Part shown: positions 1 to 64,000 of the stretch, piece after piece | How the letters are laid out: each line of letters begins with the position of its first letter | How positions within the stretch are numbered: position 1 is the stretch's first letter | Sequence record: OP172789 | Reading direction: 5' to 3' (one strand) | Length of the DNA stretch: 64,000 nucleotides | DNA from: Escherichia phage ECO71P1 | The notes under the pieces: model-generated | The model's database searches: none | Told to the model about the DNA's origin: nothing | What the model saw: only the letters and a program-made list of their open reading frames with translations | Program-made: the position numbers and the translations under genes

Positions 1-97
1 GTATAAATATAAGTTTAGTATAAGTATGAGGATGTAGAAAAAATTAATTTAAATTAATTCAAAATGGAGTTAATTGTTTTTTCAAAGTTGTATAAAG

Positions 98-132
98 TAT
101 AGCGGCGACGCGTATCATCCGTATCATCCGTA
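98..132 (+). repeat. iteron block A: TATAGCGGCGACG followed by CGTATCATC CGTATCATC CGTA
   Basis: Tandem 9-bp unit read directly; 40/42 identical to 52178-52216. Confidence 0.8.
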
Positions 133-289
133 TGAGTGTACCATTGAACCCAGTCGCGGCGCACCATAGAAGTGTGTGGAGTGAACTACGGATAGGTCCA
201 AATCTTACGTCATTATACGCTTAAATTCTATGCGTAAGGTTAGCCAGCTAACTATATCTCCTTTTTAATTTCAAGCGGCAATCCCATAG

Positions 290-510
290 ACGGCGCAGCC
301 TACAGACCCACACACCACGGTACACGCCCCAAAACCTAGTTATTCCCTCTCCAATCCCACAGCACCACAGTACAATATTCTTCCAAATTCGCACACATAT
401 TCAAGACACACAAATCACGTCACAATCCTCACGCCAAACAAACCTCTAATAAATTTACACAAATCAATCGCTTTATCCGATAATAAAGACTCACAAACAA
501 CAAGCAAACA
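290..510 (+). other. G-depleted CA-rich non-coding tract
   Basis: About 220 nt with very few G on the plus strand; no ORF of 60 aa or more in any frame. Confidence 0.6.
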
Positions 511-530
511 AAAAGGGCCAATCGGCCCTC
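508..530 (-). terminator. rho-independent terminator (GGGCC GATT GGCCC plus T5 on minus strand)
   Basis: Hairpin 515-528 followed on the minus strand by UUUUU. Confidence 0.55.
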
Positions 531-546
531 TTAACATTAATCACTA

Positions 547-999
547 TTAAAATATAAAATTCTTCACTCCTAGCCTTTTAAATTCTTTCCTTAAAATTAT
601 ATTAAACTTCTTCAATTTAGTTTTATTCATCCTTAGCGGATTATAGGTGAACACCTTTTCTATTACTTCCTCGCTCATTTTTGAGCGCATATTAGTTGCG
701 TAATAGTTCTTGAACATATTAATAAGGTGATTGGATTCCAGCTTAAGCTCAATCACTTCTTCCGATTCATCAAGCTCAAGCAATCCTTTTTGCGTAAGAA
801 TATCTCTCAATATATTCTGACACTTCTTGCAATCACCTTTGCCTAAAAGCGAGTCGATATAATCGCCGCTGACGCGCTCATCACCGAAATACGTTGCGCG
901 ACCACAAAGGCTTTGCACTTCTCCTTCGTCAAAGTAATGCGCACGATGTCCCCACTTCGGTATGGCCCAACCAGCGGCGATAAGCCGTTTACCCATCAC
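547..999 (-). CDS. hypothetical protein (150 aa)
   Basis: Long ORF at the distal end of the minus-strand early block; hairpin plus T-tract follows on the minus strand at 508-530. Confidence 0.5.
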   Translation of the reverse strand: MMGKRLIAAGWAIPKWGHRAHYFDEGEVQSLCGRATYFGDERVSGDYIDSLLGKGDCKKCQNILRDILTQKGLLELDESEEVIELKLESNHLINMFKNYYATNMRSKMSEEVIEKVFTYNPLRMNKTKLKKFNIILRKEFKRLGVKNFIF

Positions 1000-1592
1000 C
1001 CCTCCTTAACGACCCGATAAGCAATGATGTCTGAACCATAGCCAAGCAATGTTCTATCCCAACCGATGCAGTCAGAAAATATGTCTTTAGTGATAATGCC
1101 ATCTCGATATTTAACGTCTACCCGTTTCCCAGGTGCTGGATTTTCACCACCAAACCAACCGTTCCAAGCAACATTGTCATTGCTCTTAACCACCCGATAA
1201 GCAGCTATGTCACTGCCTTTGAGCGCTCCTATGTGACCCCAGTAAAGATGGTCAGAAAGTCTTGATAAAACTTTATCAACTCCATCGCGCAGCTTGTATT
1301 CAACCATCTTACCAGGCACCGGATTCTCTCCACCAAACCACACGTTCCACGCTTCTTCCTTCGGCGCATCATCCACGCCTATATTAGCAACAACGTCATG
1401 TAACTGCTTAACGAGCGCCGACGCATCACGGACCTGTGAGCGTAATGCAACCAACTCGCGTTGCGCTTCACTATATTTCTCTTCCAGCGCGGCATAGTCC
1501 TCATATTCAACGTAGCCGCCTTCATTATCCTTTACAACTTCGCAAGTGCAAGCGTGCTGCGTGCAATAATCAACATCATAACGTTGTATCAT
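996..1592 (-). CDS. hypothetical protein with two tandem copies of a ~45-aa W-x-GGENP-x-PGK ... (D)IIAYRVV module
   Basis: ORF track; internal duplication visible in translation (WNVWFGGENPVPGK...GSDIAAYRVV and WNGWFGGENPAPGK...GSDIIAYRVV); 4-nt overlap with neighbour. Confidence 0.55.
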   Translation of the reverse strand: MIQRYDVDYCTQHACTCEVVKDNEGGYVEYEDYAALEEKYSEAQRELVALRSQVRDASALVKQLHDVVANIGVDDAPKEEAWNVWFGGENPVPGKMVEYKLRDGVDKVLSRLSDHLYWGHIGALKGSDIAAYRVVKSNDNVAWNGWFGGENPAPGKRVDVKYRDGIITKDIFSDCIGWDRTLLGYGSDIIAYRVVKEG

Positions 1593-2079
1593 TTAACTTC
1601 TCCAAAATTTCGATAGCGATTTGTGTTTGCTTCTCAAGCGCGATACGCAACATGTCAATTTGCAAGTCACGATGGGCCAGTTCAGCGGCGATGTCCGACT
1701 TGCTGTAAAGACCTTCATGCGTCATGGCATAGATGTGGCGCGTATAATAGCCGCCCTCATCGAGTTGCTCGATGTCACGTTGCCCGACTGCATATTGTTT
1801 ATCGGCTGTTTGCGCCGCTTCTTGGATTCTTATTTCTGCCACTTCCTTTAATGAATCGCTTGATGCTGGTCTGTTCTCTTCGAACATATTCCCATCACCA
1901 ATTTGCGCGCACCAAATCGAATCACCAGAAAAGCGCCACTGGCCGCCCAAGTCATCCCATGCAGGCTTTTCTTCATAAGCCCAGATCATCCCGTTAGAAT
2001 CGCGCGCAACGAATCGTGCGCGAGCGTCTATTTCGTATTCTTTACCTTCGAACTTGATGCGCTGTCTATTGTTAGTCAT
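1576..2079 (-). CDS. hypothetical protein (167 aa)
   Basis: ORF track; co-directional compact packing. Confidence 0.5.
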   Translation of the reverse strand: MTNNRQRIKFEGKEYEIDARARFVARDSNGMIWAYEEKPAWDDLGGQWRFSGDSIWCAQIGDGNMFEENRPASSDSLKEVAEIRIQEAAQTADKQYAVGQRDIEQLDEGGYYTRHIYAMTHEGLYSKSDIAAELAHRDLQIDMLRIALEKQTQIAIEILEKLNDTTL

Positions 2080-2408
2080 GATGCATCCTTAGTTGGATAG
2101 AATTTAGGGTTGTTCTTATAGAATGCCTTGAGCCATGCCTTTGCTTCAGCGATGCTGCTGAACTCTTCCTTGGAGAGTCCGGTGCGGTCCTCGCCTGCGA
2201 CCTTGAAATGGATGCGCACCTTGAGCCGAAGGTTGGTTGCTCTCGCGTAGTGGCCTTCATAGCCGTGATGGTCGAGGCTTACGATGGCGGCAAGCAGCTC
2301 GCAATCTTCTTTATCGGGATTGCCGCTGTAACAAGTCGGCCAGCCGCGACGTTGGAATGACCTGTATTGGCCTGTTGGCTCAGGGTCCACGTACCATTTC
2401 AATTTCAT
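2076..2408 (-). CDS. hypothetical protein (110 aa)
   Basis: ORF track; 4-nt overlaps with both neighbours. Confidence 0.5.
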   Translation of the reverse strand: MKLKWYVDPEPTGQYRSFQRRGWPTCYSGNPDKEDCELLAAIVSLDHHGYEGHYARATNLRLKVRIHFKVAGEDRTGLSKEEFSSIAEAKAWLKAFYKNNPKFYPTKDAS

Positions 2409-2746
2409 TTAACCTTCTCCAATTGGAATCTTGCTTCTGGAAAGCCTGCGACAAACATGTCACGACCCTCGACATCACGCTTCACGAACCAACGCATCCC
2501 GTTGACGACCGTGAAGACAATTTGCCTTCCATCAATAATAAGTCCTTTCGCCTCATAAAGCAAATAAGTCTGACCGACTTTGAAGCTTAACATATCCTTG
2601 CTTGTGCTGGTGCACTTGAGCCGCCACTTGGTGAGATTGGATTCGCTTGCCTCAATGTCAACAACCTTACCGCGCAGCGGCGATGTGCGTTGAAGCTCTT
2701 TCATCTGCTCATCGAACGTGAGTTCACGGACTTCTTGCTCTTCCAT
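2405..2746 (-). CDS. hypothetical protein (113 aa)
   Basis: ORF track; overlapping start/stop with neighbours. Confidence 0.5.
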   Translation of the reverse strand: MEEQEVRELTFDEQMKELQRTSPLRGKVVDIEASESNLTKWRLKCTSTSKDMLSFKVGQTYLLYEAKGLIIDGRQIVFTVVNGMRWFVKRDVEGRDMFVAGFPEARFQLEKVK

Positions 2747-3246
2747 TATTCCTCCACGACGCGATAGGCAATGATGTCATCTCCGCTTCCAACGTGCTTC
2801 CATCTTACTGATTGTGAGCCGTAACACCCGACGGACTTTATCCCGCTTCTCATTTTGTACTTGATAATCTTCCCAGGCACCGGATTCTCGCCTCCAGCCC
2901 ATTCAATCCAACCTTCATGAGACTCTTCGGACTTCTTCAAGTGATCGTACTTTTCACCAATGTGGGCAATTGGTTGGTTGCTGTTGTAAAAGAATCCAAG
3001 CGCAACATCGTAGCACGGATGACTATGAGAAAGACAGATGTCATCGCACCAAAGCTCCATGGTGCGCGACTTAAGGGTCATGATATTGGTATACCACTCG
3101 ATGGTGTAGTGGTCGTTAAGGTTGCCGACGATATAGAAGTTGCGACAAAAGTGCGCAGCATCGTCGGACTTCTCGCGGCGATAGCTTTTGATTGCGCCAG
3201 CCTTTACAGCCATTTCCAGTACTGCTTCGAGTTGTTCGATTTTCAT
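2746..3246 (-). CDS. hypothetical protein carrying one copy of the W-x-GGENP-x-PGK ... IIAYRVV module at its C-terminus
   Basis: Translation ends ...WIEWAGGENPVPGKIIKYKMRSG...GSGDDIIAYRVVEE, paralogous to the repeats in 996-1592. Confidence 0.55.
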   Translation of the reverse strand: MKIEQLEAVLEMAVKAGAIKSYRREKSDDAAHFCRNFYIVGNLNDHYTIEWYTNIMTLKSRTMELWCDDICLSHSHPCYDVALGFFYNSNQPIAHIGEKYDHLKKSEESHEGWIEWAGGENPVPGKIIKYKMRSGIKSVGCYGSQSVRWKHVGSGDDIIAYRVVEE

Positions 3247-3479
3247 TTCTTTACTCCGAGTTCAATTTGATAGCCGATTGACAATTCATTTTCGCCGATG
3301 TTGAATGCATCGACTGGCTGCGACATCACCGCTTTTAAATATACCTTCTTGCGTCGCTTCGCCTTGTACAAACAACGGTCGCCGCTGCGGTTGTAAATAT
3401 TAAGCCAGGTGCGTTTGCTAATCTTATACGGCACATGCGGCTTGATGAATAATAAACGGGCCTTAAGATTTGATGTCAT
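3243..3479 (-). CDS. hypothetical protein (78 aa)
   Basis: ORF track; overlaps neighbours by 4 nt. Confidence 0.4.
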   Translation of the reverse strand: MTSNLKARLLFIKPHVPYKISKRTWLNIYNRSGDRCLYKAKRRKKVYLKAVMSQPVDAFNIGENELSIGYQIELGVKK

Positions 3480-3771
3480 AATATTTACCTCCAGCCATAT
3501 TCTCTTTAATTTCTTTTAATGCCGTGCGACCTGCTTTTGTCATCACCACGGATGAATAGCGCGTCGGGTCTTTCTCTCCTGGCACCGCCCAATCAACAAG
3601 GCCCAACCGGAATAAGACAGGGATTGATGGCGCATTGATGTCGTGGAAAAGTGATGGCCGCTTTTCATAAGCCTTCTTGCGGTCGCCGCGCAGCATGTAT
3701 GGCGTTCCATCTCCCATCCTGTACAATGTTTGAATTTGCGCTAGGCTTAGTCTCATTGTTGTCTTCTCCAA
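3463..3771 (-). CDS. hypothetical protein (102 aa)
   Basis: ORF track. Confidence 0.45.
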   Translation of the reverse strand: MEKTTMRLSLAQIQTLYRMGDGTPYMLRGDRKKAYEKRPSLFHDINAPSIPVLFRLGLVDWAVPGEKDPTRYSSVVMTKAGRTALKEIKENMAGGKYYDIKS

Positions 3772-3938
3772 ACTGCGTGTAATGTTTTCTGGTCGAACTT
3801 GGACAGCGTTTCACGCTCCGATGCTTTAAGGAATCGCGTGCCAAAGAACAGCATCCCTTGCGGCGTTTTAACGAGAGACACGCCTTTGTTACGGTAAAAG
3901 CTTACCAAGGCTGATGCGTTGTGGACTTCGGTAATCAT
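3753..3938 (-). CDS. hypothetical small protein (start moved to internal ATG after AAGGAG RBS)
   Basis: The annotated 3998 start lies inside a sigma70-like promoter; AAGGAG at 3947-3952 precedes ATG at 3938. Confidence 0.4.
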   Translation of the reverse strand: MITEVHNASALVSFYRNKGVSLVKTPQGMLFFGTRFLKASERETLSKFDQKTLHAVWRRQQ

Positions 3939-3959
3939 AATCATTTCTCCTTTGCTTGA

Positions 3960-4013
3960 TGAACTAAGTATAATACAGGCAAATAAAAAGGCAAGCATTT
4001 AGCTCACCTTTTT
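3960..4013 (-). promoter_or_regulatory. early promoter: conserved 27-bp element AAAAGGTGAGCTAAATGCTTGCCTTTT (minus-strand sense), then -35 TTGCCT and -10 TATACT
   Basis: -35/-10 hexamers with 16-17 bp spacing read directly; same element repeated at 5221-5274. Confidence 0.55.
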
Positions 4014-4016
4014 GAA

Positions 4017-4277
4017 TCAAATCTTCTTCGCCTCTTCGTGGAGGCCGACTGACCTTAGTTTGCGTCGCAAGTAAGCTTTCTTCTCGCTCTCCCGTCCTGC
4101 TGGAGTGACGCGCCAGCGTAATGTGTTCTCCAAATTCTTGCGTCGGTTGTGCTCGTCGAGTAGCTCTACCAGTGCCTTTGCATCGTCGAGTGTTAACACC
4201 ACTGGCCGCGACCCATTAACGGCTTGTCGAAGCTTCCGCGCGGCAACGGCCAACTTAGTCATCGGACCCTTGTTCAC
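4017..4277 (-). CDS. hypothetical protein (86 aa, basic)
   Basis: ORF track. Confidence 0.45.
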   Translation of the reverse strand: MNKGPMTKLAVAARKLRQAVNGSRPVVLTLDDAKALVELLDEHNRRKNLENTLRWRVTPAGRESEKKAYLRRKLRSVGLHEEAKKI

Positions 4278-4666
4278 GGCAACTCCTTATTCATTGGCGT
4301 AATGGAAAGCACCTTCACTTCAGTGATGTCACGGTTATATTCGCGCTTGATTTGTAGAATCTGGGATTGGATGCGCGCGATAAAGTGCCACGTTATGCCT
4401 TCCTTAACGTTAATCCAGGCCGCAAGCTGCATCGAGTCAATGTCACTTCTCAATGTCATCGGTCTGTAAACAGCACTTGGTGCACCACTAGCACCGTAAG
4501 CCAGTTGCGCGTCATAAGCTGAATACTTGAATGACACCAGGAACATTCTTTCTTCAAGTTGACTCTCGCTATTAGGATTCTTATCACAATTAGCCATATG
4601 CTGCACGAACTCTTCATGCGGAAGATGCATCACATCGTGGCAATACGGACAACGTTTCATTCTCAT
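4274..4666 (-). CDS. hypothetical protein with N-terminal Cys/His cluster (CPYCH...H...H...C), possible zinc-binding
   Basis: ORF track; Cys/His spacing in translation. Confidence 0.45.
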   Translation of the reverse strand: MRMKRCPYCHDVMHLPHEEFVQHMANCDKNPNSESQLEERMFLVSFKYSAYDAQLAYGASGAPSAVYRPMTLRSDIDSMQLAAWINVKEGITWHFIARIQSQILQIKREYNRDITEVKVLSITPMNKELP

Positions 4667-4899
4667 TTTGCATACTCCATAGCATATTGCTGCAGCTTAA
4701 ACGCAGCCTTTTGTAATTGTTTGTGGCGTTCAAATAACGTCTCACGCTTTTCAGCATGGCAATCGGCGCGAAGCATTGTTATGGCAACGCTTGACATAGC
4801 ATTCAATAAAAACTGAAAACGAGACACCATGCGCAGCTCATTGCGCTTGTTGAAAGACAGCTTACCCAGCGCGGCATTCATAATTGCACCTCGACACAC
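4663..4899 (-). CDS. hypothetical protein (78 aa)
   Basis: ORF track. Confidence 0.4.
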   Translation of the reverse strand: MCRGAIMNAALGKLSFNKRNELRMVSRFQFLLNAMSSVAITMLRADCHAEKRETLFERHKQLQKAAFKLQQYAMEYAK

Positions 4900-5195
4900 G
4901 ATTCACTAGCCTTGAATCCCCAGCCTTCCAGACCGACTTCGCCGCAGCAGCGCACCTTTGCCCAACCAGTCATGAGCCATTGGCGATACTTTTCGAAGTA
5001 TGTTGGCTTTTCTGAATAACAATGAACAAGGCCGTCGTCATCAATGGCCACGTAACGCGTCCAAGGCGCAACGGGTACAACTACGTCGGGGTGCGACTCT
5101 GGCCAAGGCTTGATGTGTACAGCTGTGTTCAAGTCTACGTTTAACACGCTGCCTAACCGCTCGTCTTGTTCCTGGTCAATGCCTAAGTAAATCAT
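4878..5195 (-). CDS. hypothetical protein (105 aa)
   Basis: ORF track; GAGGTG RBS and the conserved promoter element upstream. Confidence 0.5.
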   Translation of the reverse strand: MIYLGIDQEQDERLGSVLNVDLNTAVHIKPWPESHPDVVVPVAPWTRYVAIDDDGLVHCYSEKPTYFEKYRQWLMTGWAKVRCCGEVGLEGWGFKASESCVEVQL

Positions 5196-5220
5196 AATTC
5201 ACCTCGCTTGTTAGTCTTGA

Positions 5221-5274
5221 TGAACAGAGTATAAGTATTGATAAAAGAAAAGGCAAGCATTTAGCTCACCTTTT
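5221..5274 (-). promoter_or_regulatory. early promoter, second copy of the conserved 27-bp element with -35 TTGCCT, 17-bp spacer, -10 TATACT
   Basis: Near-identical to 3987-4013; hexamers read directly. Confidence 0.55.
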
Positions 5275-5279
5275 GATAT

Positions 5280-5612
5280 TCATTTTACATAGTGGAGTAG
5301 GTCAATCTCTATCTCGTGCCTTGTCCTTGTTATCTTTGTATCGCCCGTCCGGTGGGTGACTTGAGAGAAGAAAGAGTCTTTGTGAGCACATCTTTCAAAC
5401 ATCACGCTGGCAAATCTGCAGCCGCATATTGCATCAAGTTTTGCTCCGTTAGACAAAAGGTTGAATGTCAATACAGTGTTATCCATCCTTGCATTTTGCT
5501 TGATGCAGGACTTTAAGAAGGCGTAAGAATCGGCAAATGATTTGTGCCTTTTACAAATATCTTTAACCTTTTCACGTTCATACGCGGCGAGTATCTGATC
5601 ACGGGTCATCAC
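5280..5612 (-). CDS. hypothetical protein (110 aa)
   Basis: ORF track. Confidence 0.45.
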   Translation of the reverse strand: MMTRDQILAAYEREKVKDICKRHKSFADSYAFLKSCIKQNARMDNTVLTFNLLSNGAKLDAICGCRFASVMFERCAHKDSFFSQVTHRTGDTKITRTRHEIEIDLLHYVK

Positions 5613-5845
5613 TGCACCTCTGTTATTCCGGTTATACGAACGATGACTGTGTCATCCAAATTAAACTGCTGCCGCGCAACGCGCTTGATGTCGTCCTTAA
5701 GGTCCGCAATCAACTCCCTTGTTAACACTGTACGCTCTGAGACGCCATATTGCACGTCAAAGGTATACTCGCCATAAAACACCGCGCCATTGGGAAGTTG
5801 CACGACATAGAATGCCATATACATGGCGTTGATATAATCTTCCAT
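5609..5845 (-). CDS. hypothetical protein (78 aa; start at internal ATG overlapping upstream stop as TAATG)
   Basis: The longer 5959 start would overlap the upstream gene by >100 nt in another frame; ATG at 5845 is coupled to the upstream stop. Confidence 0.4.
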   Translation of the reverse strand: MEDYINAMYMAFYVVQLPNGAVFYGEYTFDVQYGVSERTVLTRELIADLKDDIKRVARQQFNLDDTVIVRITGITEVQ

Positions 5846-6192
5846 TATACATTCTCCACGGGTCGACGAATGAGTTTGCGTAATCCTTCGGGCCAGACCT
5901 TCTTGATGACGGCCTTTGCTGGGCTGGATGAAAGCTTCTTCAGCTTCAATAGGACACAACCTTCATCATCGTTCGGTTGCACCTGGATAACGACTCGCGC
6001 TTGTCGGTCAATGACCATGACATCCCCAACGCGAATGTCTTTCACCAACACGCCCATCTCCTTCGTGCCGGATACGCCAATCACGTGGTCGCAACGGACT
6101 CGCGACGGTAGCAACGTGCCGCCTTCAGCCATCTCACGCACACGCTTCTTAATCTCTGCGCCATACAGCGTTTCATCTTTAACATGAGCCAT
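5845..6192 (-). CDS. hypothetical protein (start at ATG preceded by AAGGTA)
   Basis: ORF track with start adjusted to avoid overlap with 6179-6673. Confidence 0.4.
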   Translation of the reverse strand: MAHVKDETLYGAEIKKRVREMAEGGTLLPSRVRCDHVIGVSGTKEMGVLVKDIRVGDVMVIDRQARVVIQVQPNDDEGCVLLKLKKLSSSPAKAVIKKVWPEGLRKLIRRPVENV

Positions 6193-6673
6193 GTTCAAGT
6201 ACCTTATAGAATTTAGTGGTGAATCGCTCGTCGCCATAGTAGCGATAATTTCCGCCACCTGTGTGATCAAACCTTACCCATTGAATTAAAGTCTGGTCAG
6301 CGTCATGCGACACGTGAATCACTCGGCCATTAACAGGAATTGCACCCTCTTCCGCGTCCTTGCTTATGATTGAGTCGCCGTTCTTTATGTCAAATATGTC
6401 AATTGGCTTAAGGCGCGGCTTGTTATCAGCATAAGTTTTAATAGGTAAGGCAATGCAGCGAGAATTTGAATGATACACAGGTCTTGTTGCACCCTTGACG
6501 TTGCGCTTCAGCAATTCATCAATGGCATAGTCAACATCATCACTTTCAAACTCCTTCATGATGAAGTCTCTTACCCTTACACGAAGGTTGACATCTGCTT
6601 CTGCACGTCTCAATGCGTGTAAAATTTCTTTAGCTTCTTCTTTGTTTAACATTAAAGGGCGATGAATGATCAT
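6179..6673 (-). CDS. hypothetical protein (164 aa)
   Basis: ORF track. Confidence 0.5.
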   Translation of the reverse strand: MIIHRPLMLNKEEAKEILHALRRAEADVNLRVRVRDFIMKEFESDDVDYAIDELLKRNVKGATRPVYHSNSRCIALPIKTYADNKPRLKPIDIFDIKNGDSIISKDAEEGAIPVNGRVIHVSHDADQTLIQWVRFDHTGGGNYRYYGDERFTTKFYKVLEHGSC

Positions 6674-6827
6674 AATTAACCTCTGATTTGTGACACAAAA
6701 CGTTTATAATGTTCTTTGGCTAAGACGCGTGCACGCTCTTTCGTATGGCCACTGGCTTCGAGTACGCGACGAAGCTGCTTGATTGCGTCCGCTTTACTAA
6801 TCTTGTTATCGCTAAATTGATATTTAT

Positions 6828-7049
6828 TCATGCTTCACAAGCCGCCTTAATTTGACGTGGAGTAACGATGACCACTTCACCAACCAGTGACTTGTCGTCT
6901 TCTTTTACCGTGTCGATTCGAACGCGGTAATGATTGCGACCGCGCGAATCAGTAAGGTATTGATCCAGCTCAAGGATGGTGCCTGCGCGCATATTCTGTC
7001 CTGACATCCAACGGATGCGGTCCCCAGCCTTAAGAGTTTTCTTTCTCAT
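6828..7049 (-). CDS. hypothetical small protein (73 aa; internal start MRKKTLKAGD...)
   Basis: The N-terminal extension in the track overlaps the upstream gene; internal ATG at 7049 abuts the stop of 7057-7335. Confidence 0.4.
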   Translation of the reverse strand: MRKKTLKAGDRIRWMSGQNMRAGTILELDQYLTDSRGRNHYRVRIDTVKEDDKSLVGEVVIVTPRQIKAACEA

Positions 7050-7056
7050 CTTCAAC

Positions 7057-7335
7057 TCACTTATAGTATTTAAACATAGCCGCGCAAAAGTCTTGCATGG
7101 CATTCTTAATCTGCTTCTTGAACAACGGGTCATGCATCGTTTCAACATTCGTCTTAATCCGAACGTGACCGATAACATCAAACGCAGTCGCTGGCATCGG
7201 CTCATAGATTTCATGATCGTTCAAGATTATATCTAGTTTTGACTCAGAAATCACGGGATAATTCTTTCCAGCAGTAAACTGGTCATCAATCGATGACGTG
7301 CACTTGACAAAGAACACTTTGTATGTAGTAATCAT
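7057..7335 (-). CDS. hypothetical protein (92 aa)
   Basis: ORF track. Confidence 0.45.
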   Translation of the reverse strand: MITTYKVFFVKCTSSIDDQFTAGKNYPVISESKLDIILNDHEIYEPMPATAFDVIGHVRIKTNVETMHDPLFKKQIKNAMQDFCAAMFKYYK

Positions 7336-7541
7336 AGTGAGTCCTTCGGGCCGCAGTAGCGCCCGTCCAGGTAGCGGTCATATTGGATTAAGGCGAACGT
7401 TTTCAACGAAAGGTTACGGCGCTTAAACAGGTGACCCGTTGATGGATTCTGCTCGTGCGCCGTTGGATAAAGGCGTGACAGGTAGTGGATGAGGACTTGT
7501 AAAGCTCTACGTTGCTTTGTTATTCTCCCTTGTGTATTCAT
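7332..7541 (-). CDS. hypothetical protein (69 aa)
   Basis: ORF track; 4-nt overlap with downstream gene. Confidence 0.35.
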   Translation of the reverse strand: MNTQGRITKQRRALQVLIHYLSRLYPTAHEQNPSTGHLFKRRNLSLKTFALIQYDRYLDGRYCGPKDSL

Positions 7542-7770
7542 GGCTGAATCTACCCTCTGTCAATATCCGGTCGTGGATGACTATACCAGTGCAGCGCAGT
7601 CGGTTGGCATTGCTTCGCGCCTTTGCTGCTTGATGAGGATTGAACAAGCCAAACAAACTAGCCTTAAAAGCAAACTGGTAATATTTGATTAAGGTACTAA
7701 GTGCTAACTCAATCCTGTCTAAATTAATCATAATATCACCTCGTCAGAAAAGCAAATATTTTGATGATAA

Positions 7771-8418
7771 TTATCCTGTGGCCTGCATATTGCGTACATA
7801 CTTCTGCTCTAATGAATAGATGAAGTCGGCGACCGTCAATCCTTTGGTGTGCCACTCATACATTGTGTAGCCTGTATTCAGGAAATAGCCGCGCACCTTG
7901 TCCATTGCTTCAGATTCCTCCATGGAAGCCATCAGCGCGGCGACGTTATCATAAGAAGGCACAAATCCCTTCTTGCGTAGCGCATTGCGCAAATCTTTAG
8001 TTCTGAATCCAATCTTGCACAGGTCATCACGGCCCGTTGAAGATGCAACCTTCGGCAGCGCAAGGAACTCTTTGAGGAACATTGAGATGTTCAAGTCGCC
8101 TGCGTCATCAAGCTTCTGGAGTCGGTTGCGACCGCGACCCTTGAATTCACTCGCACGAGGGTGAGCACCAAAGCAGTGCGCCCCTTCCAGTTTTGGGTCG
8201 ATGATCATCAAATCTTTGCCTACGCGCAATTCAACATAGTAAAGGTATGTCTCATCGATAAGCTTCGTGCGCTTACAGTTGATGGAGTCCTTATCGTAAC
8301 CAAAACCACGCAACACGGTTGAAATCATCCGGTTCATTTCTTCTCCGTGAACGTCACTCTCTTTGTTCAGTTCACCAAGATGTTGAAAGAATTTAGCGAT
8401 GTTGATTGCTTTATTCAT
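7771..8418 (-). CDS. hypothetical protein (215 aa)
   Basis: ORF track; directly upstream of and overlapping the primase-helicase start. Confidence 0.5.
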   Translation of the reverse strand: MNKAINIAKFFQHLGELNKESDVHGEEMNRMISTVLRGFGYDKDSINCKRTKLIDETYLYYVELRVGKDLMIIDPKLEGAHCFGAHPRASEFKGRGRNRLQKLDDAGDLNISMFLKEFLALPKVASSTGRDDLCKIGFRTKDLRNALRKKGFVPSYDNVAALMASMEESEAMDKVRGYFLNTGYTMYEWHTKGLTVADFIYSLEQKYVRNMQATG

Positions 8419-10088
8419 CAGAATTCATCCTTATCTCTTCCTAAAGAACGTTTGCGTTCAATAACCTTCTTCAAGAATTCAATATCTTCAGGGTCAGATT
8501 CATCGCGGATAAGATACGCCAAAATAGTCATCAGGTCAGAAATGTATTCCCCTGCTTCATTCTTAATCAGCGGCGTAAAGTAACCACGCTGGTTGCGATA
8601 GGTTGCAGGCTCAAATCCAAGCTTCGACATGTGCGGCGCAAGGGTACGTGAGAAAGGCGACTTGCCGCACTTAGCTCTGAAGCCCATAGCGATTGCACCA
8701 CTAGTGATGTGCCAGCGTCCGCTGTGATGTCGGTCATAAGGCGCGGTGATGACGACTTCAACAAGGTCGTTGTCGACCATCTCGTCACGGATAACGCCGC
8801 GAGCACGTTCCATTTCGTTCTTGCTGAACTCAGTAAGCATGCGAGACGTTTCACCAACAAAAGCGTTGTAACCTGCTTCGCCGTGCTTCTCCATCCACGC
8901 AGCACACTCAGCCATCAACTGCCAAACATCTTCTTTCAAAGTGGAAAGGTCAGCTTGGAAGTCTTTCGACCAGTTCGGTTGCCCGTCCTTGTCTGCGAGT
9001 TGGCCAACAAAGATAGGATACACACGACGGTTGCCCGTATCGTCACGCTGCATGCCTGCGTATTCGTTGCCGTCCATGATAGCAATCCACTGGCGCGGTT
9101 TAACCTGCGTATCTTCAAATTTGAAGTCCAGGTCATCTTCCGTCTTAGTCAGGAATGCTTTCATGTTTTCGATGTCGGCCTTTTTAAAGCCTGTCATCTC
9201 GCCAACGTTCGCGATAATTGAGCGACCCGTAATAGCTCGCAAGAACGGGTTGAAGTTCTGCGCGGCCAAGTTCAACGGAATCGGTGTTGCGTGGCGGTCG
9301 TTCATAATAGCTTCGCAAAGCAGCTTACTGAAATAACTCTTCCCTGCGTTCTGGCCGCCGATGAGCGCAATGGAGATTGGCGCTTGACAGCCAGGGTTGG
9401 TCAGGCGGTTATAGAGCGATAGCCAAAAATACACACCGATTTGTCGGTTTAACTCTGTATCGAACGGTCGGAATAGCTCGATAAGGTATTTCTCAATGCG
9501 CGCAGTACCGTCCCATTCAGGCAGCTTCTTGTAGAAGAAGTCCATCAGGTCGTCGCGCTGATAACGCATGGCCCATTCCTTATAGGATTGAGCGACCTGA
9601 CGTGAGTTTGGGTTGGACAGGCCTGCTGCGTCGACAGCGGCAACTATCTCTGTGACTTCCAACGTCCGGTCGGTGAATGTTTCTCCGCGATGGTCGACTA
9701 AGCGTCCACGAAAAGTATCTTTGTGAGGGAATGGGACAATGCCGCTTCCCTTATCAAACAACGCGTCGAAAACCGCATAACGGTTCATGTCACTCGTCCG
9801 GTCCGCCTGAAGAACAAAATCATCTTTCGTCGGTTTGTAGTGAGGGAACTTGATTACCTGAAGTGAGGCGAGCAAACGTGCTCTTTCAACCAAGTCTTCT
9901 TCACCGTAGCACTCCATGCGCTCTGCATCTTTCTCAACAGCCTTATGCTGGAGGCTGATTTTAGCTCTGGTGCCTTGCTGCTCTGCCGCTTGCATCTCTT
10001 CTGAAACACCAGCGTCTTGAATTTCGTCAAAGGTTGCACCAAATTCATCACCTGTATCCTCTGGAAGATTGTCATGTTCAATTGACAT
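8418..10088 (-). CDS. DNA primase-helicase-like P-loop NTPase (VirE/D5 family-like)
   Basis: Walker A GGQNAGKS in the C-terminal half of a 556-aa protein; architecture typical of phage replicative primase-helicases. Confidence 0.7.
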   Translation of the reverse strand: MSIEHDNLPEDTGDEFGATFDEIQDAGVSEEMQAAEQQGTRAKISLQHKAVEKDAERMECYGEEDLVERARLLASLQVIKFPHYKPTKDDFVLQADRTSDMNRYAVFDALFDKGSGIVPFPHKDTFRGRLVDHRGETFTDRTLEVTEIVAAVDAAGLSNPNSRQVAQSYKEWAMRYQRDDLMDFFYKKLPEWDGTARIEKYLIELFRPFDTELNRQIGVYFWLSLYNRLTNPGCQAPISIALIGGQNAGKSYFSKLLCEAIMNDRHATPIPLNLAAQNFNPFLRAITGRSIIANVGEMTGFKKADIENMKAFLTKTEDDLDFKFEDTQVKPRQWIAIMDGNEYAGMQRDDTGNRRVYPIFVGQLADKDGQPNWSKDFQADLSTLKEDVWQLMAECAAWMEKHGEAGYNAFVGETSRMLTEFSKNEMERARGVIRDEMVDNDLVEVVITAPYDRHHSGRWHITSGAIAMGFRAKCGKSPFSRTLAPHMSKLGFEPATYRNQRGYFTPLIKNEAGEYISDLMTILAYLIRDESDPEDIEFLKKVIERKRSLGRDKDEF

Positions 10089-10146
10089 TTAATCCTCCTG
10101 ATACGGCTTTGTTATATTGTTGCATGGATATATCCTTTCAGGGTGC

Positions 10147-10174
10147 GGTAAATAAACGCCAGAAATCTGGCGTT
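10147..10174 (-). terminator. rho-independent terminator (8-bp stem AACGCCAG/CTGGCGTT, 4-nt loop, T-tract on minus strand)
   Basis: Perfect inverted repeat 10155-10174 followed on the minus strand by UAUUUACC. Confidence 0.55.
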
Positions 10175-10224
10175 GTATATTAATATAGTAAAACTCAGTT
10201 TAAAGCAATATAACTGGTGAACTA

Positions 10225-10515
10225 TCAGCAAGGAAATTGGTCAGCGTATGCCTTTCTCAATTTGTTTACTGACTGAACAGAATGAAGGTATTGGCAATCG
10301 GTGAAGATGCGGCGCAAACAATCCATAGAAGACAGGTCATCGTTAGTAACCACCAGAATCTCTTCCGAAGGGCAACCAGCTTCTTTGGCAATCTCATTAA
10401 GATTTGAGCCATTAATTTCTTCAACACGTTTCACCTCATCGATACCGTAAACATCAACGGCAACTTCGATGTCGTCATCGCTGATATTCTCACCATAAAG
10501 AATTACAATATTCAT
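10225..10515 (-). CDS. hypothetical protein (96 aa, acidic)
   Basis: ORF track. Confidence 0.45.
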   Translation of the reverse strand: MNIVILYGENISDDDIEVAVDVYGIDEVKRVEEINGSNLNEIAKEAGCPSEEILVVTNDDLSSMDCLRRIFTDCQYLHSVQSVNKLRKAYADQFPC

Positions 10516-10634
10516 TTACTCACCCCTGCCAAATAATATGCCATATCCAATACATATAATAGCCCCAGGATGATAACAAGGGAAATGATTAATGTGTATT
10601 TCTTTACGGCTTTCATATGTATCTATACCTAAAT

Positions 10635-10898
10635 TTACTGTTGAGGATCACCGATGGAGCCTGTCGCATCCCATTCAACGCGTGCTGAACGGTCTGCTGG
10701 TGGACAACCTTCTCCGGCGTAAAGCTCCACCACGCCTTCGTGAGAGCAGCACTGGCACTCTACAAGGTCGCCGTCCTCCCAGGCACCTTCCTCTGCATTG
10801 CGATGCTGCCGCACCTTGATCACATCGCTTGCACAGTTAGGACAAGTCGAAAGACTGCTTGTGACGTTCCAAACAAACTCGTTGCGGAAAGCACCCAT
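10635..10898 (-). CDS. hypothetical zinc-ribbon protein (CPNC ... CQCC)
   Basis: Internal ATG at 10898 preceded by AGAGGTG; two Cys pairs in translation. Confidence 0.45.
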   Translation of the reverse strand: MGAFRNEFVWNVTSSLSTCPNCASDVIKVRQHRNAEEGAWEDGDLVECQCCSHEGVVELYAGEGCPPADRSARVEWDATGSIGDPQQ

Positions 10899-10899
10899 G

Positions 10900-11190
10900 C
10901 TACACCTCTTGATCTCGCTGTTGTTGAATCGCGGCTGCAGCTTCTTCAAAATTCACTGGCTCAACGGTAAACGTTGCACTGACAGTGAAGTTGTTAATCG
11001 TCAGCAAAGTATTGAAACGCTCTGCATTCAGATTCATCGCCACGTGAGTCGAAACATTAAGGATTGCGCCAACAACTTCTTCAACCGCATAGCCTTTAAA
11101 CAGAGGAAGAATTTCATTGACAAGCTTCAGCTCGTTCTCCACGCGAAGTTTTTGCGCTTCTTCAGTGGTCATCATTTTTGGTTCGTTCAT
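10900..11190 (-). CDS. hypothetical small acidic protein (96 aa)
   Basis: ORF track; Glu-rich. Confidence 0.45.
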   Translation of the reverse strand: MNEPKMMTTEEAQKLRVENELKLVNEILPLFKGYAVEEVVGAILNVSTHVAMNLNAERFNTLLTINNFTVSATFTVEPVNFEEAAAAIQQQRDQEV

Positions 11191-11397
11191 TTTTATTCCT
11201 TAACAAATTCAGAGTAGTGTTTGGCCGCAGCCGATTGGTGGTGAGCCATAACACCTTCAAGGGTGGGAAGCTCTACGTGCTTAGGTTCTGACGAATTTAA
11301 CAGACCTTCAAGCTCGATGTTCAATTCTTCGCTTTGCATAAATCACCTCTGCTTCAGTTCATAAAATGATTATAGTTGCTAGAAAAATAAAAGCAAA

Positions 11398-12480
11398 CTA
11401 TTTTATGCCACCTGCGCGACGATTTATCATATCAAGTTGATTCTCAATATAAGGCATTACTACTGCTTCGACAAAAGCGGTCCATCCTTTCTTGCCTTCC
11501 CCTTTCCGGTGACAGTCGTGAGCGCAACCGAAAACGAATTCATGTTCAGCGCCAGGGATTGGGCCGCGAAAATAAGCGCCGTATGGGTCGCCGTTGGTGT
11601 GCTCTTCACCCCAAGGACAGATGATGCGGCATTTACCTGACATGTTTTCAACCACATCGCCATCGGACCCTTCGCCCATCTTATTGCGCGCAAGGATTTG
11701 CTGGGCTATCTTATACCAAACAGCGTCATATTTGTATTCGTCAACGTCGATTTGAATTTCACGCTTTTGCGGCATAACGACGTGGAAACCGAAGGCTTGG
11801 CAAATCTCTTCGATTGTGTAGCGCAAAGAATAGTCTGCATGAACAAGTCGGCAGCGGAACGGGTCGCCGTTCTCATCGACATATTTATAGGGGCCGTCGT
11901 GAGTCACACGCTTATTGTTGATGCACCCAGGAACACGACCCACGCGTGTCACATCTTTAATCGTATTGTCGCCGCCCTTCTTGAGTACCATGTTTACGAA
12001 AGACCCAAGGAATGCTTTGAACTGAATAAGATGGTCAATCGGTTCTTTAAAGAAGTACCACAGCTGATGGTTGTTCGGTGAAGTCTCAACAATGACGGTG
12101 GGCTTCAGGCGCTCGAAAAAGAATTCCAAATCTAAATCGCCCTTTGACCCTTTACCGTGTCCGATGTCGTCGACCATCATCGCCATGCCATGACCGAAAG
12201 CCGATTCCGTGCGCCAGTATCGCATCTCGCCTGTCTTTGGGTTGGGAGACTTACGCATTGAACTTATGCAGGCGTAACCGTTCTGATGTTGCATCAGCGG
12301 CTTGCCAAGCTTCCAAGGCTTAGGCCAGAAGCTGCTGTTAATCTTTTTGCCGCGCTCGTCGGTCTGCACCGTTGCTTCAGGCGCAAACACTGTCATGACG
12401 CGTTCATCTTCTGGAATGCCTCTTTGGAGTTCCGTCAAAAACTCTTCGATTATTTTTGCTTCTTCTCTTAAACTAGCCAT
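11398..12480 (-). CDS. DNA primase-like protein (possible primase-polymerase type) with C-terminal Cys/His cluster
   Basis: 360-aa protein first in the minus-strand block, divergent from the replication block; VDDIGHGKGSKGD acidic motif and C...C...H...C...C.H cluster; assignment by motif resemblance only. Confidence 0.45.
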   Translation of the reverse strand: MASLREEAKIIEEFLTELQRGIPEDERVMTVFAPEATVQTDERGKKINSSFWPKPWKLGKPLMQHQNGYACISSMRKSPNPKTGEMRYWRTESAFGHGMAMMVDDIGHGKGSKGDLDLEFFFERLKPTVIVETSPNNHQLWYFFKEPIDHLIQFKAFLGSFVNMVLKKGGDNTIKDVTRVGRVPGCINNKRVTHDGPYKYVDENGDPFRCRLVHADYSLRYTIEEICQAFGFHVVMPQKREIQIDVDEYKYDAVWYKIAQQILARNKMGEGSDGDVVENMSGKCRIICPWGEEHTNGDPYGAYFRGPIPGAEHEFVFGCAHDCHRKGEGKKGWTAFVEAVVMPYIENQLDMINRRAGGIK

Positions 12481-12640
12481 CTTTCTTTCCTTCGGTGATC
12501 AATACCTGCAGTATAATATTGAGTGATACAAAGTCAACAATATTTACCATTTAGTTCACAATTTCGATTTACTTTGCTTTATACTATATCTGCAATTATA
12601 CTATCAGAAAATATTTCCGCACTAACAAAGGTCGCCTGAA

Positions 12641-12967
12641 ATGAACGAAAAAGATACGAAGCAACGAGAACGTGCAACACACGTCGGCATCGTTGAGTCC
12701 TTCCTTAATACAAGACTGAATTCAAGTCTTACAATTATGCGATTCCTGGGTCAACCAGACAGAATCAAATTCATCTTTGCCGCAAATCCGGTATCGCTTT
12801 ACATCCCTGTTGAATCCATGGCGTACCTGGTGCGCGACGAGCAAGGGTGGAAGATACCAAACACGACTGTTTTCTTCAGTCACGTTGACGGTGAGATGTT
12901 TGAACGAAAAGAAGATTGCCATTTTATTCCAGTATATCTGGACCTTGAAAGCGTAGTGGAGTTATAA
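12641..12967 (+). CDS. hypothetical protein (108 aa)
   Basis: ORF track; first gene of the plus-strand block after a divergent promoter region. Confidence 0.5.
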   Translation: MNEKDTKQRERATHVGIVESFLNTRLNSSLTIMRFLGQPDRIKFIFAANPVSLYIPVESMAYLVRDEQGWKIPNTTVFFSHVDGEMFERKEDCHFIPVYLDLESVVEL

Positions 12968-14151
12968 TGAACATTCCAGAATTTAATAATGAGCCAGTGA
13001 TTCAGTTCAACGCGCAACAGATTGATGCCATCGAAAAGGCCGTTGCATGGTACAAGCGATTGCAGGACGGTAAAACGACGAAGCGCGTGTTTTTCATCGC
13101 TGGCTATGCAGGAACAGGTAAAACCTCTATTGCGCGTGAGATTGTGCGCCGTTGTGTCGGTGAGTACGGTGCCATTTATATTGCGCCGACCGGAAAGGCA
13201 GCCAGCCGATTGAAGCAGAAAGGGTGTCGTGGCGCGAAGACACTTCACCAGTTCATCTATAACGTGCGCGGCGTAAATGACGACAATGAGCCAATATTTT
13301 CGAGAAAGTCAAAGCTGGACGAAAAGCCGCATCTTGTAGTCCTTGATGAAGCTTCAATGGTTGGCGAGTGGGATACAGAGCGCCTTCTTGATCACCGCAT
13401 CCCTGTGCTGGCATTAGGCGACATTGGACAAGTCCCTCCGGTAAAAGCCGCCGCCTACTTTACTGAAGATGCCGTTGACGTACTGTTAACCGAAATCATG
13501 CGGCAAGGGAAAGAGTCCAACATAATCCGCGCTTCCTTCTTCGTGCGACAGGGCAACCGACTTCCTCCGCGTGAATACGATGACGTCAAGGTGTTGGCTG
13601 AATCGCCGCGCGTTACCGCACTGAAGAAATTCATGGGCGAAGATGATCAGATTATTTGTTCATATAACAGCACCAAAGATAAATGGAATTCATTATTGCG
13701 GCAAGTGAGCGGACGTATAACGCCAATGCCAGGAATCGGTGAGAAAGTTATTTGCACATTCAACCAACACGGTCCAGGATTCTGTAATGGCGAGCAAGGG
13801 ATTGTTATTAGTTATGAGCCAGTACCGGACTTTGAAAGGGATGAAGATGAGTCCAATGAAATAATGTATGTAAATTTGCGCTCGCTTACCGATGGCAAAG
13901 ATATAAAGGTCAAGATAAATCCTCTTTCCTTCTCTACTGATCAGGAAGTGCGCAAAGAGGCTCAACGCGCTGTTGGAGGAATGGACTATGGCTATGTCAT
14001 AACGGTGCACAAATCGCAAGGCAGCGAGTGGGATAATGTGTGCGTTCTGGAAGAAATCTTGCGCGGCGTTCCGTATGCCAAGATGATGTACACAGCCATC
14101 ACCCGTGCTAAGAAGAATCTGACTGTGTACCGTGATTTGAAAGCGCGTTAA
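12967..14151 (+). CDS. SF1 DNA helicase, Dda/RecD-like
   Basis: Walker A GYAGTGKTS, motif II VLDEASMV, C-terminal SQGSEWD motif. Confidence 0.8.
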   Translation: MNIPEFNNEPVIQFNAQQIDAIEKAVAWYKRLQDGKTTKRVFFIAGYAGTGKTSIAREIVRRCVGEYGAIYIAPTGKAASRLKQKGCRGAKTLHQFIYNVRGVNDDNEPIFSRKSKLDEKPHLVVLDEASMVGEWDTERLLDHRIPVLALGDIGQVPPVKAAAYFTEDAVDVLLTEIMRQGKESNIIRASFFVRQGNRLPPREYDDVKVLAESPRVTALKKFMGEDDQIICSYNSTKDKWNSLLRQVSGRITPMPGIGEKVICTFNQHGPGFCNGEQGIVISYEPVPDFERDEDESNEIMYVNLRSLTDGKDIKVKINPLSFSTDQEVRKEAQRAVGGMDYGYVITVHKSQGSEWDNVCVLEEILRGVPYAKMMYTAITRAKKNLTVYRDLKAR

Positions 14152-14225
14152 TGTTGACGTAAATTTACGAAAAATAAAACTGAAAATCAGTTTAATTAAA
14201 GTGGCATTGCCGCCAGAGTTTTTAG

Positions 14226-14254
14226 TTGCTACTGGCGGCGACTGAAGGCATAAT
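14226..14254 (+). promoter_or_regulatory. sigma70-like promoter (-35 TTGCTA, 17 bp, -10 CATAAT) with inverted repeat GCCGCCAG/CTGGCGGC bracketing the -35
   Basis: Hexamers and dyad read directly. Confidence 0.4.
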
Positions 14255-14310
14255 TAAGTTATCCCAAACGGGGAATATAAAATAAACTAATTTATTTAAG
14301 GACTGTGAAT

Positions 14311-15150
14311 ATGGCCGAAGCAATCAAAGTATTATCTAAAGAAGAAAAACAAGCAGCTGCAGCAGAACGTCGTCGCGTGGCTGAAGAAAAACGCCTGGCT
14401 AAAAAGAAAGAAGCCGAAGAAAAACGCCAGAAGCGTGAGCAGGAAAAACAAGCCAAGCGTGAAGAAGCTGCACTGAAACGCAAGCAGGCCGCTGATGAGA
14501 AAGCACAGAAACGTGCTGAAGAAGCAGCGAAGAAAGCCAAAGAGCGTGCAGAAAAAGCTGCTGCTAAGAAAGCAGAGCGTGAAGCCGCTAAAGCAGCAAA
14601 AGAAATCGAAAAGGCAAAGGCTAAAGAAGAAGCCAAGCGCCTGAAAGCTGAACAAGCTGCTGCTAAGAAAGCAGAGCGTGATCAAGCCCGTGCTGCAGCG
14701 AAGGCCGAAAAAGAGAAGGCCAAAGAAGAAGCTAAAGCGAAACGCAAGGCAGAGCGTGAAGCTGCTAAGATTGCGGCTAAAGAAGCTGCAGAAAAGCAGA
14801 AAGAACAGCGTAAGAAAGAAGCTGAAGAACGTCGCAAAGCCATCGCAGAACGTAAGGCTGCTAAAAAGGCAAACGGTCAGCGTCGTGCAAAAGCAACCCA
14901 CTTCATCTACACTGGCAATGGCCTGAGCCAGCCGCAAGAGCATTCCACCCGTGGACGCGTTCTGGCGGCGATCAAAGAAGGCGAAGTTGGCGTGGCGCAG
15001 TCTATCGATGAGCTGGGCGAAAAAGTTAAAGATCAACTGTTTGGCGCTTCCGTTCGCTCCTACCTGAGCAAGCTGGAAGAGATGGGCCACATCGAGTTTG
15101 TCGATGTTGAATCCAACGAAGATGCCGAAGACGGTGATCAAGCGGAATAA
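14311..15150 (+). CDS. Lys/Ala/Glu/Arg-rich low-complexity helical protein with C-terminal globular domain and acidic tail
   Basis: About 200 aa of KAEKAAAKKAEREA-type repeats (DNA-level direct repeats of gctgctaagaaagcagagcgtga), then ~70-aa non-repetitive domain ending EDAEDGDQAE; terminator follows. Confidence 0.7.
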   Translation: MAEAIKVLSKEEKQAAAAERRRVAEEKRLAKKKEAEEKRQKREQEKQAKREEAALKRKQAADEKAQKRAEEAAKKAKERAEKAAAKKAEREAAKAAKEIEKAKAKEEAKRLKAEQAAAKKAERDQARAAAKAEKEKAKEEAKAKRKAEREAAKIAAKEAAEKQKEQRKKEAEERRKAIAERKAAKKANGQRRAKATHFIYTGNGLSQPQEHSTRGRVLAAIKEGEVGVAQSIDELGEKVKDQLFGASVRSYLSKLEEMGHIEFVDVESNEDAEDGDQAE

Positions 15151-15175
15151 CCTTAGGACGGTTATGCAGCGGTAA

Positions 15176-15206
15176 TTGACCCACACTTGTTGTGGGTCTT
15201 TTTTCA
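15176..15206 (+). terminator. rho-independent terminator (GACCCACA/TGTGGGTC stem plus TTTTTT)
   Basis: Perfect 8-bp stem, 5-nt loop, T6 tract. Confidence 0.7.
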
Positions 15207-15229
15207 TCTGTACTAAATAAAATGACTTG

Positions 15230-15258
15230 TTGCTGTAAAATAATTTAGCTATTATACT
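15230..15258 (+). promoter_or_regulatory. sigma70-like promoter (-35 TTGCTG, 17 bp, -10 TATACT)
   Basis: Hexamers read directly upstream of 15283 gene. Confidence 0.5.
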
Positions 15259-15282
15259 TATCATATCACCCACAAAGGACAA

Positions 15283-16278
15283 ATGAACATGAAACAACCT
15301 GTAATGATTATCGGCGGCGGACTGGCAGGACTTATCACCGCTTGTCACTTCCCGAACTCTGTTGTGTACGAAGCAGGGGAACGAGCGCAACAGCACAAGG
15401 CGCTGCTACGCTTTCGCAGCGAAGAAGTAAGCCGTATTACCGGAATCCCTTTTAAGGCTGTGACAGTTGACAAGGCTGTGTATTTTCGCGGCCACTACTA
15501 CCACGACCATTGCCCAATCAACCTTGCCAATATGTATTCCATGAAGGTCACCAATCAATTTGGCAGCCGTTCAATCATGAAGCTTAAGACTGCAACGCGT
15601 TATATTGCGCCTGATGACTTTTATGATCAGCTTGTCGACAAACTGGGTGACCGAATATTCTTTAATACTCCGGTTGATACTCTTTGCGGCTATAGCGAGA
15701 CGCCAATCATCAACACGTCGCCGCTGCCAGTCATGATGAAGCTGGCTGGGATTGATCAAAAGCTTGATTTCTCATTTGATAAAGCAAACATTCGTGTTTA
15801 CCGCTTTAAGATTAAACGTAAGTGTGATTTGTATCAGACAATTTACTTCCCTGACTACTCCGTCAGAACTTACCGCGCATCAATTACTGGTGACACGCTT
15901 ATCATTGAAACAATTCCTTTGGTCAGCGTGAGTGAAGCTGCAGTTGAAGCCGCTGGCGGCATCACTCGTTACCGTGACATGAAGCTGCGCGCAGAAGTCG
16001 ACGAAGTGTTGACAGCCTTTGGCCTCTCATGGAGCGACATCGCTCTTGAAGAAGTTGAAAAGGTCGACCAGAAATATGGCAAGATTGTCGACATTCCGAA
16101 AGACTTGCGACACGCCCTACTCCTGCAGCTGACTATGGATTTGAACGTGTTCAGTGTCGGTCGATTTGCTACCTGGCGCAACATTTTGCTTGATGACGTT
16201 GCCCATGACCTTGTTGAAGTTGAAAAACTCATCAAAGCAAATAACTATCAAAAATTTGCTTATATTGCTAATAAATAA
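15283..16278 (+). CDS. FAD/NAD(P)-binding Rossmann-fold oxidoreductase (flavoprotein-like)
   Basis: N-terminal dinucleotide-binding motif VMIIGGGLAGL...E; 331 aa; exact family unresolved. Confidence 0.55.
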   Translation: MNMKQPVMIIGGGLAGLITACHFPNSVVYEAGERAQQHKALLRFRSEEVSRITGIPFKAVTVDKAVYFRGHYYHDHCPINLANMYSMKVTNQFGSRSIMKLKTATRYIAPDDFYDQLVDKLGDRIFFNTPVDTLCGYSETPIINTSPLPVMMKLAGIDQKLDFSFDKANIRVYRFKIKRKCDLYQTIYFPDYSVRTYRASITGDTLIIETIPLVSVSEAAVEAAGGITRYRDMKLRAEVDEVLTAFGLSWSDIALEEVEKVDQKYGKIVDIPKDLRHALLLQLTMDLNVFSVGRFATWRNILLDDVAHDLVEVEKLIKANNYQKFAYIANK

Positions 16279-16279
16279 T

Positions 16280-16323
16280 TTGCTTTCTGCTTCAATGGGC
16301 GTATACTTTAATCATTGAAGCAG
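16280..16323 (+). promoter_or_regulatory. promoter (-35 TTGCTT, 16 bp, -10 TATACT) with 11-bp inverted repeat CTGCTTCAATG/CATTGAAGCAG bracketing the -10
   Basis: Read directly; perfect dyad. Confidence 0.45.
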
Positions 16324-16343
16324 AACTCATAGAGGAAACGAAA

Positions 16344-16790
16344 ATGAAACGAATCACTGGAATCGCGCTTGCCGCTACTGCTATTCTCGGCACCATGTAT
16401 ATGGAAGCAACTGAAGCTGCCATCCGCACTTCCGATTCAGTCGCTGTTTACGATTGCGAAGCGATGGACGGTAAGACCGCAGCAACGACTGGTGCGAAGA
16501 TTACCACTTACATCGGTGTGAATGAGCAAGAAGGTCTGAATATTCAGATTCAGGGATTCACAGGGAAAGGTGCCAACCGTACTCCGTGGATGCAACGTTT
16601 CACTTTCGTCCAGCCTCGTTCAACTGGCGGCTTTATCAATCTGATTGGTGAAAACCGTTCTGGTGCAGAAATCTTTACATCAATGAGTTCTAATAATGAA
16701 CCAAAGAAAAGTTTTCAGTTGCTTTATAACGCACAATTCGTTTATCATTGCACCTTCTCTGGTGATCAGCAACTAGTGAATTACCGTTAA
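16344..16790 (+). CDS. hypothetical exported protein (N-terminal signal-peptide-like segment, two Cys)
   Basis: MKRITGIALAATAILGTMYMEATEAA hydrophobic N-terminus; good RBS. Confidence 0.5.
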   Translation: MKRITGIALAATAILGTMYMEATEAAIRTSDSVAVYDCEAMDGKTAATTGAKITTYIGVNEQEGLNIQIQGFTGKGANRTPWMQRFTFVQPRSTGGFINLIGENRSGAEIFTSMSSNNEPKKSFQLLYNAQFVYHCTFSGDQQLVNYR

Positions 16791-16803
16791 TAGGACAATT
16801 AAA

Positions 16804-17577
16804 ATGAAAGTTGAATTAATTCGATACACCCAAGATGCACTTGACCTTTTGCTGGAAACAAAGAACACGCGCATGACTGGTAAGCCTGTCTCTGAGATGA
16901 CGGAATCAGAGAAGCAAGAGCATTGGCGCTACATGCTTGATACAATCAAGTCACCTTTTGACTTTGTGGACTATATCTTTGACATAACCGTTGTTTCAAA
17001 GAATATGACTCATCAGATGGTCCGAACACGCGCAGGCGCATATCAAGAACGCACCAGTCGCGCTCAGGAATCTTCTGCATTTGATGCGATTCGCCCTAAA
17101 GCATTTGAGCACCCTGACGGCTCCACAAGCGAGCTTGGCGAGAAGTGGGATGATGCGATGGCGACTATTGATGCCATATATCAAGAGCTTCGCGCGGCTG
17201 GCGCAGAGATTCAGGATGCGCGTGCCGTGTTGCCTTCTAATATGCAAACGCATATCATGGCAAAGTTCAACTTGCGCACGCTGCAGCAGATGGCGTCAAA
17301 CCGCTTGTGCACGCGCACTCAAGGCGAGTATCAAGAAGTATTCCGCGCAATGGTTGCGGAAGTCCTCAAGGTGCACCCGTGGGCTAATCCTTTGCTGCAG
17401 CCGCAATGCATCGGTATGGGTAAGTGTGCGTTTCCTCGTCACGGTAAAGCCCATTGCCCTTGGTATCGTGATTGGATGGATACCACTGCACAGCAGGAAG
17501 AGTTGCGCATTCAGTTTTGGGATGCCGCGCCAATCACCAACAATCCAGTTGCTAAAGATGGAGTATCAAAAGGATGA
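16804..17577 (+). CDS. thyX: ThyX-like flavin-dependent thymidylate synthase homologue with altered signature (RTR...TSR in place of RHR...SQRY)
   Basis: SKNMTHQMVRTRAGAYQERTSRAQ aligns to the ThyX RHRx7S block as recalled; 257 aa; translationally coupled to next gene. Confidence 0.6.
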   Translation: MKVELIRYTQDALDLLLETKNTRMTGKPVSEMTESEKQEHWRYMLDTIKSPFDFVDYIFDITVVSKNMTHQMVRTRAGAYQERTSRAQESSAFDAIRPKAFEHPDGSTSELGEKWDDAMATIDAIYQELRAAGAEIQDARAVLPSNMQTHIMAKFNLRTLQQMASNRLCTRTQGEYQEVFRAMVAEVLKVHPWANPLLQPQCIGMGKCAFPRHGKAHCPWYRDWMDTTAQQEELRIQFWDAAPITNNPVAKDGVSKG

Positions 17578-18446
17578 GTTTTAAAAATAACCAAATCTTG
17601 AACGTATTCGACCTTGACGGAACTCTGTTTGATGACCGTTGGCGCTTAGACCGCATCAAGATTGCAGGTCCGTTGTCAGACTATGATGACTATCACAGCG
17701 GTATTGGTTATGATCAGTTCTATCCTCACATTGCAGCAGCAGTAGAGTCAGCATCTCTTCGCGGTGAGGCGGTTGAATATTGGACTGCAAGGCCAGAAAA
17801 ATACAGACAAGTGACTTTTGAACGTCTGGACAATGTTTTTCCTTTTGATGAATTTACAATCAAGATGAGAGACTCTGGCGACAAACGTCCATCAACTATT
17901 ATGAAATCTGAATGGCTATCGCACGCTTTGCGGCACGGCGATTATCGAATCATCAATATATTCGACGACCGACAAGACGTACTCGCGCGGATGCAAGATG
18001 AAGCCTTGTATTATAATTCCGTTGCTCAAAATAAAATCGCTTTTACGTTTAATCTTTGCAAGGCAGGTGAAGTGGTGCAACAATTAGCAATTGATCCAAG
18101 CGCAACGGGGCAAGAAGAGACTAAGGCTGTGGAAATTGAACAATCTCCGGCAACCGCCGCCGATATTCTTGATGCGATGGCAGCAACCTTCCGTGAGCGC
18201 AACGCTGTCTATGGCGATAACGCTGTGATGGTAGGCCAGGTTATGCAGGTGCTTTTCCCTAATGGCGTAACGTTGAAAACGCCGGAAGACTACCACATGT
18301 GGCATCTGTTCGAGCTTAAGATTGTCAAGCTTACACGCTTTGCAATCAGCGGCCTGAAGCACGAAGACTCTATACACGACGATGGTGTTTACAGCGCCAT
18401 GTGTGAACGTCTTGTCAACACCCATAATATTAATTTCAATAAATAG
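17574..18446 (+). CDS. HAD-superfamily phosphatase domain fused to a C-terminal domain of unknown function
   Basis: N-terminal DLDGTL (HAD motif I); ATGA overlap with the ThyX-like gene. Confidence 0.55.
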   Translation: MSFKNNQILNVFDLDGTLFDDRWRLDRIKIAGPLSDYDDYHSGIGYDQFYPHIAAAVESASLRGEAVEYWTARPEKYRQVTFERLDNVFPFDEFTIKMRDSGDKRPSTIMKSEWLSHALRHGDYRIINIFDDRQDVLARMQDEALYYNSVAQNKIAFTFNLCKAGEVVQQLAIDPSATGQEETKAVEIEQSPATAADILDAMAATFRERNAVYGDNAVMVGQVMQVLFPNGVTLKTPEDYHMWHLFELKIVKLTRFAISGLKHEDSIHDDGVYSAMCERLVNTHNINFNK

Positions 18447-18484
18447 TTTACTTGTGCGTTTCGATGAGTTATATTTATCTCATC
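18447..18484 (+). promoter_or_regulatory. promoter (-35 TTTACT, 17 bp, -10 TATATT) with GATGAG/CTCATC dyad bracketing the -10, followed by CATCGAAACGAA leader
   Basis: Read directly; same architecture at 25423-25460. Confidence 0.45.
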
Positions 18485-18511
18485 GAAACGAAGTCCAAAA
18501 AGGATAAATAA

Positions 18512-19195
18512 ATGAAAAAAGTAATTGTTGTAACTGGCTGCAATTCCGGTCTTGGTAAATCCATTTTTGACACCCTTGGCGCTTACGGTCACGAAGTTGT
18601 CGGTATTGATTTGGACAACGGTTATGACATCCGTAACGCGAAACAGATGAAAGAGCTTCTCTCTCAATACGACGTAGAGGGCTTGATCAACTGCGCTGGC
18701 GTCAACTCCAACAACTGGTTTGAAGACGTTAACTACGAAGAGTTTAATCGCGTTATGCACACCAACGCCTTCTCTTTCGTTAACACGACTCAGGCCGCGC
18801 TGAAAAGTCTTATTGACAACAAAGGTTTTGTGATCAACATCGTTTCCAACGCTGCGCATATTCCTATGACGTCCAGCTTGTGTTATAATGCTTCCAAGGC
18901 CGCTGCGCTTATGATTAGCAAGCAGATGGCTCACGAGCTTACGCCTAAATACGGGATCACGGTCTTCTCTATTAGTCCTAACAAGTTGCGTGGCACTGGT
19001 ATGTCTAAACAGATTGAAGATGCTGTTTGCGCGACTCGCGGCTGGACTCCTGAGTATGCTGCTGAATACCAGAAAAAGGCGTTGATGAATGGATTGGAGA
19101 CTGAGCCGCAAGTAATTGCTGACTTCATTCGCCATATCTTAATTACGGGCGCATGGCGCTTTATGTCTGGTACTGATATTCCATTTGGGAAATAA
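18512..19195 (+). CDS. short-chain dehydrogenase/reductase (SDR) family oxidoreductase
   Basis: TGxxxGxG (VTGCNSGLGKS), NCAG, catalytic YNASK motifs. Confidence 0.75.
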   Translation: MKKVIVVTGCNSGLGKSIFDTLGAYGHEVVGIDLDNGYDIRNAKQMKELLSQYDVEGLINCAGVNSNNWFEDVNYEEFNRVMHTNAFSFVNTTQAALKSLIDNKGFVINIVSNAAHIPMTSSLCYNASKAAALMISKQMAHELTPKYGITVFSISPNKLRGTGMSKQIEDAVCATRGWTPEYAAEYQKKALMNGLETEPQVIADFIRHILITGAWRFMSGTDIPFGK

Positions 19196-19198
19196 ATC

Positions 19199-19414
19199 AT
19201 GAACAAAGCCTGGGTAGCGGTAATCGGTTTAGTGCTTCTTGTTGTATTAGGATACACAATCAAATTTGAAGTTCCAAATCCTGTTGAGCCTGACAAAAAG
19301 ATTGTCGTTGAAGTCCCAGGCGCTAAAGGTGAATTACCAAAACCTAAATTTGAAGTTGTCACACCCGCTCCTGAAAAGCAACAGGACGAAGACAACACAG
19401 TAATTAATCAATAA
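19199..19414 (+). CDS. small membrane-anchored protein with Pro/Lys/Glu-rich tail
   Basis: N-terminal hydrophobic helix WVAVIGLVLLVVLGY; 71 aa. Confidence 0.45.
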   Translation: MNKAWVAVIGLVLLVVLGYTIKFEVPNPVEPDKKIVVEVPGAKGELPKPKFEVVTPAPEKQQDEDNTVINQ

Positions 19415-19434
19415 TATTTAATTAAGGAAACAAA

Positions 19435-19986
19435 ATGCCACACTTTAAAATTGAACAAATCGCCCTGTCAATTCCAGATGCTCAGCGTGCACAGGATTTT
19501 CTGGCTAAAATCGGCCTGACAGAATGGTTCCATGATCATGTTGTTGCTACTGGTCGCGTATTTGAAAATGACGAGTTTAAAGGTCGTCGCGACGATTGCA
19601 CCAACGAAGCTGACTTGCGATTCAACTATCAGGCTGGCAACGGCACCGATGGCGGCGCTGGTAAGCCTCTTGAGCTTGAAATCCTTGACTACACAATGGG
19701 TTGCAACTGGATCAACGAAAACATCGACATGCTTGATGCGCACGATAATCAGGTCAGCCATCTTGGCATGCATGTGACTGCCGCTGAACTTGCTGAATGG
19801 CGTAAGTTCTTTAAAGAAGAAGGCATTCAGGTTGCGCAGGAAGTCGTAACTGACTCTCACACCAACCCAAATATTGCTGGTCAGCGTCGTTACAACTATG
19901 TGATCTTTGATACGCGTGAAATCATCGGTGTCGACCTTAAGTTCATTGTGCGGTTGAATCAAGACGGTACTCCGTACACTGCATAA
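19435..19986 (+). CDS. VOC (glyoxalase/bleomycin-resistance/dioxygenase)-like protein, tentative
   Basis: Size and N-terminal pattern reminiscent of VOC fold; weak assignment. Confidence 0.35.
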   Translation: MPHFKIEQIALSIPDAQRAQDFLAKIGLTEWFHDHVVATGRVFENDEFKGRRDDCTNEADLRFNYQAGNGTDGGAGKPLELEILDYTMGCNWINENIDMLDAHDNQVSHLGMHVTAAELAEWRKFFKEEGIQVAQEVVTDSHTNPNIAGQRRYNYVIFDTREIIGVDLKFIVRLNQDGTPYTA

Positions 19987-20002
19987 CGAATCGTGAATCT
20001 GT

Positions 20003-20027
20003 GGCCGTCCTAATGGGCGGCCTTTTT
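20003..20027 (+). terminator. rho-independent terminator (GGCCGTCC ... GGGCGGCC plus TTTTT)
   Basis: GC-rich hairpin followed by T5. Confidence 0.55.
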
Positions 20028-20040
20028 GTAGGAGGCCAAT

Positions 20041-20583
20041 GTGTTATTTCTTCCTTATGACTTCGAAACAACCGGATTAACCGTGCACCCGAAAGCGCCG
20101 CTTGGGATGCAGCCGCGCCCTATTGAATTTGCAGGCCTGTTGACGGACGGCAAAGAGATTCTTGAAACGTTCGAGTTCATAATCAACCCTGAAATCGTGA
20201 TTGAAGAAATCATCACAAAGATTACCGGATTAACAAATGAAGACCTTGAGTGCAATCCGCCATTCATCAATTTTGTTCCGCAGCTAAAAGAAATCTTCAA
20301 GAAGACTGATGCCACTATCGCGCACAACCATGCGTTCGATAAGAACATTCTTGATTATGCACTACAGCGCGAAGGACTTACACTTGATGATGTTAATTTC
20401 CCAGAAATAAACATCTGTACAGTTGAGCAAACCTTGCCTATTTTTGGCCGAAGAGTTAAGCTTCAAGAGCTGTATGAATTATATTTCGGAAAATATGAAC
20501 AGAAGCACCGTGCATTAGACGACGTAATATTACTGCACAAAGTCTGCCAACAAATTGGCGTATATGACATCTGGAGTAAATAA
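20041..20583 (+). CDS. DnaQ-like 3'-5' exonuclease (DEDDh proofreading subunit)
   Basis: Exo I DFETTG, Exo II HNHAFD, Exo III HRALDDV; AGGAGG RBS; GTG start. Confidence 0.8.
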   Translation: MLFLPYDFETTGLTVHPKAPLGMQPRPIEFAGLLTDGKEILETFEFIINPEIVIEEIITKITGLTNEDLECNPPFINFVPQLKEIFKKTDATIAHNHAFDKNILDYALQREGLTLDDVNFPEINICTVEQTLPIFGRRVKLQELYELYFGKYEQKHRALDDVILLHKVCQQIGVYDIWSK

Positions 20584-23480
20584 TGTTTCCACAATTGAGA
20601 GTTCGCAGCGGTTACACGTTCAAAGAAGTATATGGACGGCATCCTGAAATTATAGCACGGCTCAAAGAGTTGGGCTGCGAAGTCGCGGCATTAGTTGATA
20701 ACAATACATGGGGTCACGTTCGCTGGGAAAAGGAATGTCAGAAGAATGATATCAAGCCTATGTTCGGCATGGAAATTCCAATCATCGACCCTGATGCGGA
20801 CCCGAAAAAGGGATTCAAACCGAAGGCTTGGATATTGGCGCTTGACCTGAAATCTTTTTACAACGCTACGACACTTGCAACACAGCGCGGCGGACTGACC
20901 CGTGCAGAGTTCGGGGCGCTGGATGGCGTCGTTAAATTCTGTGGCGGGGCTGTGGAGTTGCTGCGACCAGAGGACTACGATTATATAGACGTCAACCCAT
21001 CATCGTTCCTTTTGGCCAAGCGCCAGGTATTGGCTCACCGCAACAACGGAAGGCCGCTGGTTTTAACCGGATACAACCACATGCCTTCACCTGAGCACGT
21101 TGACTTTGCTTATGCTTGGGAAGTGCGCGACACGGTCAAGCCGCACTGCATCGTTGACGCGGAAGACTTGTGCAAACAGCTTAAAGGAATCCTGACCGAA
21201 GATGAGTTGAATCAAGCAACGGCCAATGCGGTTGATATTGCAAACGGAATCGTTGGGCTTGGCCTGAAGCTGCGCAAGGCACCGATTATCCACCTTGCTG
21301 GTGACATGGTAAAGCTTGCTCGTGAGGGTATGGAGTACCGCCTTAAGGCAGGTCACATCAAAGAATGGACTCAGGAATACGAGGACCGATTCAACGAAGA
21401 GATTCACCAGATTCAGCTGAAAGACTTTGACTCATACTTTCTGGTGGTAGCGGACCTTGTACGATTCGCAAAAACAAAAATGCTTGTCGGACCCGCTCGC
21501 GGCTCATCGGCTGGTTCACTGGTTTGTTATTGCCTCGGCATCACGGAAGTTGACCCAATCCCGTATAAGCTGCTGTTCGCCCGATTCATCGACGTAAGCC
21601 GCGCCGACCTTCCTGATATTGATATTGACTTTGAGGATACCAAACGCTATATGGTGTTTGATTACCTTAAAGAAAAATACGGCGAAATGAACGTTGCAAA
21701 GCTTGGCAACATCAACACTCTTAAGGCCAACTCAGTAATGGCTCAGGTTGGTAAGAAATTCAACATTGGATATCACGAAACGGCCAACATTAAAAACGCA
21801 TTGCTTGAATACTCATCTGGTGACGCCCGTTATGGTCACGGCCTGGAGGATACCTTTGCAACAACTACCACGGGTCAAGAGTTTGTGGCGAAATATCCTG
21901 ACGCCGCGCGTTGCATGGGTGACCTTGAGATTCACCCGTCCCACACAGGTGTTCACGCAGCGGGAATCATCGTGTGTAATGATCCAATCTCTGATTACTG
22001 TACTGTAACGGCGGAAGGGATTGCGCAAATTGATAAGCCTGACAGCGAATACCTTAACCTTTTGAAGCTTGATGCATTGGGTCTTCGCACCCTCGGAATC
22101 ATTTCTGATACTGGCGTGATAGACGCTGAAACGCTGTACGGAATCAAGCTTGATGATCAAAGCGTCCTTGACATCCTTAACGAAAACAAGATGTCAGGAA
22201 TATTCCAGTTTGAAGGCGACGCTGTACGCTCAGTAACCAACTTTGTGCACGTTGATAACTTTAACAAAATCGATAACCTGACAGCACTTGGCAGACCTGG
22301 CCCGTTGTCATCCGGTATGGCCCAGAAATACATCGAACGCGCGGCAGGACGTGCGCCGATTGAGTACGACGTGCCGCAGCTTGAGCCGTACTTAAAAGAG
22401 ACTTACGGCGTGTTTCTTTACCAAGAGCAAATCATGGCCGTGGTTAAAGAGATTGGTTCATTCGACTGGGCGAAAACATCAGCTGTACGTAAGGCAATGT
22501 CAGGTCGTAAGGGTGAAGAATACTTTAACAAGCTTGGCGAAGACTTCGTTGCAGGCGCAATAAATAACGGCGTACCGGAAGCGGATGCAAGAAAGCTTTG
22601 GCAGGCGATGGCGACGTTCGGGTCATGGGGCTTTAACAAGTCACACTCCGTGTCATACGCGGTCGTGACTTACTGGACCTTGTGGCTTAAACGACACTAC
22701 CCGCTGGAATTTGCCGCTGCTTGCTTACGCGCTGCTAAGGACGAAGACCAGACGATTGCGATATTACGTGAACTTGCAAAGGAAGGCGTGGATTATGTGC
22801 CAATCGACCCTGATCACTCTTCAATGAACTGGACCATCGCTAACGGAAAGCTAATCGGCGGCATCATGAACGCTAAAGGGTACGGAATGGTAAAAGCGAT
22901 GAAGTACATCGAAGCACGTGAAGCCGGAACCTTAACGCAAAAACAAAAGGACGCATTGGCCAATGCTGAAGTCAAATACGGCGACCTTACAGAGATGCAC
23001 ACCAAGTTCGGTTGGGCGTATAATGACCCCTATCTGATTGGCGTTACTTCCGGTGCTTCAATACGCCAGATGAAGGAAGTCGGTGATGACGAGCGTGCAA
23101 TAGTGATCGGCAAGCTGACCAAGAAAGTGCTGGCTGACGAGAACGAAGCAACACGCATCCGTAAACGTCTTGAGCGCGGCATTTATACAAAGCACGGCAA
23201 ACTTAAAAAGGGTCTTCAAGCTGATGGTCGCTACGCAGAGTTTGACCAGTATGGAAACAAGCTTGAGACTCAGTTCATTGACCTTATGTGCAAGGACGAT
23301 TCGACCGACTCGCCAATGCGCTTCAGGATTCGCCCAGAGAAGTTCCAGAAATACGGTAAATACATTGCAGAGAACGTCGGGAACGGCGCATTCTTCCTGA
23401 TGAAAGGCCGCAAGCTTGAAGGTATTGACATGTTTATCGTCGACGTGATCAAACAGGTGTATCCAGATGGCAACAAATAA
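20583..23480 (+). CDS. dnaE: DNA polymerase III alpha (DnaE)-like replicative polymerase
   Basis: N-terminal PHP-like LRVRSGYTF and core motif GPARGSSAGSLVCYCLGITEVDPI; 965 aa. Confidence 0.85.
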   Translation: MFPQLRVRSGYTFKEVYGRHPEIIARLKELGCEVAALVDNNTWGHVRWEKECQKNDIKPMFGMEIPIIDPDADPKKGFKPKAWILALDLKSFYNATTLATQRGGLTRAEFGALDGVVKFCGGAVELLRPEDYDYIDVNPSSFLLAKRQVLAHRNNGRPLVLTGYNHMPSPEHVDFAYAWEVRDTVKPHCIVDAEDLCKQLKGILTEDELNQATANAVDIANGIVGLGLKLRKAPIIHLAGDMVKLAREGMEYRLKAGHIKEWTQEYEDRFNEEIHQIQLKDFDSYFLVVADLVRFAKTKMLVGPARGSSAGSLVCYCLGITEVDPIPYKLLFARFIDVSRADLPDIDIDFEDTKRYMVFDYLKEKYGEMNVAKLGNINTLKANSVMAQVGKKFNIGYHETANIKNALLEYSSGDARYGHGLEDTFATTTTGQEFVAKYPDAARCMGDLEIHPSHTGVHAAGIIVCNDPISDYCTVTAEGIAQIDKPDSEYLNLLKLDALGLRTLGIISDTGVIDAETLYGIKLDDQSVLDILNENKMSGIFQFEGDAVRSVTNFVHVDNFNKIDNLTALGRPGPLSSGMAQKYIERAAGRAPIEYDVPQLEPYLKETYGVFLYQEQIMAVVKEIGSFDWAKTSAVRKAMSGRKGEEYFNKLGEDFVAGAINNGVPEADARKLWQAMATFGSWGFNKSHSVSYAVVTYWTLWLKRHYPLEFAAACLRAAKDEDQTIAILRELAKEGVDYVPIDPDHSSMNWTIANGKLIGGIMNAKGYGMVKAMKYIEAREAGTLTQKQKDALANAEVKYGDLTEMHTKFGWAYNDPYLIGVTSGASIRQMKEVGDDERAIVIGKLTKKVLADENEATRIRKRLERGIYTKHGKLKKGLQADGRYAEFDQYGNKLETQFIDLMCKDDSTDSPMRFRIRPEKFQKYGKYIAENVGNGAFFLMKGRKLEGIDMFIVDVIKQVYPDGNK

Positions 23481-23889
23481 CCGTGAACAGAAATACATAT
23501 TCGTGCCTTTGAAGAAGCATTCAGAATCAATATTGAAGCTTCAACGAATCGAATCGATGACTGGTGATGGCGTGCCGGACGTAATCGGCACCAACCGGAA
23601 AGGTCGCGGCTTTTGGCTTGAAATGAAGTTCTTTGAATCGTGGCCTGCAAGGGCCAACACTGCACCTTTCAGAAATGCATTTGAGAAAGGTCAGTGCAGC
23701 TTTCTTTCTTCGTGGAATGATTGGAAATACCCATCATTTGTTTTGCTTAAAGTCGATTCTGAGAAGATGTTTTATTTAGTCCACCCTTCGATTGAATTAA
23801 AGCGTTATAATATTGCAGACGTTCAACGTGAGATAATCGTGAAGGGAACTATTCATCACATCATCAAGTATTTAGAGGAATTGTCATGA
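23467..23889 (+). CDS. VRR-NUC-like nuclease
   Basis: PDVIGT ... LEMK pattern; conserved pairing with the downstream SNF2 helicase. Confidence 0.5.
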   Translation: MATNNREQKYIFVPLKKHSESILKLQRIESMTGDGVPDVIGTNRKGRGFWLEMKFFESWPARANTAPFRNAFEKGQCSFLSSWNDWKYPSFVLLKVDSEKMFYLVHPSIELKRYNIADVQREIIVKGTIHHIIKYLEELS

Positions 23890-25409
23890 AAACACAAGGG
23901 ATGCGCCACCAGCTTCTGGCGCTTGATAAAGCAGGCCGCAGAAAATACTTTGCCTATTTCATGGAACAGGGTCTTGGTAAAACTTGGACCGCTTTGGCAG
24001 AGTTTGAAAAGCACTTCGCCGCTGGCGCGTTCGATGCCATGGTCGTCATCGCTCCAAACGGTGTCCACTCAAACTGGATTCGTCGTGAAGCACCAGAACA
24101 CCTTTCCATCAAGTGGATTGGGCACTACTGGCGCGGCAATGACAAGATGAAGACTAAAAAGGGCAAGGCGCTTTGGGAGAAGATGTTTGCTGATCACTAC
24201 CCTGAAGGCGAAGTGCCTGCGCGCATCTTCTCATTCAACATTGATACCGTCAACACACCAGTCGGTTATCAACACATAGAGTCGGTCTTGAAGAAATACC
24301 GCTGCCTGATGATCATCGACGAATCAACGCGCATCAAGAATAACACAGCCAAACGCTCCATCAAGGTTGTGGAATTGGGACGGCTGGCAAAGGCCCGTCG
24401 AATCCTTTCCGGTACGCCGTTGCCGCGCTCGCCTGCGGATATTTACATGCAATACCACTTCCTTGAAGCAGGATTGCTCGGCACCAAATCATTCCGTGCC
24501 TTTAACTCTGAATTCACGGTGCTACTTGAAGCGCACGACCCAGAGATGCAAGCCATCCTCAAGAAAATCGGCGGCAATGGCTATGGGATTCCGCAAGTGC
24601 CGCGCAAAGACCAGTTTGGCCGACCGATGTACAAGAACCTTGACAAGCTTATCCGGCTGATGGAACCGCACTATTTTCGTGCAACAAAAGCAGAATACTT
24701 GCCTGACCTTCCAGAGAAGGTGTATAAGTTTATCGACTTCGAGTTGTCGCCTAAACAACGCGATGTTTACGATGAACTCAAGAATGAGTACAACTATTTG
24801 ATGGAATACAAGGGCGAAGAAGAAAACGTCAAGTTTGAGATGATCGCATCGCGCACCAAGATGAAGCAGGTTACATCCGGCTTTGTCAAGGTGTATGATG
24901 AGATGGTCTACATGGAAGACAACCCACGCTTCACGGCCTTTAAGGATTATGTGGAAGGGGTGTTGGAAGACGACCCAGAGCGCAAATTCATCGTTTGGGC
25001 CATCTTTAAGGAAGAGATGAACCAGATTAAGGAATGGCTTGAGTCTGAAGGCGTGGTCACTGGTGTATACAACGGTGAAACATCAAAAGAGCAGCGCGAG
25101 TTCTTGATTGATGACTTCCAGAAAAACACAGTCGCGAATGGTGGAACACAGGTATTGGTTTGCCACGCTGCAGCGGCAGGCATCGGCATCACACTTACCG
25201 CCGCTGACTTGGCAATCTATTATTCTTGCAACTATGACAATGAGTTGCGCAAGCAATCCGAAGACCGAAATCACCGCATCGGCACCAAATCAAGCGTGTT
25301 GTATGTTGATTTTATTGGTGTTGATACCATCGACGAAGAAATTCAGCGTTCACTCAGTATGAAGTCAATGCTTGCTGATCACATCCTCGACGGCAAAAAG
25401 ATGAATTAA
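23886..25409 (+). CDS. SNF2-family (SF2) helicase/ATPase
   Basis: Motif I GLGKTWTA, motif II IIDESTRIKN, C-terminal helicase domain. Confidence 0.8.
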   Translation: MKTQGMRHQLLALDKAGRRKYFAYFMEQGLGKTWTALAEFEKHFAAGAFDAMVVIAPNGVHSNWIRREAPEHLSIKWIGHYWRGNDKMKTKKGKALWEKMFADHYPEGEVPARIFSFNIDTVNTPVGYQHIESVLKKYRCLMIIDESTRIKNNTAKRSIKVVELGRLAKARRILSGTPLPRSPADIYMQYHFLEAGLLGTKSFRAFNSEFTVLLEAHDPEMQAILKKIGGNGYGIPQVPRKDQFGRPMYKNLDKLIRLMEPHYFRATKAEYLPDLPEKVYKFIDFELSPKQRDVYDELKNEYNYLMEYKGEEENVKFEMIASRTKMKQVTSGFVKVYDEMVYMEDNPRFTAFKDYVEGVLEDDPERKFIVWAIFKEEMNQIKEWLESEGVVTGVYNGETSKEQREFLIDDFQKNTVANGGTQVLVCHAAAAGIGITLTAADLAIYYSCNYDNELRKQSEDRNHRIGTKSSVLYVDFIGVDTIDEEIQRSLSMKSMLADHILDGKKMN

Positions 25410-25422
25410 TATCAAAAATAAT

Positions 25423-25460
25423 TTGACTTGTCAGGTAAGATGAGTCATAATTATTTCATC
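25423..25460 (+). promoter_or_regulatory. promoter (-35 TTGACT, 17 bp, -10 CATAAT) with GATGAG/TTCATC dyad around the -10 and CATCGAAACGAA leader
   Basis: Read directly. Confidence 0.5.
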
Positions 25461-25483
25461 GAAACGAAACAGAGGAATACAAA

Positions 25484-25747
25484 ATGGTACGCATCCTTGA
25501 ACGTTACAAAAATGAAGCTACTGGCGCAATCGCGTTCAAACGTCTTTTGGTCAAAGAAATTGACGGCATGTTCCGCGTTGTAAAAGAGTTTGATTATGGA
25601 AACGGTGCTGGGGTGAATACCGTCATTATGCCTGGCATCAAGGCATATAAAACTTTGAAAGGCGCTGAGAAGGCTTTGGCGGCTTGGAAACCTGAACGTT
25701 ATCAAATGACCCGTGTTGAAGGGCTAATGCAAGAAGGTAAAATATGA
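25484..25747 (+). CDS. hypothetical protein (87 aa)
   Basis: ORF track; good RBS. Confidence 0.5.
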   Translation: MVRILERYKNEATGAIAFKRLLVKEIDGMFRVVKEFDYGNGAGVNTVIMPGIKAYKTLKGAEKALAAWKPERYQMTRVEGLMQEGKI

Positions 25748-26301
25748 GCAATATTAATTGGGAAGATGATTTGCCGCAGGTCGCTCCTGAGAGCATCCAA
25801 GAGCGCCTTGCGCGCTTAGTATCGGAATTGGCAGAACGCCAAGAAGCTTTGACAGAGCTTGAAGATGAAGCTGATATGCAAAAGCAGCGCATCAGTGAAA
25901 TCAAAACTGTTTTGCTTCCTGGCGTTATGGATGAGCTTGGCGTGTCCGAAATCAAGCTTGAAGACAAGACCAAGATCAAGGTCGAGTCAAAAGTTAATGC
26001 TTCAATTAAGAAAGAAAATGAATTGAAGGTATTCGATTGGCTTGTCAACAACGGTTACGGCGGCTTGATCAAGTCCAGCGTCACGGCTGAGTTCGGTCGC
26101 GAAGAAATCGAACAAGCGCAAGAGATTGTTGCCGCGCTGCGTGAAGACGGTGTTGAAGCCACGTTGAAACAAGGTGTTCATTCTGCTACACTGAAGTCAT
26201 TTGTAAAAGAACAGCTGGAAGCGGGTAATCCAGTTAGTGAAGATATTAGCGTTTTTGAGTATAAAGAAGCTAAAATAACCTTGCCTAAAAGCAAAAAGTA
26301 A
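25744..26301 (+). CDS. hypothetical protein (185 aa, coiled-coil N-terminus)
   Basis: ORF track; overlap coupling. Confidence 0.5.
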   Translation: MSNINWEDDLPQVAPESIQERLARLVSELAERQEALTELEDEADMQKQRISEIKTVLLPGVMDELGVSEIKLEDKTKIKVESKVNASIKKENELKVFDWLVNNGYGGLIKSSVTAEFGREEIEQAQEIVAALREDGVEATLKQGVHSATLKSFVKEQLEAGNPVSEDISVFEYKEAKITLPKSKK

Positions 26302-26360
26302 TTTAACCTTTATCTTGAAATCAGGTTGCCACGAAACTTGATACTATAGGAAAACATCAA

Positions 26361-27221
26361 ATGTCTAAGAAAGAAACTACCGAAGTTGCAGTGAAAAACA
26401 CCCAGATGTCCGCTATGGCTGATTTTGTCGATATGACCGATTTTGGCGCTGGTTTTGAAGGTGCCGATGCCGACGCTTATGCCATTCCTTTTATCGTCGT
26501 ACTGCAAAAGATGTCTCCGATGGTCGACGAAGATGATCCAAAACACGTTCCTGGCGCAAAAGCTGGCATGTTGTACAACACCGTTACTGGTGAGTTGTAT
26601 GACGGCAAGAAAGGCGTGCAGATCATCCCTTGCGCATTCAAACGCACCTTCATCCTTTGGGGCGGTCGCGAGTCCGACGATAAAGGCTTTAAAGGTGAAT
26701 TCACCAAAGAGCACGTTGATGCAGAAGTCGCGGCAGGCCGCGCTGTTGAAATCAACGGTAAGGTATTCGTGCCAGACGAAAACGGCAAAGTGCACGAGAA
26801 GAAATCACCTTACTACGCAGATACACGTAACCACTTTGTGATCCTGTTAAACGAAGAGACTGGTGAATTTGGTAGCGCAATGCTGTCTCTGACTTCTTCC
26901 ATGATCAAGCCGTCTCGCATGCTGATGACCGCTCTGCAGCAGAAGAAAGTTCAGACTCCGCAGGGCCTGAAAACTCCGCCGACCTTCATGAACATCGTTC
27001 GCATGGGTACTGCGTCTCAGTCCAAAGATGGCAACACCTGGTCAGTTCTGAAGTTTGAGCTGGAAGGTCTGGTGCAGGATAAAGGTCTGTATGAAGTCGC
27101 CAAAGCATTCCACAACGACGTAGTTGGCGGCAACGTTAACATCGACCGCAGCAAGCAGGAAGAAGCAAGCGGTGCCGCTGGTCCTGTCAATGAAACTCCG
27201 ACCGACGCAGAAGAGTTTTAA
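26361..27221 (+). CDS. candidate single-stranded DNA-binding/annealing protein (acidic C-terminal tail ending in Phe)
   Basis: C-terminus ...ETPTDAEEF resembles acidic F-terminated tails of SSBs (T7 gp2.5, bacterial SSB); location in replication block; inference. Confidence 0.4.
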   Translation: MSKKETTEVAVKNTQMSAMADFVDMTDFGAGFEGADADAYAIPFIVVLQKMSPMVDEDDPKHVPGAKAGMLYNTVTGELYDGKKGVQIIPCAFKRTFILWGGRESDDKGFKGEFTKEHVDAEVAAGRAVEINGKVFVPDENGKVHEKKSPYYADTRNHFVILLNEETGEFGSAMLSLTSSMIKPSRMLMTALQQKKVQTPQGLKTPPTFMNIVRMGTASQSKDGNTWSVLKFELEGLVQDKGLYEVAKAFHNDVVGGNVNIDRSKQEEASGAAGPVNETPTDAEEF

Positions 27222-27238
27222 TCGACAATCAAATCAAC

Positions 27239-27268
27239 AAGGCTGCCGATTGGCGGCCTTTTATTTAT
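27239..27268 (+). terminator. rho-independent terminator (AAGGCTGCC ... GGCGGCCTT plus T-rich tract)
   Basis: Hairpin followed by TTTATTTAT. Confidence 0.5.
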
Positions 27269-27278
27269 CTGGTGCATC

Positions 27279-27797
27279 ATGATAGAAAGAATTGTACCGT
27301 TACTGAAGATTCTTGCCCTTGTTGGCGCGTTCGCCGCTGGGTCATACGTTGAAGACCTTAAGCAAACCAACGCATCACTGGCCAAGGATAATCAATATCT
27401 TACATCGCTTAATGAGCGTAAGGACAAGATAAATGTACTCGAAGAGCAAATTGCATCTTTACAGGTTGAATCGGCATCGGCATATGAGAAGGGTCGCCAG
27501 GAAGCGCAACTGGTTGCTGATGACACTATTGCTCGTTACAAGTCTGGGAATATCAAGCTGCGCGAGCAACTCAGCTGCTCCCGTGAATTACTCAGGAGTG
27601 TGCCCGACTCTGCGACCACTGGACGCCTCTCTATCCCAGAAGGAAACTGTGGACTATCAGAAGAGGATGTCAGATTTCTTGTTCAGTTCGCCGCAGAAAC
27701 AAACCGATTAAAAGAGAAGGTTAATAGCTTGATTGATACTTATAATCAGGCTAAAATTAAAATCGACCAATTCAACGCATCAAAGGAAAATAAATGA
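27279..27797 (+). CDS. i-spanin (Rz-like): N-terminal TM helix plus coiled-coil periplasmic domain
   Basis: TM segment IVPLLKILALVGAFAAGSYV, coiled-coil remainder, embedded out-of-frame lipoprotein ORF. Confidence 0.65.
   Translation: MIERIVPLLKILALVGAFAAGSYVEDLKQTNASLAKDNQYLTSLNERKDKINVLEEQIASLQVESASAYEKGRQEAQLVADDTIARYKSGNIKLREQLSCSRELLRSVPDSATTGRLSIPEGNCGLSEEDVRFLVQFAAETNRLKEKVNSLIDTYNQAKIKIDQFNASKENK
27484..27711 (+). CDS. o-spanin (Rz1-like) lipoprotein embedded in the +1 frame of the i-spanin gene
   Basis: MRRVARKRNWLLMTLLLVTSLGISSC: basic n-region, hydrophobic core, lipobox-like ISSC; short mature peptide; entirely within 27279-27797. Confidence 0.6.
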   Translation: MRRVARKRNWLLMTLLLVTSLGISSCASNSAAPVNYSGVCPTLRPLDASLSQKETVDYQKRMSDFLFSSPQKQTD

Positions 27798-28387
27798 ACC
27801 AGATTTATGCAAACATTCGCCAGTGGGCTTCTGACCGTAACATCATCAAAGGTTGCGACCTTAAGGACCAATACCCGAAGCTTATTAGCGAGTTTGGGGA
27901 GTTGACCGACCACGTGGATCAACTCCATGACCTTGTGTTCTTTGACCCTGAAATCGGATATACAGAGCAGGCCATCTGTGATTTACAAGCCGCAATCAAG
28001 GACGACATCGGCGATTGCCTTGTTGTGTTAACTATCCTTGCCGCGCAAAATGGTGCAAAAATCGAAGACATCAACGGCGGCGGTTGCGCCGACAAAGGTG
28101 CCCACCCTCACTCGTTTATCCTTCGCTTGGCAAAGACTCTCGGACGGCTTGGTGATGCCATTGCTAAAAATCAGAGTATGGATATTGATGTCACCATCAT
28201 GGCCGCAGTCGATTACCTTTCCGGCGTAGCACATGATTATGGACTTCGACTGTCTGATTGCGCTCAGGCCGCCTATGAAGACATCAAGGACCGTAAAGGC
28301 GTGATGTACAACGGAACGTTCATCAAATCGACTGATCAGGCTTACGCCTATGCGCTGGAACAAGTGATGAATAAGGAGTTTGAGTGA
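27794..28387 (+). CDS. MazG-like nucleoside triphosphate pyrophosphohydrolase
   Basis: LISEFGELTDHV (E-x-x-E-x-GEL-type motif) and downstream acidic DDIGD; ATGA overlap with spanin gene. Confidence 0.65.
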   Translation: MNQIYANIRQWASDRNIIKGCDLKDQYPKLISEFGELTDHVDQLHDLVFFDPEIGYTEQAICDLQAAIKDDIGDCLVVLTILAAQNGAKIEDINGGGCADKGAHPHSFILRLAKTLGRLGDAIAKNQSMDIDVTIMAAVDYLSGVAHDYGLRLSDCAQAAYEDIKDRKGVMYNGTFIKSTDQAYAYALEQVMNKEFE

Positions 28388-29361
28388 TGGCAGGAGAAAT
28401 CAAAGCACTAAAACCGATGAAAGGTTGCCAGCGTAAACAAATCATTGAGCGCGGCGAAGACGTGCCGCTGCCTTGCGGGTTGTCATTCAAGGTCGATGGC
28501 ATACGCGCGATGGCGTATGACAACTTGCCAATGGGTACGTCCGGCATGGCGTTGCGAAACGTTCAGATTAAAAAAGAGTTCCTCTTTTTGGGTGAATTGA
28601 TTCACGGCCTTGATGGAGAGCTTATTGACGGCAATCCGAATGATAAGAACGTCATGCAGCAAGCCTATACCGCATGCATGAATACCGATGCTATAACAAA
28701 CTTCACATGGTGGGTGTTTGATGACTTTAGCGACCCTGATTTGCCTTTCTCGGCACGTTATGAGCAATACAATCGACGCGTTGCTGAGGTCAATCAATAC
28801 CTCATTGACCATGGCCGACGTCCATTCCTTCGCGCTCTCGAATATCGCAACATCGAAAATATGGAACAGTACGCGGCAATGCAAATCGAAGCAGACCAGC
28901 TTGGCTATGAAGGCTTGTATGGCAAGTCTTGGACGGGCAAATACAAGCATGGCCGCGCGACGCCAAAGTCACGTGATGTGTGGAAGGACAAGCCGTGGAC
29001 CGATGAAGAAGGACTGATCATAGACTTCGTTGAGATGATGGAGAACAACAACGAAGCGTTCATTGATGAGTTGGGTCGCACTAAGCGTTCAAAAGAGGCT
29101 GAAGGCTTAGTCGCAAAAGGATACCTTGGCTCATTCGTAGTTGTCAATCCAAAGTATGTGGATGAGAAAGGTGAAATGATTCCTTTCCGCGTCTCCGCTG
29201 GTTCAATGCCTATGGCAGAGAGAAAAATGCTTTGGGAGAATCGCGAGAATTATCGCAACAAATATCTGACATATAAATTCTTTAACTTTGGCATCGTTGA
29301 CGTGCCGCGCTCTGCCTTGTATAAGTGCTTCCGTGATATTACCGATATGGAGTATTTTTAA
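28384..29361 (+). CDS. ATP-dependent DNA ligase
   Basis: Adenylation motif I KVDGIR; 325 aa. Confidence 0.75.
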   Translation: MMAGEIKALKPMKGCQRKQIIERGEDVPLPCGLSFKVDGIRAMAYDNLPMGTSGMALRNVQIKKEFLFLGELIHGLDGELIDGNPNDKNVMQQAYTACMNTDAITNFTWWVFDDFSDPDLPFSARYEQYNRRVAEVNQYLIDHGRRPFLRALEYRNIENMEQYAAMQIEADQLGYEGLYGKSWTGKYKHGRATPKSRDVWKDKPWTDEEGLIIDFVEMMENNNEAFIDELGRTKRSKEAEGLVAKGYLGSFVVVNPKYVDEKGEMIPFRVSAGSMPMAERKMLWENRENYRNKYLTYKFFNFGIVDVPRSALYKCFRDITDMEYF

Positions 29362-29433
29362 CACACTGGATAAATAATTGGTGCGTATAATCTATCGCGC
29401 CGTTTTCTAGAATTTAATATACAGTGTATACAT

Positions 29434-29464
29434 AAAGCCGGAAATTTCCGGCTTTTCTTTTATT
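29434..29464 (+). terminator. rho-independent terminator (perfect palindrome AGCCGGAAATTTCCGGCT plus T-tract)
   Basis: Read directly. Confidence 0.7.
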
Positions 29465-29477
29465 TACTTTCGGCGTA

Positions 29478-29505
29478 TTTACTTTCAAAACCTTGAGCCT
29501 ATACT
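29478..29505 (+). promoter_or_regulatory. sigma70-like promoter (-35 TTTACT, 16 bp, -10 TATACT)
   Basis: Read directly. Confidence 0.5.
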
Positions 29506-29536
29506 ATTAATATTCATAATCAAAAGGTGAATTATA

Positions 29537-30079
29537 ATGAAAGCGAACAAATTAAAGATTGTTTTGATCATCATCATGGCTATGCTGACAGTTATATTCT
29601 TCACCAAGACTGCATCGGCTGAAAATATGTTTGCGCCGCCGAATGGAAGTGCAAAAGTTTTGACAAGATATTTCAACAATGGGCAATCCTTTGAGTTCTG
29701 CTGGAGCAAATACGACGTAATAAAAGAAAGATTTGACAAAGAAAAGATGTGCGTAATGAATGATCGCGGTCGACAAGTCGTGTCGTTTGTGTTCGGAATG
29801 TCAATGGCAAAAGTTGATGCCCCTGAAATCGTTGTCAGGTATAATACATTGGACAGCGGCCTTGTCGACAAGACATACCCTGTTGCAGTAGACAGCAGGA
29901 CAGGCGGCGCACTAATACTCACTCCAGAAGATAAATCAGATGTCGTTAACATGCTCATCAACAGCAAAGACGTAATCGTGTTTTATCACATTGAAGGCGT
30001 ATCAGACTACCAAATGGCCTACTATCCACTGCCCTTGAGAGATGCTTCAGGTAATGTTAAGACACAGGAAGTGCGTTGA
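29537..30079 (+). CDS. hypothetical exported protein (signal peptide, ASA-E cleavage-like site)
   Basis: MKANKLKIVLIIIMAMLTVIFFTKTASAEN N-terminus. Confidence 0.5.
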   Translation: MKANKLKIVLIIIMAMLTVIFFTKTASAENMFAPPNGSAKVLTRYFNNGQSFEFCWSKYDVIKERFDKEKMCVMNDRGRQVVSFVFGMSMAKVDAPEIVVRYNTLDSGLVDKTYPVAVDSRTGGALILTPEDKSDVVNMLINSKDVIVFYHIEGVSDYQMAYYPLPLRDASGNVKTQEVR

Positions 30080-30306
30080 CATGGGTGGTAGTTATGCAGA
30101 AAGATTTGGAAGAAAACAAAAGGCTGAAAAAGGCTTTGACGTCTCAAATCTTATCCCTGTTGGTAAAGCTTATTGGGGAGTCAATTAGCAGCAAGGTGGC
30201 ACGGGCCGCGATTGTAGGCGTGATTGGCATGGCGGGGTATTACTTCGACTTGCCAGACATTGATACAAGTTCCGCTCCGCCCGTCCAAGTTGAAGCCGTA
30301 AAATAA
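30076..30306 (+). CDS. small membrane protein (one TM helix); holin candidate not established
   Basis: AAIVGVIGMAGYYF hydrophobic segment; ATGA overlap with preceding gene. Confidence 0.4.
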   Translation: MTWVVVMQKDLEENKRLKKALTSQILSLLVKLIGESISSKVARAAIVGVIGMAGYYFDLPDIDTSSAPPVQVEAVK

Positions 30307-30331
30307 ACAAAGGCCCATATGGGCCTTTTTC
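30307..30331. terminator. bidirectional terminator between convergent blocks (AAAGGCCCATATGGGCCTTTTT)
   Basis: Perfect palindrome flanked by A- and T-tracts at the strand switch. Confidence 0.7.
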
Positions 30332-30976
30332 TTACATAACTGCTAATGCATCCTTGTAACGCTTTCTTCGCAACTCACCGTGGTTTGCTGCGTTCGGCGC
30401 GGCCCCGTTAATCCGCTTAACGGTTGAATCAAAATTACCTGCGTCAGCAAGAGGAATACATCCGCTATTCTTGAAGAACCATGCCGCGCTGTCTGCAATA
30501 TATTTTGGTTCAGTCAGAATATCAGGGTTGTTCAATGCGTCATAGCCTGATTGGCGTGTATATTCCGCATAGTTTGCCTTGCCAGTCAGCTGAATGGCAC
30601 CACGGCCACGGTACTTCCAACCGTCGCCAGATGCTACCGAACCGTTGCCCATGCGGTTTGCATATGTATTATTGGCGATTTCCATAGGTTTACGTGCAAT
30701 CGACAGGGCCAATGAGTTCGGGGCGCTTCCAGAACGACCGTTGACGCTGTAACGACTAGGCCATGTATTGGCAAGACCTTGAGCAGAGTAGTTGAGATTT
30801 TCCACAAATGTTTTCAAGCTGCCTGTCTCCACTCCTACGTTTGCAAGGAATGCCGCGATGGCATTCTTGCTTTTGATTCCGTAGTGCTCACACGCCTGCT
30901 TGAAAGGGTCCACCCATTTCTCTGCGACATCCATGCTGCATCCGGTCCCTTTAGATATTACGTTTGCGTTAATCAT
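30332..30976 (-). CDS. endolysin, glycoside hydrolase family 19 (chitinase-like lysozyme)
   Basis: AAFLANVGVETGSL and YRGRGAIQLTGKANY motifs typical of GH19. Confidence 0.8.
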   Translation of the reverse strand: MINANVISKGTGCSMDVAEKWVDPFKQACEHYGIKSKNAIAAFLANVGVETGSLKTFVENLNYSAQGLANTWPSRYSVNGRSGSAPNSLALSIARKPMEIANNTYANRMGNGSVASGDGWKYRGRGAIQLTGKANYAEYTRQSGYDALNNPDILTEPKYIADSAAWFFKNSGCIPLADAGNFDSTVKRINGAAPNAANHGELRRKRYKDALAVM

Positions 30977-30984
30977 AAATCACC

Positions 30985-32772
30985 TTATGCGCTTCTGTAC
31001 CAGCCATTCAAAACAACGTATCGCGGCAAAGTCGCAACAGCCGTTGGCACCGACTGCCCTGCGTTGCCAGTGTTACCGACCACATCGTGAGTGTGAGCGG
31101 GAAGGGTATAACTGTGGCTGTGATTGCCAGCGTAATTTATATTCAACCCATGGGTGTGTGATCCAGAAGATTGAATATTATGTACGTGATTGCCATTAGT
31201 TGAAGTGTTGTATTTGTAGTTATCCCAGTCGCCGCCTTTGCGACTTCCGAAGTTGTTGTGTGTCCCATCATAAACGCCGTACCGCGCATCACTAATATTG
31301 GATTCACCCCAGCTGCTGTCATGGTGGTGGTTGCCTGCCGTGCTCATTCCGTGCACGTGAGCGCCGTTTTGGCTGGTATCGCCTGTGTGGTTGTGGTTGC
31401 CTGCGTCTCCAGTGGTATTGGACCATGGACCGCTTTGTCGCGTGGTAATGTTCACGCTGTGATTGTGGAGAGGAAGCATAGCGGCGGTAAGAGTAACAGA
31501 GTCCGCGCCACCAGTGGCAAGACCGTTTCGTGCCGTGCCGGACGTGCGAATAACCATGTTATCAGGCAGCCGTGTCCAAACCTGACCGTAAGCACCCAGC
31601 TTGGTATTTGGGTTGGTCCCGTTTGTCAAGAATCGAGTCTCACCTACTTCGAATACATCACCCATAGTGATCAACTTCGCAGCCAAAGCATCGAGTTGGC
31701 GCTTTGTAACAAAATGTTGCGGCTCAGTAGCGTCAACGCCGATTTGCGCCGCGCCAAACGCCTGAAGGAGACGCCAAACAGTGCCGTCATAAATGATGGT
31801 GAATGGCAACAAGCCTACGATAGCGCCAGCTGGTAACTCGCCGCCGTCGAATCCAAGAACGGCAACTTTGTTTACACCAATGGTCACGGTGACAGGTCCG
31901 GTAGTAGTCAAGTCATTGACGATTGTCAAACGACTACCCGCAGAAGGTGGCCATGAATACCCTGCTGGAACGGTAAGGATTATATCTTGCGCTCCTTTAC
32001 CAGATGCAAGGTTTGGAGTTCCGATTTGCACGTCTTGAACAGTGGCATTTTGAATCCAAGCACTCCAAGCACCAGAAGTGTAAGAGCGAGTAAACAAATA
32101 GCCATTCATTGATGTATATTGCTGCAGCGCAAACGTTTGTGCATCGACCTGCCAAGCGCAAACCTGAAGGCGACCTGCAACCTTCGTCGCGCCAACCGCA
32201 TTCGGGATGTTAGAACACAGAGCGGCGACGGCATCGGACTGGATGACGATAGTTGTGGAAGTCGTAATATTATCGAAGTCCACAAAGCTTGAAATCAATC
32301 CGCGAACGAAGTACGGGTTTTGCGCATCGCCGCCAGCAGGCATTGGAATGTATTTTCGCGCTTCGCTGGGCAGTGTTAATTCCTGCCAAGATTCCGTTTC
32401 TCCGTTGGCTGGCACGGCACTTGTGTTGCCGTCGACCACGCTTTGAAAAATGCGCCACTCAGGCGCTGAAGGCGTTCCAGAGTTGCTGACAACAATGGCG
32501 TTTTTCGGGTATCCATCCGGCTTCAAGTCAGAAGAGAAATATTGTTGAGCGCCATGATCTTGAATAAACATAAGGTTGTCTGTAATCAAATTCAGCAACC
32601 AGTTCATTGATTCGCGCTCAACAGCTTTCGCGGCGACGTTTCCGGCCTCCAGAGCAAGCGCATAGTCAGGAGTGTAGCCGCGCTGGAAGTTCACATAACC
32701 GCTTGGGCTTGCATCCGGCACCACGGATACATCACCGCTTTGCGCGAAAGGTCTGTTAATAAGTGTTGGCAT
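30985..32772 (-). CDS. tail fibre protein with C-terminal His-x-His repeat (putative metal-binding) tip
   Basis: Eight HxH motifs (LHNHS, NHNHT, AHVHG, NHHHD, NHVHN, SHTHG, NHSHS, AHTHD) in the last ~150 aa; position downstream of baseplate genes. Confidence 0.75.
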   Translation of the reverse strand: MPTLINRPFAQSGDVSVVPDASPSGYVNFQRGYTPDYALALEAGNVAAKAVERESMNWLLNLITDNLMFIQDHGAQQYFSSDLKPDGYPKNAIVVSNSGTPSAPEWRIFQSVVDGNTSAVPANGETESWQELTLPSEARKYIPMPAGGDAQNPYFVRGLISSFVDFDNITTSTTIVIQSDAVAALCSNIPNAVGATKVAGRLQVCAWQVDAQTFALQQYTSMNGYLFTRSYTSGAWSAWIQNATVQDVQIGTPNLASGKGAQDIILTVPAGYSWPPSAGSRLTIVNDLTTTGPVTVTIGVNKVAVLGFDGGELPAGAIVGLLPFTIIYDGTVWRLLQAFGAAQIGVDATEPQHFVTKRQLDALAAKLITMGDVFEVGETRFLTNGTNPNTKLGAYGQVWTRLPDNMVIRTSGTARNGLATGGADSVTLTAAMLPLHNHSVNITTRQSGPWSNTTGDAGNHNHTGDTSQNGAHVHGMSTAGNHHHDSSWGESNISDARYGVYDGTHNNFGSRKGGDWDNYKYNTSTNGNHVHNIQSSGSHTHGLNINYAGNHSHSYTLPAHTHDVVGNTGNAGQSVPTAVATLPRYVVLNGWYRSA

Positions 32773-32782
32773 TGCCGTTCCT

Positions 32783-35521
32783 CTACACGATGTATTTAAT
32801 TTTTGATAAAAGGGTTGATGCCCAATCACCAGTTAAGTCAGTTATATTCATGCTTGAAACATAACCACCAGCAGCACTTCTTGGAAAGTTTACTGTCGCT
32901 ACAACATCCCCATTCGAAGCTATCAATTGAACTCCAGTAGCCAGTGACCCTGGGTTTTTGATGTATATAGAAGTTGCAGTTTTCTTTGCAAAATCTTCGC
33001 TTGTTGAAATAGCAAGCGCATTCATCGTATCACCAGACACAAGCATCAAGCTTAAAATGTCAAGTTCAAGAGTTGTGCCAACTTCGGTCGGCAAGTCTTT
33101 CCCTGATATCAAGCCAATACTGATTCCACCTGTCGACCCGTCCCAAGTCGCTCCTTCAACAATCTCAGCGGCAAGGTCAATTTCGATACGCTGCAAATCG
33201 CCTACGCCTATGTTGTAGAATTTAGGAATATAGCCGCCCATCCCATCCGGTACAGTCACAAAAAGTTTTTGACCGTTAACCGTGTTGTTTTTGACTATTG
33301 CGATAAACGACAAAGGGCCAGTCAGGGTGCCAGTGTATTTAGTGGCCAGTACGGCGCGTGCATAACCGGATGCTGGCACAGTCCCTATTGTAGCGGAAAG
33401 CTTGAATGATGGGAACTGGTTGGGAACACCGCTGATTGGCGTTGCCGTTACCGTGTTAGCTCCGTCCTTGACGATATTGCCAAAAGATGTGCCGTCATTG
33501 GGCTGTGTGTATCGCCAGTAGTTTGTGATTGCGGCACGTGGGATTTCACGACCAAAGTCATCTCTTGATGCTTTTGAGATTGAATAATCGTTGACAAGTG
33601 CGCCGTCGATGACTTGGTTTACACCTTTCAAAGATTCAAGCTGTCTTATGACACCGTTAAAGTTGTTCAACGGCCACTCGTTAATGCCGCCAACTCTGAT
33701 TATCCCGTCAGTGTTAATCCATGCAACACCTTCCGTTTCAAATCCGATTCTGGTGTCTGTGATGTCGCTTACTGTCAAGTCAATATCTGAAAGGTCTGCT
33801 TCTTCCTGGTAAAGTTGCCAACGTATCCCAGCGTTTGCTGGCAAGAATCCTTCACTCCTGTCGCCAACTAGCGTCTTAAAGTTATCAGACAAGTTGTTGG
33901 CAAAATAAGGCCCGATGACATATTCCATGTAATAGGCAGCGGTCGGCGGCGGCGGTACTCCGTCCAATCGGCTAACGTTCCATGAGCGTCTGATGCCGTC
34001 TGTTTCTGCGATCAGAGTGGCGTTGCCTGGGTACGGATAGCCGCCGATTGAACCAGAGTACGCAAGCGATGAGCCAGGCTGCATGAATGACTCGCCTACC
34101 ACGCCATCTCTTGTTGTCAACGGCCCGTTCGCGCAAGAGATGTTGTTGAGCGTTCCTGCCGTAACAGACAAGATTGCCGTTCCATCTGCAGGAGGATTTT
34201 GAGTCCCATAGAAATAAGGCTCAGGCCCATTAGGATTCTGAACAGGGTCGCAAACGCAAATGGAGTATCCAAAAAGAAGTGCATCAGACCCTTCAGGCAA
34301 TTCGCGAGTCTGGGTTGATCCAGCGGCAGTTGCTTTCAACTCAATTGAAAAGCTTGTTTTCACCCCAGCTGTCGCGTTTGCAGTTTGCTCTACAATCCAG
34401 ATTCTGTACCAATCGCCGCCGATGGCCTTGATGCCACCACGGCTTGATTCCCTTCTCACACCGTCGAACTTTCCTGTGATGAAATAACTCAAAGAAGGGT
34501 CAAGGTTGAATTGACCAGTAACTGGGTCGAAAAGCTTGCCATTACTCGATGCATCACTGTTCTCTGTTACGGAAACAGAAGCCACGTTTTCAGAAAGCAC
34601 TTTTATGTAGAAGCTATAGCAAACGTTGACACCAGCCTGAGAAGGAAGCGCAATAGATTGGGCGCTTGGATTATTGGCCAAAGAATACACAGGCTCGCCG
34701 CTGGAAGCGGTCTTGATGACCCGTACTGCGTTGGCGAAATTCTCTATGGCCTCTCCTGGGTAATCACCGCACAGTTGGCCGTAATAGTCAGGGCCGCCAT
34801 ATTGTCGTGTATCACCGCCGACAATGCCAGCGTCGGAACCATTGCCCCATGAATACCAGTCTGGGTGTGCCATTCGCGAAACGGTCCCTGCCACCCCACT
34901 TATGGTAAGTCCTGCGTTGTTGCCGTGACTCAAAAGAACTTGTTTATAATCGTGCTGAATCTCAGTTGACCCCTGCCAGTCGTACAGAAGGAATGAACCG
35001 TTTGTTGATTCAGAAGAAGACACTGCGCCTTGAGTATTGTCTGTCACGTATGCGTAGCGCGATGAAGAGTAATCCCAATCTTCTCCACGGTTAAAAATCC
35101 ACTTAAGCATACGGTTGATGCTTTCTATGCGGCCATCGCTTGTGAGCGTCAAATAACGAAGCTTAAGAAGGATTCGCGCTTCTTCAATGTTTTTCACAAC
35201 CTTTCCGCCAGCACCAAAGAAGTTGCCGCCGATGTTGTCCGGCCCTTCGAAGTTGTCGCGTGTGGGTCCAAATGCCCAGTTGTGCTCATAGTTGCTTAAG
35301 TCAACAAAATCCCTTGGTATGCATAGGATGTCACACCAAATATAGATGCCCATTGCATCGCAAGTATCAATGTTGAATATGTTTTTGTACCAGTCAATCC
35401 AAAACTGATCTTGATATCGCTCATACCAGTCACTTTTCTTTTGAACCAAAGATGTGATGTTTGGCGCGTTGTTCTGCATCCACTTAAGGTTTTGCAACAG
35501 GTTTGTGTCAAACTTTTGCAT
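32783..35521 (-). CDS. large baseplate/tail fibre-associated structural protein (912 aa)
   Basis: Position between baseplate J-like gene and tail fibre; Gly/Ser/Thr-rich beta-type sequence. Confidence 0.55.
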   Translation of the reverse strand: MQKFDTNLLQNLKWMQNNAPNITSLVQKKSDWYERYQDQFWIDWYKNIFNIDTCDAMGIYIWCDILCIPRDFVDLSNYEHNWAFGPTRDNFEGPDNIGGNFFGAGGKVVKNIEEARILLKLRYLTLTSDGRIESINRMLKWIFNRGEDWDYSSSRYAYVTDNTQGAVSSSESTNGSFLLYDWQGSTEIQHDYKQVLLSHGNNAGLTISGVAGTVSRMAHPDWYSWGNGSDAGIVGGDTRQYGGPDYYGQLCGDYPGEAIENFANAVRVIKTASSGEPVYSLANNPSAQSIALPSQAGVNVCYSFYIKVLSENVASVSVTENSDASSNGKLFDPVTGQFNLDPSLSYFITGKFDGVRRESSRGGIKAIGGDWYRIWIVEQTANATAGVKTSFSIELKATAAGSTQTRELPEGSDALLFGYSICVCDPVQNPNGPEPYFYGTQNPPADGTAILSVTAGTLNNISCANGPLTTRDGVVGESFMQPGSSLAYSGSIGGYPYPGNATLIAETDGIRRSWNVSRLDGVPPPPTAAYYMEYVIGPYFANNLSDNFKTLVGDRSEGFLPANAGIRWQLYQEEADLSDIDLTVSDITDTRIGFETEGVAWINTDGIIRVGGINEWPLNNFNGVIRQLESLKGVNQVIDGALVNDYSISKASRDDFGREIPRAAITNYWRYTQPNDGTSFGNIVKDGANTVTATPISGVPNQFPSFKLSATIGTVPASGYARAVLATKYTGTLTGPLSFIAIVKNNTVNGQKLFVTVPDGMGGYIPKFYNIGVGDLQRIEIDLAAEIVEGATWDGSTGGISIGLISGKDLPTEVGTTLELDILSLMLVSGDTMNALAISTSEDFAKKTATSIYIKNPGSLATGVQLIASNGDVVATVNFPRSAAGGYVSSMNITDLTGDWASTLLSKIKYIV

Positions 35522-35527
35522 AGTTCC

Positions 35528-36799
35528 TCACACAAATTTAACGTTGATGAAGCCGCGCATGGTATTGGCCTTATCCCAAGGATTTGCAATCCACTCGCTG
35601 CCATAATCGGAAGGATAAGTTGGCGCTGCCTGTCCGCTTTTAACTGCTGCAATTTTGCAATCTTTGATATAAAGTCCTGGATATTCGCATGATACTGCTG
35701 AAGCAATTTCAAAAGAAGATTGAGATTGACCTACTGCATACCCCTGCTCACCGTTGAAATTGCCATTGCCGTAATTCAGTACAGCGGCAATAATAGACTC
35801 TGCATCAGCGGTCGCCGTTCCTCTTGAAACGGTTATGTCAACATACAAATCATATATCACTGCAGTGTTAAATTTGACGAAATAAGACAGTTGTGATTCT
35901 GAATCAACCACTTCGATTCCATCAGGCGAGTTTACCGGATTGCCTTGATTAGTAGCGCCAAAGTCCCAAGGTTGACCGCCCATCTTCGCCTTGAATATCG
36001 TCTCCGCAAACACTTGCTTGTCAAATGTTCCGCTTGCGCATACCCAAACACCGTTAGGCGTTGAGAAGGTGATGCCGCGCACCGTTCCAGGGACTCCCGT
36101 GTCATTCTCCACGACCATCACAGACTCTACACCGTCGACCGACATGGCGCGAGCGCGTATGGCACCAAGCGATGCGATGCCCTGCTGGTAAAGACGCTTA
36201 ACGCGAGCGGCCTTTAATGCTCCGTCGCCCATGTATTGTGTTCCTGGCACGGTTGTCGTTGCCGACGTTGAATAAGTTCTTGACCATCCGATGACGTCAT
36301 AACCTTGCACCACTGTGAACTCTTCATCAGGTGCAACAGTGAATGATCCATAGTCTTTTGACGCAAGAGTCATGTTGCTTGTCTTGCCAGTCGAAGTGAT
36401 TTGAACGTCTTCCAGCACATACCAGTATGTGCCATTTGAATCAGTAAGAAGACTTCCAGCAGGAATTTCCAACAGCGGCGTTCCCTCTGCAGTCACACCT
36501 TTCAGCATCGTGCTTACGTTCTTTGTTCGCTCGATACCAAGAAGCGCCGCGATTGCATCAAGATATACTCCATATGAGTAGTTAGGGTTGATGAGGCTTC
36601 CCAATTCGGCATTGTTCTTCATCACTGAAGTTCTTGCCAACGTCTCTGTTGCGATTAGCGTGCCTTGCGGCGTCGAAGCATCAACATCAAGCCCGACCCC
36701 TAAAGACTCAATCCATTCACCTTGAACATCAGCCAATAAATCTGCCGTGTCAATGGTGATCACACCAGTGCTTACTATGTAAGAATATTGTGCACTCAT
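35528..36799 (-). CDS. baseplate J-like protein
   Basis: 423 aa; position and N-terminal sequence character; family assignment by resemblance. Confidence 0.55.
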   Translation of the reverse strand: MSAQYSYIVSTGVITIDTADLLADVQGEWIESLGVGLDVDASTPQGTLIATETLARTSVMKNNAELGSLINPNYSYGVYLDAIAALLGIERTKNVSTMLKGVTAEGTPLLEIPAGSLLTDSNGTYWYVLEDVQITSTGKTSNMTLASKDYGSFTVAPDEEFTVVQGYDVIGWSRTYSTSATTTVPGTQYMGDGALKAARVKRLYQQGIASLGAIRARAMSVDGVESVMVVENDTGVPGTVRGITFSTPNGVWVCASGTFDKQVFAETIFKAKMGGQPWDFGATNQGNPVNSPDGIEVVDSESQLSYFVKFNTAVIYDLYVDITVSRGTATADAESIIAAVLNYGNGNFNGEQGYAVGQSQSSFEIASAVSCEYPGLYIKDCKIAAVKSGQAAPTYPSDYGSEWIANPWDKANTMRGFINVKFV

Positions 36800-37521
36800 T
36801 CTATCATATTCCCAGTTCTGTTTCCAGGCCCGTTACCGATATGCCCGTGAGTGGATACATCAATGCCGCCGACCGTTGTGCCAGTCGGAAGCGTTGCCGT
36901 CGTTCCTTCTTTGCCTTCTATCCCGCCATTGAATGTTGCCTTTCCATTTACTATCAATTGTTGATCGATAGTGGTTATCGGGGTCTTGACGTTTACTCCA
37001 GCAGATGCAGTAATGTTTATTGAGTCATCACTTAGTGCAATTCTCACAGCGCCGCTGAGGGACTGGATTACCATTGACCCTGCATCCTCTCCGCTTATGG
37101 TGTATTTTCGGAATACATCCGGTATGAACAGCCCATCAGCGAAAGTTTTTACACGGCCATTGGTAGGCGCTGTCGGCTTCAATTCTTCAAGGAATGTCGA
37201 CAACTCGCGGTCGCCAGCGAATATCCAGCCCAAGTCGCCTTCCTTCAAAGGGAAGTTGATCACGAATCCGCCGCCGCCGATTGCCAATACCGGAATTGAC
37301 ACCAAAGGTTGACGCTCCACTGGCTTATCATCAAGACTTACGAAATGAATAACAGGTTTTATGACTGCTAAATTTTTCTTGCGGTCATAAGATATTACTT
37401 GCGCAGGAATCATGCCATCAGTGGTATACTTGCCACGGTCCAGCATTCCCTGAAGCGCGGCAAACATACTTGATTTGTCAGTTTGGTTGGGGCTTGTAAG
37501 TTGGGTTAACTTTTCTGCCAT
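36796..37521 (-). CDS. baseplate protein (spike/gp25-like candidate)
   Basis: Position in baseplate cluster; start adjusted to ATG after AAGGAG. Confidence 0.45.
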   Translation of the reverse strand: MAEKLTQLTSPNQTDKSSMFAALQGMLDRGKYTTDGMIPAQVISYDRKKNLAVIKPVIHFVSLDDKPVERQPLVSIPVLAIGGGGFVINFPLKEGDLGWIFAGDRELSTFLEELKPTAPTNGRVKTFADGLFIPDVFRKYTISGEDAGSMVIQSLSGAVRIALSDDSINITASAGVNVKTPITTIDQQLIVNGKATFNGGIEGKEGTTATLPTGTTVGGIDVSTHGHIGNGPGNRTGNMIE

Positions 37522-37581
37522 CATAGACTCCTTATATCTGATCAACAAATTATAATCTATAAGGAGTCTATAAGCAATATT

Positions 37582-38103
37582 TTAGCGATTTGACTTTGAT
37601 TCTTTAATGGCAGCTTCGTTTGAGTAGGCTTCATTAAGTGATTTTGCTATTAAACCATCAAACATAGCAAATGCATCACGCAGTGAATAGTATTCTTCCA
37701 ACTCCTTTAAAGATGCAAGGCCGTTATTTATTAGACTTGCAACCATTGGCTCAAGATAATTAGGCTCTACTGTCGGTGCATCCGCCAAGAATCTATTTGG
37801 AATTTTGGTGCTTTTCCAATCGCTAAGGAATCCAAAGTTGTGCTTTTTAACGGCTTCCATTAACACTTTCAACACAAGATTAGGCGGCAAGTGATTAGGA
37901 ATACTTTTCACTTCTTCACTAATTACTTTTTCAGAATTAAGCCTTACTTTGGACCCGTCGTATTTTATTACATAACATTCACTCAATAATTCAAGTGGGG
38001 TTAATATACTTATGTCATCGACCATTTCAAATGCATCTATTGCGCTGAATTGATGAATTTCATAAGTTACGCCAAACAAGTCGATTATTTTATTCTTTCT
38101 CAT
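37582..38103 (-). CDS. hypothetical tail/baseplate-region protein (173 aa)
   Basis: ORF track; within baseplate cluster. Confidence 0.45.
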   Translation of the reverse strand: MRKNKIIDLFGVTYEIHQFSAIDAFEMVDDISILTPLELLSECYVIKYDGSKVRLNSEKVISEEVKSIPNHLPPNLVLKVLMEAVKKHNFGFLSDWKSTKIPNRFLADAPTVEPNYLEPMVASLINNGLASLKELEEYYSLRDAFAMFDGLIAKSLNEAYSNEAAIKESKSNR

Positions 38104-38105
38104 AT

Positions 38106-38978
38106 TTATGCCGATGGTGCAACGCCGCCCGTCACCGTAAATATGTCATCACGACTCGCTAAATCATATTCAAGTTGCATGATGACAAATGTGGTGTCGT
38201 TCAAGCTTGGGTTTAAGACTGATTTGAATTTAACACCTTGTGCAAGCTTCAAATCTGCGTTATACATACAAGTGAAGTCTGCACCCCACTCGTTCCACAT
38301 CGGTATTCCGACAAATTCCTCAATGACCGTAATCTGGTCTGGATTTAGAATTTTGTCTTTATCCTTAACAATTAACGTATCGTCATCAATGTATGCCGCG
38401 ATGGAGTTGCGTTGATAGTTCTGGATCTCAAGCAGCAGCGCAGCAGCAACATATGTCGTTCTTCCTGGGTTTACAAGGCGCTGATTGTTAATCGACGTGT
38501 CGCAAATAACAGTATCAATGTCCATTTGCTTTGCAGACCATTCCACAAACTCTTTGAAAGTCGGGTTGGATGGCGCGGCTTGAGTTATGAACTTCGTTCT
38601 GTTTATTTGGTTTGTATAACACGTGATTCTGATGACGATATTCGGCGGCGGCGCTGTTATCTCCACCGTAGTCACCTGTCCCTTGTATACCAAGTTGCTG
38701 CTGATTACGCTCCCCTCTCTGTATCCAGCTTCAATAGTCACGTTAACGTAGTTCGCCGCCAACTGACCTTGGTCACGCAGACGTTTGTTGAATGCCGTGA
38801 AGTTGGAAAGCAGATACTCTCTCAAGTACCCTGTCAATCCTGCGACTTCAATCGTGGCCTTATTCTGAACGGAAAGTGCTGCCTTTTTGATTCGGCATCT
38901 GAGCATCAATCCTTCATCAAGAACTTGGCTTGTGCCATCCGGCATAGATAAGGTGACCTTAAGGATTCTCTTTTTCAA
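38106..38978 (-). CDS. tail/baseplate hub candidate (290 aa)
   Basis: Immediately downstream of tape measure gene. Confidence 0.45.
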   Translation of the reverse strand: MKKRILKVTLSMPDGTSQVLDEGLMLRCRIKKAALSVQNKATIEVAGLTGYLREYLLSNFTAFNKRLRDQGQLAANYVNVTIEAGYREGSVISSNLVYKGQVTTVEITAPPPNIVIRITCYTNQINRTKFITQAAPSNPTFKEFVEWSAKQMDIDTVICDTSINNQRLVNPGRTTYVAAALLLEIQNYQRNSIAAYIDDDTLIVKDKDKILNPDQITVIEEFVGIPMWNEWGADFTCMYNADLKLAQGVKFKSVLNPSLNDTTFVIMQLEYDLASRDDIFTVTGGVAPSA

Positions 38979-38982
38979 ATTA

Positions 38983-41163
38983 TCACCACTTCAAAGGTGT
39001 AGCAGTAAGGTTGTTTATGTCGTTGATATCATCTTGTTCAAGCACACGCTTAGTCTCAATCGCCGTGCTTCTTGGGTCTTGAGCGCCGTTGACGTTGATG
39101 ACAACGTTTTTCTGACCCATAGTAATATCACGCCCACCAGGTCGACTATTCGCGGAAAGGTCGCCGCCGTATTTCTGGAATGCTTCAAGCTGGAATGCCG
39201 CAAGACGAGCATTCTTCATGGCTTCGGCCTGAATGTTCGGCCTTACACCTGGAGTTGAAGCCAGCTGCATGTTTTTAATATAATCCCTTTGCGTTCCAAG
39301 TTTAAGGTAAGTTTGAGCAAAGTCAATATCACCTTTGTTGACTTGTCCTTGCATCAGCTGCTCAACTGGCACGTTGAGGTATCCTGCAATAGCTTCTTGC
39401 AGCTGTCTATATTGCACCGTTTGGCGGGATTGGCCCTGTACTGGAGCGTAGCTGCCTTTTGGCGCTTCTACTCCGCTACCGCTAAGCACTGGAGTAACTG
39501 GTGCACCTTGCGGCGCTCCCGTGGCGTATTCTCCATTCGCCTGTCGTTCGAGAGCGGCCATCACCTTGCCAGGGTATGCACGGGTGTTCTTTCCCCATCC
39601 GCTGCGGTCATATCCGCCGTGATACATAGTCAGTGCAAGATTCCAATCGCCATTGGCAGCAGTTAAATATTCCTTGAGAAGTTGAGCGCCGCCCATAATG
39701 TTTTGTCTTGGGTCATTACCGTCTGTGATACCAAGTCCCTTGAAGTTGGAAGGCATTATTTGCATCAGTCCGGTCGCGCCTGCTCCGCTTACGGCATTAG
39801 GGTTGAATCCAGATTCGACTTCTGTGACGGCCTTCATCATCGCAACAGGGATTCCATAACGCTTGGAGGCTTCCTCATAGATTGAGTCATATGCAGTCGG
39901 ATTTCCTGACCCCAAGTTGTTGCCTACGGTCGCACCAGTGCTTAGTGCTGGCGTGCCAGGCATTGCGGATTGGCCTGCGCTTCGTCCTATCTCACCAGCC
40001 CATGCAGCCCACGCTTGTCGCTCATCAATAACACCAGCAAAGGTTGAAACGGCGCTTGAAAACAGGTTTATATCGCGAGTGAAAAGTGCTTGCGCAGAAC
40101 GTTGTTCAGCCGCGTTTTGCTCCTGATTCCTCTGGCGTTTCACATCGCCGTCAGCCATCTGGGTGATCCATCTATCAACGGCACGCTCGTGGCGCTCGTT
40201 GACAGCCGCCTGTTTATCAAACGGGTGCTTCAAGTCAGCAATGAAATTGTCGACAAATTCGGACCATCCATCAGACATTCTTTGGAACATCATCTGGAAT
40301 CCTTCGACTGTATCGGCGGTTTTGCTGACAAGCGTCGAGAATGCAGGCATCACGTTCTCACCGATTACCAGTTCAATGCGTCGCCAGTCTTCTTGAATTT
40401 GGCCCATGCTGTTTCGTATCGTTTCAAGAGCGGCCTGCTGTCTTTGCAGCTTCGCGGTTTCTTCGTCGCTTATACGGGTGCTTTCTTTGACTGATTGATT
40501 TCGCTCACGAAGCGCACGGACTTCATCGGCGGTAAAACCTGCCAGAGCACCAATAGCACGAGCGGTTTGCTCATTCACACTTCTCAGCTTTGTGCCAATT
40601 TCATCAAGAAGCTGGTTTGTGTCTTTGATGCCGCCGTTACTGTTGAAAGGACTAGTGCCCATCTTGTTCAGCAACAAGTTGTCCTTGTTCATCACATCTG
40701 GGTTGGTGTATGCGTTGAATGCGAGATTAGAAGCTTTGCTGATCAAATCCCTTGACCCCTGCGCACCAAGAATGCCACCTGAACTTTCATTCAATTGTCG
40801 CTGTAATTGCTCCACGCCAATTGGTGAAAGACCTGCTTCAAATCCCAGCTTCCTTTGCGCTTCATATTCTTTTCGAACATCAACAATGGATTTGACGACG
40901 ACGGCCAATCCTGCGACAACAGGAACGAGCGCGGCAAAGCGGTAAGTAAGCCGCGCAAGGATTCCGTCAATGGACCCCAGTTCAGCTGTGAGAGGCTTCA
41001 GCTCACCAAACACATCTTTGAATGCTCCGGTGAAGTCCTTACCAGCGGCCTTTGCCTTTTTGTTTGTCTGATCAACCTTATCTTGCAATTGCTCAAGACG
41101 ATTGATGGACTCTTTCAAGTCCACCGTATATTGAAGAACAAATTTTTCTAATGAGTCAGACAC
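38983..41163 (-). CDS. tail tape measure protein with C-terminal lytic transglycosylase (SLT) domain
   Basis: Coiled-coil N-terminal region; SLT catalytic motif TEVESGFNP...GLMQIMP; 726 aa. Confidence 0.8.
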   Translation of the reverse strand: MSDSLEKFVLQYTVDLKESINRLEQLQDKVDQTNKKAKAAGKDFTGAFKDVFGELKPLTAELGSIDGILARLTYRFAALVPVVAGLAVVVKSIVDVRKEYEAQRKLGFEAGLSPIGVEQLQRQLNESSGGILGAQGSRDLISKASNLAFNAYTNPDVMNKDNLLLNKMGTSPFNSNGGIKDTNQLLDEIGTKLRSVNEQTARAIGALAGFTADEVRALRERNQSVKESTRISDEETAKLQRQQAALETIRNSMGQIQEDWRRIELVIGENVMPAFSTLVSKTADTVEGFQMMFQRMSDGWSEFVDNFIADLKHPFDKQAAVNERHERAVDRWITQMADGDVKRQRNQEQNAAEQRSAQALFTRDINLFSSAVSTFAGVIDERQAWAAWAGEIGRSAGQSAMPGTPALSTGATVGNNLGSGNPTAYDSIYEEASKRYGIPVAMMKAVTEVESGFNPNAVSGAGATGLMQIMPSNFKGLGITDGNDPRQNIMGGAQLLKEYLTAANGDWNLALTMYHGGYDRSGWGKNTRAYPGKVMAALERQANGEYATGAPQGAPVTPVLSGSGVEAPKGSYAPVQGQSRQTVQYRQLQEAIAGYLNVPVEQLMQGQVNKGDIDFAQTYLKLGTQRDYIKNMQLASTPGVRPNIQAEAMKNARLAAFQLEAFQKYGGDLSANSRPGGRDITMGQKNVVINVNGAQDPRSTAIETKRVLEQDDINDINNLTATPLKW

Positions 41164-41166
41164 AGT

Positions 41167-41583
41167 TTACCCCTTGTTTGGAGTCTCGCCGCTGAGGAAT
41201 GGCGCGATTAATCGCATCGATTCGCCAATAAATGCTGCAGCCATTTCGCCGCCAGCTTGTTCCCAGTATCCTTCACGTTCAGCGTGAGTCTCTGGGTTTA
41301 TTCCGTTTTCCATCAACACTGCTTCGAAAACCAATTTTAAGTTTTCCCAGTCGCCAAGATGGTTGTCAATAAGTGCGCCAGTGCTCAGAGGAATTTCTTG
41401 CCCGACATCAAGTTCAACCTTCGCAAAGCTTAATACTTCCATTGTGTATTCTGAACGAAAGGCAGGGTCTTTTGACATCGCAAATTCGATGAATCGGCGC
41501 TGTATGTTCCAACCTTCCATCGCAGTCATTTTGCTGATTTTAATTTCTACTTTACGACCAGTTTGTTTATTGGTGATCTTCAT
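41167..41583 (-). CDS. tail assembly chaperone candidate
   Basis: Small gene directly upstream of tape measure gene. Confidence 0.4.
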   Translation of the reverse strand: MKITNKQTGRKVEIKISKMTAMEGWNIQRRFIEFAMSKDPAFRSEYTMEVLSFAKVELDVGQEIPLSTGALIDNHLGDWENLKLVFEAVLMENGINPETHAEREGYWEQAGGEMAAAFIGESMRLIAPFLSGETPNKG

Positions 41584-41584
41584 T

Positions 41585-42145
41585 TTATATTCCTACTGTT
41601 GATTTTATTTTATTATATAACGAACTCACAGTTGTAGTCAAACTGACTGGCTCTTTAATAGCCACGCCATTTGACGATTCATCTGCGGACTGTTTAGGGT
41701 CAAAGCTTCCCTGAATACTAAATGACGTCTGTTCAAATGTTATTACAATTGAGACTCCATTCAGGTTTTCTTCTGACTGAGTTATTTCGACATCAGACAT
41801 CGACATTTTGCTTGCAATTATGCTTCGAGAAGTTATTGAAAATGTAACTTCATCATTGTCGAATGTATTAATTATGTTTTCAATAGTCGATTGGTCGTTG
41901 CAAATTACGTTTAGCGCCATGTGCGCTGGCATTATTACTTTTGCCGCCTGTAGATTGCTTACTGAGGATGTGCTTGATACTTCCACCACCTGCATCGCCG
42001 TTCCAGCAAGTGGAAATTGAGTAGTTTCTGCTGGTGATGTTATTTCTGCAGATACTGGAGAAAGCTTTGTCCATACAGGAATCCCTGTTGACTCATTCGT
42101 TATGGTCAGAGATTGACCAGAGAGCAGAATCGAAACAAAGTCCAT
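41585..42145 (-). CDS. hypothetical tail protein (186 aa)
   Basis: ORF track; structural block. Confidence 0.45.
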   Translation of the reverse strand: MDFVSILLSGQSLTITNESTGIPVWTKLSPVSAEITSPAETTQFPLAGTAMQVVEVSSTSSVSNLQAAKVIMPAHMALNVICNDQSTIENIINTFDNDEVTFSITSRSIIASKMSMSDVEITQSEENLNGVSIVITFEQTSFSIQGSFDPKQSADESSNGVAIKEPVSLTTTVSSLYNKIKSTVGI

Positions 42146-42678
42146 CAGAACATCCCCTTGATGCCATTCATCACCTTTGTTGCAACGCCAGTGACGCTGG
42201 CAGTAGTCTCTTTTATATAAGCGATGCCGCGCTCAATGACAGTGGAGTCGGCTGCTTGCGCTGTTTGAATAGACACATCCTGCTGTGTTAATATCTCATG
42301 GAAGACCAGTTGTATGGGTTGTGAGGTTATATTGTCAGCATCTTGGCTGAAATTGTTATTTTGCAGCACCATACGTTCAAAGATTAGCCCACGAGAATTT
42401 ATTGTGTATATCGTGGACCTGTTCTGCAACATCTTTGCGATTGCGTCGGACGCGCTTTTTGTCTGTGCTATTACAGTCACAGTCAATATTCTAGGCATTT
42501 TGACTCTGCCATCGACGATATAGCTTCCGTCTTCCCTTTGGTTTTTGAATATCTTTGCTTGGAGTCTTATTTTTACGTTAACAATAGCCCAACCAAGCGT
42601 TGACACTTCCCCAAGGTTGAAGCTTCTTATTTTGAAGCTTCTGTTTGAAAGACTATATGACAATAAATCGATAGCCAT
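42145..42678 (-). CDS. hypothetical tail protein (177 aa)
   Basis: ORF track; structural block. Confidence 0.45.
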   Translation of the reverse strand: MAIDLLSYSLSNRSFKIRSFNLGEVSTLGWAIVNVKIRLQAKIFKNQREDGSYIVDGRVKMPRILTVTVIAQTKSASDAIAKMLQNRSTIYTINSRGLIFERMVLQNNNFSQDADNITSQPIQLVFHEILTQQDVSIQTAQAADSTVIERGIAYIKETTASVTGVATKVMNGIKGMF

Positions 42679-43175
42679 TAAATTGACCCCAATATGCTCT
42701 GCACCACGCCTTTTGCAATTTGCGATGTGCTCTGTGCGCCGCCGTAGCTGGCAAACACGAATGTGTATCTGTTTGTCTTGCGACGACCTGATTGCTCAAT
42801 GGAGTCGCCAAGCGGACCGCTGATGATGGTCCCGTTCGAAAATGCTACTCTGCCGCCGTCAGGATATGTAATAAGCATTGATGTGACATCCTGGATAGGA
42901 AGCCACTTGAATCCGCCTTTACGAGCGGAAAGCAAAAGCTTTAGGTTTATGTCGTCTTCAGTGTTTGGGATCACTGCAATGGATACGCGAACGACGGCGG
43001 CCTTGTCATAAATACAAATGCCGCCGTCGTAAGTAAGTTGATAGCCTACTGATTCAACTTCCTCAATAATTAGCGAATCCTGGTCATCAGACAAAGAACT
43101 GATATTCAGCCCAACAGGAAAAGATTGGAGAGCGACAATTCTAATGCTTGTGCCAAATCCACTAATATTGACCAT
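42678..43175 (-). CDS. tail tube-like protein, paralogue B
   Basis: N-terminus MVNISGFGTSIRIVA... paralogous to 44126-44593; size about 165 aa. Confidence 0.5.
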   Translation of the reverse strand: MVNISGFGTSIRIVALQSFPVGLNISSLSDDQDSLIIEEVESVGYQLTYDGGICIYDKAAVVRVSIAVIPNTEDDINLKLLLSARKGGFKWLPIQDVTSMLITYPDGGRVAFSNGTIISGPLGDSIEQSGRRKTNRYTFVFASYGGAQSTSQIAKGVVQSILGSI

Positions 43176-43177
43176 GT

Positions 43178-43444
43178 TTACTCCGCAGATGCAGATTTAA
43201 CTGCTGCAAGAATTTCATCCTTATAAGAAAGACCTTTGATGTCAATCTCATGTTCCTTTGCATAAGCCTTCAATGCAGAGACGCTCATTGAATCAAAATC
43301 AACTTTCGATTCTACTGCCCTCTCTTCAACCTGTTCTTTCTTCTCCGCAACAGGGTTTGAAGTCTTTTTGAATAATTCCGATGCGTCTTCAAATTTTTCG
43401 CCAAATTTCATGACGCCATTAGCAAAATGAATTACTTGTGCCAT
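43178..43444 (-). CDS. hypothetical protein (88 aa)
   Basis: ORF track. Confidence 0.4.
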   Translation of the reverse strand: MAQVIHFANGVMKFGEKFEDASELFKKTSNPVAEKKEQVEERAVESKVDFDSMSVSALKAYAKEHEIDIKGLSYKDEILAAVKSASAE

Positions 43445-43800
43445 TATTGATTACTCACCTTTATACGTTCGCCATAAATAGTCACCACTTCAGCGGTGAA
43501 TCCAAGAATACCGTTTTGGATGGTGACAGTCAATGAGTCGATTCCGGCAACGTCTGCTTTCTTCAGAATAGCATCTGCAATCGACTTTCTCGCACCGTCT
43601 TCATCAACGGGCGATTTGAAAACAGTGCCTAAATAATCGACTCCGTTTTCAACATCGTACAAGTCTTCACCAAGTCGCATTTGATGCGCTGCCTTGATAA
43701 CTTGTACCATGGCCTTTTCTCCTGACAGAATATTCAAATTTCTTCCATCAGGCAGAAACAGGTCGTTGTTATCATTAACTTCAATCGTTAGAGTTGTCAA
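43444..43800 (-). CDS. hypothetical protein (118 aa)
   Basis: ORF track. Confidence 0.4.
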   Translation of the reverse strand: MTTLTIEVNDNNDLFLPDGRNLNILSGEKAMVQVIKAAHQMRLGEDLYDVENGVDYLGTVFKSPVDEDGARKSIADAILKKADVAGIDSLTVTIQNGILGFTAEVVTIYGERIKVSNQ

Positions 43801-44126
43801 ATTGCAAACTCCGCTTCAGCAGTTTTCTGGAATTCAGCCAACTCAGATTCTGACATGTAATATAAATTACAGCCACCAGAGTTAAAATTCTCATAATCGG
43901 GTGCGCTGTCAAAAATAAAATTGCCGTACCCAATCATGAGATATTTATAAGGCACCATTGGTATACCACCAAAACAGCGCACCCCTTGAATCAACAATTC
44001 GCCATTGCGGTAAACATCTGCGCACATGTGCTCAATTGCGGCGAATATGTGCAGCTGCCAATAAGCCCCGTCAACGTTAAAGCTGATATTCTGGTTAGGT
44101 ACGCTGTCAAGTGGTATTTGATACAT
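43797..44126 (-). CDS. hypothetical protein (109 aa)
   Basis: ORF track. Confidence 0.4.
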   Translation of the reverse strand: MYQIPLDSVPNQNISFNVDGAYWQLHIFAAIEHMCADVYRNGELLIQGVRCFGGIPMVPYKYLMIGYGNFIFDSAPDYENFNSGGCNLYYMSESELAEFQKTAEAEFAI

Positions 44127-44593
44127 TATAAAATCTCTTGGTTGCTCACGCCAGTTTTGACTACGTTCTCAAACTTAAAGCGATATTGACGTGTTTTTAC
44201 ACGACCCTGAGACTGGATGCCAGGAATTACTGAACCAGTCGTCAAAGTGCCCTTGTTCAGTGTAATGACCATGCCAGAAGGGTAGGTCAGAATAAGGGTG
44301 ATCACGTCTTTCGCAGAGTTCTTGCGCTTGCCTACACGGTTAGCCGCAGCCAGAACATCTAAGTTCACATCGCTTTCAGAAGTAGGGATGATGTTGACGC
44401 CTACTTCAAGAGGGTTGGCACGGTTCCAGACTACCAGGTCACCGTTCAATCCCATTGCCGCTTCAGAGATTTGAAGATCAGGCGCGTCAATCGGATCAGC
44501 ATCATCTGCGAAATCAGAAAGAGTTACACCATTTGGAAAAGTGCTTGATGCCACTAAACGAATCGAAGCGCCAAAACCGGAAACGTTAATCAT
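44126..44593 (-). CDS. tail tube-like protein, paralogue A
   Basis: Directly downstream of sheath gene; N-terminus MINVSGFGASIRLVA... Confidence 0.55.
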   Translation of the reverse strand: MINVSGFGASIRLVASSTFPNGVTLSDFADDADPIDAPDLQISEAAMGLNGDLVVWNRANPLEVGVNIIPTSESDVNLDVLAAANRVGKRKNSAKDVITLILTYPSGMVITLNKGTLTTGSVIPGIQSQGRVKTRQYRFKFENVVKTGVSNQEIL

Positions 44594-44640
44594 TACAGAT
44601 TCCTCTCAGAGAGATGGCCGCCAGTTACGGCGGCAATTAT

Positions 44641-46179
44641 TTAGATAAGAACGTCACGACCTTCAACGCGACGCACAGCATCATCTTTAGAGTAGATTAG
44701 CGTGTATGTTGCATAGTATTCGGTGCGCCCATCGGAAGTGGTTTCAGTATCAAAATCTACAGTCAGCCAGTAACCGATAGTTTCAACCTGCCGCCAAGCG
44801 GTGTTGTCACCGGAAGTTTGCGTGATGTATTGTTTCTGAATCTCAGTCAGCGCCTTGCCAACAGAGATGGTGCCGTTAACCTTCGCATTGTCAACAGCAA
44901 CTTGAATCATGGCTTGTACAGTCGCTTTACCTTCTTCGTTTGCAGGCACGCGACCAAGATTCAAGAACATGCTGAACAGCTGAGAAGTGATAGCAGATTT
45001 AAGCCACATCTCGTTGGCATAAGTGTTCATGTCAACTGCTGCGGTAGACCCGCCCATCAATACGCCGCGCTGGAAGAATGCCAAGGTTTGTCCGGCCTGC
45101 TGAGTAGCACCGATGTAGTTCGCACGGTTTTGATCAGCAGTATCTGCGCGAGAGTCAGTTGAAACAGTCACGTTGCGAGTATCAAACTGATAATACATGT
45201 AGTTTTGAGTCGCATTCACAGTATTATAGTTTGTTGCCGCGAGGATTTCAGCAGGTGCTTGGTCGATGTAATCGTTTGCAAGGTTAGTTGCGCGAATCAT
45301 CATGCCAACGCCTGAGTACCCTTTCAGAGCGGTGTAGTATGACCCGATATTAGCGAACGAAGTCGAGAATAAATACATGTACATATTATTCTGCGAATGA
45401 GTCCACGCTGCCACAGCGGTAATTTCTTCCAGAGTTCGGTCAGCCCCAGCAAAAAGGAATGAGCCAAAGTTGTTGGAGATTTCCACAGATGCCGCGATGG
45501 CTTCTACCGGACTTGAAACGCCCTGGCCTGCAACGGTTACGGTGCCAGTGGTGGTCCAACCCAATGCCTGAGACGGGTCGGTCGGTTGGCCTGTGACGTT
45601 GATAGACAGATTGCCTGCACCAGCGGTCGACGGCGCTGCTTCCAGCGTGAACTGCTGAGTATTAGCGTTCCAATACACTTCTGCATCAGCAAGTGCAGGC
45701 ACCGACGTGCCACCTTCTGCTGCAAATTTAGTATTGATTGCCGTTTCCAGAAGTTCAGCCACATTTGCCAGGCTTGTTGCCGCTGAAAGGTTAATTGCGT
45801 CAGTCAGGTAGTCTGTGCCATCATAAGTGATGCTTAAGATAGCGCCAGTGAATGCTTGAAACGTAGCAAGCACTTTAGGCTCAGTATCACCGATGACCAT
45901 TGCTGGAATCGCAGTTGAAACAATACGCGAGAAGCTGATTGAATCAGGCGAGTTAATTTGCTTGCTGATGAATCCAAAATATAATGCTGCGCGCTTATAT
46001 TCTTCGGAAGAATAACCGAAATATGATCCAACAGCATCAGCCGTTGAAAATTCTGCTACAATGCCTGGCGGCAGAACTGTATTAGAAGTCATGACGCGAA
46101 GCGACAGTTTGCGAACTGCAACAGCCGCGCCTGCTCCGACCCCTGATACAATTTTAATATAACGAGATTGACTGATCAC
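44641..46179 (-). CDS. tail sheath protein
   Basis: 512 aa; precedes tube-like gene; GTG start with AAGAGGA RBS; assignment by position and size. Confidence 0.6.
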   Translation of the reverse strand: MISQSRYIKIVSGVGAGAAVAVRKLSLRVMTSNTVLPPGIVAEFSTADAVGSYFGYSSEEYKRAALYFGFISKQINSPDSISFSRIVSTAIPAMVIGDTEPKVLATFQAFTGAILSITYDGTDYLTDAINLSAATSLANVAELLETAINTKFAAEGGTSVPALADAEVYWNANTQQFTLEAAPSTAGAGNLSINVTGQPTDPSQALGWTTTGTVTVAGQGVSSPVEAIAASVEISNNFGSFLFAGADRTLEEITAVAAWTHSQNNMYMYLFSTSFANIGSYYTALKGYSGVGMMIRATNLANDYIDQAPAEILAATNYNTVNATQNYMYYQFDTRNVTVSTDSRADTADQNRANYIGATQQAGQTLAFFQRGVLMGGSTAAVDMNTYANEMWLKSAITSQLFSMFLNLGRVPANEEGKATVQAMIQVAVDNAKVNGTISVGKALTEIQKQYITQTSGDNTAWRQVETIGYWLTVDFDTETTSDGRTEYYATYTLIYSKDDAVRRVEGRDVLI

Positions 46180-46191
46180 GTCGGTGTCCTC

Positions 46192-46677
46192 TTATTTAAT
46201 GACTTGGCTGCTGACAGATTGCCACATGAGGCTAGTGTGAATCAAAGGCTTGTCGAATCCCTTCACACGTACAGTATATCTGGCGTTTGGTTGCCACGGT
46301 CCGTTTTTAATTGATTCGACAATCTTTGCTTCCATCGCAAGCCCAATTTGACCCAATGCCTGTCTAGCGTCTATTTTACCGGAAAAAATCTTTTTAGCAA
46401 TTTTATTCTCTATTTCACTGCGCTCACTAACGAATAATTCATAGGCATATCTCATGAATGGTCTGGGTGGCACTTCTACCCTGACTGGGCCTTGTCCAAA
46501 GTTCAAAACGGCTATGTGACCAAACTCGTTAAGCCGCGCGACTTCTGACACCAGCATGCCTTCTCCACCAGTTTCTGAAGGGTATCTGGTAGAATCAAAC
46601 CATCCTGCCTCAACAGTAAGACCCTTCATAGATTGAAGTGCCTTAATCTGTTTTTCTATCATTTTTGATTTTGTCAT
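46192..46677 (-). CDS. head-tail joining/completion protein candidate
   Basis: Between capsid and sheath genes; start adjusted to TAATATG coupling. Confidence 0.4.
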   Translation of the reverse strand: MTKSKMIEKQIKALQSMKGLTVEAGWFDSTRYPSETGGEGMLVSEVARLNEFGHIAVLNFGQGPVRVEVPPRPFMRYAYELFVSERSEIENKIAKKIFSGKIDARQALGQIGLAMEAKIVESIKNGPWQPNARYTVRVKGFDKPLIHTSLMWQSVSSQVIK

Positions 46678-46678
46678 A

Positions 46679-47260
46679 TTACACCGGAACGTCACCCAAA
46701 TCATTATTAACAGCTCTTGCCACTGCAGGAGTATCAATTGAAATTGCGTTTCTGTGAAGTATTACTAAATCAAAAGAAGGGAATGATTCGAATTGTGACA
46801 TGTCATCATAAAACTTTTCATTATTATTCATGTCGATTCGATATACTGATGCCTGATGCTTTTTGAACCAATCTCTCAGATTAGCTTTATGAGTTATGAA
46901 TCTTGCCAAATAAGTCAATACGTCATTAGCAGTAGGCTTTTCTGGGTCGCCAGGGACTTCTGGAAATAAGCCACTAATTTGAAAACGTGTTGCGTATATC
47001 TGATCTTCAATGTCTTTAAATTTGCCGTTTACAAATTGAGACTCATCATTGACAAATTCACTTTTCCTCATGGACCATCCAAAAGGAACTGAGAATAAAA
47101 GGTTAAACCAAATTTGATCACCAGTCGGAATGCCCTGTTGAGTCGGTTGATACTTTTTCTGGACCGGAACAGCAGAAAGGTCTGCACGACTATACGCCGC
47201 CAGACCTTCTTCAATTCGCGTTGCCAGCATGTCAATCAGGTCGACATCTGTCATATACAC
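46679..47260 (-). CDS. head-tail joining protein candidate (193 aa)
   Basis: Position. Confidence 0.4.
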   Translation of the reverse strand: MYMTDVDLIDMLATRIEEGLAAYSRADLSAVPVQKKYQPTQQGIPTGDQIWFNLLFSVPFGWSMRKSEFVNDESQFVNGKFKDIEDQIYATRFQISGLFPEVPGDPEKPTANDVLTYLARFITHKANLRDWFKKHQASVYRIDMNNNEKFYDDMSQFESFPSFDLVILHRNAISIDTPAVARAVNNDLGDVPV

Positions 47261-47261
47261 C

Positions 47262-47648
47262 TCAAGTAGACACTGGAAAGCTTTGTTTTACTTCCACGGC
47301 AAGGCAAGACGTCCAACCATCTTGGTCAAACCATGTCGTTTCATCTTCCATTTTATACGTTTTCCCACCAAACACAAAATAGTCGCCGGAAGCGTCGCGG
47401 TCAAGGTCAACAATGTCTTTGTCTACCCAGATTTTGACATAGTTCTTTTGAAGCTCTAATCCAAGCTCGACGTATTGATTTCGAAGAACAGCCTGCACCG
47501 AAGCAAGTAGCGTGATTGGTTCTTCATAAGTGGTAACGTAGTTGCGCATTTTATCAAGAGTGCGCCCCTTGTACATGTAATATTGAATCGGTTGGCGACC
47601 GATGACCTTTGTCGCAACTCGATATAAGTTTACGCCAGGAATCCTCAC
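47262..47648 (-). CDS. head-tail joining protein candidate (128 aa)
   Basis: Position. Confidence 0.4.
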   Translation of the reverse strand: MRIPGVNLYRVATKVIGRQPIQYYMYKGRTLDKMRNYVTTYEEPITLLASVQAVLRNQYVELGLELQKNYVKIWVDKDIVDLDRDASGDYFVFGGKTYKMEDETTWFDQDGWTSCLAVEVKQSFPVST

Positions 47649-48109
47649 CAGAATACCCCACCAATTTTACGAAATCCTTCGCGCTCTGGAAGCCCACCGA
47701 ATGACAAGCCGCCAACGGCCAGTGCTTGAAGAAGCGCCCACAGCGCCATGCCATAAGGAGTGCTTGACAGCCAGTATTCCCAACCATCACTCGCAGGCGG
47801 CGCTACCTTATTCACAGTGATGTCACCGATTGTTGCACCAGTTACGAAGCCGCCTTGTTCAACTCCGTCACCAGAAGACACAGACACCTGTTGGTCTGCG
47901 GCTATGCATAAAAGATGAGCCGTCATATATTCCAATGCCAGCTCCAATTTACTGCCATTCAAAACACGACAAGGACTGTCTTGTGATTCAATAAATTCAC
48001 ATGCCATGTCATAGAATACTTGAAGCGTTGTGTCAGGGAATTTTACCTGATCGGCAAACTGTGGAAATTTTATTCTGAACTTTTCGTAATCTAATGACAT
48101 GGCATTCAC
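47645..48109 (-). CDS. head-tail connector/adaptor candidate (154 aa)
   Basis: Position. Confidence 0.4.
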   Translation of the reverse strand: MNAMSLDYEKFRIKFPQFADQVKFPDTTLQVFYDMACEFIESQDSPCRVLNGSKLELALEYMTAHLLCIAADQQVSVSSGDGVEQGGFVTGATIGDITVNKVAPPASDGWEYWLSSTPYGMALWALLQALAVGGLSFGGLPEREGFRKIGGVFW

Positions 48110-48114
48110 CTTAT

Positions 48115-48579
48115 TTAAACGCGGAACAAATCATCTTCTTGTTCGCCGCTCAATTTAACCTTGATGCGCTTGTCAGCCGTCTCACGCGTCATAGGTGCGA
48201 ACGGGTCATCTGACATGCCGCGCACCTCTTTAGCGACAGCTTTGTGATTGCCAACAATGTCGTGGTTTACGACTTTAACCAGACCTTTTTCAAGGTGTTG
48301 CTTGAATACGTGATGATCTTTTAAATGTTCAAAATCAGCATCGCTTACAACGGTGACGATTCCTTCAGGAGTCCACAAAGGTGCACCATCAGCGCCTTTT
48401 GCCATTTCACCAAAGCCGGAAGTTGCAGAAGTAAGACCCGCGCCGCCCTTAATCAGAATCTGTTTGCGAATATTTGGAAGAGCGCCTGAACCAGCTTTTG
48501 CGTTCGGGTTTTCTTTCACTTCCGTATAGAAAGTGTAGTTGACTGACATAGACATAGTTGAAACGATGTATTTTGGCAT
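48115..48579 (-). CDS. hypothetical head protein (154 aa)
   Basis: Position after capsid gene. Confidence 0.4.
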   Translation of the reverse strand: MPKYIVSTMSMSVNYTFYTEVKENPNAKAGSGALPNIRKQILIKGGAGLTSATSGFGEMAKGADGAPLWTPEGIVTVVSDADFEHLKDHHVFKQHLEKGLVKVVNHDIVGNHKAVAKEVRGMSDDPFAPMTRETADKRIKVKLSGEQEDDLFRV

Positions 48580-48694
48580 TTTGTAGTCCTATTTATATAA
48601 GCCTCAGATAAGCCCCTACAGCCCTTGAGGTCTATTGATATGGGGCGAAGCCTTTCGACCACGCCCCATGTGTTTTACTGTGTAATCACAGCAA

Positions 48695-49834
48695 TTAGAT
48701 ACCAGTCATACGGACGACTGCGAAAGGACGCTTAAGCAGAACGCCTGCTGTTGCGTTTGCGTAGTCTTCAACGTAGCTCTTAGCACGTTTCTCAACGCCC
48801 AGAGTCATGAACTTAGTCTGAACCAGCTGGCTGAATACGGAACCATCATCGCTTGAGCCATCAATTGAGGAATCGATGTGATCAGCGTACAGATATGCCA
48901 CGTTCAGGAAAGTCGGGTCACTGCCAAGTGCGCCGTTGAGTTCCGGTGCAGATTTGATCTTCATCTTCGGATAAGTCTGGGTGATCCAGTCACGTACAGA
49001 AATACCGAAGTCGGTGGTGTTTGACAGCCAATCAATAGAGTTGGTCGGCAGCGCCAGAGTCATATCAACCTTCTCTGGATCAATCTGGTCCTGAGAGTTG
49101 ACACGGATTTGACGAACCATCAAACGGATGTCTGCAGTCACCTGTTGGAAGGTCGCAGTAGCCCAGCCGGAAGTGGTGTTTGAAGTCATTGCCGCTGGCA
49201 GGTTTGGATCATTCAGGAAGCCGAACGTGCGGTTGTTCCCGTTATACCAACCATAGAAGCCGATTGCGTTACGCATGATTTCCAGAGATACAGCAGCCTG
49301 CTGGCGCTTGGTCTCTGCAGAGTTCAGACGCATCGCAGACGCGCGGCCTTCTTCCAGCATGCCGACTGCCATGCCCATTTCACCGCGAACGATGGAACGG
49401 CGTTCAAAGTTCACGTTCCAGCTTGCCAGAGGAATAGAGGTGAAATCACCATATTCAACTGCGGTGCCAGCTGGTTCAACGATGCCCTGAACGATTTCTG
49501 CATCTTCCCACTGACCAACGGTGTCAATACCAACCAGCTCGTCAATTTTACGGGCAGCGGTCATGATTTTGACGAAGCCAGGCAGCCACTGTTGCAGGAA
49601 CTGCAGCGGGGTCGGGATTGATGGCGTGGTCTGCGGCGCAGTAAATGCGGCGTCACCTACGCGGAAAGCGCCTGCACGGTTTAAGTGCTCAATCTGATCA
49701 CGCACAATCGCGGAATCAAACACAATACCGATACGCGCAAGCTGGGAAACAGCCGCGTCGGTCACGGATTGCATATCAAAAGGGCGCACCTTGCTCGCTG
49801 GGAGGCGAGAGTGTGTTTGGCTAATGCGAGTCAT
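48695..49834 (-). CDS. major capsid protein
   Basis: 379 aa gene following protease/scaffold and a 212-aa gene; assignment by position and size. Confidence 0.6.
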
Positions 49835-49848
49835 TATTCACCTGCCTA

Positions 49849-50487
49849 TTAACGAGTCAATTGTACAATGGTATAAGTGGAAGACTGGACGCTTGGGCCG
49901 GAAAGGGCAATAGTCGTCGGGTCAATCACAATACCGCCTGGGATGGCAACCATGCCAGTTGGCAATGAGCCAGTATAGGCGATAATTGCACCAATAGGCA
50001 AGTTGTTCGGGTTGTTACCGCTGGAAATGCCTTTAGGTACATAAGCAAGCAGGTCGCCATAGTTAAGCGTCTGCGGACTGGTGCTTGGGTTGAATACTTC
50101 AACTACGAGGCCCGTGCACATATCATAGAACTCGCCTTCGCTATATTGAGGCAGAACCATGCTGGCACCCAAAGGACCAGTAGAGTTGCCATACAGCGCG
50201 TAACGCTTGCTATTGCCGAGGATGCCGTAGTAGTTAGTGCCGCCCAGCTCAACTTCAAAGTCCTGCGCGCCCAAAGTTTTGGTTTGACCAGTACCCATTA
50301 AGGATACGTCAGTCTTAAAACCGAACACACGGCTGATGGCGTTTACGTTTGCGCCTTCGTTAGCGTTGGCAATTCGGCCTGGCTTCCCACGCTGTGGGCC
50401 GTCGCGAACGATGTCGCCAGGAAAGCCAGTTGTATATTGACGGCCTACACTAGTTTGGAAAGTCATGTTTATTCCCCTTTCAACCAA
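49849..50487 (-). CDS. head decoration/auxiliary capsid protein candidate
   Basis: Between scaffold-protease and major capsid genes. Confidence 0.4.
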   Translation of the reverse strand: MVERGINMTFQTSVGRQYTTGFPGDIVRDGPQRGKPGRIANANEGANVNAISRVFGFKTDVSLMGTGQTKTLGAQDFEVELGGTNYYGILGNSKRYALYGNSTGPLGASMVLPQYSEGEFYDMCTGLVVEVFNPSTSPQTLNYGDLLAYVPKGISSGNNPNNLPIGAIIAYTGSLPTGMVAIPGGIVIDPTTIALSGPSVQSSTYTIVQLTR

Positions 50488-51887
50488 GCTTCAAATGCTT
50501 CGTCAGTTGCTGCAGAATCCGCAGCGGCCTTTTGTTTTGCGACTACACGCTGTTTTTGACCGTGTTCAACGCCGCGCAGATAATTATCCACCACGTCAAA
50601 CTCAGCACCATCAACGCACTTCAAGCCTAACTTTTTAGCGCCATATTTCGCTACGGACTTGGAGTCCATAGTTGCATGATCAAAGGCACCAACAACTTTA
50701 GACAGGCGCTGGTAGAGGCTATTCTTACGAGCAGAATCAGCGTAGAAAGCAGCAACTGCTGAATCAGATGCCATTGAGTGTTCCCCTTTTGCTGGACCTG
50801 GCGACGCTTTCGCCGCTTTTGTCGGTTTGTCATCTTTTTCGACCGAAGCCCCCTTTACGTTGCTGTTTTGCAGGCCGCTAACCACATCTTCAGCTTTGTC
50901 GCAAGGTGATACATCTTCAGCCTTGACTTCAACTTCTTCGTCTTTGACTTCGGCTTCAACTTCTTCTTCATCACCTACCGCGCCACCTTTAAGTTTTGCA
51001 ATAAGTGCTTCGATTTGGCTGATCAGTTGCGGAAGCTCGCCGCCAGCGTGAGATTCAGTTTCAACTTCAAACTTCTCTTCACCTTCTGGAGTCTCTTCAG
51101 CTTCTGCTTTAACTTCTGGATCAACCATCACTTCTTCACGTTCTTCGGTTGAATCCTTCTCTTCTGCTTTCACTTCAACTTCGTCCTGATGAGCAGCTTC
51201 GGTGCTCTCTTCATTCAGAAATTGTTCGAGCGCAGGGATCAGTGATTTCAGCTGTTCAACAGCATTATCACGCGCTTTACCTTTTAACGGTTTTGGCATG
51301 TCTAAATCCTCGTTGGATGGTGTTACAGTCGTCAAACAAAGATGGTCAAAGCAACGACCATCCAGCACCCGTGCACCTGGTACTCGACCAACGTCCACGA
51401 GAGCAATGTGGTTGCCGCGAAGAGTTGTCTGTACCACTTCATACGGCTGCCCGTCAAACTCTCCAGACTGTATGATGAATTCACAGTCATAGCCCAAAGA
51501 CAAGTCAACCTTTCCAGAATCGATGGCCTTCTTCAGACGACGGCTAAAAACTTTAAGGTCGCCGCGCATCCATGGCTTGTCATAATAAACATTGCCAGTT
51601 AGAACGCCATCAACGCCATACTCTTCGGGTGCTGTGTTATCCTCATCACCTTCGAATCCAGAAAGCATTTCGTGATTGTCGATGAAAGGGATATTTTTGA
51701 ATGAATCTATCGCTTCGGGGTCTTTCACCGCTGACTCTGGGCGATAAACTTTTACGATGCGATTCGGATCACCATCAAGTCCAACCTGACCTGCAGAATA
51801 ATCAAAAATGCCAAATGACGAAATGGGACAACCCACAATCGTCAAGAATCCATTTTTGTCAATTTCGCGTGCCGTTTGCATTCGCAT
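50469..51887 (-). CDS. prohead protease-scaffold fusion protein candidate
   Basis: N-terminal ~200-aa globular domain followed by a long Glu/Lys-rich repetitive helical region (EVEVKAEEK ...) typical of scaffolds; immediately upstream of capsid genes. Confidence 0.55.
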   Translation of the reverse strand: MRMQTAREIDKNGFLTIVGCPISSFGIFDYSAGQVGLDGDPNRIVKVYRPESAVKDPEAIDSFKNIPFIDNHEMLSGFEGDEDNTAPEEYGVDGVLTGNVYYDKPWMRGDLKVFSRRLKKAIDSGKVDLSLGYDCEFIIQSGEFDGQPYEVVQTTLRGNHIALVDVGRVPGARVLDGRCFDHLCLTTVTPSNEDLDMPKPLKGKARDNAVEQLKSLIPALEQFLNEESTEAAHQDEVEVKAEEKDSTEEREEVMVDPEVKAEAEETPEGEEKFEVETESHAGGELPQLISQIEALIAKLKGGAVGDEEEVEAEVKDEEVEVKAEDVSPCDKAEDVVSGLQNSNVKGASVEKDDKPTKAAKASPGPAKGEHSMASDSAVAAFYADSARKNSLYQRLSKVVGAFDHATMDSKSVAKYGAKKLGLKCVDGAEFDVVDNYLRGVEHGQKQRVVAKQKAAADSAATDEAFEAWLKGE

Positions 51888-51994
51888 CCACCCTCAAATA
51901 AGTATTGTGTATTATATCTAATGAAAAAAACTTAGGCAAACAATAATTATGGTTTGAATATGTATAACAACCGATATAGCCGCGCCTTAATTAG

Positions 51995-52300
51995 TGTGAT
52001 ACGGATGATACGGATAAAATGAGGCGTATTTTTATCCGTATCGGTGTATAAGCCGCGCTATCACTGGTGTGCTACGGATGATACGGATGATACGGATACT
52101 TTTCATATATAAGAGTTTATAAAAAAATAAAATTAAATTAGATATATAATTTTAAATTAATTTATTTGAATTCCTATAAAGTATCGCGGCAACGCGTATC
52201 ATCCGTATCATCCGTAAGATTCTTTTGAAAACAACTACTTACTTGATACGGATGATACGTCATTATACGCGTAAAATCCTGCGGCAATCCATTGCCAGGC
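51995..52300. repeat. iteron region B: five clusters of the 9-bp unit CGTATCATC/GATGATACG in both orientations plus GCCGCG-containing boxes and an AT-rich tract
   Basis: Copies at 51998-52016 (inverted), 52033-52044, 52073-52100 (inverted, three units), 52195-52216 (direct), 52245-52261 (inverted). Confidence 0.8.
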
Positions 52301-52303
52301 GAT

Positions 52304-52441
52304 TCAGTGAATATTAAAAAGCACTCCAGCAACTAAAACGCCAATCAGCATCGAGTCGTAAACAGCCCATTTCCAAGAAAGCAAAGAGTTGCAATTAATA
52401 TTTCGCACTTTAACGTAACGTGACTGAATAATCTTTTGCAT
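52304..52441 (-). CDS. small membrane peptide (45 aa)
   Basis: AGAGGAAG RBS 8 nt upstream; C-terminal hydrophobic segment; abuts the iteron region; below the size cut-off of the ORF track. Confidence 0.35.
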   Translation of the reverse strand: MQKIIQSRYVKVRNINCNSLLSWKWAVYDSMLIGVLVAGVLFNIH

Positions 52442-52451
52442 AACTTCCTCT

Positions 52452-53372
52452 TTAGTTCAACTTAATTGCGGTGATCTGTCCGTAAACGGTAGATGTCAAT
52501 TCGTCTGTGCATTGATAGTTTAGATACACGTTGCCAGGCGCGGCAAGAGTAATTATCTTTGTTGGAATATTGCCGCCGAAACGACCTGCAGCCCGAATGC
52601 CAGCAGACATCGTGAATGCATCATCCGTAATATCTGAATTACTTGTTGACAATTTTACTGTAATTCCGGTATTCGCTTGAACTCCTTCTGTTGCGACAGT
52701 CAACTGACTTGCTGTCACAAGCCATTTCCCTGCAGGCAGGTTTAATGTTGCCAGATTCACCAGAGTTGTCGGAGGATTGCTTACACTATTGCTTGTGTTT
52801 TGCACATTGCTTGCAGCAGCATTAAGAACTCCAGAACCATCAATTGATAGTGTCGCTCCTACTTTTACGCCACCCAAGGTTGATGCTGATGCAATCGGTA
52901 ACGAGTATTGAGTAACACTAATTGTACCGTCACCTGCAACACTTATGCCACTTCCTATCTTGACGCCGCCGAGAACAGAAGCCGTTGCCGCTGGTAACGT
53001 GTATTGGTTGCCGCTGGATTTGACTACCTTAACGGCGACAGCATTCTTGGACCCTCCAGACTCCATGCCTATAATCACCGCTTCTCCAAAAGCGATGGTG
53101 ATTGTAGATGCAGTTAAACCAGTCTGCACGTCTGTTATGTCCATTTTGGGAACTGAAAGTGTCAGATTCGGCTTGCTGGTAGAATCGCCATCATTACCGA
53201 TCATAAAGAATTGGCCGACTGAATTGTATCCAGATGCCAATGGCGGACTCAATGGAACAATCAAATTTTTATCGGATGTAAATTCTGAAACAATCGCCAA
53301 ACCGTTCGCATATACAGCAGGTAATACTGGCGTTTGTCCAGATATAGGAAACGTGCTGATTGGTATCGTCAT
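52452..53372 (-). CDS. fibre-like protein with tail-fibre-type repeats, located inside the head module
   Basis: Repeats ATASVLGGVKIGSGISVAGDGTISV and STLGGVKVGATLSIDGSGVLN; start adjusted to ATG with GAGGT RBS. Confidence 0.55.
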   Translation of the reverse strand: MTIPISTFPISGQTPVLPAVYANGLAIVSEFTSDKNLIVPLSPPLASGYNSVGQFFMIGNDGDSTSKPNLTLSVPKMDITDVQTGLTASTITIAFGEAVIIGMESGGSKNAVAVKVVKSSGNQYTLPAATASVLGGVKIGSGISVAGDGTISVTQYSLPIASASTLGGVKVGATLSIDGSGVLNAAASNVQNTSNSVSNPPTTLVNLATLNLPAGKWLVTASQLTVATEGVQANTGITVKLSTSNSDITDDAFTMSAGIRAAGRFGGNIPTKIITLAAPGNVYLNYQCTDELTSTVYGQITAIKLN

Positions 53373-53379
53373 AATGACC

Positions 53380-54231
53380 TCAAATGATTGGTATTTTCCT
53401 GCACTTGCAGTGTATTGCCCATCCAGGAGGACCGATGTCACCCTTTTTGAACTTCAATTCTCCGCCAACTTCCCATAGGCGCTTGTCATCAAGTTTAAAT
53501 CTCATTCCGTCGACGTGTTCATGAGAGATTCGCGGCTCCTTTCCTGCTCCTGAGTGCGCCCATTCAAATTCTTCAACTCCATTCTGGCGCATCCTTTCAT
53601 CGCTTAGAACGCAATACAATTTGCTTGTCTGGTCTTTAGCGATTAAGTCGACTCTCTTTGCAGAGAAGTGTTTTACGTTTCGCAGCGCCGCCTGAATGCC
53701 TGACGTGCCTTGCTGGGCTGGGTCGGGCGAAGTCAGCGAAAGCATTACTGCTTCGTACACTCTGTTGTGAATATCCTCGCCGACCTTAGTCACTAGAGTC
53801 GTGTTAAACGTCTCGCTTGTTCTAAGAGTGTTCTCAACGAATTTGTTATATGTGGCCTTTGGCGCTTCTATGCCTGCGGACTTAAGGCTGGCGAATGTAG
53901 CAGAAGTAGCACCCTTTTCGACCGATTTGATAAAATCAGCGGCAATCTTTGACCCAACACGAGCAAACGCCCTTGCCCATTTCAGCTGCAGACGTTTCAT
54001 AAGAGTTTGGAATGTTGAATCAGCAGAGTCTTGCGCAAAGAACTTCTGCACCTGCTTCTTTTCAAGCCACTCTGAAATTCCTGCCTGATAGTCATCAATC
54101 ATCGCATAGCAAAGACCTTTCATCTCACGACGGTAGGCCATTGCAATAGCGTTTGATGGGATTATCGGACTGCCGCGCCCGATTCTATCGGGTGAGCGGC
54201 GTTCACGTTTTTTCGAAGCTTTAAAAGCCAT
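53380..54231 (-). CDS. head morphogenesis protein, Mu F / SPP1 gp7-like
   Basis: C-terminal HEHVDGMRF ... GPPGWAIHCKCR motif; directly after portal gene. Confidence 0.65.
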   Translation of the reverse strand: MAFKASKKRERRSPDRIGRGSPIIPSNAIAMAYRREMKGLCYAMIDDYQAGISEWLEKKQVQKFFAQDSADSTFQTLMKRLQLKWARAFARVGSKIAADFIKSVEKGATSATFASLKSAGIEAPKATYNKFVENTLRTSETFNTTLVTKVGEDIHNRVYEAVMLSLTSPDPAQQGTSGIQAALRNVKHFSAKRVDLIAKDQTSKLYCVLSDERMRQNGVEEFEWAHSGAGKEPRISHEHVDGMRFKLDDKRLWEVGGELKFKKGDIGPPGWAIHCKCRKIPII

Positions 54232-54232
54232 A

Positions 54233-56608
54233 TCAACCTTGCTTCGGTGAATTAGTAGGATTATTGAGTGCTCCGTATGCTTGAGAGCAATCACCCTTCA
54301 ACCACTCCTTGAATGAGTTCACATCTAATTCGTGGATTGAGTCGAATCCATTCCAACCGTTACCAAATGATGCTTGATAAGCTTCTTTCGCTTCTTCTGC
54401 TGAATCGAATCCAAGCATACACTTGTGTTCATCAAACTCGCCAGAGTAGTTATCGTTTTGGTTCACGATAAAGACTTTCGGCGACTTCAGATTTGGACCC
54501 ACAAAGCAGTCTACTTCATCACCGTCTGCACCCTTGGTGCCCTTGATGAATCCGTAGTGGTGCGGCATCTTCACGGCCCATTCACCGTCAAGGCTGTTTC
54601 CTCTACGAATGCTGTTGCGCGGATTCTCAATGCCAAGAATCATTCCGTGCAACTTCATCTTAGGTAATGATGCTGCGTCCATTTTACCAACGTTGTGGCG
54701 TAAGTTGACGACGTGTCCTTTAACGCTTGGAAGGGTAGACGGTTGCACCGACCGTGAATCTTTTTGAGGGTCAAAATCCACATCCTGACCTTCTTTCAGG
54801 TAGTAATCCGCAATACCCTCCAGACCTTCTTTCAACTGCGTTAGGACATCAACCTGATGGCTTGATTCATCATCGGTGTCGTCCATGTTGATTTCGACAG
54901 GTGCTCTGTCAGGGTTTTCTGCCAACTCACCACGCGCGGCACCCTCTGGCATAATACCTGTTTCGCTATAGAACTGGCCGCCCATCTTGACAACATCAGC
55001 TTTCGCCTGTTCAATATCGGCCTTACCTTGCAGGACTTCACCAGCAGACTTGCCAAGCAATGCCATATTCTCTGGAGACATCCCTGGGGTTTCTTCTGCT
55101 GCGTCTTCCGGCAGACGGTTGTAGCCGCTGTTTTTGTCGTCTTTGATGCGGTCGCGCTCTTCATCAGGAGAAATGACGCCAGCATCAATAAGAGTTTTGC
55201 CAGTGTTGGCTCGCTTATCATTGATTTCTGCAAGTTGAGTAGCAGTAAGTGAGCCAACTGGTTCCCATGCAACCTTAACATCGACATCCACCCCTTCTGA
55301 TTTGAGAAGGATTTTGTAATGGCGGTCGAGAATTTTTGTCAGGTCATGCTGCTGGCACGTTTCCAACTCTTCGTGATAGCTGACCATCTCGAATTCACCA
55401 GTAGCGTTAAAGCCTTTCGGCGAAGTCCCAAGTAGTTTGGTTGACGGAACTTTTGCGATTGCGGCCACCAGCTGGTACTGGTTCATGATGATGCTGTCGA
55501 AGTCTGACAAGTTGATGTCGAACTGGTCCATCTCTTCTTTTTGGCCAAGCACTTTGACTGCATAGTTATCGCGGTACTTGATCCACATCATCAGACGTTC
55601 TGCAAAAGACCGCTCATTGGCAATCGCCTTGTCAACGTCGGTCCGCAGCGTGGTTGTACGCTTGGACATCGCCAGCAATGGCGCTTCGTTAGCGGTACGT
55701 TCAGCGGCATAGATGCGTTCATAAATCTGCTGAGTCAGAGGAATGCCGCCGTAAATATAAGTTGGCTTGAGAATATCAGCTGGCTCATCATTGCGCAAGA
55801 TGATGAGGTGACTGCGATGATAACGTTGTCCGCTGATCACCCAGTATTCTGGATCATAGAAGTGCTGTGATGCAGGGTCGGCGGTGTTTTCAGACGTTAA
55901 AAATGGCATCATCCAATAAGGGTCAACCTGAATGATTCCCTTATAAGACCCCTTTGTCACACCATCAATGTTAAAAGGCTTGCTGTAATATTCTGGATCA
56001 TCGCTACGCACATCAAATATGATGACGCGGATACCAAAAATATTTTTGAATCGTTCGGCTTCAACTAAGTGCTCTTTGATATTAAATTCTTTATCAATTT
56101 GCTTTAGGCGTTCGCTTGCCTGCACTGACAATTCTGACTCAGAACTGGATTTGACTTCCCAACCTTTACGGACCGCATCGCGTCCTACCATGGAACACGC
56201 CTTGTTCACCAGCCAATGCTGTGCGATGATGGCACAAGCTTGATAGCCGATGAATGACTGTGACAAATACCAGTTTTGAAGTTGAATAGGTACTGTGTAT
56301 GGGTTGACCTGCCCTTCTGAACTGATGTTCTTCAAGGCATTATCCATGACTTTTTTGGATACTGTTGCGGAATCGACTGAACGGCCTTTTATGATAGCAA
56401 CACCGTCGCCATTAATATCAGGCTCATATAAAGGGAAGTCATCAACCGTTTTAAAGGTCGGTCGATTGCTTTCAGTCTTTTCCCAGCGTTGACCGCTGCC
56501 GCGCCTTTCAAGGCGTTCAAACGGTGCCAATGGGTCGCCTGGCGGCATCTCCGCTGGTTCGGCTTCTGGTTGCGTCTTCTCCCAGAGTTTTATGCCAAGA
56601 ATTTTCAT
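54233..56608 (-). CDS. portal protein with C-terminal ~140-aa extension matching the family I inorganic pyrophosphatase signature
   Basis: Large gene between terminase and Mu F-like gene; C-terminal YGFIKGTKGADGDEVDCFV and AEEAKEAYQASF segments. Confidence 0.6.
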   Translation of the reverse strand: MKILGIKLWEKTQPEAEPAEMPPGDPLAPFERLERRGSGQRWEKTESNRPTFKTVDDFPLYEPDINGDGVAIIKGRSVDSATVSKKVMDNALKNISSEGQVNPYTVPIQLQNWYLSQSFIGYQACAIIAQHWLVNKACSMVGRDAVRKGWEVKSSSESELSVQASERLKQIDKEFNIKEHLVEAERFKNIFGIRVIIFDVRSDDPEYYSKPFNIDGVTKGSYKGIIQVDPYWMMPFLTSENTADPASQHFYDPEYWVISGQRYHRSHLIILRNDEPADILKPTYIYGGIPLTQQIYERIYAAERTANEAPLLAMSKRTTTLRTDVDKAIANERSFAERLMMWIKYRDNYAVKVLGQKEEMDQFDINLSDFDSIIMNQYQLVAAIAKVPSTKLLGTSPKGFNATGEFEMVSYHEELETCQQHDLTKILDRHYKILLKSEGVDVDVKVAWEPVGSLTATQLAEINDKRANTGKTLIDAGVISPDEERDRIKDDKNSGYNRLPEDAAEETPGMSPENMALLGKSAGEVLQGKADIEQAKADVVKMGGQFYSETGIMPEGAARGELAENPDRAPVEINMDDTDDESSHQVDVLTQLKEGLEGIADYYLKEGQDVDFDPQKDSRSVQPSTLPSVKGHVVNLRHNVGKMDAASLPKMKLHGMILGIENPRNSIRRGNSLDGEWAVKMPHHYGFIKGTKGADGDEVDCFVGPNLKSPKVFIVNQNDNYSGEFDEHKCMLGFDSAEEAKEAYQASFGNGWNGFDSIHELDVNSFKEWLKGDCSQAYGALNNPTNSPKQG

Positions 56609-56770
56609 TGTTAACGCCACCTGACAGTGAAAGGGAATCAATCTATATTATAAATATTCATGTGTTTGTAAGCAAATGATATGTATGGTGATCATAAATA
56701 GTTCATAAAATATTTTGCTTTTGTATCATTTTGAGTTATATTTTAGTTAACCAAACGAAAGGAGATTGAA

Positions 56771-57187
56771 ATGAGCACAACAATTGTATTTGTCGTCCTG
56801 CACAACGGCGAAGTCGTTAACGTATGTGAATGTGAAGAACTGGCAAAGGCCACTGCCGCGCGATACGAAGGTGCTACTATTGACCCGTGGATTTTAGATG
56901 CGCGAAACGTCTTGCAGGCGACTTTGGATGAGTGGCTGTTGGGTCGCAAAGTCTATCCAGTAGACAATATCGACTCCATTCAAGGTGAAACAGTATACTT
57001 TGAAGATGAATGCGTTCGCGGAATCGGCAAATTCATGGGATTGTGCCCATCTTCATCCAAAAACAAATTTTATCGTATTCAAGTTGAAGAAAACGATATG
57101 TTTGACAAAGTCACGCGCTCGATTGTTCCTGGCGGCGGCACTCCAATTTTTATGGCAGAATCAGACATCAAGGGGATTATCAAATGA
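56771..57187 (+). CDS. hypothetical protein (138 aa), plus-strand gene between portal and terminase
   Basis: Strong RBS AAAGGAG; opposite strand to flanking morphogenesis genes. Confidence 0.55.
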   Translation: MSTTIVFVVLHNGEVVNVCECEELAKATAARYEGATIDPWILDARNVLQATLDEWLLGRKVYPVDNIDSIQGETVYFEDECVRGIGKFMGLCPSSSKNKFYRIQVEENDMFDKVTRSIVPGGGTPIFMAESDIKGIIK

Positions 57188-57423
57188 GAACTTTAACCGA
57201 ACTCGATGTTCTGAAAGATGTTGCAGCCGCGCTGGGCGTTGAAGTCTCCGAAAAGTCGACACTGGGCGCGCTGCGTCGCGATTTACTCGAAGCCGTCGAC
57301 CGCAACGATTTTGACCGTAAGTGTTTGCAAAAGAAGATTCGACAGGCAGTAAGGGCGGGTAAGCGATTCCGTGCCAGGTCGTTTGCCGCGAGAAAACTCG
57401 ACCTTCAGCACGGAATGCTTTAA
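57184..57423 (+). CDS. hypothetical basic protein (79 aa)
   Basis: ATGA overlap with the preceding gene. Confidence 0.5.
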   Translation: MRTLTELDVLKDVAAALGVEVSEKSTLGALRRDLLEAVDRNDFDRKCLQKKIRQAVRAGKRFRARSFAARKLDLQHGML

Positions 57424-57426
57424 TTG

Positions 57427-58887
57427 TTAAAGGTTAGAGAAGAAGCCGGATGCTGCAACAATTGGTTTCATCAATGCCATGATTGCTGCGTCCGCTTTGT
57501 TAGGCGATTTGACTCCACGCTTTGCCATATCCTTTTTCGATTCAACTTTGAACTTGCCAAGTACAGACGTGTCTTTGCGCGGCGCTGACATTTCAAAAAG
57601 AAACGTCTCAATTTCTTCCGCAGACCAAGCAGGAATCCCAAGTTCTGGGATGCCGTCTGTGTCGATGGAAATCAACTCATCAGTCGGGTATACGGCCTGC
57701 CCTGTTGCATACTCATATGTCTTCCTGAATCGTTCGGCAATCTCAGTCCATTTTTGCGCTTTTATGTTTGCGAAATGGTCTTTATTGAGTATTTCAACGT
57801 GTGGTAACTCAAGGAAAACGTCATCAGGATCATCAACAGCACCTTGCGCGTTGAACGCATTAAATTCGATTCTTGGGAATGTTGGATTTTCATGGATTGC
57901 ATACTCATTGAGCTCATCAAATTTTGAACCAGCAAATGCACCAACACCGATTGCGTCATAGGTAATTGATGCGCCGAATGTCAATGCGTCTTTCCAAACT
58001 CCGCTTGCGGACTTAAGCAATTCATCTTCCAGACCTTCCCATGTCTTGATGCCGCGCAATACGTTGCCCGTGACAAATGCTGTGGCGTTTAAGTCGTCGC
58101 CGTCGTCCGCCACGTCAAAGCCTATACGGTTAGACCCTGACAAGCTCCATCCCAGCGTAGGGTGTTTGTGGAGGTTTAGCGCGGCCTTGACGAATGCACG
58201 GTTAATGACCGACTTGTCGCCGCCTGTCTTCGGTACTCCGCCATAAACGTGCTCTGCCTTTTTCGGGTCGCGCTCATACATGCCAGCAATAACGTCCAGC
58301 ATTGTTTGCGACAAGAATGGGTTGTCTTGCCAGTTGATCTTCTTAACGATGGCATTCTTCGGCGGTCGCATGACAAAGTTCTGGTAAACGAAATCGGCCT
58401 CTTCATCAGGGTTAAATATGATCCATATTTCGGACCCTTCCTTACGAATTGTCGGCTCAATAATGTCCCACTGCTCTTCAGTCAGTGCGTGCGCTTCCTC
58501 AAGCCAAAGAACATCAACGCCTTCGGTTGATTTGATTTCGTCAACGTTGCGTGCGATACCGTAAAATAAGAATTCAGATTTTGTTCTTTTATGCTCAATG
58601 GAGTTTTTTAATAAGTTGAACTCGTCTTTAAAATCAGAAATCTCTATCTTATCTTTTAATAGCGTATATACTGATTCAGAAATCTTGTTCTGGAATTGTC
58701 GAACGCAAAGGAATTTTAATTTAAAGTTTGCCGCCAAATAAATAGCAAAACCAGCGGCATCATGCGATTTGGAAGATGCACGACCGCCGTATATAACTTT
58801 GTATCGCGCTTTCGTCTTCCAGACTTCTCTTAAAGCAGGATTCAACTGGTACATGACTTTCCAATTATGTGTTAATATTTTATTCAT
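57427..58887 (-). CDS. terminase large subunit
   Basis: Walker A YGGRASSKS near the N-terminus; 486 aa; C-terminal nuclease-like acidic residues. Confidence 0.8.
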   Translation of the reverse strand: MNKILTHNWKVMYQLNPALREVWKTKARYKVIYGGRASSKSHDAAGFAIYLAANFKLKFLCVRQFQNKISESVYTLLKDKIEISDFKDEFNLLKNSIEHKRTKSEFLFYGIARNVDEIKSTEGVDVLWLEEAHALTEEQWDIIEPTIRKEGSEIWIIFNPDEEADFVYQNFVMRPPKNAIVKKINWQDNPFLSQTMLDVIAGMYERDPKKAEHVYGGVPKTGGDKSVINRAFVKAALNLHKHPTLGWSLSGSNRIGFDVADDGDDLNATAFVTGNVLRGIKTWEGLEDELLKSASGVWKDALTFGASITYDAIGVGAFAGSKFDELNEYAIHENPTFPRIEFNAFNAQGAVDDPDDVFLELPHVEILNKDHFANIKAQKWTEIAERFRKTYEYATGQAVYPTDELISIDTDGIPELGIPAWSAEEIETFLFEMSAPRKDTSVLGKFKVESKKDMAKRGVKSPNKADAAIMALMKPIVAASGFFSNL

Positions 58888-58953
58888 ATTATAGTTTGCT
58901 TGAGACAGCTATATCAAGTAAAATTATGATTCCAGCTTAGTAGTGGATAAAGG

Positions 58954-58982
58954 GTGATCTTTTTGGCCAGATTATTTCTGGC
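58954..58982 (+). terminator. hairpin plus T7 tract (TGGCCAG ATTATTTC CTGGCCA TTTTTTT)
   Basis: Read directly; orientation favours plus strand. Confidence 0.45.
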
Positions 58983-59001
58983 CATTTTTTTAATTTAAAT
59001 T

Positions 59002-59029
59002 CACAAAAAGTTTGCCTTTCTGAAATTCT
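59002..59029 (+). promoter_or_regulatory. sigma70-like promoter (-35 TTGCCT, 16 bp, -10 TATAAT)
   Basis: Consensus -10 read directly upstream of 59066 gene. Confidence 0.55.
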
Positions 59030-59065
59030 GCATTATAATCATATTAACTCAAAACCGGAGGTAAT

Positions 59066-59281
59066 ATGAAACTCATCGACCGTGCCATCAAAGCCATTGA
59101 TAACCACTCCACCGCGCTTGCTTTCGTGATGGGATTTTGTTTTACTGCTGCGTTTGGCGACGTTCACACATTCAAGTCTGTCATCTTGTGCTGGTCCATT
59201 TGGTCACTTATTTCTCTGGTTTTGATTCTTCCGATGACGTGGCTTGTTCTTACTTGTCTGGAATCTCAAGGTGAAGACTGA
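59066..59281 (+). CDS. small membrane protein (two predicted TM helices)
   Basis: Two hydrophobic segments in 71 aa; GGAGG RBS. Confidence 0.5.
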   Translation: MKLIDRAIKAIDNHSTALAFVMGFCFTAAFGDVHTFKSVILCWSIWSLISLVLILPMTWLVLTCLESQGED

Positions 59282-59502
59282 TGAGACTATCAATCAAAGA
59301 GCGGGCGAAGCGGCCCAAAAGGAGTGAGCCAAAGGCCAAATACGCATGCATCGGCGGACCATTCGACGGTCAAGCGATGTGGCTTTCAAAATCTAATCCA
59401 TCGACGGTTGAGTTTAGCCTTCATGGAATGCGCGGCAGATACCTGCTAAATAGAGAAACAAGTGGCAGTACATTTGTGGAGTGGAAAGAAAATGGCAAAT
59501 GA
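59281..59502 (+). CDS. hypothetical basic protein (73 aa)
   Basis: ORF track; overlap coupling. Confidence 0.45.
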   Translation: MRLSIKERAKRPKRSEPKAKYACIGGPFDGQAMWLSKSNPSTVEFSLHGMRGRYLLNRETSGSTFVEWKENGK

Positions 59503-59725
59503 ATTGACTTTAACAGTACCAAAAGAAGTGCTAGACAAGGCATATGCAGATTCTGTAAAAGAATTAGCTGGAGTGCTTGGAATTGAAAATGAATTCAACG
59601 TTCAGCTGCAATTCCTTAAGGATACTCTTCAAATCAAAGAGAATAGAGAAGCTGGAAGTGGTGCGCCTTTAGCTTTAGCAATCCTCTATGCGGGACTTGT
59701 TTTGCAATCTGGAGATGAACTGTGA
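59492..59725 (+). CDS. hypothetical protein (about 77 aa)
   Basis: ORF track, start adjusted to internal ATG. Confidence 0.4.
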   Translation: MANELTLTVPKEVLDKAYADSVKELAGVLGIENEFNVQLQFLKDTLQIKENREAGSGAPLALAILYAGLVLQSGDEL

Positions 59726-59920
59726 ATCGTTGGTGCAGTTGGAAGCTTAAACGACTCGCCTGGGCCAATGCCGCCAATTCTGCTGGACCAATCGCTGCTG
59801 GTGTTGGGTCGATATGGGATGGTGAGGGCCGTTGGGACTCGCTGTGTGGCACGCGCCTATTCTTTCGCGTAAAATAATATTTGCCCTTCCCGATATGGGA
59901 AGGGAATTAAAGAGGTTATC

Positions 59921-60262
59921 ATGAACAACACTTTATCACAACTGCTAATCTGGACAATCGCTGCTATCATTGGCACCGTTATTATGATGTCAAGCGCAAA
60001 GGCTGAAACGGATATTTGCGGCAGGCTTATTTCTGAGAATGGCGAGATTTATTATGGCAACTCAAAAGGCGATTATATATCACCTGAAGTCTGCGCTCAG
60101 AAGAAAGCAGAAATGCAAAAGCAGTATCATGAAGATCAATCCATATCTCAAGCCGCGCTGATTGAATTAAGTATATCAGCCATCATCTTTCTAATCGTTT
60201 TTATGCTCATTATTAAACCAAATAATGACAGCAACCGTCATATTCCTCTCAAAAGAAATTAA
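59921..60262 (+). CDS. exported/membrane protein (N-terminal signal-like and C-terminal TM segment)
   Basis: Hydrophobic N-terminus ending SSAKAE and C-terminal IIFLIVFMLII segment. Confidence 0.5.
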   Translation: MNNTLSQLLIWTIAAIIGTVIMMSSAKAETDICGRLISENGEIYYGNSKGDYISPEVCAQKKAEMQKQYHEDQSISQAALIELSISAIIFLIVFMLIIKPNNDSNRHIPLKRN

Positions 60263-60300
60263 GGTTATAATACGGTTGTCGACAAAACGAGGACCGTAAA

Positions 60301-62616
60301 ATGCCAAGGCTAATATTCAAAAACAACTTTGAGGTCGCGCTGGCTCAACCAACGACGACTTCAGACACCACAATCACAATTCGCTCAGGGTCGGGCTTTC
60401 CGACCTTGGGCGCAAACGAGCGTGTAGTGGCGACAATCGTCGATGCTGCAACAGGCCTCCAATTCGAAATCGTCACAGTAACAGCCGTTGTTGGAAACGT
60501 CCTGACCGTGCAGCGTGCACAAGAAGGAACTGCAGCGCGTGCGTGGTCGGCTGGTGACATGCTTTCCATTCGAACTACTGCTGCGACACTGACAAATTCT
60601 TTTCGAAACTTCGGGGAAATTCCTAGCGGAATAAATCTTAATGCTTTGACTGGCACTTGGTTTGGCATATATTATCAAACTCAAGATTCAAACGCATCAA
60701 CGACTCTAAATTACCCCATTGCAGTTGGTGGATCACTTGAGGTGTTTACAAGTGGTGCAGGGCAAGAAGGTTGCATCCAAGTTTATAAAGTAAGGAACTC
60801 GGCCAGGTCTTATACCAGGACTTACAATCCACAATCAGGATGGACTAGTTGGAATTCATACAGGATGACTGATGACACCGTGCCTATTCAATTTGGCGGA
60901 ACGGGGCAAACCACAATTCAGGGAATGAAAACAGCTTTTGGATTCGGAACGGTTGCTGATCAGAACATCGTTCCAACTTCAATGGGCGGCACCGGATCAG
61001 GGGATAATGCTCAGGCTTGGCTAAACATCCGTCCACAAGGATCAACACCGCTGGCTGGTGACCCAGTAAACGATTATGATGCCGCGACTAAGCGTTGGGT
61101 TGAGAACTTGGTGAATACAGGCACCGTTGGTCCAAGTATGAACGGTGTTATGAACTATGGCGTCGGTGATTTCCACTTACGGGACAGCCGTGCTTATATT
61201 CAACCTTATGAAGTCGTTTCTGACGGACAATTGTTAAATCGTGCAGACTGGCCTGAGCTTTGGGCTTATGCGCAAATGCTTACCCCTATTGCTGATGCTG
61301 ACTGGCTTGCCGATGCATCCAAGCGCGGCAAATATTCTTTGGGCAACGGAACGACAACATTCCGCGTGCCAGACCGTAACGGCGTCCAAGCAGGGTCCAT
61401 TCCTGGCCTATTTGGTCGAGGTGATGGTGGAGTGTCTTCTTTTGACGGTCGCGTAAGACAAAACGCAGCGCCAAACATAACCGGTTCAGTTGGCACTTCA
61501 ATATCAACGCAATATAACACGGCAGGTAACACAGGGACAGGGGCAATAGTTCCAGCACCTGTTGTTATTCCAGGCCTAAGAGTTGGTCCAGAAGGAGGTA
61601 CAACAAGCCTTAACTATAGGAACGGATTGAACATTGATGCAAGCCTTTCCAATGCTGCTTATGGTCGAGATGGCTCCGCAGAGGTTCGACCTAATGCTTT
61701 TGAAGGCGTTTGGGTGATTCGTGCATCTGGTGGATTTGTCGCGGCGAATACGCAGTGGAGTGTAATTACTGGTGACTCATCCCGTCCATCAACAGGGGTG
61801 ACAACGGATGGCGGTGAAATAATTTCAAGATACAATATTGGAACGGCACAGGAAGCCCAAATGAGCTGGCGCGTTCGCGCTTTAATTGGAGGTACATATT
61901 ATGCTCGCCTTAATGTGTCAAACGCCACAAAAGGCACAACTACTGTATTTGATTTTGATGATACTGGTGCAATGGCTGCTCCTGGCCCAATTTCTGCTGG
62001 TGCTGCTGGTTCAAATTTCAAAAGCACAATAGAAGTAAATAATGTCTCTTATCCAGGACTTTTGTTCAAGCCTACGTACACCAATGGAAACGTGATACCT
62101 GATACTGTTGTTGGAGGGAATACATTCTTTGAGTGCTCATTCATCCAGGGGCAGATATCAGGTGTTCAATTGTATCGTAGGAGGAAAGACGGAAATGCCA
62201 CAGGACAAATAGCGATTTCCTTCCCGACTACTGCCGGAACGATTGCGCTTCAAGGTACATCAGGCATTGAATATAAAAAGGACGTTGTAGATGCAGATGC
62301 CAAGGAAGCGATGGATAGAATCAATTCACAGCGCCTTGTCAATTTCGTTTATAAGGATGATGAGCAAGAGCGTGTGAGATTTGGTATAATCGCTGAAGAA
62401 GCGGAATTGATTGCGCCACAATATATCAAGCACAATCAAGAAAACATTTCTGACATTCTTGATGAAGAAGGAAACAAGATAGGTGAAGAGACTCGTGACA
62501 GACCTTCAGTTGACACAAACCCAATCGTCATGGACTTGATGGGCTGTGTGCAGTATCTCAATAAGCAAATTGAAGATTTGAAGGCAGAGATAGCCGCGCT
62601 AAAGGCAGCAAAATAA
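60301..62616 (+). CDS. tail fibre/tailspike protein with collar-like domain and C-terminal intramolecular chaperone (S74-like) domain
   Basis: Collar-like block DWPELWAYAQ ... TTFRVPDRNG; C-terminal LVNFVYKDDEQERVRFGIIAEEAEL followed by coiled coil. Confidence 0.7.
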   Translation: MPRLIFKNNFEVALAQPTTTSDTTITIRSGSGFPTLGANERVVATIVDAATGLQFEIVTVTAVVGNVLTVQRAQEGTAARAWSAGDMLSIRTTAATLTNSFRNFGEIPSGINLNALTGTWFGIYYQTQDSNASTTLNYPIAVGGSLEVFTSGAGQEGCIQVYKVRNSARSYTRTYNPQSGWTSWNSYRMTDDTVPIQFGGTGQTTIQGMKTAFGFGTVADQNIVPTSMGGTGSGDNAQAWLNIRPQGSTPLAGDPVNDYDAATKRWVENLVNTGTVGPSMNGVMNYGVGDFHLRDSRAYIQPYEVVSDGQLLNRADWPELWAYAQMLTPIADADWLADASKRGKYSLGNGTTTFRVPDRNGVQAGSIPGLFGRGDGGVSSFDGRVRQNAAPNITGSVGTSISTQYNTAGNTGTGAIVPAPVVIPGLRVGPEGGTTSLNYRNGLNIDASLSNAAYGRDGSAEVRPNAFEGVWVIRASGGFVAANTQWSVITGDSSRPSTGVTTDGGEIISRYNIGTAQEAQMSWRVRALIGGTYYARLNVSNATKGTTTVFDFDDTGAMAAPGPISAGAAGSNFKSTIEVNNVSYPGLLFKPTYTNGNVIPDTVVGGNTFFECSFIQGQISGVQLYRRRKDGNATGQIAISFPTTAGTIALQGTSGIEYKKDVVDADAKEAMDRINSQRLVNFVYKDDEQERVRFGIIAEEAELIAPQYIKHNQENISDILDEEGNKIGEETRDRPSVDTNPIVMDLMGCVQYLNKQIEDLKAEIAALKAAK

Positions 62617-62623
62617 TTCACTC

Positions 62624-62650
62624 AAGGCGCTGAAAAGCGCCTTTACTTTA
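62624..62650 (+). terminator. rho-independent terminator (AAGGCGCT GAAA AGCGCCTT plus T-rich tract)
   Basis: Read directly. Confidence 0.6.
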
Positions 62651-62670
62651 TGCGCTATTAAGTTATACTC
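62643..62670 (+). promoter_or_regulatory. sigma70-like promoter (-35 TTTACT, 16 bp, -10 TATACT)
   Basis: Read directly. Confidence 0.45.
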
Positions 62671-62697
62671 ATTATACGTTAACAAGTGAGGTGTATT

Positions 62698-62907
62698 ATG
62701 GAAATTAAATTGTTGTCCGATTTCGTAAAAAGTATTGAAGCCAAAGGCATGACAATCAAGGCTAAGAAAGGCGGCATTGTCTGCATTGACAAACAACAAA
62801 GCGATCAAGGCATATCACTTGATGATATCAAAACTATGCAAAAGCTTAATAAGAAAGGCGACTTGCACAAGTTCTTGAAGGATATTGGGGCGGTGGACAA
62901 TGGATAA
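62698..62907 (+). CDS. hypothetical protein (about 69 aa)
   Basis: ATG with GAGGTG RBS. Confidence 0.45.
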   Translation: MEIKLLSDFVKSIEAKGMTIKAKKGGIVCIDKQQSDQGISLDDIKTMQKLNKKGDLHKFLKDIGAVDNG

Positions 62908-63000
62908 AGAGTCACGACGCTTTGCATTTTGGGGCACGGTATGCATTGCCGCGCTGTTTGGAATTGCTTATGCAATTGTTTACGCTGCAGCGGCATAATT

Positions 63001-63396
63001 ATGATCATCGATATTGAAAAGGCACTCAAGCGAGAATTGACGCCAGGTGCGACTCCTGGCGAAGAAGCCTACTACCGACCGAAAGCGCAGCGCACCAATG
63101 AGATTCCGGTCGTTAAGCGGACAGTGAATAAGAACGGTCAGCGGTCGCGACTGCGCTCTATCCGGTCCGGTGAAAGGATTAAAACGATTCGCCAGTGTCT
63201 ACAACGACTCGAAATCATGGGTTGTCGCGCTTATATCGACCCTGATGGAAAGGTCATGGTGAGAATTGGCAATAGTACACAACTACAAGACGGATTGCCT
63301 TGCGGAGAATCCAGACCCATAGCAAAGACCGACCGTGTGGCTACTGGCCGCGAGGTTGAGGAAAGTTGGTTGGGTGCTTTCTTATTAAAATATTGA
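63001..63396 (+). CDS. hypothetical protein (about 131 aa)
   Basis: Internal ATG chosen; N-terminal part of track ORF is Cys-rich and lacks an RBS. Confidence 0.4.
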   Translation: MIIDIEKALKRELTPGATPGEEAYYRPKAQRTNEIPVVKRTVNKNGQRSRLRSIRSGERIKTIRQCLQRLEIMGCRAYIDPDGKVMVRIGNSTQLQDGLPCGESRPIAKTDRVATGREVEESWLGAFLLKY

Positions 63397-63403
63397 GGTT
63401 AAT

Positions 63404-63598
63404 ATGAATAAAAATGAATCAGTAGCATTCTTACAATGGCTGGAAGGTGTGGTGGAGTATCGCGCGGCAAGCGACCGTTTCATCTTTCAAGGCAAAAGCT
63501 TCAAGCGCAAAGGACAAGCCCAGAAAGCAGCCCGTAAATACTGGAAGGAAGTTTATTCAGAGTTCTTTCAGCACATCGGCTCAGTTGGTATCGATTGA
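63404..63598 (+). CDS. hypothetical protein (64 aa)
   Basis: ORF track; RBS-like GAGG upstream. Confidence 0.4.
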   Translation: MNKNESVAFLQWLEGVVEYRAASDRFIFQGKSFKRKGQAQKAARKYWKEVYSEFFQHIGSVGID

Positions 63599-63633
63599 TG
63601 AATCCAATCGTTACAATTAACAAACCGATTTGA

Positions 63634-63657
63634 ATGCCGCGCTATGCGGCTTTATTA
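63634..63657 (+). terminator. rho-independent terminator (GCCGCG CTAT GCGGC plus TTTATT)
   Basis: Read directly. Confidence 0.5.
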
Positions 63658-63695
63658 TAGTTATTGTTAATCACCCAAATATTGAAGGTAATGAT

Positions 63696-64000
63696 ATGCC
63701 AAATAAAAATGATTCTATTCACAATACATATACTAAAGGCAGCGGAATGGCCTTTGGTGGCAGCATCAAAATTGACGCTCCTGGGATTCACATCCATAAT
63801 GTTGATGCAAGTTCTGATGTAAGCAGTCGTGATTTGTCCTTGGTCCTCAAGAATCAACTCGCTTTGGAATCGCGGTTGGATAGCATCGAGAAATCTCTCG
63901 AAAGTCTGCGCGACCAGCTTTATGGGCCTTGCCCCGTTGCGGATGAGTCTAAGACTGTTAATGTCAACTACGGTCTGATTGACAATATGCTTGGTGCTAC
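63696..64000 (+). CDS. hypothetical protein, 5' partial view (ORF continues past window end)
   Basis: ATG at 63696 after GAAGG; open frame to the end of the window. Confidence 0.45.
   Translation, partial: MPNKNDSIHNTYTKGSGMAFGGSIKIDAPGIHIHNVDASSDVSSRDLSLVLKNQLALESRLDSIEKSLESLRDQLYGPCPVADESKTVNVNYGLIDNMLGA

Follow-up and report, generated by a model that had tools for sequence, protein, structure and literature searches.

The window analysed here is a 64,000 nt stretch of Escherichia phage ECO71P1 (OP172789), a Wifcevirus belonging to the PB1-like myoviruses of E. coli. On its plus strand, nt 17574–18446 (stop codon included) encode a 290 aa protein in which a HAD phosphatase is joined to a second, helical domain. 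The ORF begins at the first start codon past an in-frame stop, and its product matches phrog_4889 over the full length (E = 1.3e-118). The gene is present in 28 phage records at nucleotide identities of 91–96%, and 217 protein homologs were found, confirming that it is real and not a chance ORF. It is found in all PB1-like phages, among them the Wifceviruses of E. coli and the Pbunaviruses that are widely applied in phage therapy against Pseudomonas.

The gene is part of a compact module, all on the plus strand. The first gene (nt 15283–16278) specifies a FAD/NAD-fold protein of unknown function (phrog_4828, E = 1e-150); in profile searches of the PDB, only its N-terminal GxGxxG region found matches, to amine-oxidase/LAAO flavoproteins. 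Then come a ThyX-like gene (nt 16804–17577), the fusion gene, a classical short-chain dehydrogenase/reductase (SDR; nt 18512–19195; PF00106, 110 bits) and, in last position, a VOC/glyoxalase-like protein (nt 19435–19986) that weakly matches PF13669 and whose ortholog in Serratia phage MTx is annotated as glyoxalase-like. Collinearity of the FAD-like gene with ThyX holds in almost every locus, and the SDR and VOC genes are also conserved, collinear neighbours. Intrinsic-terminator-like hairpins lie at both ends, one at nt 15178–15198 (8 bp stem, then TTTTTT) and the other at nt 20003–20022 (8 bp stem with 7 GC pairs, then TTTTT). Since both are canonical terminators, as predicted by the scan, they probably mark the boundaries of an operon containing the FAD-like, ThyX, fusion, SDR and VOC genes, which is newly described here. 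The second hairpin precedes the exonuclease and Pol III alpha genes, and throughout the PB1-like phage supergroup the operon is found just upstream of these two. In Pbunaviruses the FAD-like, ThyX and fusion genes are present while the SDR and VOC genes are absent.

The ThyX-like protein matches the flavin-dependent thymidylate synthases (PF02511, 106 bits) but belongs to a divergent clade with a Cys-rich C-terminal extension. It scores 73.7 bits against TIGR02170, below the cutoff of 87.9, and its motif reads R-T-R (R-T/N-R in the clade) instead of the canonical RHR, the Ser position of the ThyX motif (RHRxxxxxxxS) being variable. The arginines equivalent to T. maritima R78, R80, R90, R147 and R174 are kept. 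The stop codon of this gene (TGA, nt 17575–17577) and the start codon of the fusion gene (ATG, nt 17574–17576) share an ATGA at nt 17574–17577, an overlap described in the first-pass annotation and annotated alike in Bas99 and Mansfield; a GGAG lies 10 nt 5′ of the ATG. The 4 nt overlap is common to Wifceviruses but not to all relatives, as Serratia phage MTx has a 4 nt gap between the two genes and Pbunavirus SN a small ORF.

The tight linkage to the ThyX-like gene that the overlap had suggested extends well beyond this genome. It was seen in about 80 metagenomic loci, in Pbunavirus, in Serratia phage MTx, in a Rhizobium jumbo phage and with stand-alone versions of the helical domain, and ThyX is immediately upstream in essentially every sufficiently long locus. 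In Rhizobium phage Y65, the fusion gene sits between ThyX and dUTPase/RNR genes. Most of this adjacency comes from phages with one common ancestral replication module, so that it may partly represent inherited synteny rather than functional coupling. Direct fusions of ThyX to the HAD or DUF6378 domains were also considered; the two candidate 'ThyX' ORFs, of 398 aa and 496 aa, proved to be out-of-frame extensions of the HAD gene.

The N-terminal half of the protein (aa 1–175; nt 17574–18098) is predicted to be a HAD phosphatase domain of the T4 Pnkp type. Motif I (DLDGTL) is found near the N-terminus, as reported earlier, at aa 13–18 (nt 17610–17627), and the catalytic motifs are intact, all of them being conserved across 120 homologs. 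D13 and D15 of motif I (D13-L-D15-G-T17) and T71 of motif II (T71-x-R73) are kept in 99% of these proteins, and K111 of motif III and both aspartates of motif IV (D131/D132) in 100%. More broadly, at least 92% of the aligned homologs keep R24, D47, R73, R99, K111, D131, D132 and R133, which align with the T4 Pnkp active-site residues R176, D187, R213, R246, K258, D277, D278 and R279, the phosphate-contacting arginines among them. PF25109 (HAD_PNKP) matches aa 11–142 at 36.1 bits, above the Pfam gathering cutoff of 27.6 bits, and a profile of the family retrieves T4 Pnkp (5UJ0, 1LTQ) and Pnkp1 (4XRP) from the PDB with E values of 5e-7 to 6e-6. The AF2 model has a pLDDT above 90 over most of the domain. 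This half most likely represents a phosphomonoesterase of the T4 Pnkp 3′-phosphatase type.

The HAD subfamily is common to the fusion protein, T4 Pnkp, the Pnkp1 of bacterial Pnkp1-Rnl-Hen1 RNA repair and PF25109, and is marked by a DxDGT nucleophile motif, an S/T-x-R motif II, a conserved Lys and a DD-R motif IV. T4 Pnkp residues D187, S211, R213, R246, K258, D277, D278 and R279 align with family-invariant residues, and by motif spacing we take D13, D15 and R24 to be the counterparts of T4 D165, D167 and R176. The residue aligned with T4 D254 is S107, which is neither acidic nor conserved. There are also differences from T4 Pnkp. The phosphatase is N-terminal in the fusion and C-terminal in T4 Pnkp, a DUF6378 four-helix bundle takes the place of the P-loop kinase domain, and the gene context consists of ThyX and replisome genes instead of an RNA ligase. 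A Walker A motif (GxxxxGK[ST]) is absent from the 290 aa sequence, and no kinase or AAA family of Pfam was matched. The protein has no kinase domain; its non-HAD part is a four-helix bundle. The usual database label of phrog_4889, "polynucleotide kinase/phosphorylase", is misleading, because the kinase domain is absent, the partner is a DUF6378 bundle and the gene context is ThyX plus replisome.

HAD 5′(3′)-deoxyribonucleotidases of the NT5C family, which include human cdN/mdN and homologs in phages and prophages, have pyrimidine deoxynucleotides as substrates and control the dTTP/dUMP pools. The first-pass annotation had envisaged a role of this kind, in which a canonical dNMP would be dephosphorylated. 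NT5C-type enzymes are HAD phosphatases too, but of another subfamily that has a cap domain, and NT5C (PF06941) was not matched in a Pfam scan of the fusion protein. The matches to PF25109 and to the three Pnkp structures correct the assignment and place this half outside the classical 5′-nucleotidase type, and dephosphorylation of canonical dNMPs is weakened as a proposal by the Pnkp-type assignment. The 3′ ends of nucleic acids are better-known targets of the Pnkp-type HAD fold than free nucleotide pools, which speaks against a role in the nucleotide pool.

The second domain had been outlined as a C-terminal segment of about 130 aa. Its fusion to the HAD domain stands, but it is shorter, comprising about 97 aa (aa 194–290; nt 18153–18443). 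The AF2 model shows four helices (pLDDT 93.4), and twelve residues are invariant: N210, Y213, F228, P229, G231, K252, R255, H263, D265, S266, D269 and Y273. The earlier statement that it matches no nameable family is correct for direct Pfam/NCBIfam scans of the query, since aa 151–290 and 183–290 gave no Pfam match even at E values up to 10, but profile methods relate it to DUF6378 (PF19905). While the query itself falls below Pfam detection (the PF19905 gathering score is 27.1 bits), 36 of the 44 family members match this profile weakly (best E = 2e-4), and stand-alone relatives exceed the gathering score (34.8 bits for P0126). An hhalign comparison of the C-domain family with canonical DUF6378 gave 88% (E = 3.2e-6, 84 columns), with the R..YG, K..R and H.DS..D..Y motifs in register, and the fold matches in BFVD were proteins of the DUF6378 and Nmad1 kinds. 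Among solved structures and characterised families, none was found to resemble the domain informatively. On these profile and fold matches, it is a divergent, four-helix member of DUF6378, which is a phage family of unknown function.

DUF6378 domains are about 80–100 aa long with four helices, and have the signature R..YG ... K..R ... H.DS..D..(G)Y in common with the C-domain. The subfamily found in the fusion differs from the canonical one by an extra FPNGV loop and an HLFEL motif, and by typically being fused or adjacent to a HAD phosphatase, 3′ of ThyX. The family is very common, with 2,634 clusters at 50% identity and representatives in more than 1,500 sequenced phages, and its members are often mis-annotated as 'phosphofructokinase' (phrog_474, phrog_1167). 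Both the canonical genes, in unrelated phages, and the C-domain of the fusion are located in replication or nucleotide-metabolism modules, although canonical DUF6378 is also found without ThyX. The search of the C-terminal part led, then, to an uncharacterised family in such neighbourhoods, and not to a well-characterised one unrelated to nucleotide metabolism, the outcome that the first-pass annotation had named as contrary to its proposal. In mycobacteriophage Tiger, the DUF6378 gene overlaps a gene for a calcineurin-like phosphoesterase; a general adjacency to phosphoesterases was not borne out in four other sampled lineages, leaving the Tiger arrangement as a hint only.

A second family, Nmad1/DUF1599 (PF07659, 'nucleotide modification associated domain 1'), is also a small helical viral domain and, like DUF6378, is uncharacterised; the Nmad domains were reportedly first named by Iyer et al. 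in Nucleic Acids Res in 2013. Its tie to the C-domain consists of one weak Foldseek match to an Nmad1-named protein (E = 0.05, TM about 0.5) and an analogous gene context, as viruses of Asgard archaea have a dUTPase-ThyX-Nmad1 block. PF07659 was not matched by any of the 44 family members at E values up to 1. A literature search found no functional study of the fusion gene, DUF6378 or Nmad1.

The four helices and the conserved acidic and basic residues are also reminiscent of the all-alpha NTP pyrophosphatases, and the C-domain might be a cryptic MazG-type or dimeric-dUTPase-type enzyme. In that case, the fusion would either degrade an unwanted (d)NTP stepwise, from NTP to NMP to nucleoside, or supply ThyX with dUMP made from dUTP or dCTP. 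The genome has no dUTPase, and the thymine-replacing phages PBS2 and phi-e offer a precedent in their dTTPase/dUTPase and dTMPase activities. The conserved residues of the C-domain, however, do not make an ExxE...ExxD pattern, none of the 44 family members matched a MazG-clan family of Pfam at E values up to 1, and hhalign against the MazG-like protein of the phage itself returned a probability of 1.5%. That protein is encoded by a separate gene, and true dUTPases accompany the domain in the Rhizobium phage and Asgard virus contexts. With no sequence, profile or fold support, a MazG-like identity of the C-domain was rejected, and this kind of activity is very unlikely.

The two domains are connected by a flexible linker (aa 176–193; nt 18099–18152), which has a pLDDT of about 50–74 in the full-length model and whose length in homologs varies between 3 and 291 aa. 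Interdomain packing is not confidently predicted (pTM 0.63). An arrangement in which the C-domain caps the HAD active site was considered, and is unsupported given the low-confidence linker, its variable length and the pTM value.

Each of the top 120 homologs has the HAD and C-terminal domains in a single protein. Two further arrangements are new to this analysis: the halves occur as separate, adjacent genes (loci L085, L086, L093/L094 and L097), and the helical domain also occurs behind ThyX on its own, overlapping the ThyX stop codon where HAD is missing (L087/L088/L089). In Rhizobium phage Y65 and in P0135, the C-domain is joined to a second HAD subtype. No known domains were found in the C-terminal extensions of stand-alone members. 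We infer that the two halves work together, because they are fused in the top homologs, split into adjacent genes elsewhere, and the C-domain has also been combined with the second HAD subtype.

The two halves are under very different constraint. Conservation within the module is highest in the C-domain (62–82% identity, compared to 37–47% for Pol IIIα), a result not previously described, and lowest in the HAD half. Compared to phage Mansfield, the last 97 codons carry 16 synonymous and 0 non-synonymous changes, whereas the 175 codons of the HAD half carry 29 non-synonymous changes. In P0013, an otherwise near-identical phage, the HAD half is only 40% identical and the C-domain 100%. The HAD half is fast-evolving and has been exchanged between otherwise near-identical phages (P0013, Mansfield). 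Because the C-domain is conserved across phages of many hosts, its partner is more plausibly a universal ligand than a co-evolving protein.

These patterns bear on whether the bundle is purely a structural or oligomerisation module of the phosphatase, with neither a ligand nor a catalytic role. Small helical bundles often mediate oligomerisation, and T4 Pnkp is a tetramer built via its two domains. Against this, the invariant residues have polar or charged side chains (N, Y, K, R, H, D, S, D, Y) and do not suggest a hydrophobic interface. The domain is also more conserved than the polymerase, forms a family of thousands of clusters, and exists as a gene of its own, in some cases without a phosphatase in the vicinity. 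A solely structural role is quite unlikely.

Our preferred reading, held tentatively and at a little under an even chance, is that the protein processes phosphate groups as an accessory factor in the thymidylate synthesis or replication of the phage. DUF6378 would be the constrained core, recognising a universal phosphorylated, nucleotide-type ligand, as its conservation pattern suggests. Contact with the ligand could be made through the invariant polar residues N210, Y213, K252, R255, H263, D265, S266, D269 and Y273, which, as deduced from the helix topology, would cluster at a single pole of the helical bundle. The HAD domain, tethered and evolving fast, would remove a phosphomonoester from the substrate bound by DUF6378, or from a related one, the likeliest target being the 3′-phosphate of a short nucleic acid or of a deoxynucleotide, as for T4 Pnkp. 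Together, the two domains might supply or police deoxynucleotide substrates for thymidylate synthesis and DNA replication.

The main rival, possible but on balance doubtful, is 3′-end healing of DNA or RNA, as carried out by the phosphatase half of T4 Pnkp. Here, 3′-phosphates or 2′,3′-cyclic phosphates would be cleared from broken nucleic acids for the phage polymerase or ATP-dependent ligase, in repair or to counter host nuclease defence, with DUF6378 binding nucleic acid or a replisome partner. The Pnkp-type HAD half fits this, with conserved equivalents of T4 R176, D187, R213, R246, K258, D277, D278 and R279, as do the ATP-dependent DNA ligase encoded by the phage, the nearby exonuclease and Pol III alpha genes, and the frequent position of canonical DUF6378 genes between polymerase and primase genes. 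A fast-evolving, exchanged HAD half is also a pattern typical of conflict-related proteins. Against it, the protein has no kinase domain and the genome no RNA ligase, the ligase gene is about 10 kb distant, and it is ThyX rather than any repair gene that most constantly adjoins the fusion gene. The stand-alone helical domain is kept beside ThyX without any phosphatase, and the invariant acidic and hydroxyl residues D265, S266 and D269 would be unusual on a DNA-binding surface.

The operon could instead modify DNA bases or produce a non-canonical pyrimidine nucleotide, with the phosphatase processing an intermediate, and its product might explain why Wifceviruses are insensitive to most restriction-modification (RM) systems. 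Avoidance of restriction sites as the cause of that insensitivity was ruled out for EcoRI, EcoRV, EcoKI and EcoP1; the window contains 16 EcoRI, 7 EcoRV and 3 EcoKI sites, which would suit a modified genome. The atypical ThyX clade, with R-T/N-R for RHR and a score below the TIGR02170 cutoff, its three uncharacterised redox-type or VOC partners in the operon, and the database name of the Nmad1-type domains, which refers to an association with nucleotide modification, all point the same way. The dUMP-binding arginines of ThyX are nevertheless conserved, and known hallmark enzymes of hypermodification (5-hmdU DNA kinase, aGPT-Pplase and glycosyltransferase) are not annotated in the genome. Wifceviruses are still very sensitive to EcoP1_I, and Pbunaviruses dispense with the SDR and VOC genes. 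In addition, a Wifcevirus genome has been rebooted from PCR-amplified, unmodified fragments (PMC11074155). A modification pathway is on this evidence unlikely. It is a long shot that the atypical-ThyX operon constitutes a new pathway for making or editing such a nucleotide, with DUF6378 as an unrecognised catalytic or substrate-carrier domain and a product that underlies the RM insensitivity.

Whichever reading applies, DUF6378 is a very common phage domain (more than 2,600 clusters) with no known structure or function, and its repeated association with ThyX, dUTPase and phosphoesterases suggests that the thymidylate or DNA metabolism of viruses includes a step not yet recognised. Solving the function of the family would give this domain a role and correct a widespread annotation error. 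The family is tractable by experiment, since phages Bas98-101 grow on E. coli K-12 derivatives.

A last feature of the locus is found in the 65 nt spacer 3′ of the fusion gene, where nt 18457–18490 (plus strand) are predicted to form a stable hairpin without a U-tract (RNA fold −22.1 kcal/mol, z = −4.95).

The fusion gene occupies nt 17574..18446 (+ strand) and encodes a protein of 290 aa, with the motif DLDGTL at residues 13–18. Its ATG (17574–17576) overlaps the TGA stop (17575–17577) of the ThyX-like ORF (16804..17577), so that both the N-terminal motif and the ATGA overlap reported in the first-pass annotation are confirmed. The region covering ThyX and the HAD phosphatase occurs in 28 phage genomes at 91–96% nucleotide identity, all of them Wifceviruses (~68 kb myoviruses on E. 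coli or Shigella, related to the Pseudomonas PB1-like phages). As a protein search also returned 217 homologs, and PHROGs family phrog_4889 spans the protein at full length (E 1e-118), this is not a chance ORF.

Pfam matches only PF25109, the polynucleotide kinase/phosphatase phosphatase domain (aa 11–142; 36.1 bits, cutoff 27.6 bits). Aligning 120 homologs shows the four HAD motifs (D13/D15, T71-A-R73-P, K111 and D131-D132) to be invariant or nearly so, together with D21, R24, Y40, H41, D47, R99, R133 and D135; the HAD phosphatase proposed earlier thus has its catalytic residues intact. The family profile matches structures of T4 Pnkp (5UJ0, E 5e-7; 1LTQ, E 6e-6) and of Pnkp1 (4XRP, E 8e-7). 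Profile alignments to the structures pair D47, T71, R73 and R99 with T4 D187, S211, R213 and R246, and K111, D131, D132 and R133 with K258, D277, D278 and R279, while motif spacing matches D13, D15 and R24 to T4 D165, D167 and R176. As the 290 aa sequence carries no Walker A motif, and a Pfam scan gave no kinase-family match, the protein is a Pnkp-type phosphatase minus the kinase. The names in GenBank and PHROGs ('polynucleotide kinase/phosphorylase' and '3'-phosphatase, 5'-polynucleotide kinase') therefore claim more than the gene contains.

The C-terminal part had been described as matching no nameable family. This holds for direct scans, in which residues 151–290 or 183–290 found nothing meaningful in Pfam (E up to 10) or NCBIfam, but not for profile comparison, which places it in DUF6378 (PF19905). 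Weak matches to PF19905 were given by 36 of 44 non-redundant C-terminal segments (best E 2e-4), and the C-domain of the homolog from Rhizobium jumbo phage Y65 retrieved stand-alone proteins of 94–147 aa (48–63% identity), one of which (P0126) scores 34.8 bits, above the gathering threshold of DUF6378. Four canonical members of DUF6378 (Tiger gp48, 110 bits; Splinter gp72, 122 bits; a Sulfitobacter phage protein, 104 bits; KayaCho gp49, 87 bits) formed a profile to which that of the HAD-fused C-domains aligned at 88% probability and E 3.2e-6 over 84 columns, the motifs R..YG, K..R and H.DS..D..Y being in register. The AlphaFold2 prediction is a bundle of four helices (195–213, 216–227, 237–258 and 264–278), modelled with confidence (pLDDT 93.4). 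Searches with PDB sequence profiles yielded nothing beyond marginal matches to POU domains, which were unsupported by fold searches. Support for a MazG-like pyrophosphatase was also looked for and none was found; such an activity is highly improbable.

In the full-length model each domain is confident, the linker (aa 176–193) is not, and pTM is 0.63. Since the linker also varies from 3 to 291 residues among homologs, the two domains act as tethered modules. Their rates of change are very different. Within the Wifceviruses the C-domain is 99–100% identical, and the HAD half falls to 54%, even 40%, identity. Comparison with phage Mansfield shows 26 synonymous and 29 non-synonymous codon changes in the HAD half, against 16 and none in the C-domain. 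Among ~45 metagenomic relatives no segment anywhere in the region is better conserved than the C-domain (62–82% identity; Pol III alpha 37–47%, ThyX 40–47%), and none less well than the HAD half (26–35% or undetectable). The constraint on the helical domain is extreme. The HAD half (17574–18098) is hypervariable against homologs P0005, P0011 and P0013 (95% down to 40%) from otherwise near-identical Wifceviruses, a pattern suggestive of recombinational swapping at the linker or of diversifying selection on the phosphatase.

Seven residues of the C-domain (Y213, P229, G231, K252, R255, D265 and S266) are invariant in fused and stand-alone members, and N210, G214, H263, D269 and Y273 are nearly so. 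Given its up-down topology, one pole of the bundle should bring together the ends of helices 1 (N210/Y213) and 3 (K252/R255) with the start of helix 4 (H263–Y273), and the K/R and D/S/D/H/Y cluster may be a phosphate- or metal-binding site. A purely structural role for the domain is very unlikely. The domain probably recognises something universal, for it is kept in phages of Escherichia, Pseudomonas, Serratia, Xanthomonas, Burkholderia, Rhizobium and uncultured hosts even though neighbouring phage proteins diverge; a ligand of this kind would more likely be a small molecule or a nucleic acid than a protein co-evolving with it.

An exhaustive profile search found 2,634 clusters (50% identity) of the helical domain, and the 150 best of these divide about evenly between small stand-alone proteins and C-terminal fusions. 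In loci L085, L086, L093/L094 and L097 the HAD and helical domains are separate, adjacent genes downstream of ThyX, the HAD identity being confirmed by the family HMM (E 1e-27 to 1e-36). An assembly error does not seem to explain the L093/L094 split, because its stand-alone helical-domain protein (P0134) is found on 24 contigs. In these two loci (3392–4324) a 78 aa ORF lies between the two genes, overlapping that for the helical domain, and takes the position of the linker in fused proteins. In L087, L088 and L089 a stand-alone helical domain directly follows ThyX with a 4 nt overlap, and the contig region contains no HAD gene. The unrelated phage Y65 carries a shorter HAD subtype, shared with homolog P0135, fused to the helical domain between ThyX and dUTPase/RNR. 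A dUTPase-ThyX-Nmad1 block occurs in Asgard archaeal viruses. L095 is an exception, without ThyX and beside a carbamoyltransferase. In two HAD-less relatives the stand-alone gene is followed by a sulfotransferase (L087, 1142–1999) or a NodU/CmcH-type carbamoyltransferase (L095, 4288–5925), both of them group-transfer enzymes and not usual members of a replication module.

There are 1,551 phage records with canonical DUF6378, and many of them label it 'phosphofructokinase'. Its genes are further exceptions to the position after ThyX: they lie between those for polymerase and primase in cluster-B mycobacteriophages, beside a primosomal protein in a Sulfitobacter phage and, in Microbacterium phage Albright, with dUTPase and thymidylate kinase ~1.6 kb downstream. 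In Mycobacterium phage Tiger (L099, 3004–4238), gp48, itself labelled 'phosphofructokinase', overlaps the start of gp47, a calcineurin-like metallophosphoesterase and so a second, non-homologous phosphoesterase partner; four further lineages that were sampled lacked such a pairing.

The operon is bounded by canonical intrinsic terminators at 15178–15198 and 20003–20022 (both + strand). The seven genes between them encode a FAD/NAD-fold protein (phrog_4828), a signal-peptide protein, ThyX, the fusion, an SDR, a 71 aa membrane protein and a VOC/glyoxalase-like protein; next in line are those for the exonuclease and Pol III alpha. From the FAD-like gene through ThyX, HAD/C-domain, SDR and VOC to exonuclease and polymerase, this order is found in almost all of 80 IMG/VR loci, in Serratia phage MTx and in Bas99, and, minus the SDR and VOC genes, in Pbunavirus SN. 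The 148 aa protein with a signal-peptide-like N-terminus (16344–16790), encoded upstream of ThyX and after the FAD-like gene, matches nothing in Pfam or PHROGs and, among the loci compared, occurs in Wifceviruses only; its gene looks like a moron within the conserved operon. The short spacer between the fusion and SDR genes holds a hairpin (18457–18490; 12 bp perfect stem, −22.1 kcal/mol, z = −4.95) without a U-tract, which may serve RNA processing or stability instead of termination. At 14305–15150, a 281 aa protein (phrog_4765) is low-complexity and extremely Lys/Glu/Ala-rich over its N-terminal two-thirds, and spurious long antisense ORFs overlap its gene.

The two halves, fused or adjacent and placed after ThyX, probably act on the same process. 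We tentatively favour, at somewhat under an even chance, a role in phosphate processing, accessory to viral thymidylate synthesis and replication, in which the Pnkp-type HAD would be the hydrolytic module. The main alternative, a Pnkp-like enzyme healing 3' ends, is rather unlikely. In its favour, the HAD subtype is that of Pnkp, the phage encodes an ATP-dependent DNA ligase and the HAD half evolves fast, as in a conflict; against it, neither kinase nor RNA ligase is found, and ThyX and the helical domain persist without HAD. The ligase gene (28384–29361) is itself overlapped by 4 nt by that of a MazG-like pyrophosphatase (phrog_1992; 27794–28387), a second tightly coupled pair of nucleotide and DNA enzymes in ECO71P1.

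Near-identical sequences are already in public databases, and both halves have named families. A literature search found no publication on the architecture of a kinase-less Pnkp-type phosphatase with DUF6378, on the variants of it that are split or lack HAD, on how constantly it is coupled to ThyX, or on the extraordinary conservation of the DUF6378 part. The gene gives clean, testable access to a domain that is very common in phages, and puts right a widespread annotation error, the kinase label; it overturns nothing and is not surprising enough to do so.

The ThyX itself (16804–17577) is atypical. In the phage supergroup R-T-R replaces the canonical RHR (R-N-R in Y65), the motif serine is not conserved, and the protein scores 73.7, below the TIGR02170 cutoff of 87.9. 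Most members carry a Cys-rich C-terminal extension (C..C..C..C, ~aa 195–257). These departures from RHR and from the cutoff would fit a nucleotide-modification role for the operon, as would the sites for EcoRI (16), EcoRV (7), EcoKI (3) and EcoP1 (74), which the window does not avoid although the genus has been reported to be insensitive to most RM systems. Such a role is nonetheless quite unlikely: the dUMP-binding arginines of ThyX are conserved, known hypermodification enzymes are absent from the genome annotation, and a Wifcevirus has been successfully rebooted from PCR fragments (PMC11074155). Across the window (1–64000) GATC is strongly depleted (106 observed, ~256 expected; z = −10.6), CCGG is depleted (z = −6.3), BamHI sites number 0, and GAAGA, AAGCTT and AATATT are over-represented.

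Follow-up and report, generated by a model that had tools for sequence, protein, structure and literature searches.

The distal end of this fibre is, with a probability that we put at roughly 85%, the C-terminal receptor-binding tip of a conserved Wifcevirus fibre and a member of the collar-needle-head family represented by gp37 of phage T4, with a metal-binding trimer geometry that would follow by analogy with the T4 structure. The gene lies on the minus strand at 30985..32772 of the window, by which we mean the whole 64-kb stretch of DNA that was analysed, and encodes 595 amino acids followed by a stop codon; its product matches phrog_5717 'tail protein' (E = 5e-177). Its start is ATG 32772, with an AGGA ribosome-binding site at 32779-32782 directly past the TAG stop codon of the upstream gene. 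The mechanical start of the open reading frame, GTG 32829, falls within that upstream gene and was rejected, and orthologues of the fibre are annotated at 594-595 residues, in agreement with the 595 encoded from ATG 32772.

To judge from its DNA, the source phage belongs to Wifcevirus, a genus of E. coli myoviruses whose family is given as Lindbergviridae in one record. The 6-kb fibre locus is 95.7% identical to that of Escherichia phage Mansfield and 89-95% identical to that of 27 other records, including ECML-117, FEC19, WFC/WFH and Bas98-101, so that 28 records in the phage collection have at least 89% DNA identity across it. Orthology identifies the gene as the conserved 'second' tail fibre of the genus, corresponding to Mansfield_051 and to Bas99_0031; the latter is the only HxH fibre in the Bas99 locus, and this GenBank tag denotes the protein called Gp32 in the paper describing it. 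The orthologues (Bas99 Gp32, Mansfield_051, ECML-117, FEC19 and WFC among others) are the same gene in the same place, between a DUF2612 wedge gene and a GH19 endolysin gene, they carry the same eight HxH motifs, and their differences from the query are allelic only. Most database records label the gene 'hypothetical protein' or 'tail protein'.

The protein is divided into a proximal attachment module and a distal hairpin, all coordinates being on the minus strand. Residues 1-372 (31657..32772) form an N-terminal module for baseplate attachment together with a shaft, identified with phmmer against the PDB by a match to 'gp47 Tail fiber' (9b45_2) that covers query 20-391 in the numbering of the open reading frame and has an E-value of 1.3e-31. 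There follow the N-terminal part of the collar domain (residues 376-435, 31468..31647, 'VGETRFLTNGTNPNT...GGADSVTLTAAMLP'); the descending arm of the needle, bearing HxH motifs 1-4 (His436/438, 460/462, 472/474 and 482/484; 31321..31467); an insert that forms the head, or distal tip, of the type 'WGE...ARYG.YD...DWDNYKY.TST' (residues 485-528, 31189..31320), which is a variable, dimorphic and recombining cassette; an ascending arm with motifs 5-8 (His529/531, 539/541, 551/553 and 560/562; 31087..31188); and finally a return to the collar (30988..31086), where the protein ends '...LPRYVVLNGWYRSA', a conserved 'W.R(T/S)A' terminus. No chaperone domain follows this return to the collar, and the match extends to the last residue, typically '...W.RTA', in every one of the 70 relatives listed (of the 99 covered over their full length).

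The motifs, which begin at residues 436, 460, 472, 482, 529, 539, 551 and 560 of the 595, read in order HNH, HNH, HVH, HHH, HVH, HTH, HSH and HTH, and are encoded at 31459-31467, 31387-31395, 31351-31359, 31321-31329, 31180-31188, 31150-31158, 31114-31122 and 31087-31095. A sequence-only reading had placed eight of them in the last 150 or so residues, within 30985-31500; all eight do lie inside that interval, but they span the last 160 residues. The same reading had called their spacing semi-regular, and it proves to be more ordered than this, since the intervals of 24, 12 and 10 residues on the descending side are mirrored, about a central interval of 47, by 10, 12 and 9 on the ascending side. 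A chain that descends a needle, forms a head and climbs back again would give rise to such a pattern. Comparable mirroring is seen in the related protein P0036 (24, 12, 12, 12, 10, then 49, then 10, 12, 12, 12, 9) and in T4 gp37 (32, 14, then 37, then 14, 9, 9).

We consider it highly improbable that the motifs are a by-product of low-complexity sequence, that is, of a repeat rich in G, N, S, T and H that binds no metal. The last 174 residues are indeed biased in composition, these five amino acids accounting for 98 of them, 18 of the 21 histidines in the fibre are found there, and HMMER bias scores are high for the tip alignment. However, shuffling this histidine-rich segment alone yields a mean of 1.75 HxH motifs and shuffling the whole protein a mean of 0.69, and in neither case did any of 20,000 shuffles reach eight; a compositional artefact was rejected. 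In the fibre itself 16 of the 18 histidines belong to HxH motifs, and no other open reading frame in the 64-kb window has as many as three such motifs. Conservation speaks against the low-complexity explanation as well. Across 16 distinct Wifcevirus proteins, comprising the query and 15 orthologues that were extracted and aligned, all 16 motif histidines are unchanged throughout, and the residue between them differs among the proteins at three of the eight motifs (N/S, V/S and H/Y); the invariant positions are therefore the histidines and not their neighbours. The homologous motifs, moreover, hold iron in the 2XGF crystal according to the literature.

The histidines have been retained for longer than shared recent descent would require. 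Along the fibre gene dS is 0.4-0.65 and dN/dS 0.02-0.06 (about 0.02 in the N-terminal module, residues 1-372), values that speak of strong purifying selection, and with synonymous divergence of this order the invariance of the histidines does not merely reflect recent common ancestry. In a wider set of 96 relatives with 28-56% identity to the query, conservation is 90% or more at motifs 1, 2, 7 and 8 and lower at the inner motifs, where the number of repeats varies.

It is homology to the T4 gp37 tip that gives these motifs their meaning. A tip-family profile of 35 sequences including the query matched PDB 2XGF at E = 1.3e-26, aligning profile positions 66-281 with positions 18-241 of the chain, from the collar to the C-terminus, and a second profile built from 96 sequences matched it at E = 5e-18; the profiles also match the C-terminal domain of T4 gp10, the Pa223 fibre and the fibre of cyanophage A-1(L). 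Pairwise BLASTP similarity between the tip and T4 gp37 is weak (E = 1e-5, about 30% identity over 106 residues of biased composition), and a Pfam search with the query itself returned no family even at E <= 10. When alignment is guided by the family HMM, seven of the eight motifs pair with the seven HxH motifs of T4 at His883, 915, 929, 966, 980, 989 and 998. The four ascending motifs correspond one to one with His966, 980, 989 and 998, three of the four descending motifs with His883, 915 and 929, and the additional motif sits at the 'FDYGTKG' unit of T4. Together with the invariant histidines, these results support the earlier proposal of a T4-type fibre tip that would coordinate metal.

The tip family is large. 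When the last 228 residues of the fibre were used as the query, 328 cluster representatives among 1.8 billion were recovered at E <= 1e-3; these relatives carry 3 to 15 HxH motifs each, and for many of them the Pfam assignment is Gp10_C (PF21939) or Collar (PF07484). The word-indexed homologue search gave distant relatives only, at 25-39% identity and with the Wifcevirus orthologues absent; the phage collection and IMG/VR supplied those orthologues. Predicted monomer structures were of low confidence in the region of interest. An AlphaFold2 monomer from a 35-row alignment had a pLDDT of 55.7 overall and below 50 in the needle, another monomer model reached 71.5 overall, and across both models the needle and head were weak, with the head below 50. 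Foldseek comparison of the first model with the PDB found nothing (best E = 5.5), and that of the second gave no significant match.

The sequence-only reading had named the tips of both T4 gp37 and T4 gp12 as comparisons, and the outcome is one-sided: 2XGF was matched at about 1e-26, and gp12 was absent from both profile searches. The proposition that the tip is instead a receptor-binding domain of the T4 gp12 short-tail-fibre type, with a single Zn site, is in our view scarcely credible. In addition to its absence from the profile searches, at E <= 1 and at E <= 0.01, the Pfam score for S_tail_recep_bd (PF14928) is 9 bits, far under the cut-off of 23.8 bits, and the published analysis of Bas99 (PMC11990801) places a gp12-like domain on the other, T-shaped fibre. 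Eight motifs arranged in two mirrored arms fit the gp37 hairpin and not the gp12 domain, which was rejected accordingly.

Since the T4 gp37 structure of 2010, needles lined with HxH motifs and loaded with metal ions have belonged to the textbook knowledge of phage structure. As set out in papers describing that structure, each of the seven HxH motifs of gp37 holds an iron ion along the needle axis. Octahedral Fe(II) sites are built from the same motif in R-pyocin fibres and in the P2 gpV spike. By analogy with T4, we propose that three chains of the present fibre would intertwine, each descending from the collar through four HxH motifs, forming a small distal head, reascending through four more and ending in the collar. 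The three chains would present six imidazoles towards the threefold axis at every HxH level and so coordinate a single metal ion with octahedral geometry, giving up to eight ions per fibre. Fe(II), the metal of T4 gp37 and of R-pyocin fibres, is the most likely candidate; the HxH site of T4 gp12 holds Zn in its crystal structure, possibly as a refolding artefact, and for this reason the metal in the present tip could differ from iron. The ions may serve both as registration points for folding of the trimer and as rivets that stiffen a thin needle, while the head at its far end would contact the cell surface.

The present tip resembles that of T4 gp37 (2XGF) in the order of collar, needle and head, in having HxH motifs on both the descending and ascending arms, and in the protein ending within the collar. 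There are nevertheless several differences. The query has eight motifs in a 4+4 arrangement and T4 gp37 seven in a 3+4 arrangement, with 'FDYGTKG' in T4 where the query has its extra HxH; the head sequence, of the WGE...DWDNYKY type, is unlike that of T4 gp37; and the fibre is a single protein of 595 residues that goes straight onto a simple baseplate, whereas T4 gp37 is the last of four long-fibre proteins. Nor is there an adjacent gp38-like gene, in contrast to T4 gp37. The GH19 endolysin gene (30332..30976, minus strand; Pfam Glyco_hydro_19, phrog_181) starts 9 nt past the fibre stop codon, and therefore no tail-fibre assembly gene follows; among the neighbouring genes on either side, no tail-fibre chaperone gene was found.

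On the other side of the fibre lies a gene for a baseplate protein of the 'wedge 2 / triplex' kind (32783..35521, minus strand; 912 residues), which has the Pfam domain DUF2612 and matches gp46 of PDB 9b45_v and gp45 of 8env_K. Only its residues 4-185 match these two structures (E ~1e-42), and it is likely to be the docking partner of the fibre. Its Pbunavirus counterparts (9b45_v and 8env_K) are 500-504 residues long. For the remaining 700 or so residues neither Pfam nor the sequences of the PDB gave a match, and this part could constitute an extra surface-exposed or binding module beside the fibre attachment site.

Orthologous genes further upstream are annotated as baseplate J, gpV-like spike, Mu gp44-like hub, tape measure, gp25-like wedge, tube and sheath. 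The P2/Mu-like baseplate context ascribed to the fibre by the sequence-only reading thus holds in outline, through the hub, spike, baseplate J and gp25-like wedge annotations, but the baseplate is more precisely of the Pbunavirus type. Pbunavirus Pa193 shares with the query the order of wedge 2 followed by fibre, and the N-terminal 370 or so residues of its gp47 (PDB 9b45) are homologous at the E-value of 1.3e-31 noted above. However, Pa193 gp47 is 962 residues long and its C-terminal 590 residues have no similarity to the HxH tip, and hence the distal module differs between Pbunavirus and Wifcevirus and has been replaced. In Pantoea phage PA1 (Kylevirus, locus L016) and in the proteins P0035, P0036, P0044, P0046 and P0055, relatives encoded on contigs of about 46-72 kb, a Pbunavirus-like N-terminal fibre module is kept and the needles have 8 to 12 HxH motifs. 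Needle length evidently changes as repeat units are gained or lost on the two arms at once.

The other genes around the fibre locus may be described briefly. Just beyond the endolysin gene, and convergent with it, are two open reading frames (29537..30079 and 30076..30306, both on the plus strand) that are conserved and 'hypothetical' in all relatives; neither has a Pfam match, and the 180-residue product of the first, which has an N-terminal hydrophobic segment resembling a signal peptide (MKANKLKIVLIIIMAMLTVIFFTKTASA), also lacks a PHROG match. At 27279..27797 (plus strand) an open reading frame contains another in a different frame (27433..27711, plus strand), and this nested arrangement matches what is annotated in Mansfield and Bas99 as an i-spanin/o-spanin pair. 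MazG-like and DNA ligase genes come next. The other tail fibre of the phage, a 771-residue protein of phrog_6921 (60301..62616, plus strand), is encoded about 27.5 kb from the HxH fibre and outside the tail-gene block. Its N-terminus has the sequence 'RLIFKNNFE', which is also found near the N-terminus of Bas99 Gp114, a T-shaped fibre with dual receptor-binding domains.

A T4-type tip had seemed out of place beside a P2/Mu-like baseplate, but this supposed oddity disappears once other phages are considered, since the same tip occurs on Xenorhabdus P2-type fibres and is reported in the literature for Felixounavirus fibres and Gordonclarkvirinae short fibres. Two Xenorhabdus P2-type fibres (WP_237387107 and WP_426576635) have the same C-terminal arrangement of collar, HxH needle and head, the head being 60-70% identical over about 50 residues. 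They differ in needle length, with four HxH motifs against eight in the query, and in their N-terminal attachment modules, that of WP_237387107 being P2 gpH-like (PF12571). The Bas63 cryo-EM paper describes a tip of the same kind, with 6-7 HxH motifs, on both the long and the short fibre of Felixounavirus, and related tips are reported in the literature on Gordonclarkvirinae short fibres too. Most directly, Humolli et al. 2025 (PLoS Biol, PMC11990801) have already reported an HxH T4-like tip for Bas99 Gp32, the orthologue of the query, for which an AlphaFold3 trimer gave an ipTM of 0.64, a value of moderate confidence. Since that tip was reported in 2025 and such tips are widespread, the present finding is correct but already known.

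What our analysis adds is modest: sequence variation in the fibre is concentrated in a dimorphic head, which recombines separately from the remainder of the gene. In the set of 16 proteins compared, 537 of the 595 positions are invariant; of the 43 head positions (residues 486-528) 16 vary, compared with 42 of the 552 in the other parts of the protein (odds ratio 7.2, Fisher p = 3e-7). In the 16 Wifcevirus genomes (loci L001-L015 and the query) the head exists as two alleles, whose differences include a one-codon indel. Allele A is found in the query phage, Mansfield, FEC19, Bas98, Bas101 and others, and allele B in Bas99, ECML-117, WFC, CWP003 and others. Between the alleles dN in the head is 0.18 and synonymous divergence is saturated. 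Both are scattered over both clades of the tree of the N-terminal region, with which they are incongruent; ECML-117, for example, is 97% identical to the query over the first 1125 nt and yet carries allele B. This scatter indicates that the head cassette has recombined within the genus. A wider search found the head type 'H.HDSGWGE...ARYG.YD...D.DNYKY.TST' in about 25 representatives, including the Xenorhabdus fibres at 60-70% identity.

These observations bear on what the fibre does. Humolli et al. (PMC11990801) suggested a mechanical or triggering role for the fibre on the ground of its strong conservation within the genus; on such a reading, which accepts the same metal-binding structure, it would be mainly an anchor resembling a short tail fibre and the HxH needle a rigid strut only. 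The near-invariance of the protein and its low dN/dS (0.02-0.06) are in keeping with this, as is the fact that these authors credit dependence on the O16 O-antigen to the other, T-shaped fibre (here 60301..62616). Against it stand the seven-fold concentration of variation in the distal head (p = 3e-7), the independent reassortment of two head alleles with saturated synonymous divergence, and the occurrence of the same head type on unrelated P2-type fibres of Xenorhabdus. Heightened variation, two independently recombining alleles and a shared head type are the usual marks of a surface in contact with a receptor, and to our minds the variation of the head argues mildly against a purely mechanical role, which we regard as doubtful.

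A role in receptor binding is the reading that we favour, and in its most specific form it is put forward tentatively. The head would be a dimorphic receptor-binding cassette, freely recombining and of a type shared with Xenorhabdus P2-type fibres, borne on a needle with eight metal ions, one more than in T4 gp37; it might set a second receptor specificity that comes into play behind the O-antigen step and is directed, for example, at an outer-membrane protein or the LPS core. The practical value of the finding lies in the annotation of the fibre gene. For Wifcevirus phages, which are of some applied interest because of their reported very fast replication, the head cassette at residues 485-528 provides a defined place in which to look for, or to engineer, secondary receptor specificity.

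Follow-up and report, generated by a model that had tools for sequence, protein, structure and literature searches.

What is the function of a block of short repeats and extremely AT-rich DNA that interrupts the head genes of a virulent phage? The DNA analysed here (the window) is a 64,000-nt stretch of Escherichia phage ECO71P1 (OP172789), and the original prediction, made from its letters, was that about 400 bp of non-coding DNA within the morphogenesis operon might be a replication origin or, alternatively, a binding array for a phage regulator or a packaging site. The source phage belongs to Wifcevirus, a genus of E. coli myophages that are kin, at some distance, to the Pseudomonas PB1-like phages (Pbunavirus) (PMC11990801). 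Positions 51500-52800 share 94-99.7% identity with 28 Wifcevirus genomes (FEC19, ECML-117, WFH and TH35 among them), which are those of E. coli or Shigella myophages of 66-72 kb. The gap is real and measures 416 bp. On the minus strand, a 'head fibre' gene (52452-53441) is followed by a 45-aa open reading frame (ORF; 52304-52441), the gap, and the gene for the head maturation protease (50469-51887). We refer to the gap as module A and to a second copy at the start of the window as module B (Table 1); the window is in reverse complement relative to the phage WFH record. The C-terminal half of the 45-aa ORF product is hydrophobic, and the ORF has positional counterparts in Serratia phage MyoSmar (gp080), Pbunavirus elmo (elmo_18), Xanthomonas phage FoX7 and Pantoea phage PA1. 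A PHROGs search with this ORF gave no match; in vB_Eco4M-7 it is annotated with a transmembrane domain.

Table 1. Positions of the features of modules A and B and of the candidate replication genes in the 64,000-nt window.
Feature	Position	Strand	Basis or remark
Module B, right-hand part	1-290	-	remainder in terminal repeat past the window start
Module B AT-rich tract	1-100		
Genome terminus motif, cut between 65 and 66	61-73	-	AACTCC^ATTTT on the minus strand (caret, cut)
Module B iterons, two	111-134		
Module B box CCCAGTCGCGGCGCACCATAGA	149-170		identical in MyoSmar module B
Module B box ACGTCATTATACGC	207-220		
Module B box GCGGCAATCC	275-284		
G-poor, CA-rich tract flanking module B, 215 nt, 8.8% G	291-505	+	holds the lowest-G 200-nt stretch of the window
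Terminator hairpin ending the CA-rich tract	511-532		
VapE-like SF3 helicase, candidate iteron-binding initiator (Rep)	8418-10088	-	Pfam PF05272, E 1.6e-28
RepB-like DNA primase, upstream of helicase gene, like orientation	11398-12480	-	Pfam PF16793, E 1.6e-36
Module A, entire non-coding gap, 416 bp	51888-52303	-	ORF list and sequence
Sigma-70-like promoter TTGCCT-17-TATAAT	51911-51939	-	promoter scan, 10/12 matches
GCCGCG box ahead of iteron cluster 1	51978-51984		
Iteron cluster 1, 2 tandem 9-bp units GATACGGAT	51997-52015	-	unit search, repeat family D4
Iteron cluster 2, one unit ATCCGTATC	52034-52042	+	
GCCGCG box at iteron cluster 3	52051-52057		
Iteron cluster 3, 3 tandem units, left arm of 22-nt inverted repeat	52071-52099	-	pair I9
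AT-rich centre, 8.6% GC, putative DNA-unwinding element	52100-52180	.	
TATAAAGTAT-CGCGGC, ahead of iteron cluster 4	52176-52190		
Iteron cluster 4, 2-3 tandem units, right inverted-repeat arm	52195-52216	+	I9, D8
Iteron cluster 5 (52245-52260) and ACGTCATTATACGC box	52245-52270	-	
GCGGCAATCC box after iteron cluster 5	52281-52290		

The anatomy of module A is as had been described from the letters, with each of the listed items found at the coordinates given. Counted in the ATCCGTATC register, the 9-bp unit forms five clusters in direct and inverted orientation between 51997 and 52260. Exact copies of CGTATCATC occur eight times in the 64-kb window against an expectation of 0.33, a number reached in 0 of 100 shuffles, and all eight lie either at 111-128 or at 52004-52259. 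A perfect 22-nt inverted repeat has its arms at 52073-52094 and 52195-52216 with a spacer of 100 nt (pair I9), and at least two tandem iterons stand on each side of the AT-rich centre in inverted orientation. The AT-rich tract of about 80 bp that had been noted there has the lowest GC content of any 80-nt stretch in the window, and the runner-up (2-81) is within module B. Folding of module A as single-stranded DNA gave z = -6.7. A search of Rfam with both modules returned no match at the gathering score, and the sub-threshold matches, all of hairpin type, are attributable to the long inverted repeat. The GCCGCG-containing boxes are present as well, but GCGGC/GCCGC pentamers are not enriched (4 in module A versus 4.6 per kb genome-wide), which rules them out as an independent signal; they matter only because their positions beside the iterons are kept in both copies. 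A DnaA-box reading of TTATCCGTA was dropped by eye, as it departs from the core of TTATCCACA at two positions.

The diverged second copy at the start of the window also proved to be genuine. Positions 77-135 align with 52161-52219 over 59 nt at 85% identity (family D8), including a 42-nt core in which 40 of 42 positions are identical, and the ACGTCATTATACGC and GCGGCAATCC boxes are shared by the two modules. Module A itself is 94.6-100% identical in 28 of 28 Wifcevirus records. In a six-genome Wifcevirus alignment, columns 1-300 are almost invariant and the AT-rich centre is 100% invariant, and the sole change in repeat length is in Bas101, which lacks exactly one 9-bp unit at cluster 4. The loss of precisely one unit argues that the 9-mer is a real unit. 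As judged from these alignments, the non-coding DNA of module A is under strong purifying selection. To look for satellites or prophages that borrow the site, we searched IMG/VR with the 22-mer arm, which recovered Wifcevirus contigs only, and 5,426 complete E. coli genomes with module A, in which no matches were found.

More distant relatives retain the arrangement with different repeats. The two-module layout is found in four genera (Wifcevirus, Myosmarvirus, Pbunavirus and Kylevirus), the proteins of which are only about 45-57% identical, in which module A precedes the head protease gene and module B the small-terminase gene. MyoSmar and elmo have a gap of 470-510 bp at the same site, from the small ORF to the protease gene, and the comparable gap in PA1 (Kylevirus) is ~460 bp. 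In all three phages, the iterons lie in opposed arms around an AT-rich centre, as they do in module A, and the iteron of module A recurs at one other place only, which is module B ahead of the small-terminase gene. The alignment of A with B is collinear in each of the three genera in which the two were compared, and in MyoSmar the paralogy runs on through the promoter. The protease-gene promoter is at an equal position, with a TATAATAC motif, in MyoSmar, elmo and PA1. The iteron is characteristic of the genus (CGTATCATC in Wifcevirus, ACTTTTCGTTTT in MyoSmar, GGTAATTTGG in Pbunavirus and ATAACCGTT in Pantoea phage PA1), and within each genome one iteron is common to A and B. Thus, one protein must read both modules, and its specificity must have shifted between lineages. 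Five metagenomic relatives (L020-L024) have a module B of 630-1,010 bp ahead of a 160-aa small-terminase-like gene; four of them have a module B iteron of their own and the fifth, L020, retains the Wifcevirus core, and there are eight distinct iterons across the nine lineages. In eight of the nine, the small-terminase gene directly follows module B. In FoX7 (Carpasinavirus) we found module B only and no module A, which indicates that this phage group can do without the second copy.

A candidate for the protein that reads the iterons is the VapE-like SF3 helicase. Its only sequence match among solved structures is DNA-bound SaPI1 Rep1 (PDB 7PDS, E 4e-11). An AlphaFold model of the helicase (pLDDT 86.7) has a winged-helix topology at residues 436-504 (helix-strand-helix-helix-hairpin), and its best match in Foldseek is again 7PDS, which it matches along its full length (E 4e-16 over ~480 columns), far above the NrS-1 helicase and the poxvirus D5/E5 helicases. 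Across the nine lineages, the helicase core is 40-60% identical and the C-terminal domain 20-40% identical, and Wifcevirus and L020, the only two lineages whose iterons are related, show the highest C-terminal domain identity (55%). The iteron and the helicase C-terminal domain appear to vary together between relatives, which is a correlation and not proof. In every lineage, L020-L024 included, the primase gene precedes that of the helicase, and module B is directly downstream of the helicase gene in MyoSmar, Pbunavirus elmo, FoX7 and L024; in L020-L023 and in the window, module B and the helicase gene are 0.7-8 kb apart. Module A never adjoins the helicase gene in the lineages examined. The helicase gene of the window phage is ~8 kb from module B and ~42 kb from module A, so the rule that places an origin next to rep does not hold in this phage.

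The SaPI Rep proteins are initiator-helicases in which a C-terminal winged helix reads the iterons, and the SaPI origin is just downstream of rep and consists of 6-12 iterons that flank an AT-rich centre, two or more to a side and oppositely oriented (PMC9371898). The order of the SaPI modules is pri-rep-ori (Rep1/PriRep5), with the primase gene upstream, and iteron specificity differs between relatives (PMC9371898). The window phage likewise encodes an SF3 helicase with a predicted C-terminal winged helix, for which SaPI1 Rep1 is the best match by both sequence and fold, and modules A and B are likewise made of iterons split around an AT-rich centre, at least two to a side and opposed. With module B as the origin, the order pri-rep-ori is found in MyoSmar, Pbunavirus, FoX7 and L024. 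The window phage differs from the SaPIs, however, in that it is a virulent 68-kb myophage rather than a satellite, its units are 9 bp in tight tandem whereas those of the SaPIs are 5-6 bp, and its origin-like module is duplicated, with one copy containing the genome terminus and neither copy adjoining the helicase gene.

In the explanation that we favour, module A combines a duplicated Rep-type replication origin with a sigma-70-like promoter that comes after it, and we assign this a probability of roughly 0.55. The promoter for the protease-scaffold-capsid genes is within the last ~60 nt of module A, ~25 nt 5' of the protease ATG, and the region would therefore be an origin plus a promoter. 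We infer that the helicase binds to these repeats and that replication starts at module A. Module B would be the ancestral origin, sited between the primase and helicase genes and the small-terminase gene, and module A its duplicate. The winged-helix C-terminal domain of the VapE-like helicase would bind the 9-bp iterons on either side of the 81-nt, 8.6%-GC centre, and helicase rings may then form on both arms, melt the AT-rich centre and self-load, as SaPI Rep proteins do, after which the RepB-like primase would prime synthesis. In phages that bear a terminal repeat, module B would also house the terminase cut site and the small-terminase promoter. An origin is the best supported of the three roles put forward in the original prediction, with the primase, the SaPI Rep-like helicase and its fast-evolving winged-helix domain, and the co-variation of the iterons in its favour, although no switch in GC skew marks the site. 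GC skew across the whole window tracks gene orientation without a switch at 52.1 kb, and it thus speaks neither for nor against an origin.

The kind of element proposed here, an iteron-containing origin read by an SF3 initiator-helicase, is already known, and there are precedents for two copies in P4 ori and crr and in SPP1 oriL and oriR. The ori and crr of P4 are separate iteron loci several kb apart that have one common repeat and are bound by the alpha primase-helicase, an SF3 protein in which primase and helicase are fused and in which a winged-helix C-terminal domain binds both loci. P4 crr is an auxiliary element 4.5 kb from ori, whereas the copies in the window phage are ~16 kb (or 52 kb) apart and each has its own AT-rich centre. 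SPP1, a virulent Bacillus phage, has two origins with the same initiator-binding repeats and an AT-rich region, and one of them is among late genes. The initiator of SPP1, G38P, does not belong to the SF3 helicases and requires a separate loader and helicase, and neither SPP1 origin is known to coincide with the packaging cut.

An alternative role for the iterons is in packaging, where they would be recognition sites for the terminase (the small subunit or the holoenzyme), with module B as the packaging start and module A as a second, uncut binding site that may serve, for example, in two-site synapsis or in titration of the small terminase. We consider this explanation unlikely for the pair of modules. 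In P1 pac and in SPP1 pacL-pacC-pacR, repeats flank the cut, and module B resembles these sites in having repeats on both sides of a precise cut and in adjoining the small-terminase gene. The cut, which is the left boundary of a direct terminal repeat of 3.5-3.8 kb, falls between window positions 65 and 66, in the AT-rich centre of module B, as mapped from the records of WFH, Mansfield, WFC and Ro157lw. Direct terminal repeats were reported for WFC and WFH (PMC6563267); in the WFH record the repeat is 3,701 bp (1-3701 = 67583-71283) and its left boundary maps to the cut, and the Mansfield record, which was opened at the repeat boundary given by PhageTerm (PMC6753283), has its end at window position 66. 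WFC, with a repeat of 3,784 bp, and Ro157lw, with one of 3,533 bp, have the identical junction, AATTAACTCC followed at the cut by ATTTT(G/A)AA, and the flanks of the two differ. The repeat boundary annotated with PhageTerm in MyoSmar (3559) is between the iteron arms of its module B. Of the genes in the terminal repeat, the first lies just outside the window; its product is homologous to the small terminase of E217 (PDB 7UXE, E 1.6e-32), and the gene starts about 300-360 nt past the terminus. As module B carries the exact left end of the terminal repeat, a packaging role for module B is likely, and because this copy contains the physical genome end and adjoins the small-terminase gene, the suggestion of a packaging site was partly correct there.

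The same cannot be said of module A. The cut motif AAAATGGAGTTAA occurs once in the window, at module B, and was not found in 51888-52303, nor does any record open at module A, which argues that module A is not a second genome end. The neighbours of module A are the 45-aa ORF and the protease gene rather than a small-terminase gene, and in a phage with fixed ends a second active start is judged to yield genomes of less than full length. The repeats vary with the helicase C-terminal domain and not with the N-terminal domain of the small terminase, which diverges no faster than the rest of the protein and is 61% identical between L021 and L023, the iterons of which are unrelated. Moreover, the E217 small terminase showed no appreciable DNA binding in vitro (PMC9611059), and the Pbunavirus phages are reported to package by headful without fixed ends, yet they have kept both modules (PMC12390725, PMC12345254).

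It is conceivable, although in our estimation distinctly unlikely, that the two functions are joined at module B, such that terminase cuts in the very element at which a Rep-type origin is unwound and the left end of the repeat arises within origin B. If origin B fired through the repeat in a Rep-dependent manner, this would provide the additional repeat copy that each packaged genome needs, and replication initiation would be physically tied to end formation and packaging. Module A would in that case be an ordinary copy of the same origin that is independent of packaging. The location of a fixed genome end within an origin-like element may also be relevant to the duplication of long terminal repeats.

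Several minor features were noted around the genome end. The first ~53 codons of WFH gp001 (202-360), MyoSmar gp007 (3497-3862) and elmo_73 (24412-25065) overlie module B, and WFC and Ro157lw are annotated with a small terminase that starts from position ~360; the database ORFs that are annotated over module B are probably not genes. A PHROGs scan of ten small ORFs at 56.7-63.6 kb for a small terminase or a DNA-binding protein assigned no annotated function. The other boundary of the terminal repeat (WFH 3701) is without iterons and is followed, outside the window, by two copies of AAATTTGCAGTACACT (3724-3739 and 3821-3836), and this pair may signal the terminating cut. The ~330 nt before the terminus, which form the unique-side arm of module B, differ sharply among Wifcevirus strains, and in WFC and Ro157lw this arm resembles the far-left arm of module A (TACGGATGATACGGATAAAA), a likeness that suggests exchange between the modules. 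The CA-rich tract that flanks module B has a counterpart by composition beside module B in every lineage examined, MyoSmar, elmo, FoX7 and L021-L024 among them, with CAACCCC-type repeats in the FoX7 version, and in elmo and L021-L024 a GT-rich tract mirrors it across module B. The tract could be a Rho-utilisation-like feature or one that favours single-strand binding.

A further possibility is a regulatory array, in which the iterons serve as operators or enhancer-like sites and a lineage-specific phage transcription factor acts through them to time two strong sigma-70-like promoters, one for the small-terminase gene and the other for the protease-scaffold-capsid genes, with the AT-rich centre as bent or silenced DNA. 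A near-consensus promoter is present within 150-300 nt after each module in the same orientation, that of module B being TTGAAC-17-TATAAT at WFH ~279-307, ahead of the small-terminase gene. The strength of these promoters is what makes a purely regulatory role possible; the extension of the A-B paralogy through the promoter in MyoSmar is in keeping with such a role, as is the fact that the genes downstream of both modules are late genes. Against it, the protease gene of FoX7 is driven from a short terminator-promoter gap without iterons, and the portal, large-terminase and tail operons, which are also late operons of the window, are without such arrays, the exact units being restricted to A and B. 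An 81-nt tract of such low GC content bracketed by inverted tandem repeats would also be unusual for an operator, and our analysis turned up no candidate regulator that varies from lineage to lineage in step with the iterons, a pattern that the helicase C-terminal domain does show. We regard a regulatory array as improbable. Finally, modules A and B are clearly paralogous and could in principle have been left over, without a function, from a segmental duplication of the region at the genome end, but we give this next to no weight, as neutral DNA would not be expected to remain near-invariant across a genus or to be kept in four genera with such divergent proteins while its iterons were replaced in step at both copies, and neutral duplication is effectively refuted by this conservation and co-variation.

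A duplicated Rep-type origin would fill a gap in what is known of the PB1-like group (Pbunavirus, Wifcevirus and relatives), for which replication origins and packaging signals have so far been undefined. A search of the literature on PB1-like phages, Pbunavirus and Wifcevirus for accounts of iterons or a replication origin found no description of the element, and the origin of Pbunavirus has been placed by GC skew in the region of the replication genes (PMC12390725). The group includes Pseudomonas phages that are among those most used in personalised therapy, and very fast replication has been reported for Wifcevirus (PMC11990801), which the two modules may help to account for. Our analysis yields two DNA elements that can be tested, a candidate SaPI Rep-like initiator and an exact cut motif for the genome end, and it would probably be wise not to disturb either the iteron modules or the cut site when such genomes are rebooted or engineered.

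Additional observations concern other parts of the window. About 8 kb of small minus-strand genes (547-8418) lie between the helicase gene and module B in Wifcevirus, and the number of genes in this slot ranges from none (MyoSmar, elmo, FoX7 and L024) to sixteen (L023). The slot thus resembles an insertion hot spot for accessory genes, unlike the interval from module B to the small-terminase gene, which almost never takes up an insertion. Repeat families D2 and D11 (1003-1355 and 2750-2916) point to a set of three small paralogues in the accessory region. A 64-nt promoter-like element (TTTACT/TTGACT ... TATATT/TATAAT) is present in three copies (18429-18492, 25405-25468 and 56696-56759), and the two copies upstream of replication genes contain the inverted repeat TTTCGATGAG...CTCATCGAAA; these elements are probably a class of co-regulated early or middle promoters. 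A gene that is annotated as TolA-like in FEC19 contains, at 14548-14879, coding repeats of 99 bp in tandem that are rich in AAGAAAGCAGAGCGTGA.

Follow-up and report, generated by a model that had tools for sequence, protein, structure and literature searches.

The portal protein of Escherichia phage ECO71P1 was found to end in a small domain of the family I pyrophosphatase (PPase) type, and assignment of this domain to the InPase clade was confirmed by its match to Pfam PF18823 (E = 3.3e-46) and by structural comparison. Fusion of a portal to a PPase-like domain, which a first-pass annotation of this DNA had regarded as unfamiliar, is genuine here, though it had been described before; Iyer, Burroughs, Anand, de Souza and Aravind (2017, J Bacteriol; PMC5512222) defined the InPase clade in phage polyvalent proteins and had already noted its fusion to a portal, the example being BcepF1.124 (YP_001039808.1). 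The most likely reading, and one we hold to be fairly probable, is of an active, metal-dependent pyrophosphohydrolase that an acidic linker would keep attached to the portal within the capsid.

The portal gene and its neighbours

The window, by which is meant the whole 64,000-nt stretch of ECO71P1 DNA that was analysed, represents most of the genome of a Wifcevirus (family Lindbergviridae). Its terminase, portal, MuF-like and protease genes constitute one head and packaging module, in which the terminase gene lies upstream of the portal gene and the other two downstream:

57427..58887, minus strand: terminase large subunit (PF04466, E = 3.2e-37)
54233..56608, minus strand: portal-InPase gene (791 aa plus stop, from ATG)
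53380..54231, minus strand: MuF-like head morphogenesis gene (ATG at 54231, 2 nt past the portal stop)
50469..51887, minus strand: head maturation protease (phrog_3778, E = 8.5e-173)

The portal ORF as delimited mechanically (54233..56641, minus strand) opens with the first TTG, at 56641, and encodes 802 aa. All annotated relatives begin at the ATG equivalent to position 56608 of the window, yielding a product of 791 aa, and this ATG is the probable start of the gene. Residue numbers for the ECO71P1 protein are those of the 802-aa ORF unless fragment numbering is indicated. An uninterrupted coding sequence of 2376 nt, identical in length, was present in all ten Wifcevirus genomes compared. Separate expression of the InPase domain from an internal translation start or promoter was considered and dropped, as nothing in the sequence supported it: no convincing Shine-Dalgarno sequence precedes M654, M662 or M667, and promoter and terminator matches that might serve such expression occurred at chance level only. 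Scans of the whole window for tRNA genes and Rfam families returned no matches.

Architecture of the portal protein

Judged from sequence comparisons, the portal protein is composed of two conserved modules on either side of a divergent linker of approximately 110 aa, with the following segments:

55205..56245, minus strand: portal core, Pfam PF06381 Phage_portal_3 (aa 133-479)
55007..55204, minus strand: post-core segment (aa 480-545)
54677..55006, minus strand: acidic, poorly conserved linker (aa 546-655)
54296..54664, minus strand: InPase domain, Pfam PF18823 (aa 660-782)

Identities to distant portal-InPase fusions were 58-67% in the core, 32-52% in the post-core segment, 20-23% in the linker and 44-63% in the InPase domain. 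The core was recognized by PF06381 (E = 3.4e-88) and also by phrog_146, and a Pfam scan of the portal ORF detected no domains besides Phage_portal_3 and InPase; PHROG 4660 spans aa 27-788 as a single family and so describes the whole fusion. The protein is orthologous to the structurally verified portals of phages Pa193 (9b41_L, E = 6.5e-251) and E217 (8fvh_O, E = 9.5e-190), and can be aligned over its full length with the 765-aa chain of Pa193 (aa 14-779). The post-core segment is the counterpart of the C-terminal helical barrel region of these two portals, in whose models (PDB 8FVH and 9B41) residue 528 is the last to be modelled. The linker has a net charge of -11 and a pI of 4.5. A full-length AF2 model, built with seven sequences, had a mean pLDDT of 43.8 and was uninformative as to linker flexibility and domain packing.

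The C-terminal domain belongs to the InPase clade

The PF18823 match scored 156.9 bits, where the cut-off is 26.8, and covered model positions 12-135 of 135; all homologues that were found carry PF18823 as well. The confident AlphaFold core of the domain comprises aa ~661-793, and when the domain was searched against the PDB with Foldseek, the best 50 matches were all family I PPases, whilst NCBIfam and PADLOC scans provided no informative match for it. The proposal of a family I PPase-like domain at the portal C-terminus, originally placed at 54233-54700, an interval that contains the Pfam match, was therefore borne out. The following motifs were recognized within the domain:

54605..54631, minus strand: IENPRNSIR motif (E672 and R679 nearly invariant)
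54500..54556, minus strand: YGFIKGTKGADGDEVDCFV block (aa 696-714)
54422..54436, minus strand: FDEHK motif (D737, E738 and K740 nearly invariant)
54365..54400, minus strand: AEEAKEAYQASF helix (aa 748-759)

The heptad DGDEVDC (aa 706-712; 54506-54526, minus strand) does fit, as had been suggested, the pattern D-[SGDN]-D-[PE]-[LIVMF]-D-[LIVMGAC], which we take to be the PROSITE signature of family I PPases. This pattern has a single match in the six-frame translation of the window, where 0.007 would be expected from composition.

The family is widespread, with 11,260 representatives at E<=1e-3 (clusters at 50% identity) and 470 phage records carrying the domain. Most of its occurrences are in multidomain or giant proteins, alongside partners of effector type, including GGDEF, RadC/JAB, ART-PolyVal, LPD1 and an SNF2-like helicase, and its contexts outside portals number in the hundreds. 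A GGDEF cyclase, which generates PPi, directly adjoins the InPase domain in P0035. Some portal-InPase fusions carry an additional ADP-ribosyltransferase toxin domain or a topoisomerase IB after the InPase domain. Public annotations label the portal-InPase proteins as 'minor head protein', 'portal' or 'hypothetical'.

Comparison with classical pyrophosphatases and residue conservation

The domain was aligned to classical PPases with phmmer against the PDB and with hhalign, using profiles of 17 and 167 sequences; the E. coli PPase sequence employed, including AEAAKAEIVASF, is identical to that of PDB 1faj/1ino. At ~135 aa (the Pfam model has 135 positions) against 175 aa for the E. coli enzyme, the domain is indeed shorter by about 40 aa, as first estimated, and shares 12-21% identity with classical PPases in structural alignments. 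The match to PF00719 attained 18.0-20.8 bits, below the cut-off of 23.5, over 25 residues only, and the NCBIfam PPase equivalog NF002578 scored 17.4 against a threshold of 246. These unreached thresholds and the few aligned columns count against the reading of the domain as an active pyrophosphohydrolase. Only 23-28 columns aligned confidently, hence the mapping of residues beyond the core block is something that we infer; the template PPase profile was moreover shallow, in that no homologue among the 120 listed fell below 82% identity to the E. coli enzyme.

The one block that aligned confidently is YGFIKGTKGADGDEVDCFV, in which Y696 corresponds to Y55 of E. coli PPase and D706, D708 and D711 to D65, D67 and D70. 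Near-invariance and strand order make it plausible that equivalents of E20, K29 (as Arg), D102 and K104 are also kept; E672 and R679 would be those of E20 and K29, according to a low-confidence part of the alignment, whilst the order of strands in the predicted structure suggests that the FDEHK residues provide those of D102 and K104. The positions of E31 (Gly here), R43 and Y51 appeared to be unconserved or deleted, in a region of low alignment confidence, and position D97 is occupied by Asp in 89 and by Asn in 44 of 167 domains. Y141 and K142 could be placed only tentatively, in a low-confidence part of the alignment, and the equivalent of K142 may not be kept.

The first reading of AEEAKEAYQASF as the C-terminal helix of E. 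coli PPase, AEAAKAEIVASF, is probably a mis-assignment. In the predicted structure AEEAKEAYQASF opens the set of C-terminal helices, with a strand and then another helix after it, and is thus probably the counterpart of PPase helix A rather than of the C-terminal helix B; the profile alignment, in its low-confidence part, likewise places AEEAKEAYQASF opposite helix A and VNSFKEWLK opposite helix B. Members of the InPase clade are expected to be without a beta-hairpin insert that is found in all structurally characterised classical PPases. The AF2 model of the ECO71P1 domain has a hairpin (fragment residues 51-64) between the IEN and YGF strands, despite being ~40 aa shorter, and the gaps in the hhalign alignments to classical PPases were scattered and in low-confidence parts.

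Residue conservation was assessed over 167 diverse InPase domains, in a fragment numbering to which 627 is added to obtain that of the 802-aa ORF. Fragment residues E45, R52, Y69, D79, D84, D110, E111 and K113 were near-invariant; E45 (E672) and R52 (R679) were each retained in 163 of the 167 domains, and D81 (D708) was Asp in 153 and Glu in 10. The acidic residues D706, D708, D711 and D737, together with E738 and E672, are all present in ECO71P1 and were 92-100% conserved over the same set, consistent with the four conserved acidic residues described for the clade (PMC5512222). All of the catalytic-type residues were invariant among the ten Wifcevirus orthologues. The dN/dS ratio within these orthologues was 0.021 for the InPase domain (at a dS of 0.32), a value comparable to the 0.007 of the portal core, and by this sequence measure the InPase domain is under strong purifying selection.

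Function of the portal-tethered domain

In the favoured reading, the domain would act as a Mg2+-dependent pyrophosphohydrolase, whose substrate could be PPi or a pyrophosphate of the nucleotide type, given that R43, E31 and probably K142 are apparently not kept. Since the barrel of the portal projects into the head, twelve copies would hang within the capsid on flexible tethers; such flexibility would account for the missing density of the orthologous residues 529-765 in the cryo-EM maps of E217 and Pa193. In line with the proposal of Iyer et al. that it is injected (PMC5512222), the domain may travel in the virion and act as soon as infection begins, when it could either remove PPi, thereby favouring transcription and replication in the early phase, or degrade a nucleotide signal of the host. 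Proteolytic release might precede delivery. Two considerations weigh against this scheme: a domain covalently bound to the portal could leave the capsid only upon cleavage, of which no sign was seen, and packaging driven by the terminase yields no PPi, so that a role inside the capsid is not obvious. If any processing does occur, the head maturation protease encoded at 50469..51887 is the candidate for processing the portal termini. The literature searched contained no enzymatic assay for any InPase-clade protein, and the 2017 paper (PMC5512222) was the only one that this search brought up on InPase or a portal-pyrophosphatase.

A more specific version, which we regard as unlikely, is that the twelve domains are not helpers that clear PPi but a specialised counter-defence enzyme, which would be released by the head protease and hydrolyse a host immune or alarm nucleotide that contains a pyrophosphate as the DNA enters. 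The altered residues, namely the lost equivalents of R43, E31 and Y51 and the newly invariant W, H, H and Q, would account for a new specificity. If this were true, the portal itself would serve to deliver an anti-defence enzyme throughout the Lindbergviridae, therapeutic Pbunavirus phages included.

The conserved catalytic-type residues are also compatible with an active enzyme that is not injected, and which works late, either on unassembled or procapsid-bound portals or in cis at the portal vertex; removal of PPi could, for example, drive a very fast nucleic-acid synthesis in Wifcevirus, with encapsidation a by-product. The tether is covalent and no internal start or separate gene was seen in the sequence, the GGDEF cyclase beside InPase in P0035 would suit a PPi-clearing helper, and Wifcevirus replication cycles of 3-5 min are given in a report as cited by the BASEL paper. 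However, host PPase is already abundant and efficient, a structural protein that is produced late, in low quantity and at 12 copies per virion would be an odd source of bulk PPase activity, and the other contexts of InPase are polyvalent proteins packaged into virions, such that we consider a non-injected enzyme improbable.

A non-catalytic pseudo-enzyme, serving as a structural metal- or phosphate-binding module in the head, would agree with the apparent absence of R43, E31 and Y51 (albeit in a low-confidence part of the alignment), with the failure to reach classical PPase HMM thresholds, with the PPase core being an OB fold (PMC5512222), and with the proximity of the domain to the portal barrel, which touches DNA in E217. 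Its partners might be packaged DNA or scaffold and internal proteins, in roles such as headful sensing or DNA-end retention. In pseudo-enzymes the metal ligands and the general base are usually lost, yet here these are almost invariant over 167 diverse domains; both domain and linker are acidic, which is unfavourable for DNA binding, and a portal-specific structural role is inapplicable to the hundreds of non-portal contexts. We therefore judge a pseudo-enzyme to be quite improbable, and of the two options first put forward for this domain, a virion-associated enzyme and a degenerate structural fold, the latter is the less likely. That the extension is an artefact of frameshift or mis-assembly, the caveat originally attached to it, or a chance motif match, is ruled out for practical purposes by ten independent genomes with intact coding sequences of identical length in which synonymous change dominates throughout, by the orthologous 765-aa chain deposited for Pa193, and by a Pfam E-value of 3e-46 beside the heptad expectation of 0.007.

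The discovery at the sequence level had already been made, the family being in Pfam and its portal fusion published in 2017 for the same phage family. The substrate of this very widespread domain and the fate of its portal-tethered copy are modestly important biochemical questions. The orthologues include those of the therapeutic Pseudomonas phages E217 and Pa193, in which the last ~240 residues were left unmodelled and unremarked in cryo-EM studies. Because public labels and the cryo-EM papers pass over the domain, naming it in portals is a useful annotation gain and a cheap experimental lead, though not a new kind of system.

Comparison with known systems

BcepF1.124 has the same PF18823 family in the same order, portal then InPase, with the acidic residues conserved alike; BcepF1 (Bcepfunavirus) and ECO71P1 (Wifcevirus) both belong to the Lindbergviridae, and apart from genus and host, which is E. 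coli here, the two fusions do not differ substantially. Portal-InPase fusions were treated alongside polyvalent proteins by Iyer et al. (PMC5512222). Unlike many members of that group, which possess 2-15 effector domains and often a processing protease, the ECO71P1 portal combines one structural module with a single enzymatic one; it is a minimal form, which has a domain and the logic of packaging in common with polyvalent proteins yet falls outside their definition.

The gp19 proteins of Pa193 (PDB 9B41) and E217 (PDB 8FVH), genus Pbunavirus, are full-length orthologues that have PHROG 4660 in common with the ECO71P1 portal; their InPase domains are ~58-59% identical to that of ECO71P1, and the linker is poorly conserved. 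In the respective cryo-EM papers residues ~94-528 were modelled, no density was observed for residues 529-765, and the pyrophosphatase-like domain is unmentioned; on mass spectrometry, the Pa193 paper states only that portal residues 1-93 were undetected by LC-MS, and the E217 paper has no such data.

E. coli Ppa, the classical PF00719 enzyme, is a free hexameric housekeeping protein, whereas InPase is here tethered as part of a structural protein. T4 Alt is a packaged enzyme. Effector domains on head structural proteins have been described as MuF-PBECR and portal-2H (PMC5512222), and these MuF- and portal-fused effectors share with the ECO71P1 fusion an enzymatic domain that is encapsidated by virtue of its attachment to a head-internal structural protein. 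The predicted chemistry of the ECO71P1 domain is pyrophosphohydrolase-like, unlike that of MuF-PBECR, portal-2H and T4 Alt.

Gene neighbourhood and coordinates

The portal-InPase gene was found to share 91-98% nucleotide identity with its orthologue in 28 Escherichia/Shigella Wifcevirus phages, including WFH, ECML-117, FEC19, Mansfield and ManiWeber, hence the window represents most of a ~68-kb Wifcevirus genome. The gene order was that of a terminase large subunit (TerL), two small opposite-strand genes, the portal-InPase gene, a MuF-like gene, a 329-aa ORF and a head maturation protease.

Features of the portal-InPase region (window coordinates)
57427-58887, minus: TerL
57184-57423, plus: small gene between TerL and portal
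56771-57187, plus: small gene between TerL and portal
54233..56641, minus: portal-InPase ORF, 802 aa counted from the first TTG, with the region under study at its 3' end
54500-54556, within that ORF: YGFIKGTKGADGDEVDCFV, aa 696-714
54506-54526, within that ORF: DGDEVDC heptad, aa 706-712
54365-54400, within that ORF: AEEAKEAYQASF, aa 748-759
ends at 53380, minus: MuF-like head morphogenesis protein gene
52452-53441, minus: 329-aa ORF with fibre-like repeats, between the MuF-like and protease genes
50469-51887, minus: head maturation protease, three genes downstream of portal-InPase

One of the two small genes matched phrog_5124 (unknown function) and no match was found for the other; relatives have the same pair annotated. 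The 329-aa ORF carries two tandem copies of the motif Y[TS]LP.A[TS]AS.LGGVK[IV]G, together with weak PHROG matches to head-fibre and tail-fibre families, and may encode a head fibre or decoration protein. Neither tRNA genes nor Rfam families at gathering threshold were detected in the whole window (1-64000).

In every annotated relative the portal-InPase gene starts at the ATG matching window position 56608, giving a 791-aa protein, and the Mansfield annotation places a ribosome-binding site ahead of this ATG. The TTG of the mechanically called 802-aa ORF lies 33 nt upstream (56608-56641, minus strand). Residue numbers here follow the 802-aa numbering of the first-pass annotation. The MuF-like gene begins 2 nt past the portal stop in annotated relatives, and no sign of an internal start yielding a free InPase domain was seen in the portal-InPase gene. 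The PPase-type heptad pattern (D-[SGDN]-D-[PE]-[LIVMF]-D-[LIVMGAC], as given in the first-pass annotation) matched once in a six-frame translation of the 64-kb window, against 0.007 matches expected from composition. The observation originally made at 54233-54700 was confirmed.

Integrity of the fusion and selection

The 2376-nt CDS was unbroken and of the same length in all 10 genomes compared (the window and nine relatives), and alignment of the protein with 9b41_L, the 765-aa chain of the Pa193 portal, ran over the full length (E=6.5e-251), as did that with the E217 portal. These results rule out the possibility, raised in the first-pass annotation, that a frameshift or mis-assembly had joined a separate gene to the portal.

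Pooled pairwise Nei-Gojobori dN/dS values, calculated by region, were 0.015 for the N-terminus, 0.007 for the portal core, 0.020 for the post-core (barrel) segment, 0.028 for the linker and 0.021 for InPase (dS = 0.32). Seven positions of aa 656-802 varied among the 10 genomes, none of them at a catalytic-type residue. One of nine Wifcevirus orthologues carries G707D within the heptad, and the resulting DDDEVDC still fits the PPase-type pattern. Relative to distant metagenomic portal-InPase fusions, identity was 58-67% in the core and 44-63% in InPase, but only 20-23% in the linker between them, which is acidic (net charge -11, pI 4.5). A conserved core and InPase around a divergent acidic linker is, at the sequence level, the pattern expected of two functional modules on a tether.

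Identity of the C-terminal domain

Pfam searches recovered two domains, Phage_portal_3 (PF06381; aa 133-479, E=3.4e-88) and InPase, 'Inorganic Pyrophosphatase' (PF18823; aa 660-782, E=3.3e-46, 156.9 bits vs a cut-off of 26.8). The classical PF00719 scored 18-20.8 bits, under its 23.5-bit threshold, with just 25 residues matched, and the C-terminal domain fell far under the threshold of the NCBIfam PPase equivalog. PHROG 4660 ('minor head protein') spans aa 27-788 as a single family, so that the portal-InPase fusion already stands as a phage protein family in its own right.

When the last 175 aa were modelled with AlphaFold2, the core was confident (pLDDT >90 over about 100 residues), and the best 50 Foldseek matches of the model in the PDB were all family I pyrophosphatases (E from 2e-4, probability ~1.0, TM 0.35-0.45). 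Confident sequence or profile alignment with E. coli PPase, using a sequence identical to PDB 1faj/1ino, was limited to 23-28 columns around YG..DGDxVD. As judged from profiles and predicted structure, the domain genuinely belongs to the family I PPase superfamily, albeit as a divergent member, and it falls clearly within the InPase clade; the pyrophosphatase homology initially proposed was right.

Active-site residues

Conservation was assessed in an alignment of 167 InPase domains, comprising the 150 best 50%-identity representatives and the first matches, with residues numbered within the last 175 aa (add 627 for the ORF number). Near-invariant residues were E45, R52, G54, W61, Y69, G70, D79, D84, G88, Q101, D110, E111, H112, K113, G117, A124 and Y128, as well as D81 (D in 153 domains, E in 10). 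Y69, D79, D81 and D84 are confidently equivalent to E. coli Y55, D65, D67 and D70, whilst strand order in the AlphaFold2 model and low-confidence hhalign alignment suggest E20 and K29 as the counterparts of E45 and R52, and D102 and K104 as those of D110/E111 and K113. At low-confidence mapped positions, classical E31 is replaced by an invariant Gly, R43 is variable and Y51 is deleted; the D97 position holds D in 89/167 domains and N in 44/167, and equivalents of Y141/K142 had no confident placement in the alignment. Our interpretation is that the machinery for binding metal and activating the nucleophile has probably been kept and that the phosphate-binding shell differs in part, which favours a putative active pyrophosphohydrolase whose substrate may differ from plain PPi.

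Probable location in the virion and proposed mechanism

Cryo-EM models of orthologous portals cover residues 97-528 in E217 (PMC10329688) and 94-528 in Pa193 (PMC11456595). Residues 529-765 have no density in either portal (PDB 8FVH and 9B41, respectively), and a pyrophosphatase-like domain within them is unmentioned in both papers (PMC10329688, PMC11456595). Residues 1-93 of the Pa193 portal were undetected by LC-MS (PMC11456595), which hints at N-terminal processing. Because the E217 portal barrel points into the head, being ordered only with DNA present (PMC10329688), the tethered InPase domains should lie inside the capsid. Proteolytic release of the putative cargo is possible, given the head maturation protease encoded three genes downstream. 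The literature searched contained no enzymatic assay or genetic test of the InPase domain, and no proteomic evidence on whether the portal C-terminus is kept or cleaved.

We propose that a metal-dependent, putatively active pyrophosphohydrolase would enter the capsid on the flexible portal tether and act at DNA entry or just after. That an active InPase-clade enzyme is encapsidated via the portal appears quite probable to us; our confidence in any particular substrate, or in ejection, is considerably lower.

Family spread and comparison with known systems

At E<=1e-3, 11,260 InPase representatives were retrieved from a library of 1.84 billion proteins. Portal fusions accounted for 6 of 163 proteins examined, and 53 of the 163 exceeded 1500 aa. 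One giant protein (P0035, 3902 aa) combined GGDEF, InPase, RadC/JAB and ART-PolyVal domains, with the diguanylate-cyclase-type GGDEF directly N-terminal to InPase and the other two after it; a second combined InPase, LPD1 and an SNF2-like helicase. The GGDEF diguanylate-cyclase reaction yields PPi, and this pairing is suggestive of a PPi-clearing role. Two metagenomic portal-InPase fusions carried a third C-terminal enzyme, an ADP-ribosyltransferase exotoxin domain in P0022 (1191 aa) and a type IB topoisomerase in P0025 (1106 aa), and portals seem to offer their C-terminus as a general site for attaching cargo enzymes. A ferritin/Dps-like domain (PF00210) accompanied InPase in P0016 (306 aa), and two InPase domains per protein were also seen (P0018, P0060, P0081).

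Sequenced phages provided 470 records with InPase (294 Pseudomonas, 70 Vibrio, 26 Escherichia and others). Among the matches listed, the Pseudomonas phages were ~66-kb PB1-like/Pbunavirus, and annotations were mostly minor head, portal or hypothetical protein, never pyrophosphatase.

The InPase domain of phage 'polyvalent proteins' was defined by Iyer, Burroughs, Anand, de Souza and Aravind (2017), who described a shortened type I pyrophosphatase branch that is monophyletic and conserves four acidic residues. They located it chiefly in (pro)phage proteins that are probably virion-packaged, noted its fusion to portals with BcepF1 as the example, and proposed that it hydrolyses nucleotide-like signals or removes inhibitory PPi, aiding early replication/transcription (PMC5512222). 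Our searches agree with this picture. Although the first-pass annotation knew of no portal-pyrophosphatase fusion, the feature is already known, as a curated Pfam family and a portal fusion published for Lindbergviridae, which in NCBI taxonomy takes in Wifcevirus, Pbunavirus and Bcepfunavirus; BcepF1 belongs to the same virus family as Wifcevirus. The value left lies in better annotation of Wifcevirus and Pbunavirus portals and in a lead on substrate, processing and delivery. In one respect the modelled domain may depart from the published description, depending on how the strands are counted or where the missing ~40 aa fall: there the clade is without a hairpin between core strands 1 and 2 (PMC5512222), whereas the AlphaFold2 model has a beta-hairpin at residues 51-64 of the 175-aa fragment, between the IEN and YGF strands, bearing the invariant R52, G54 and W61.
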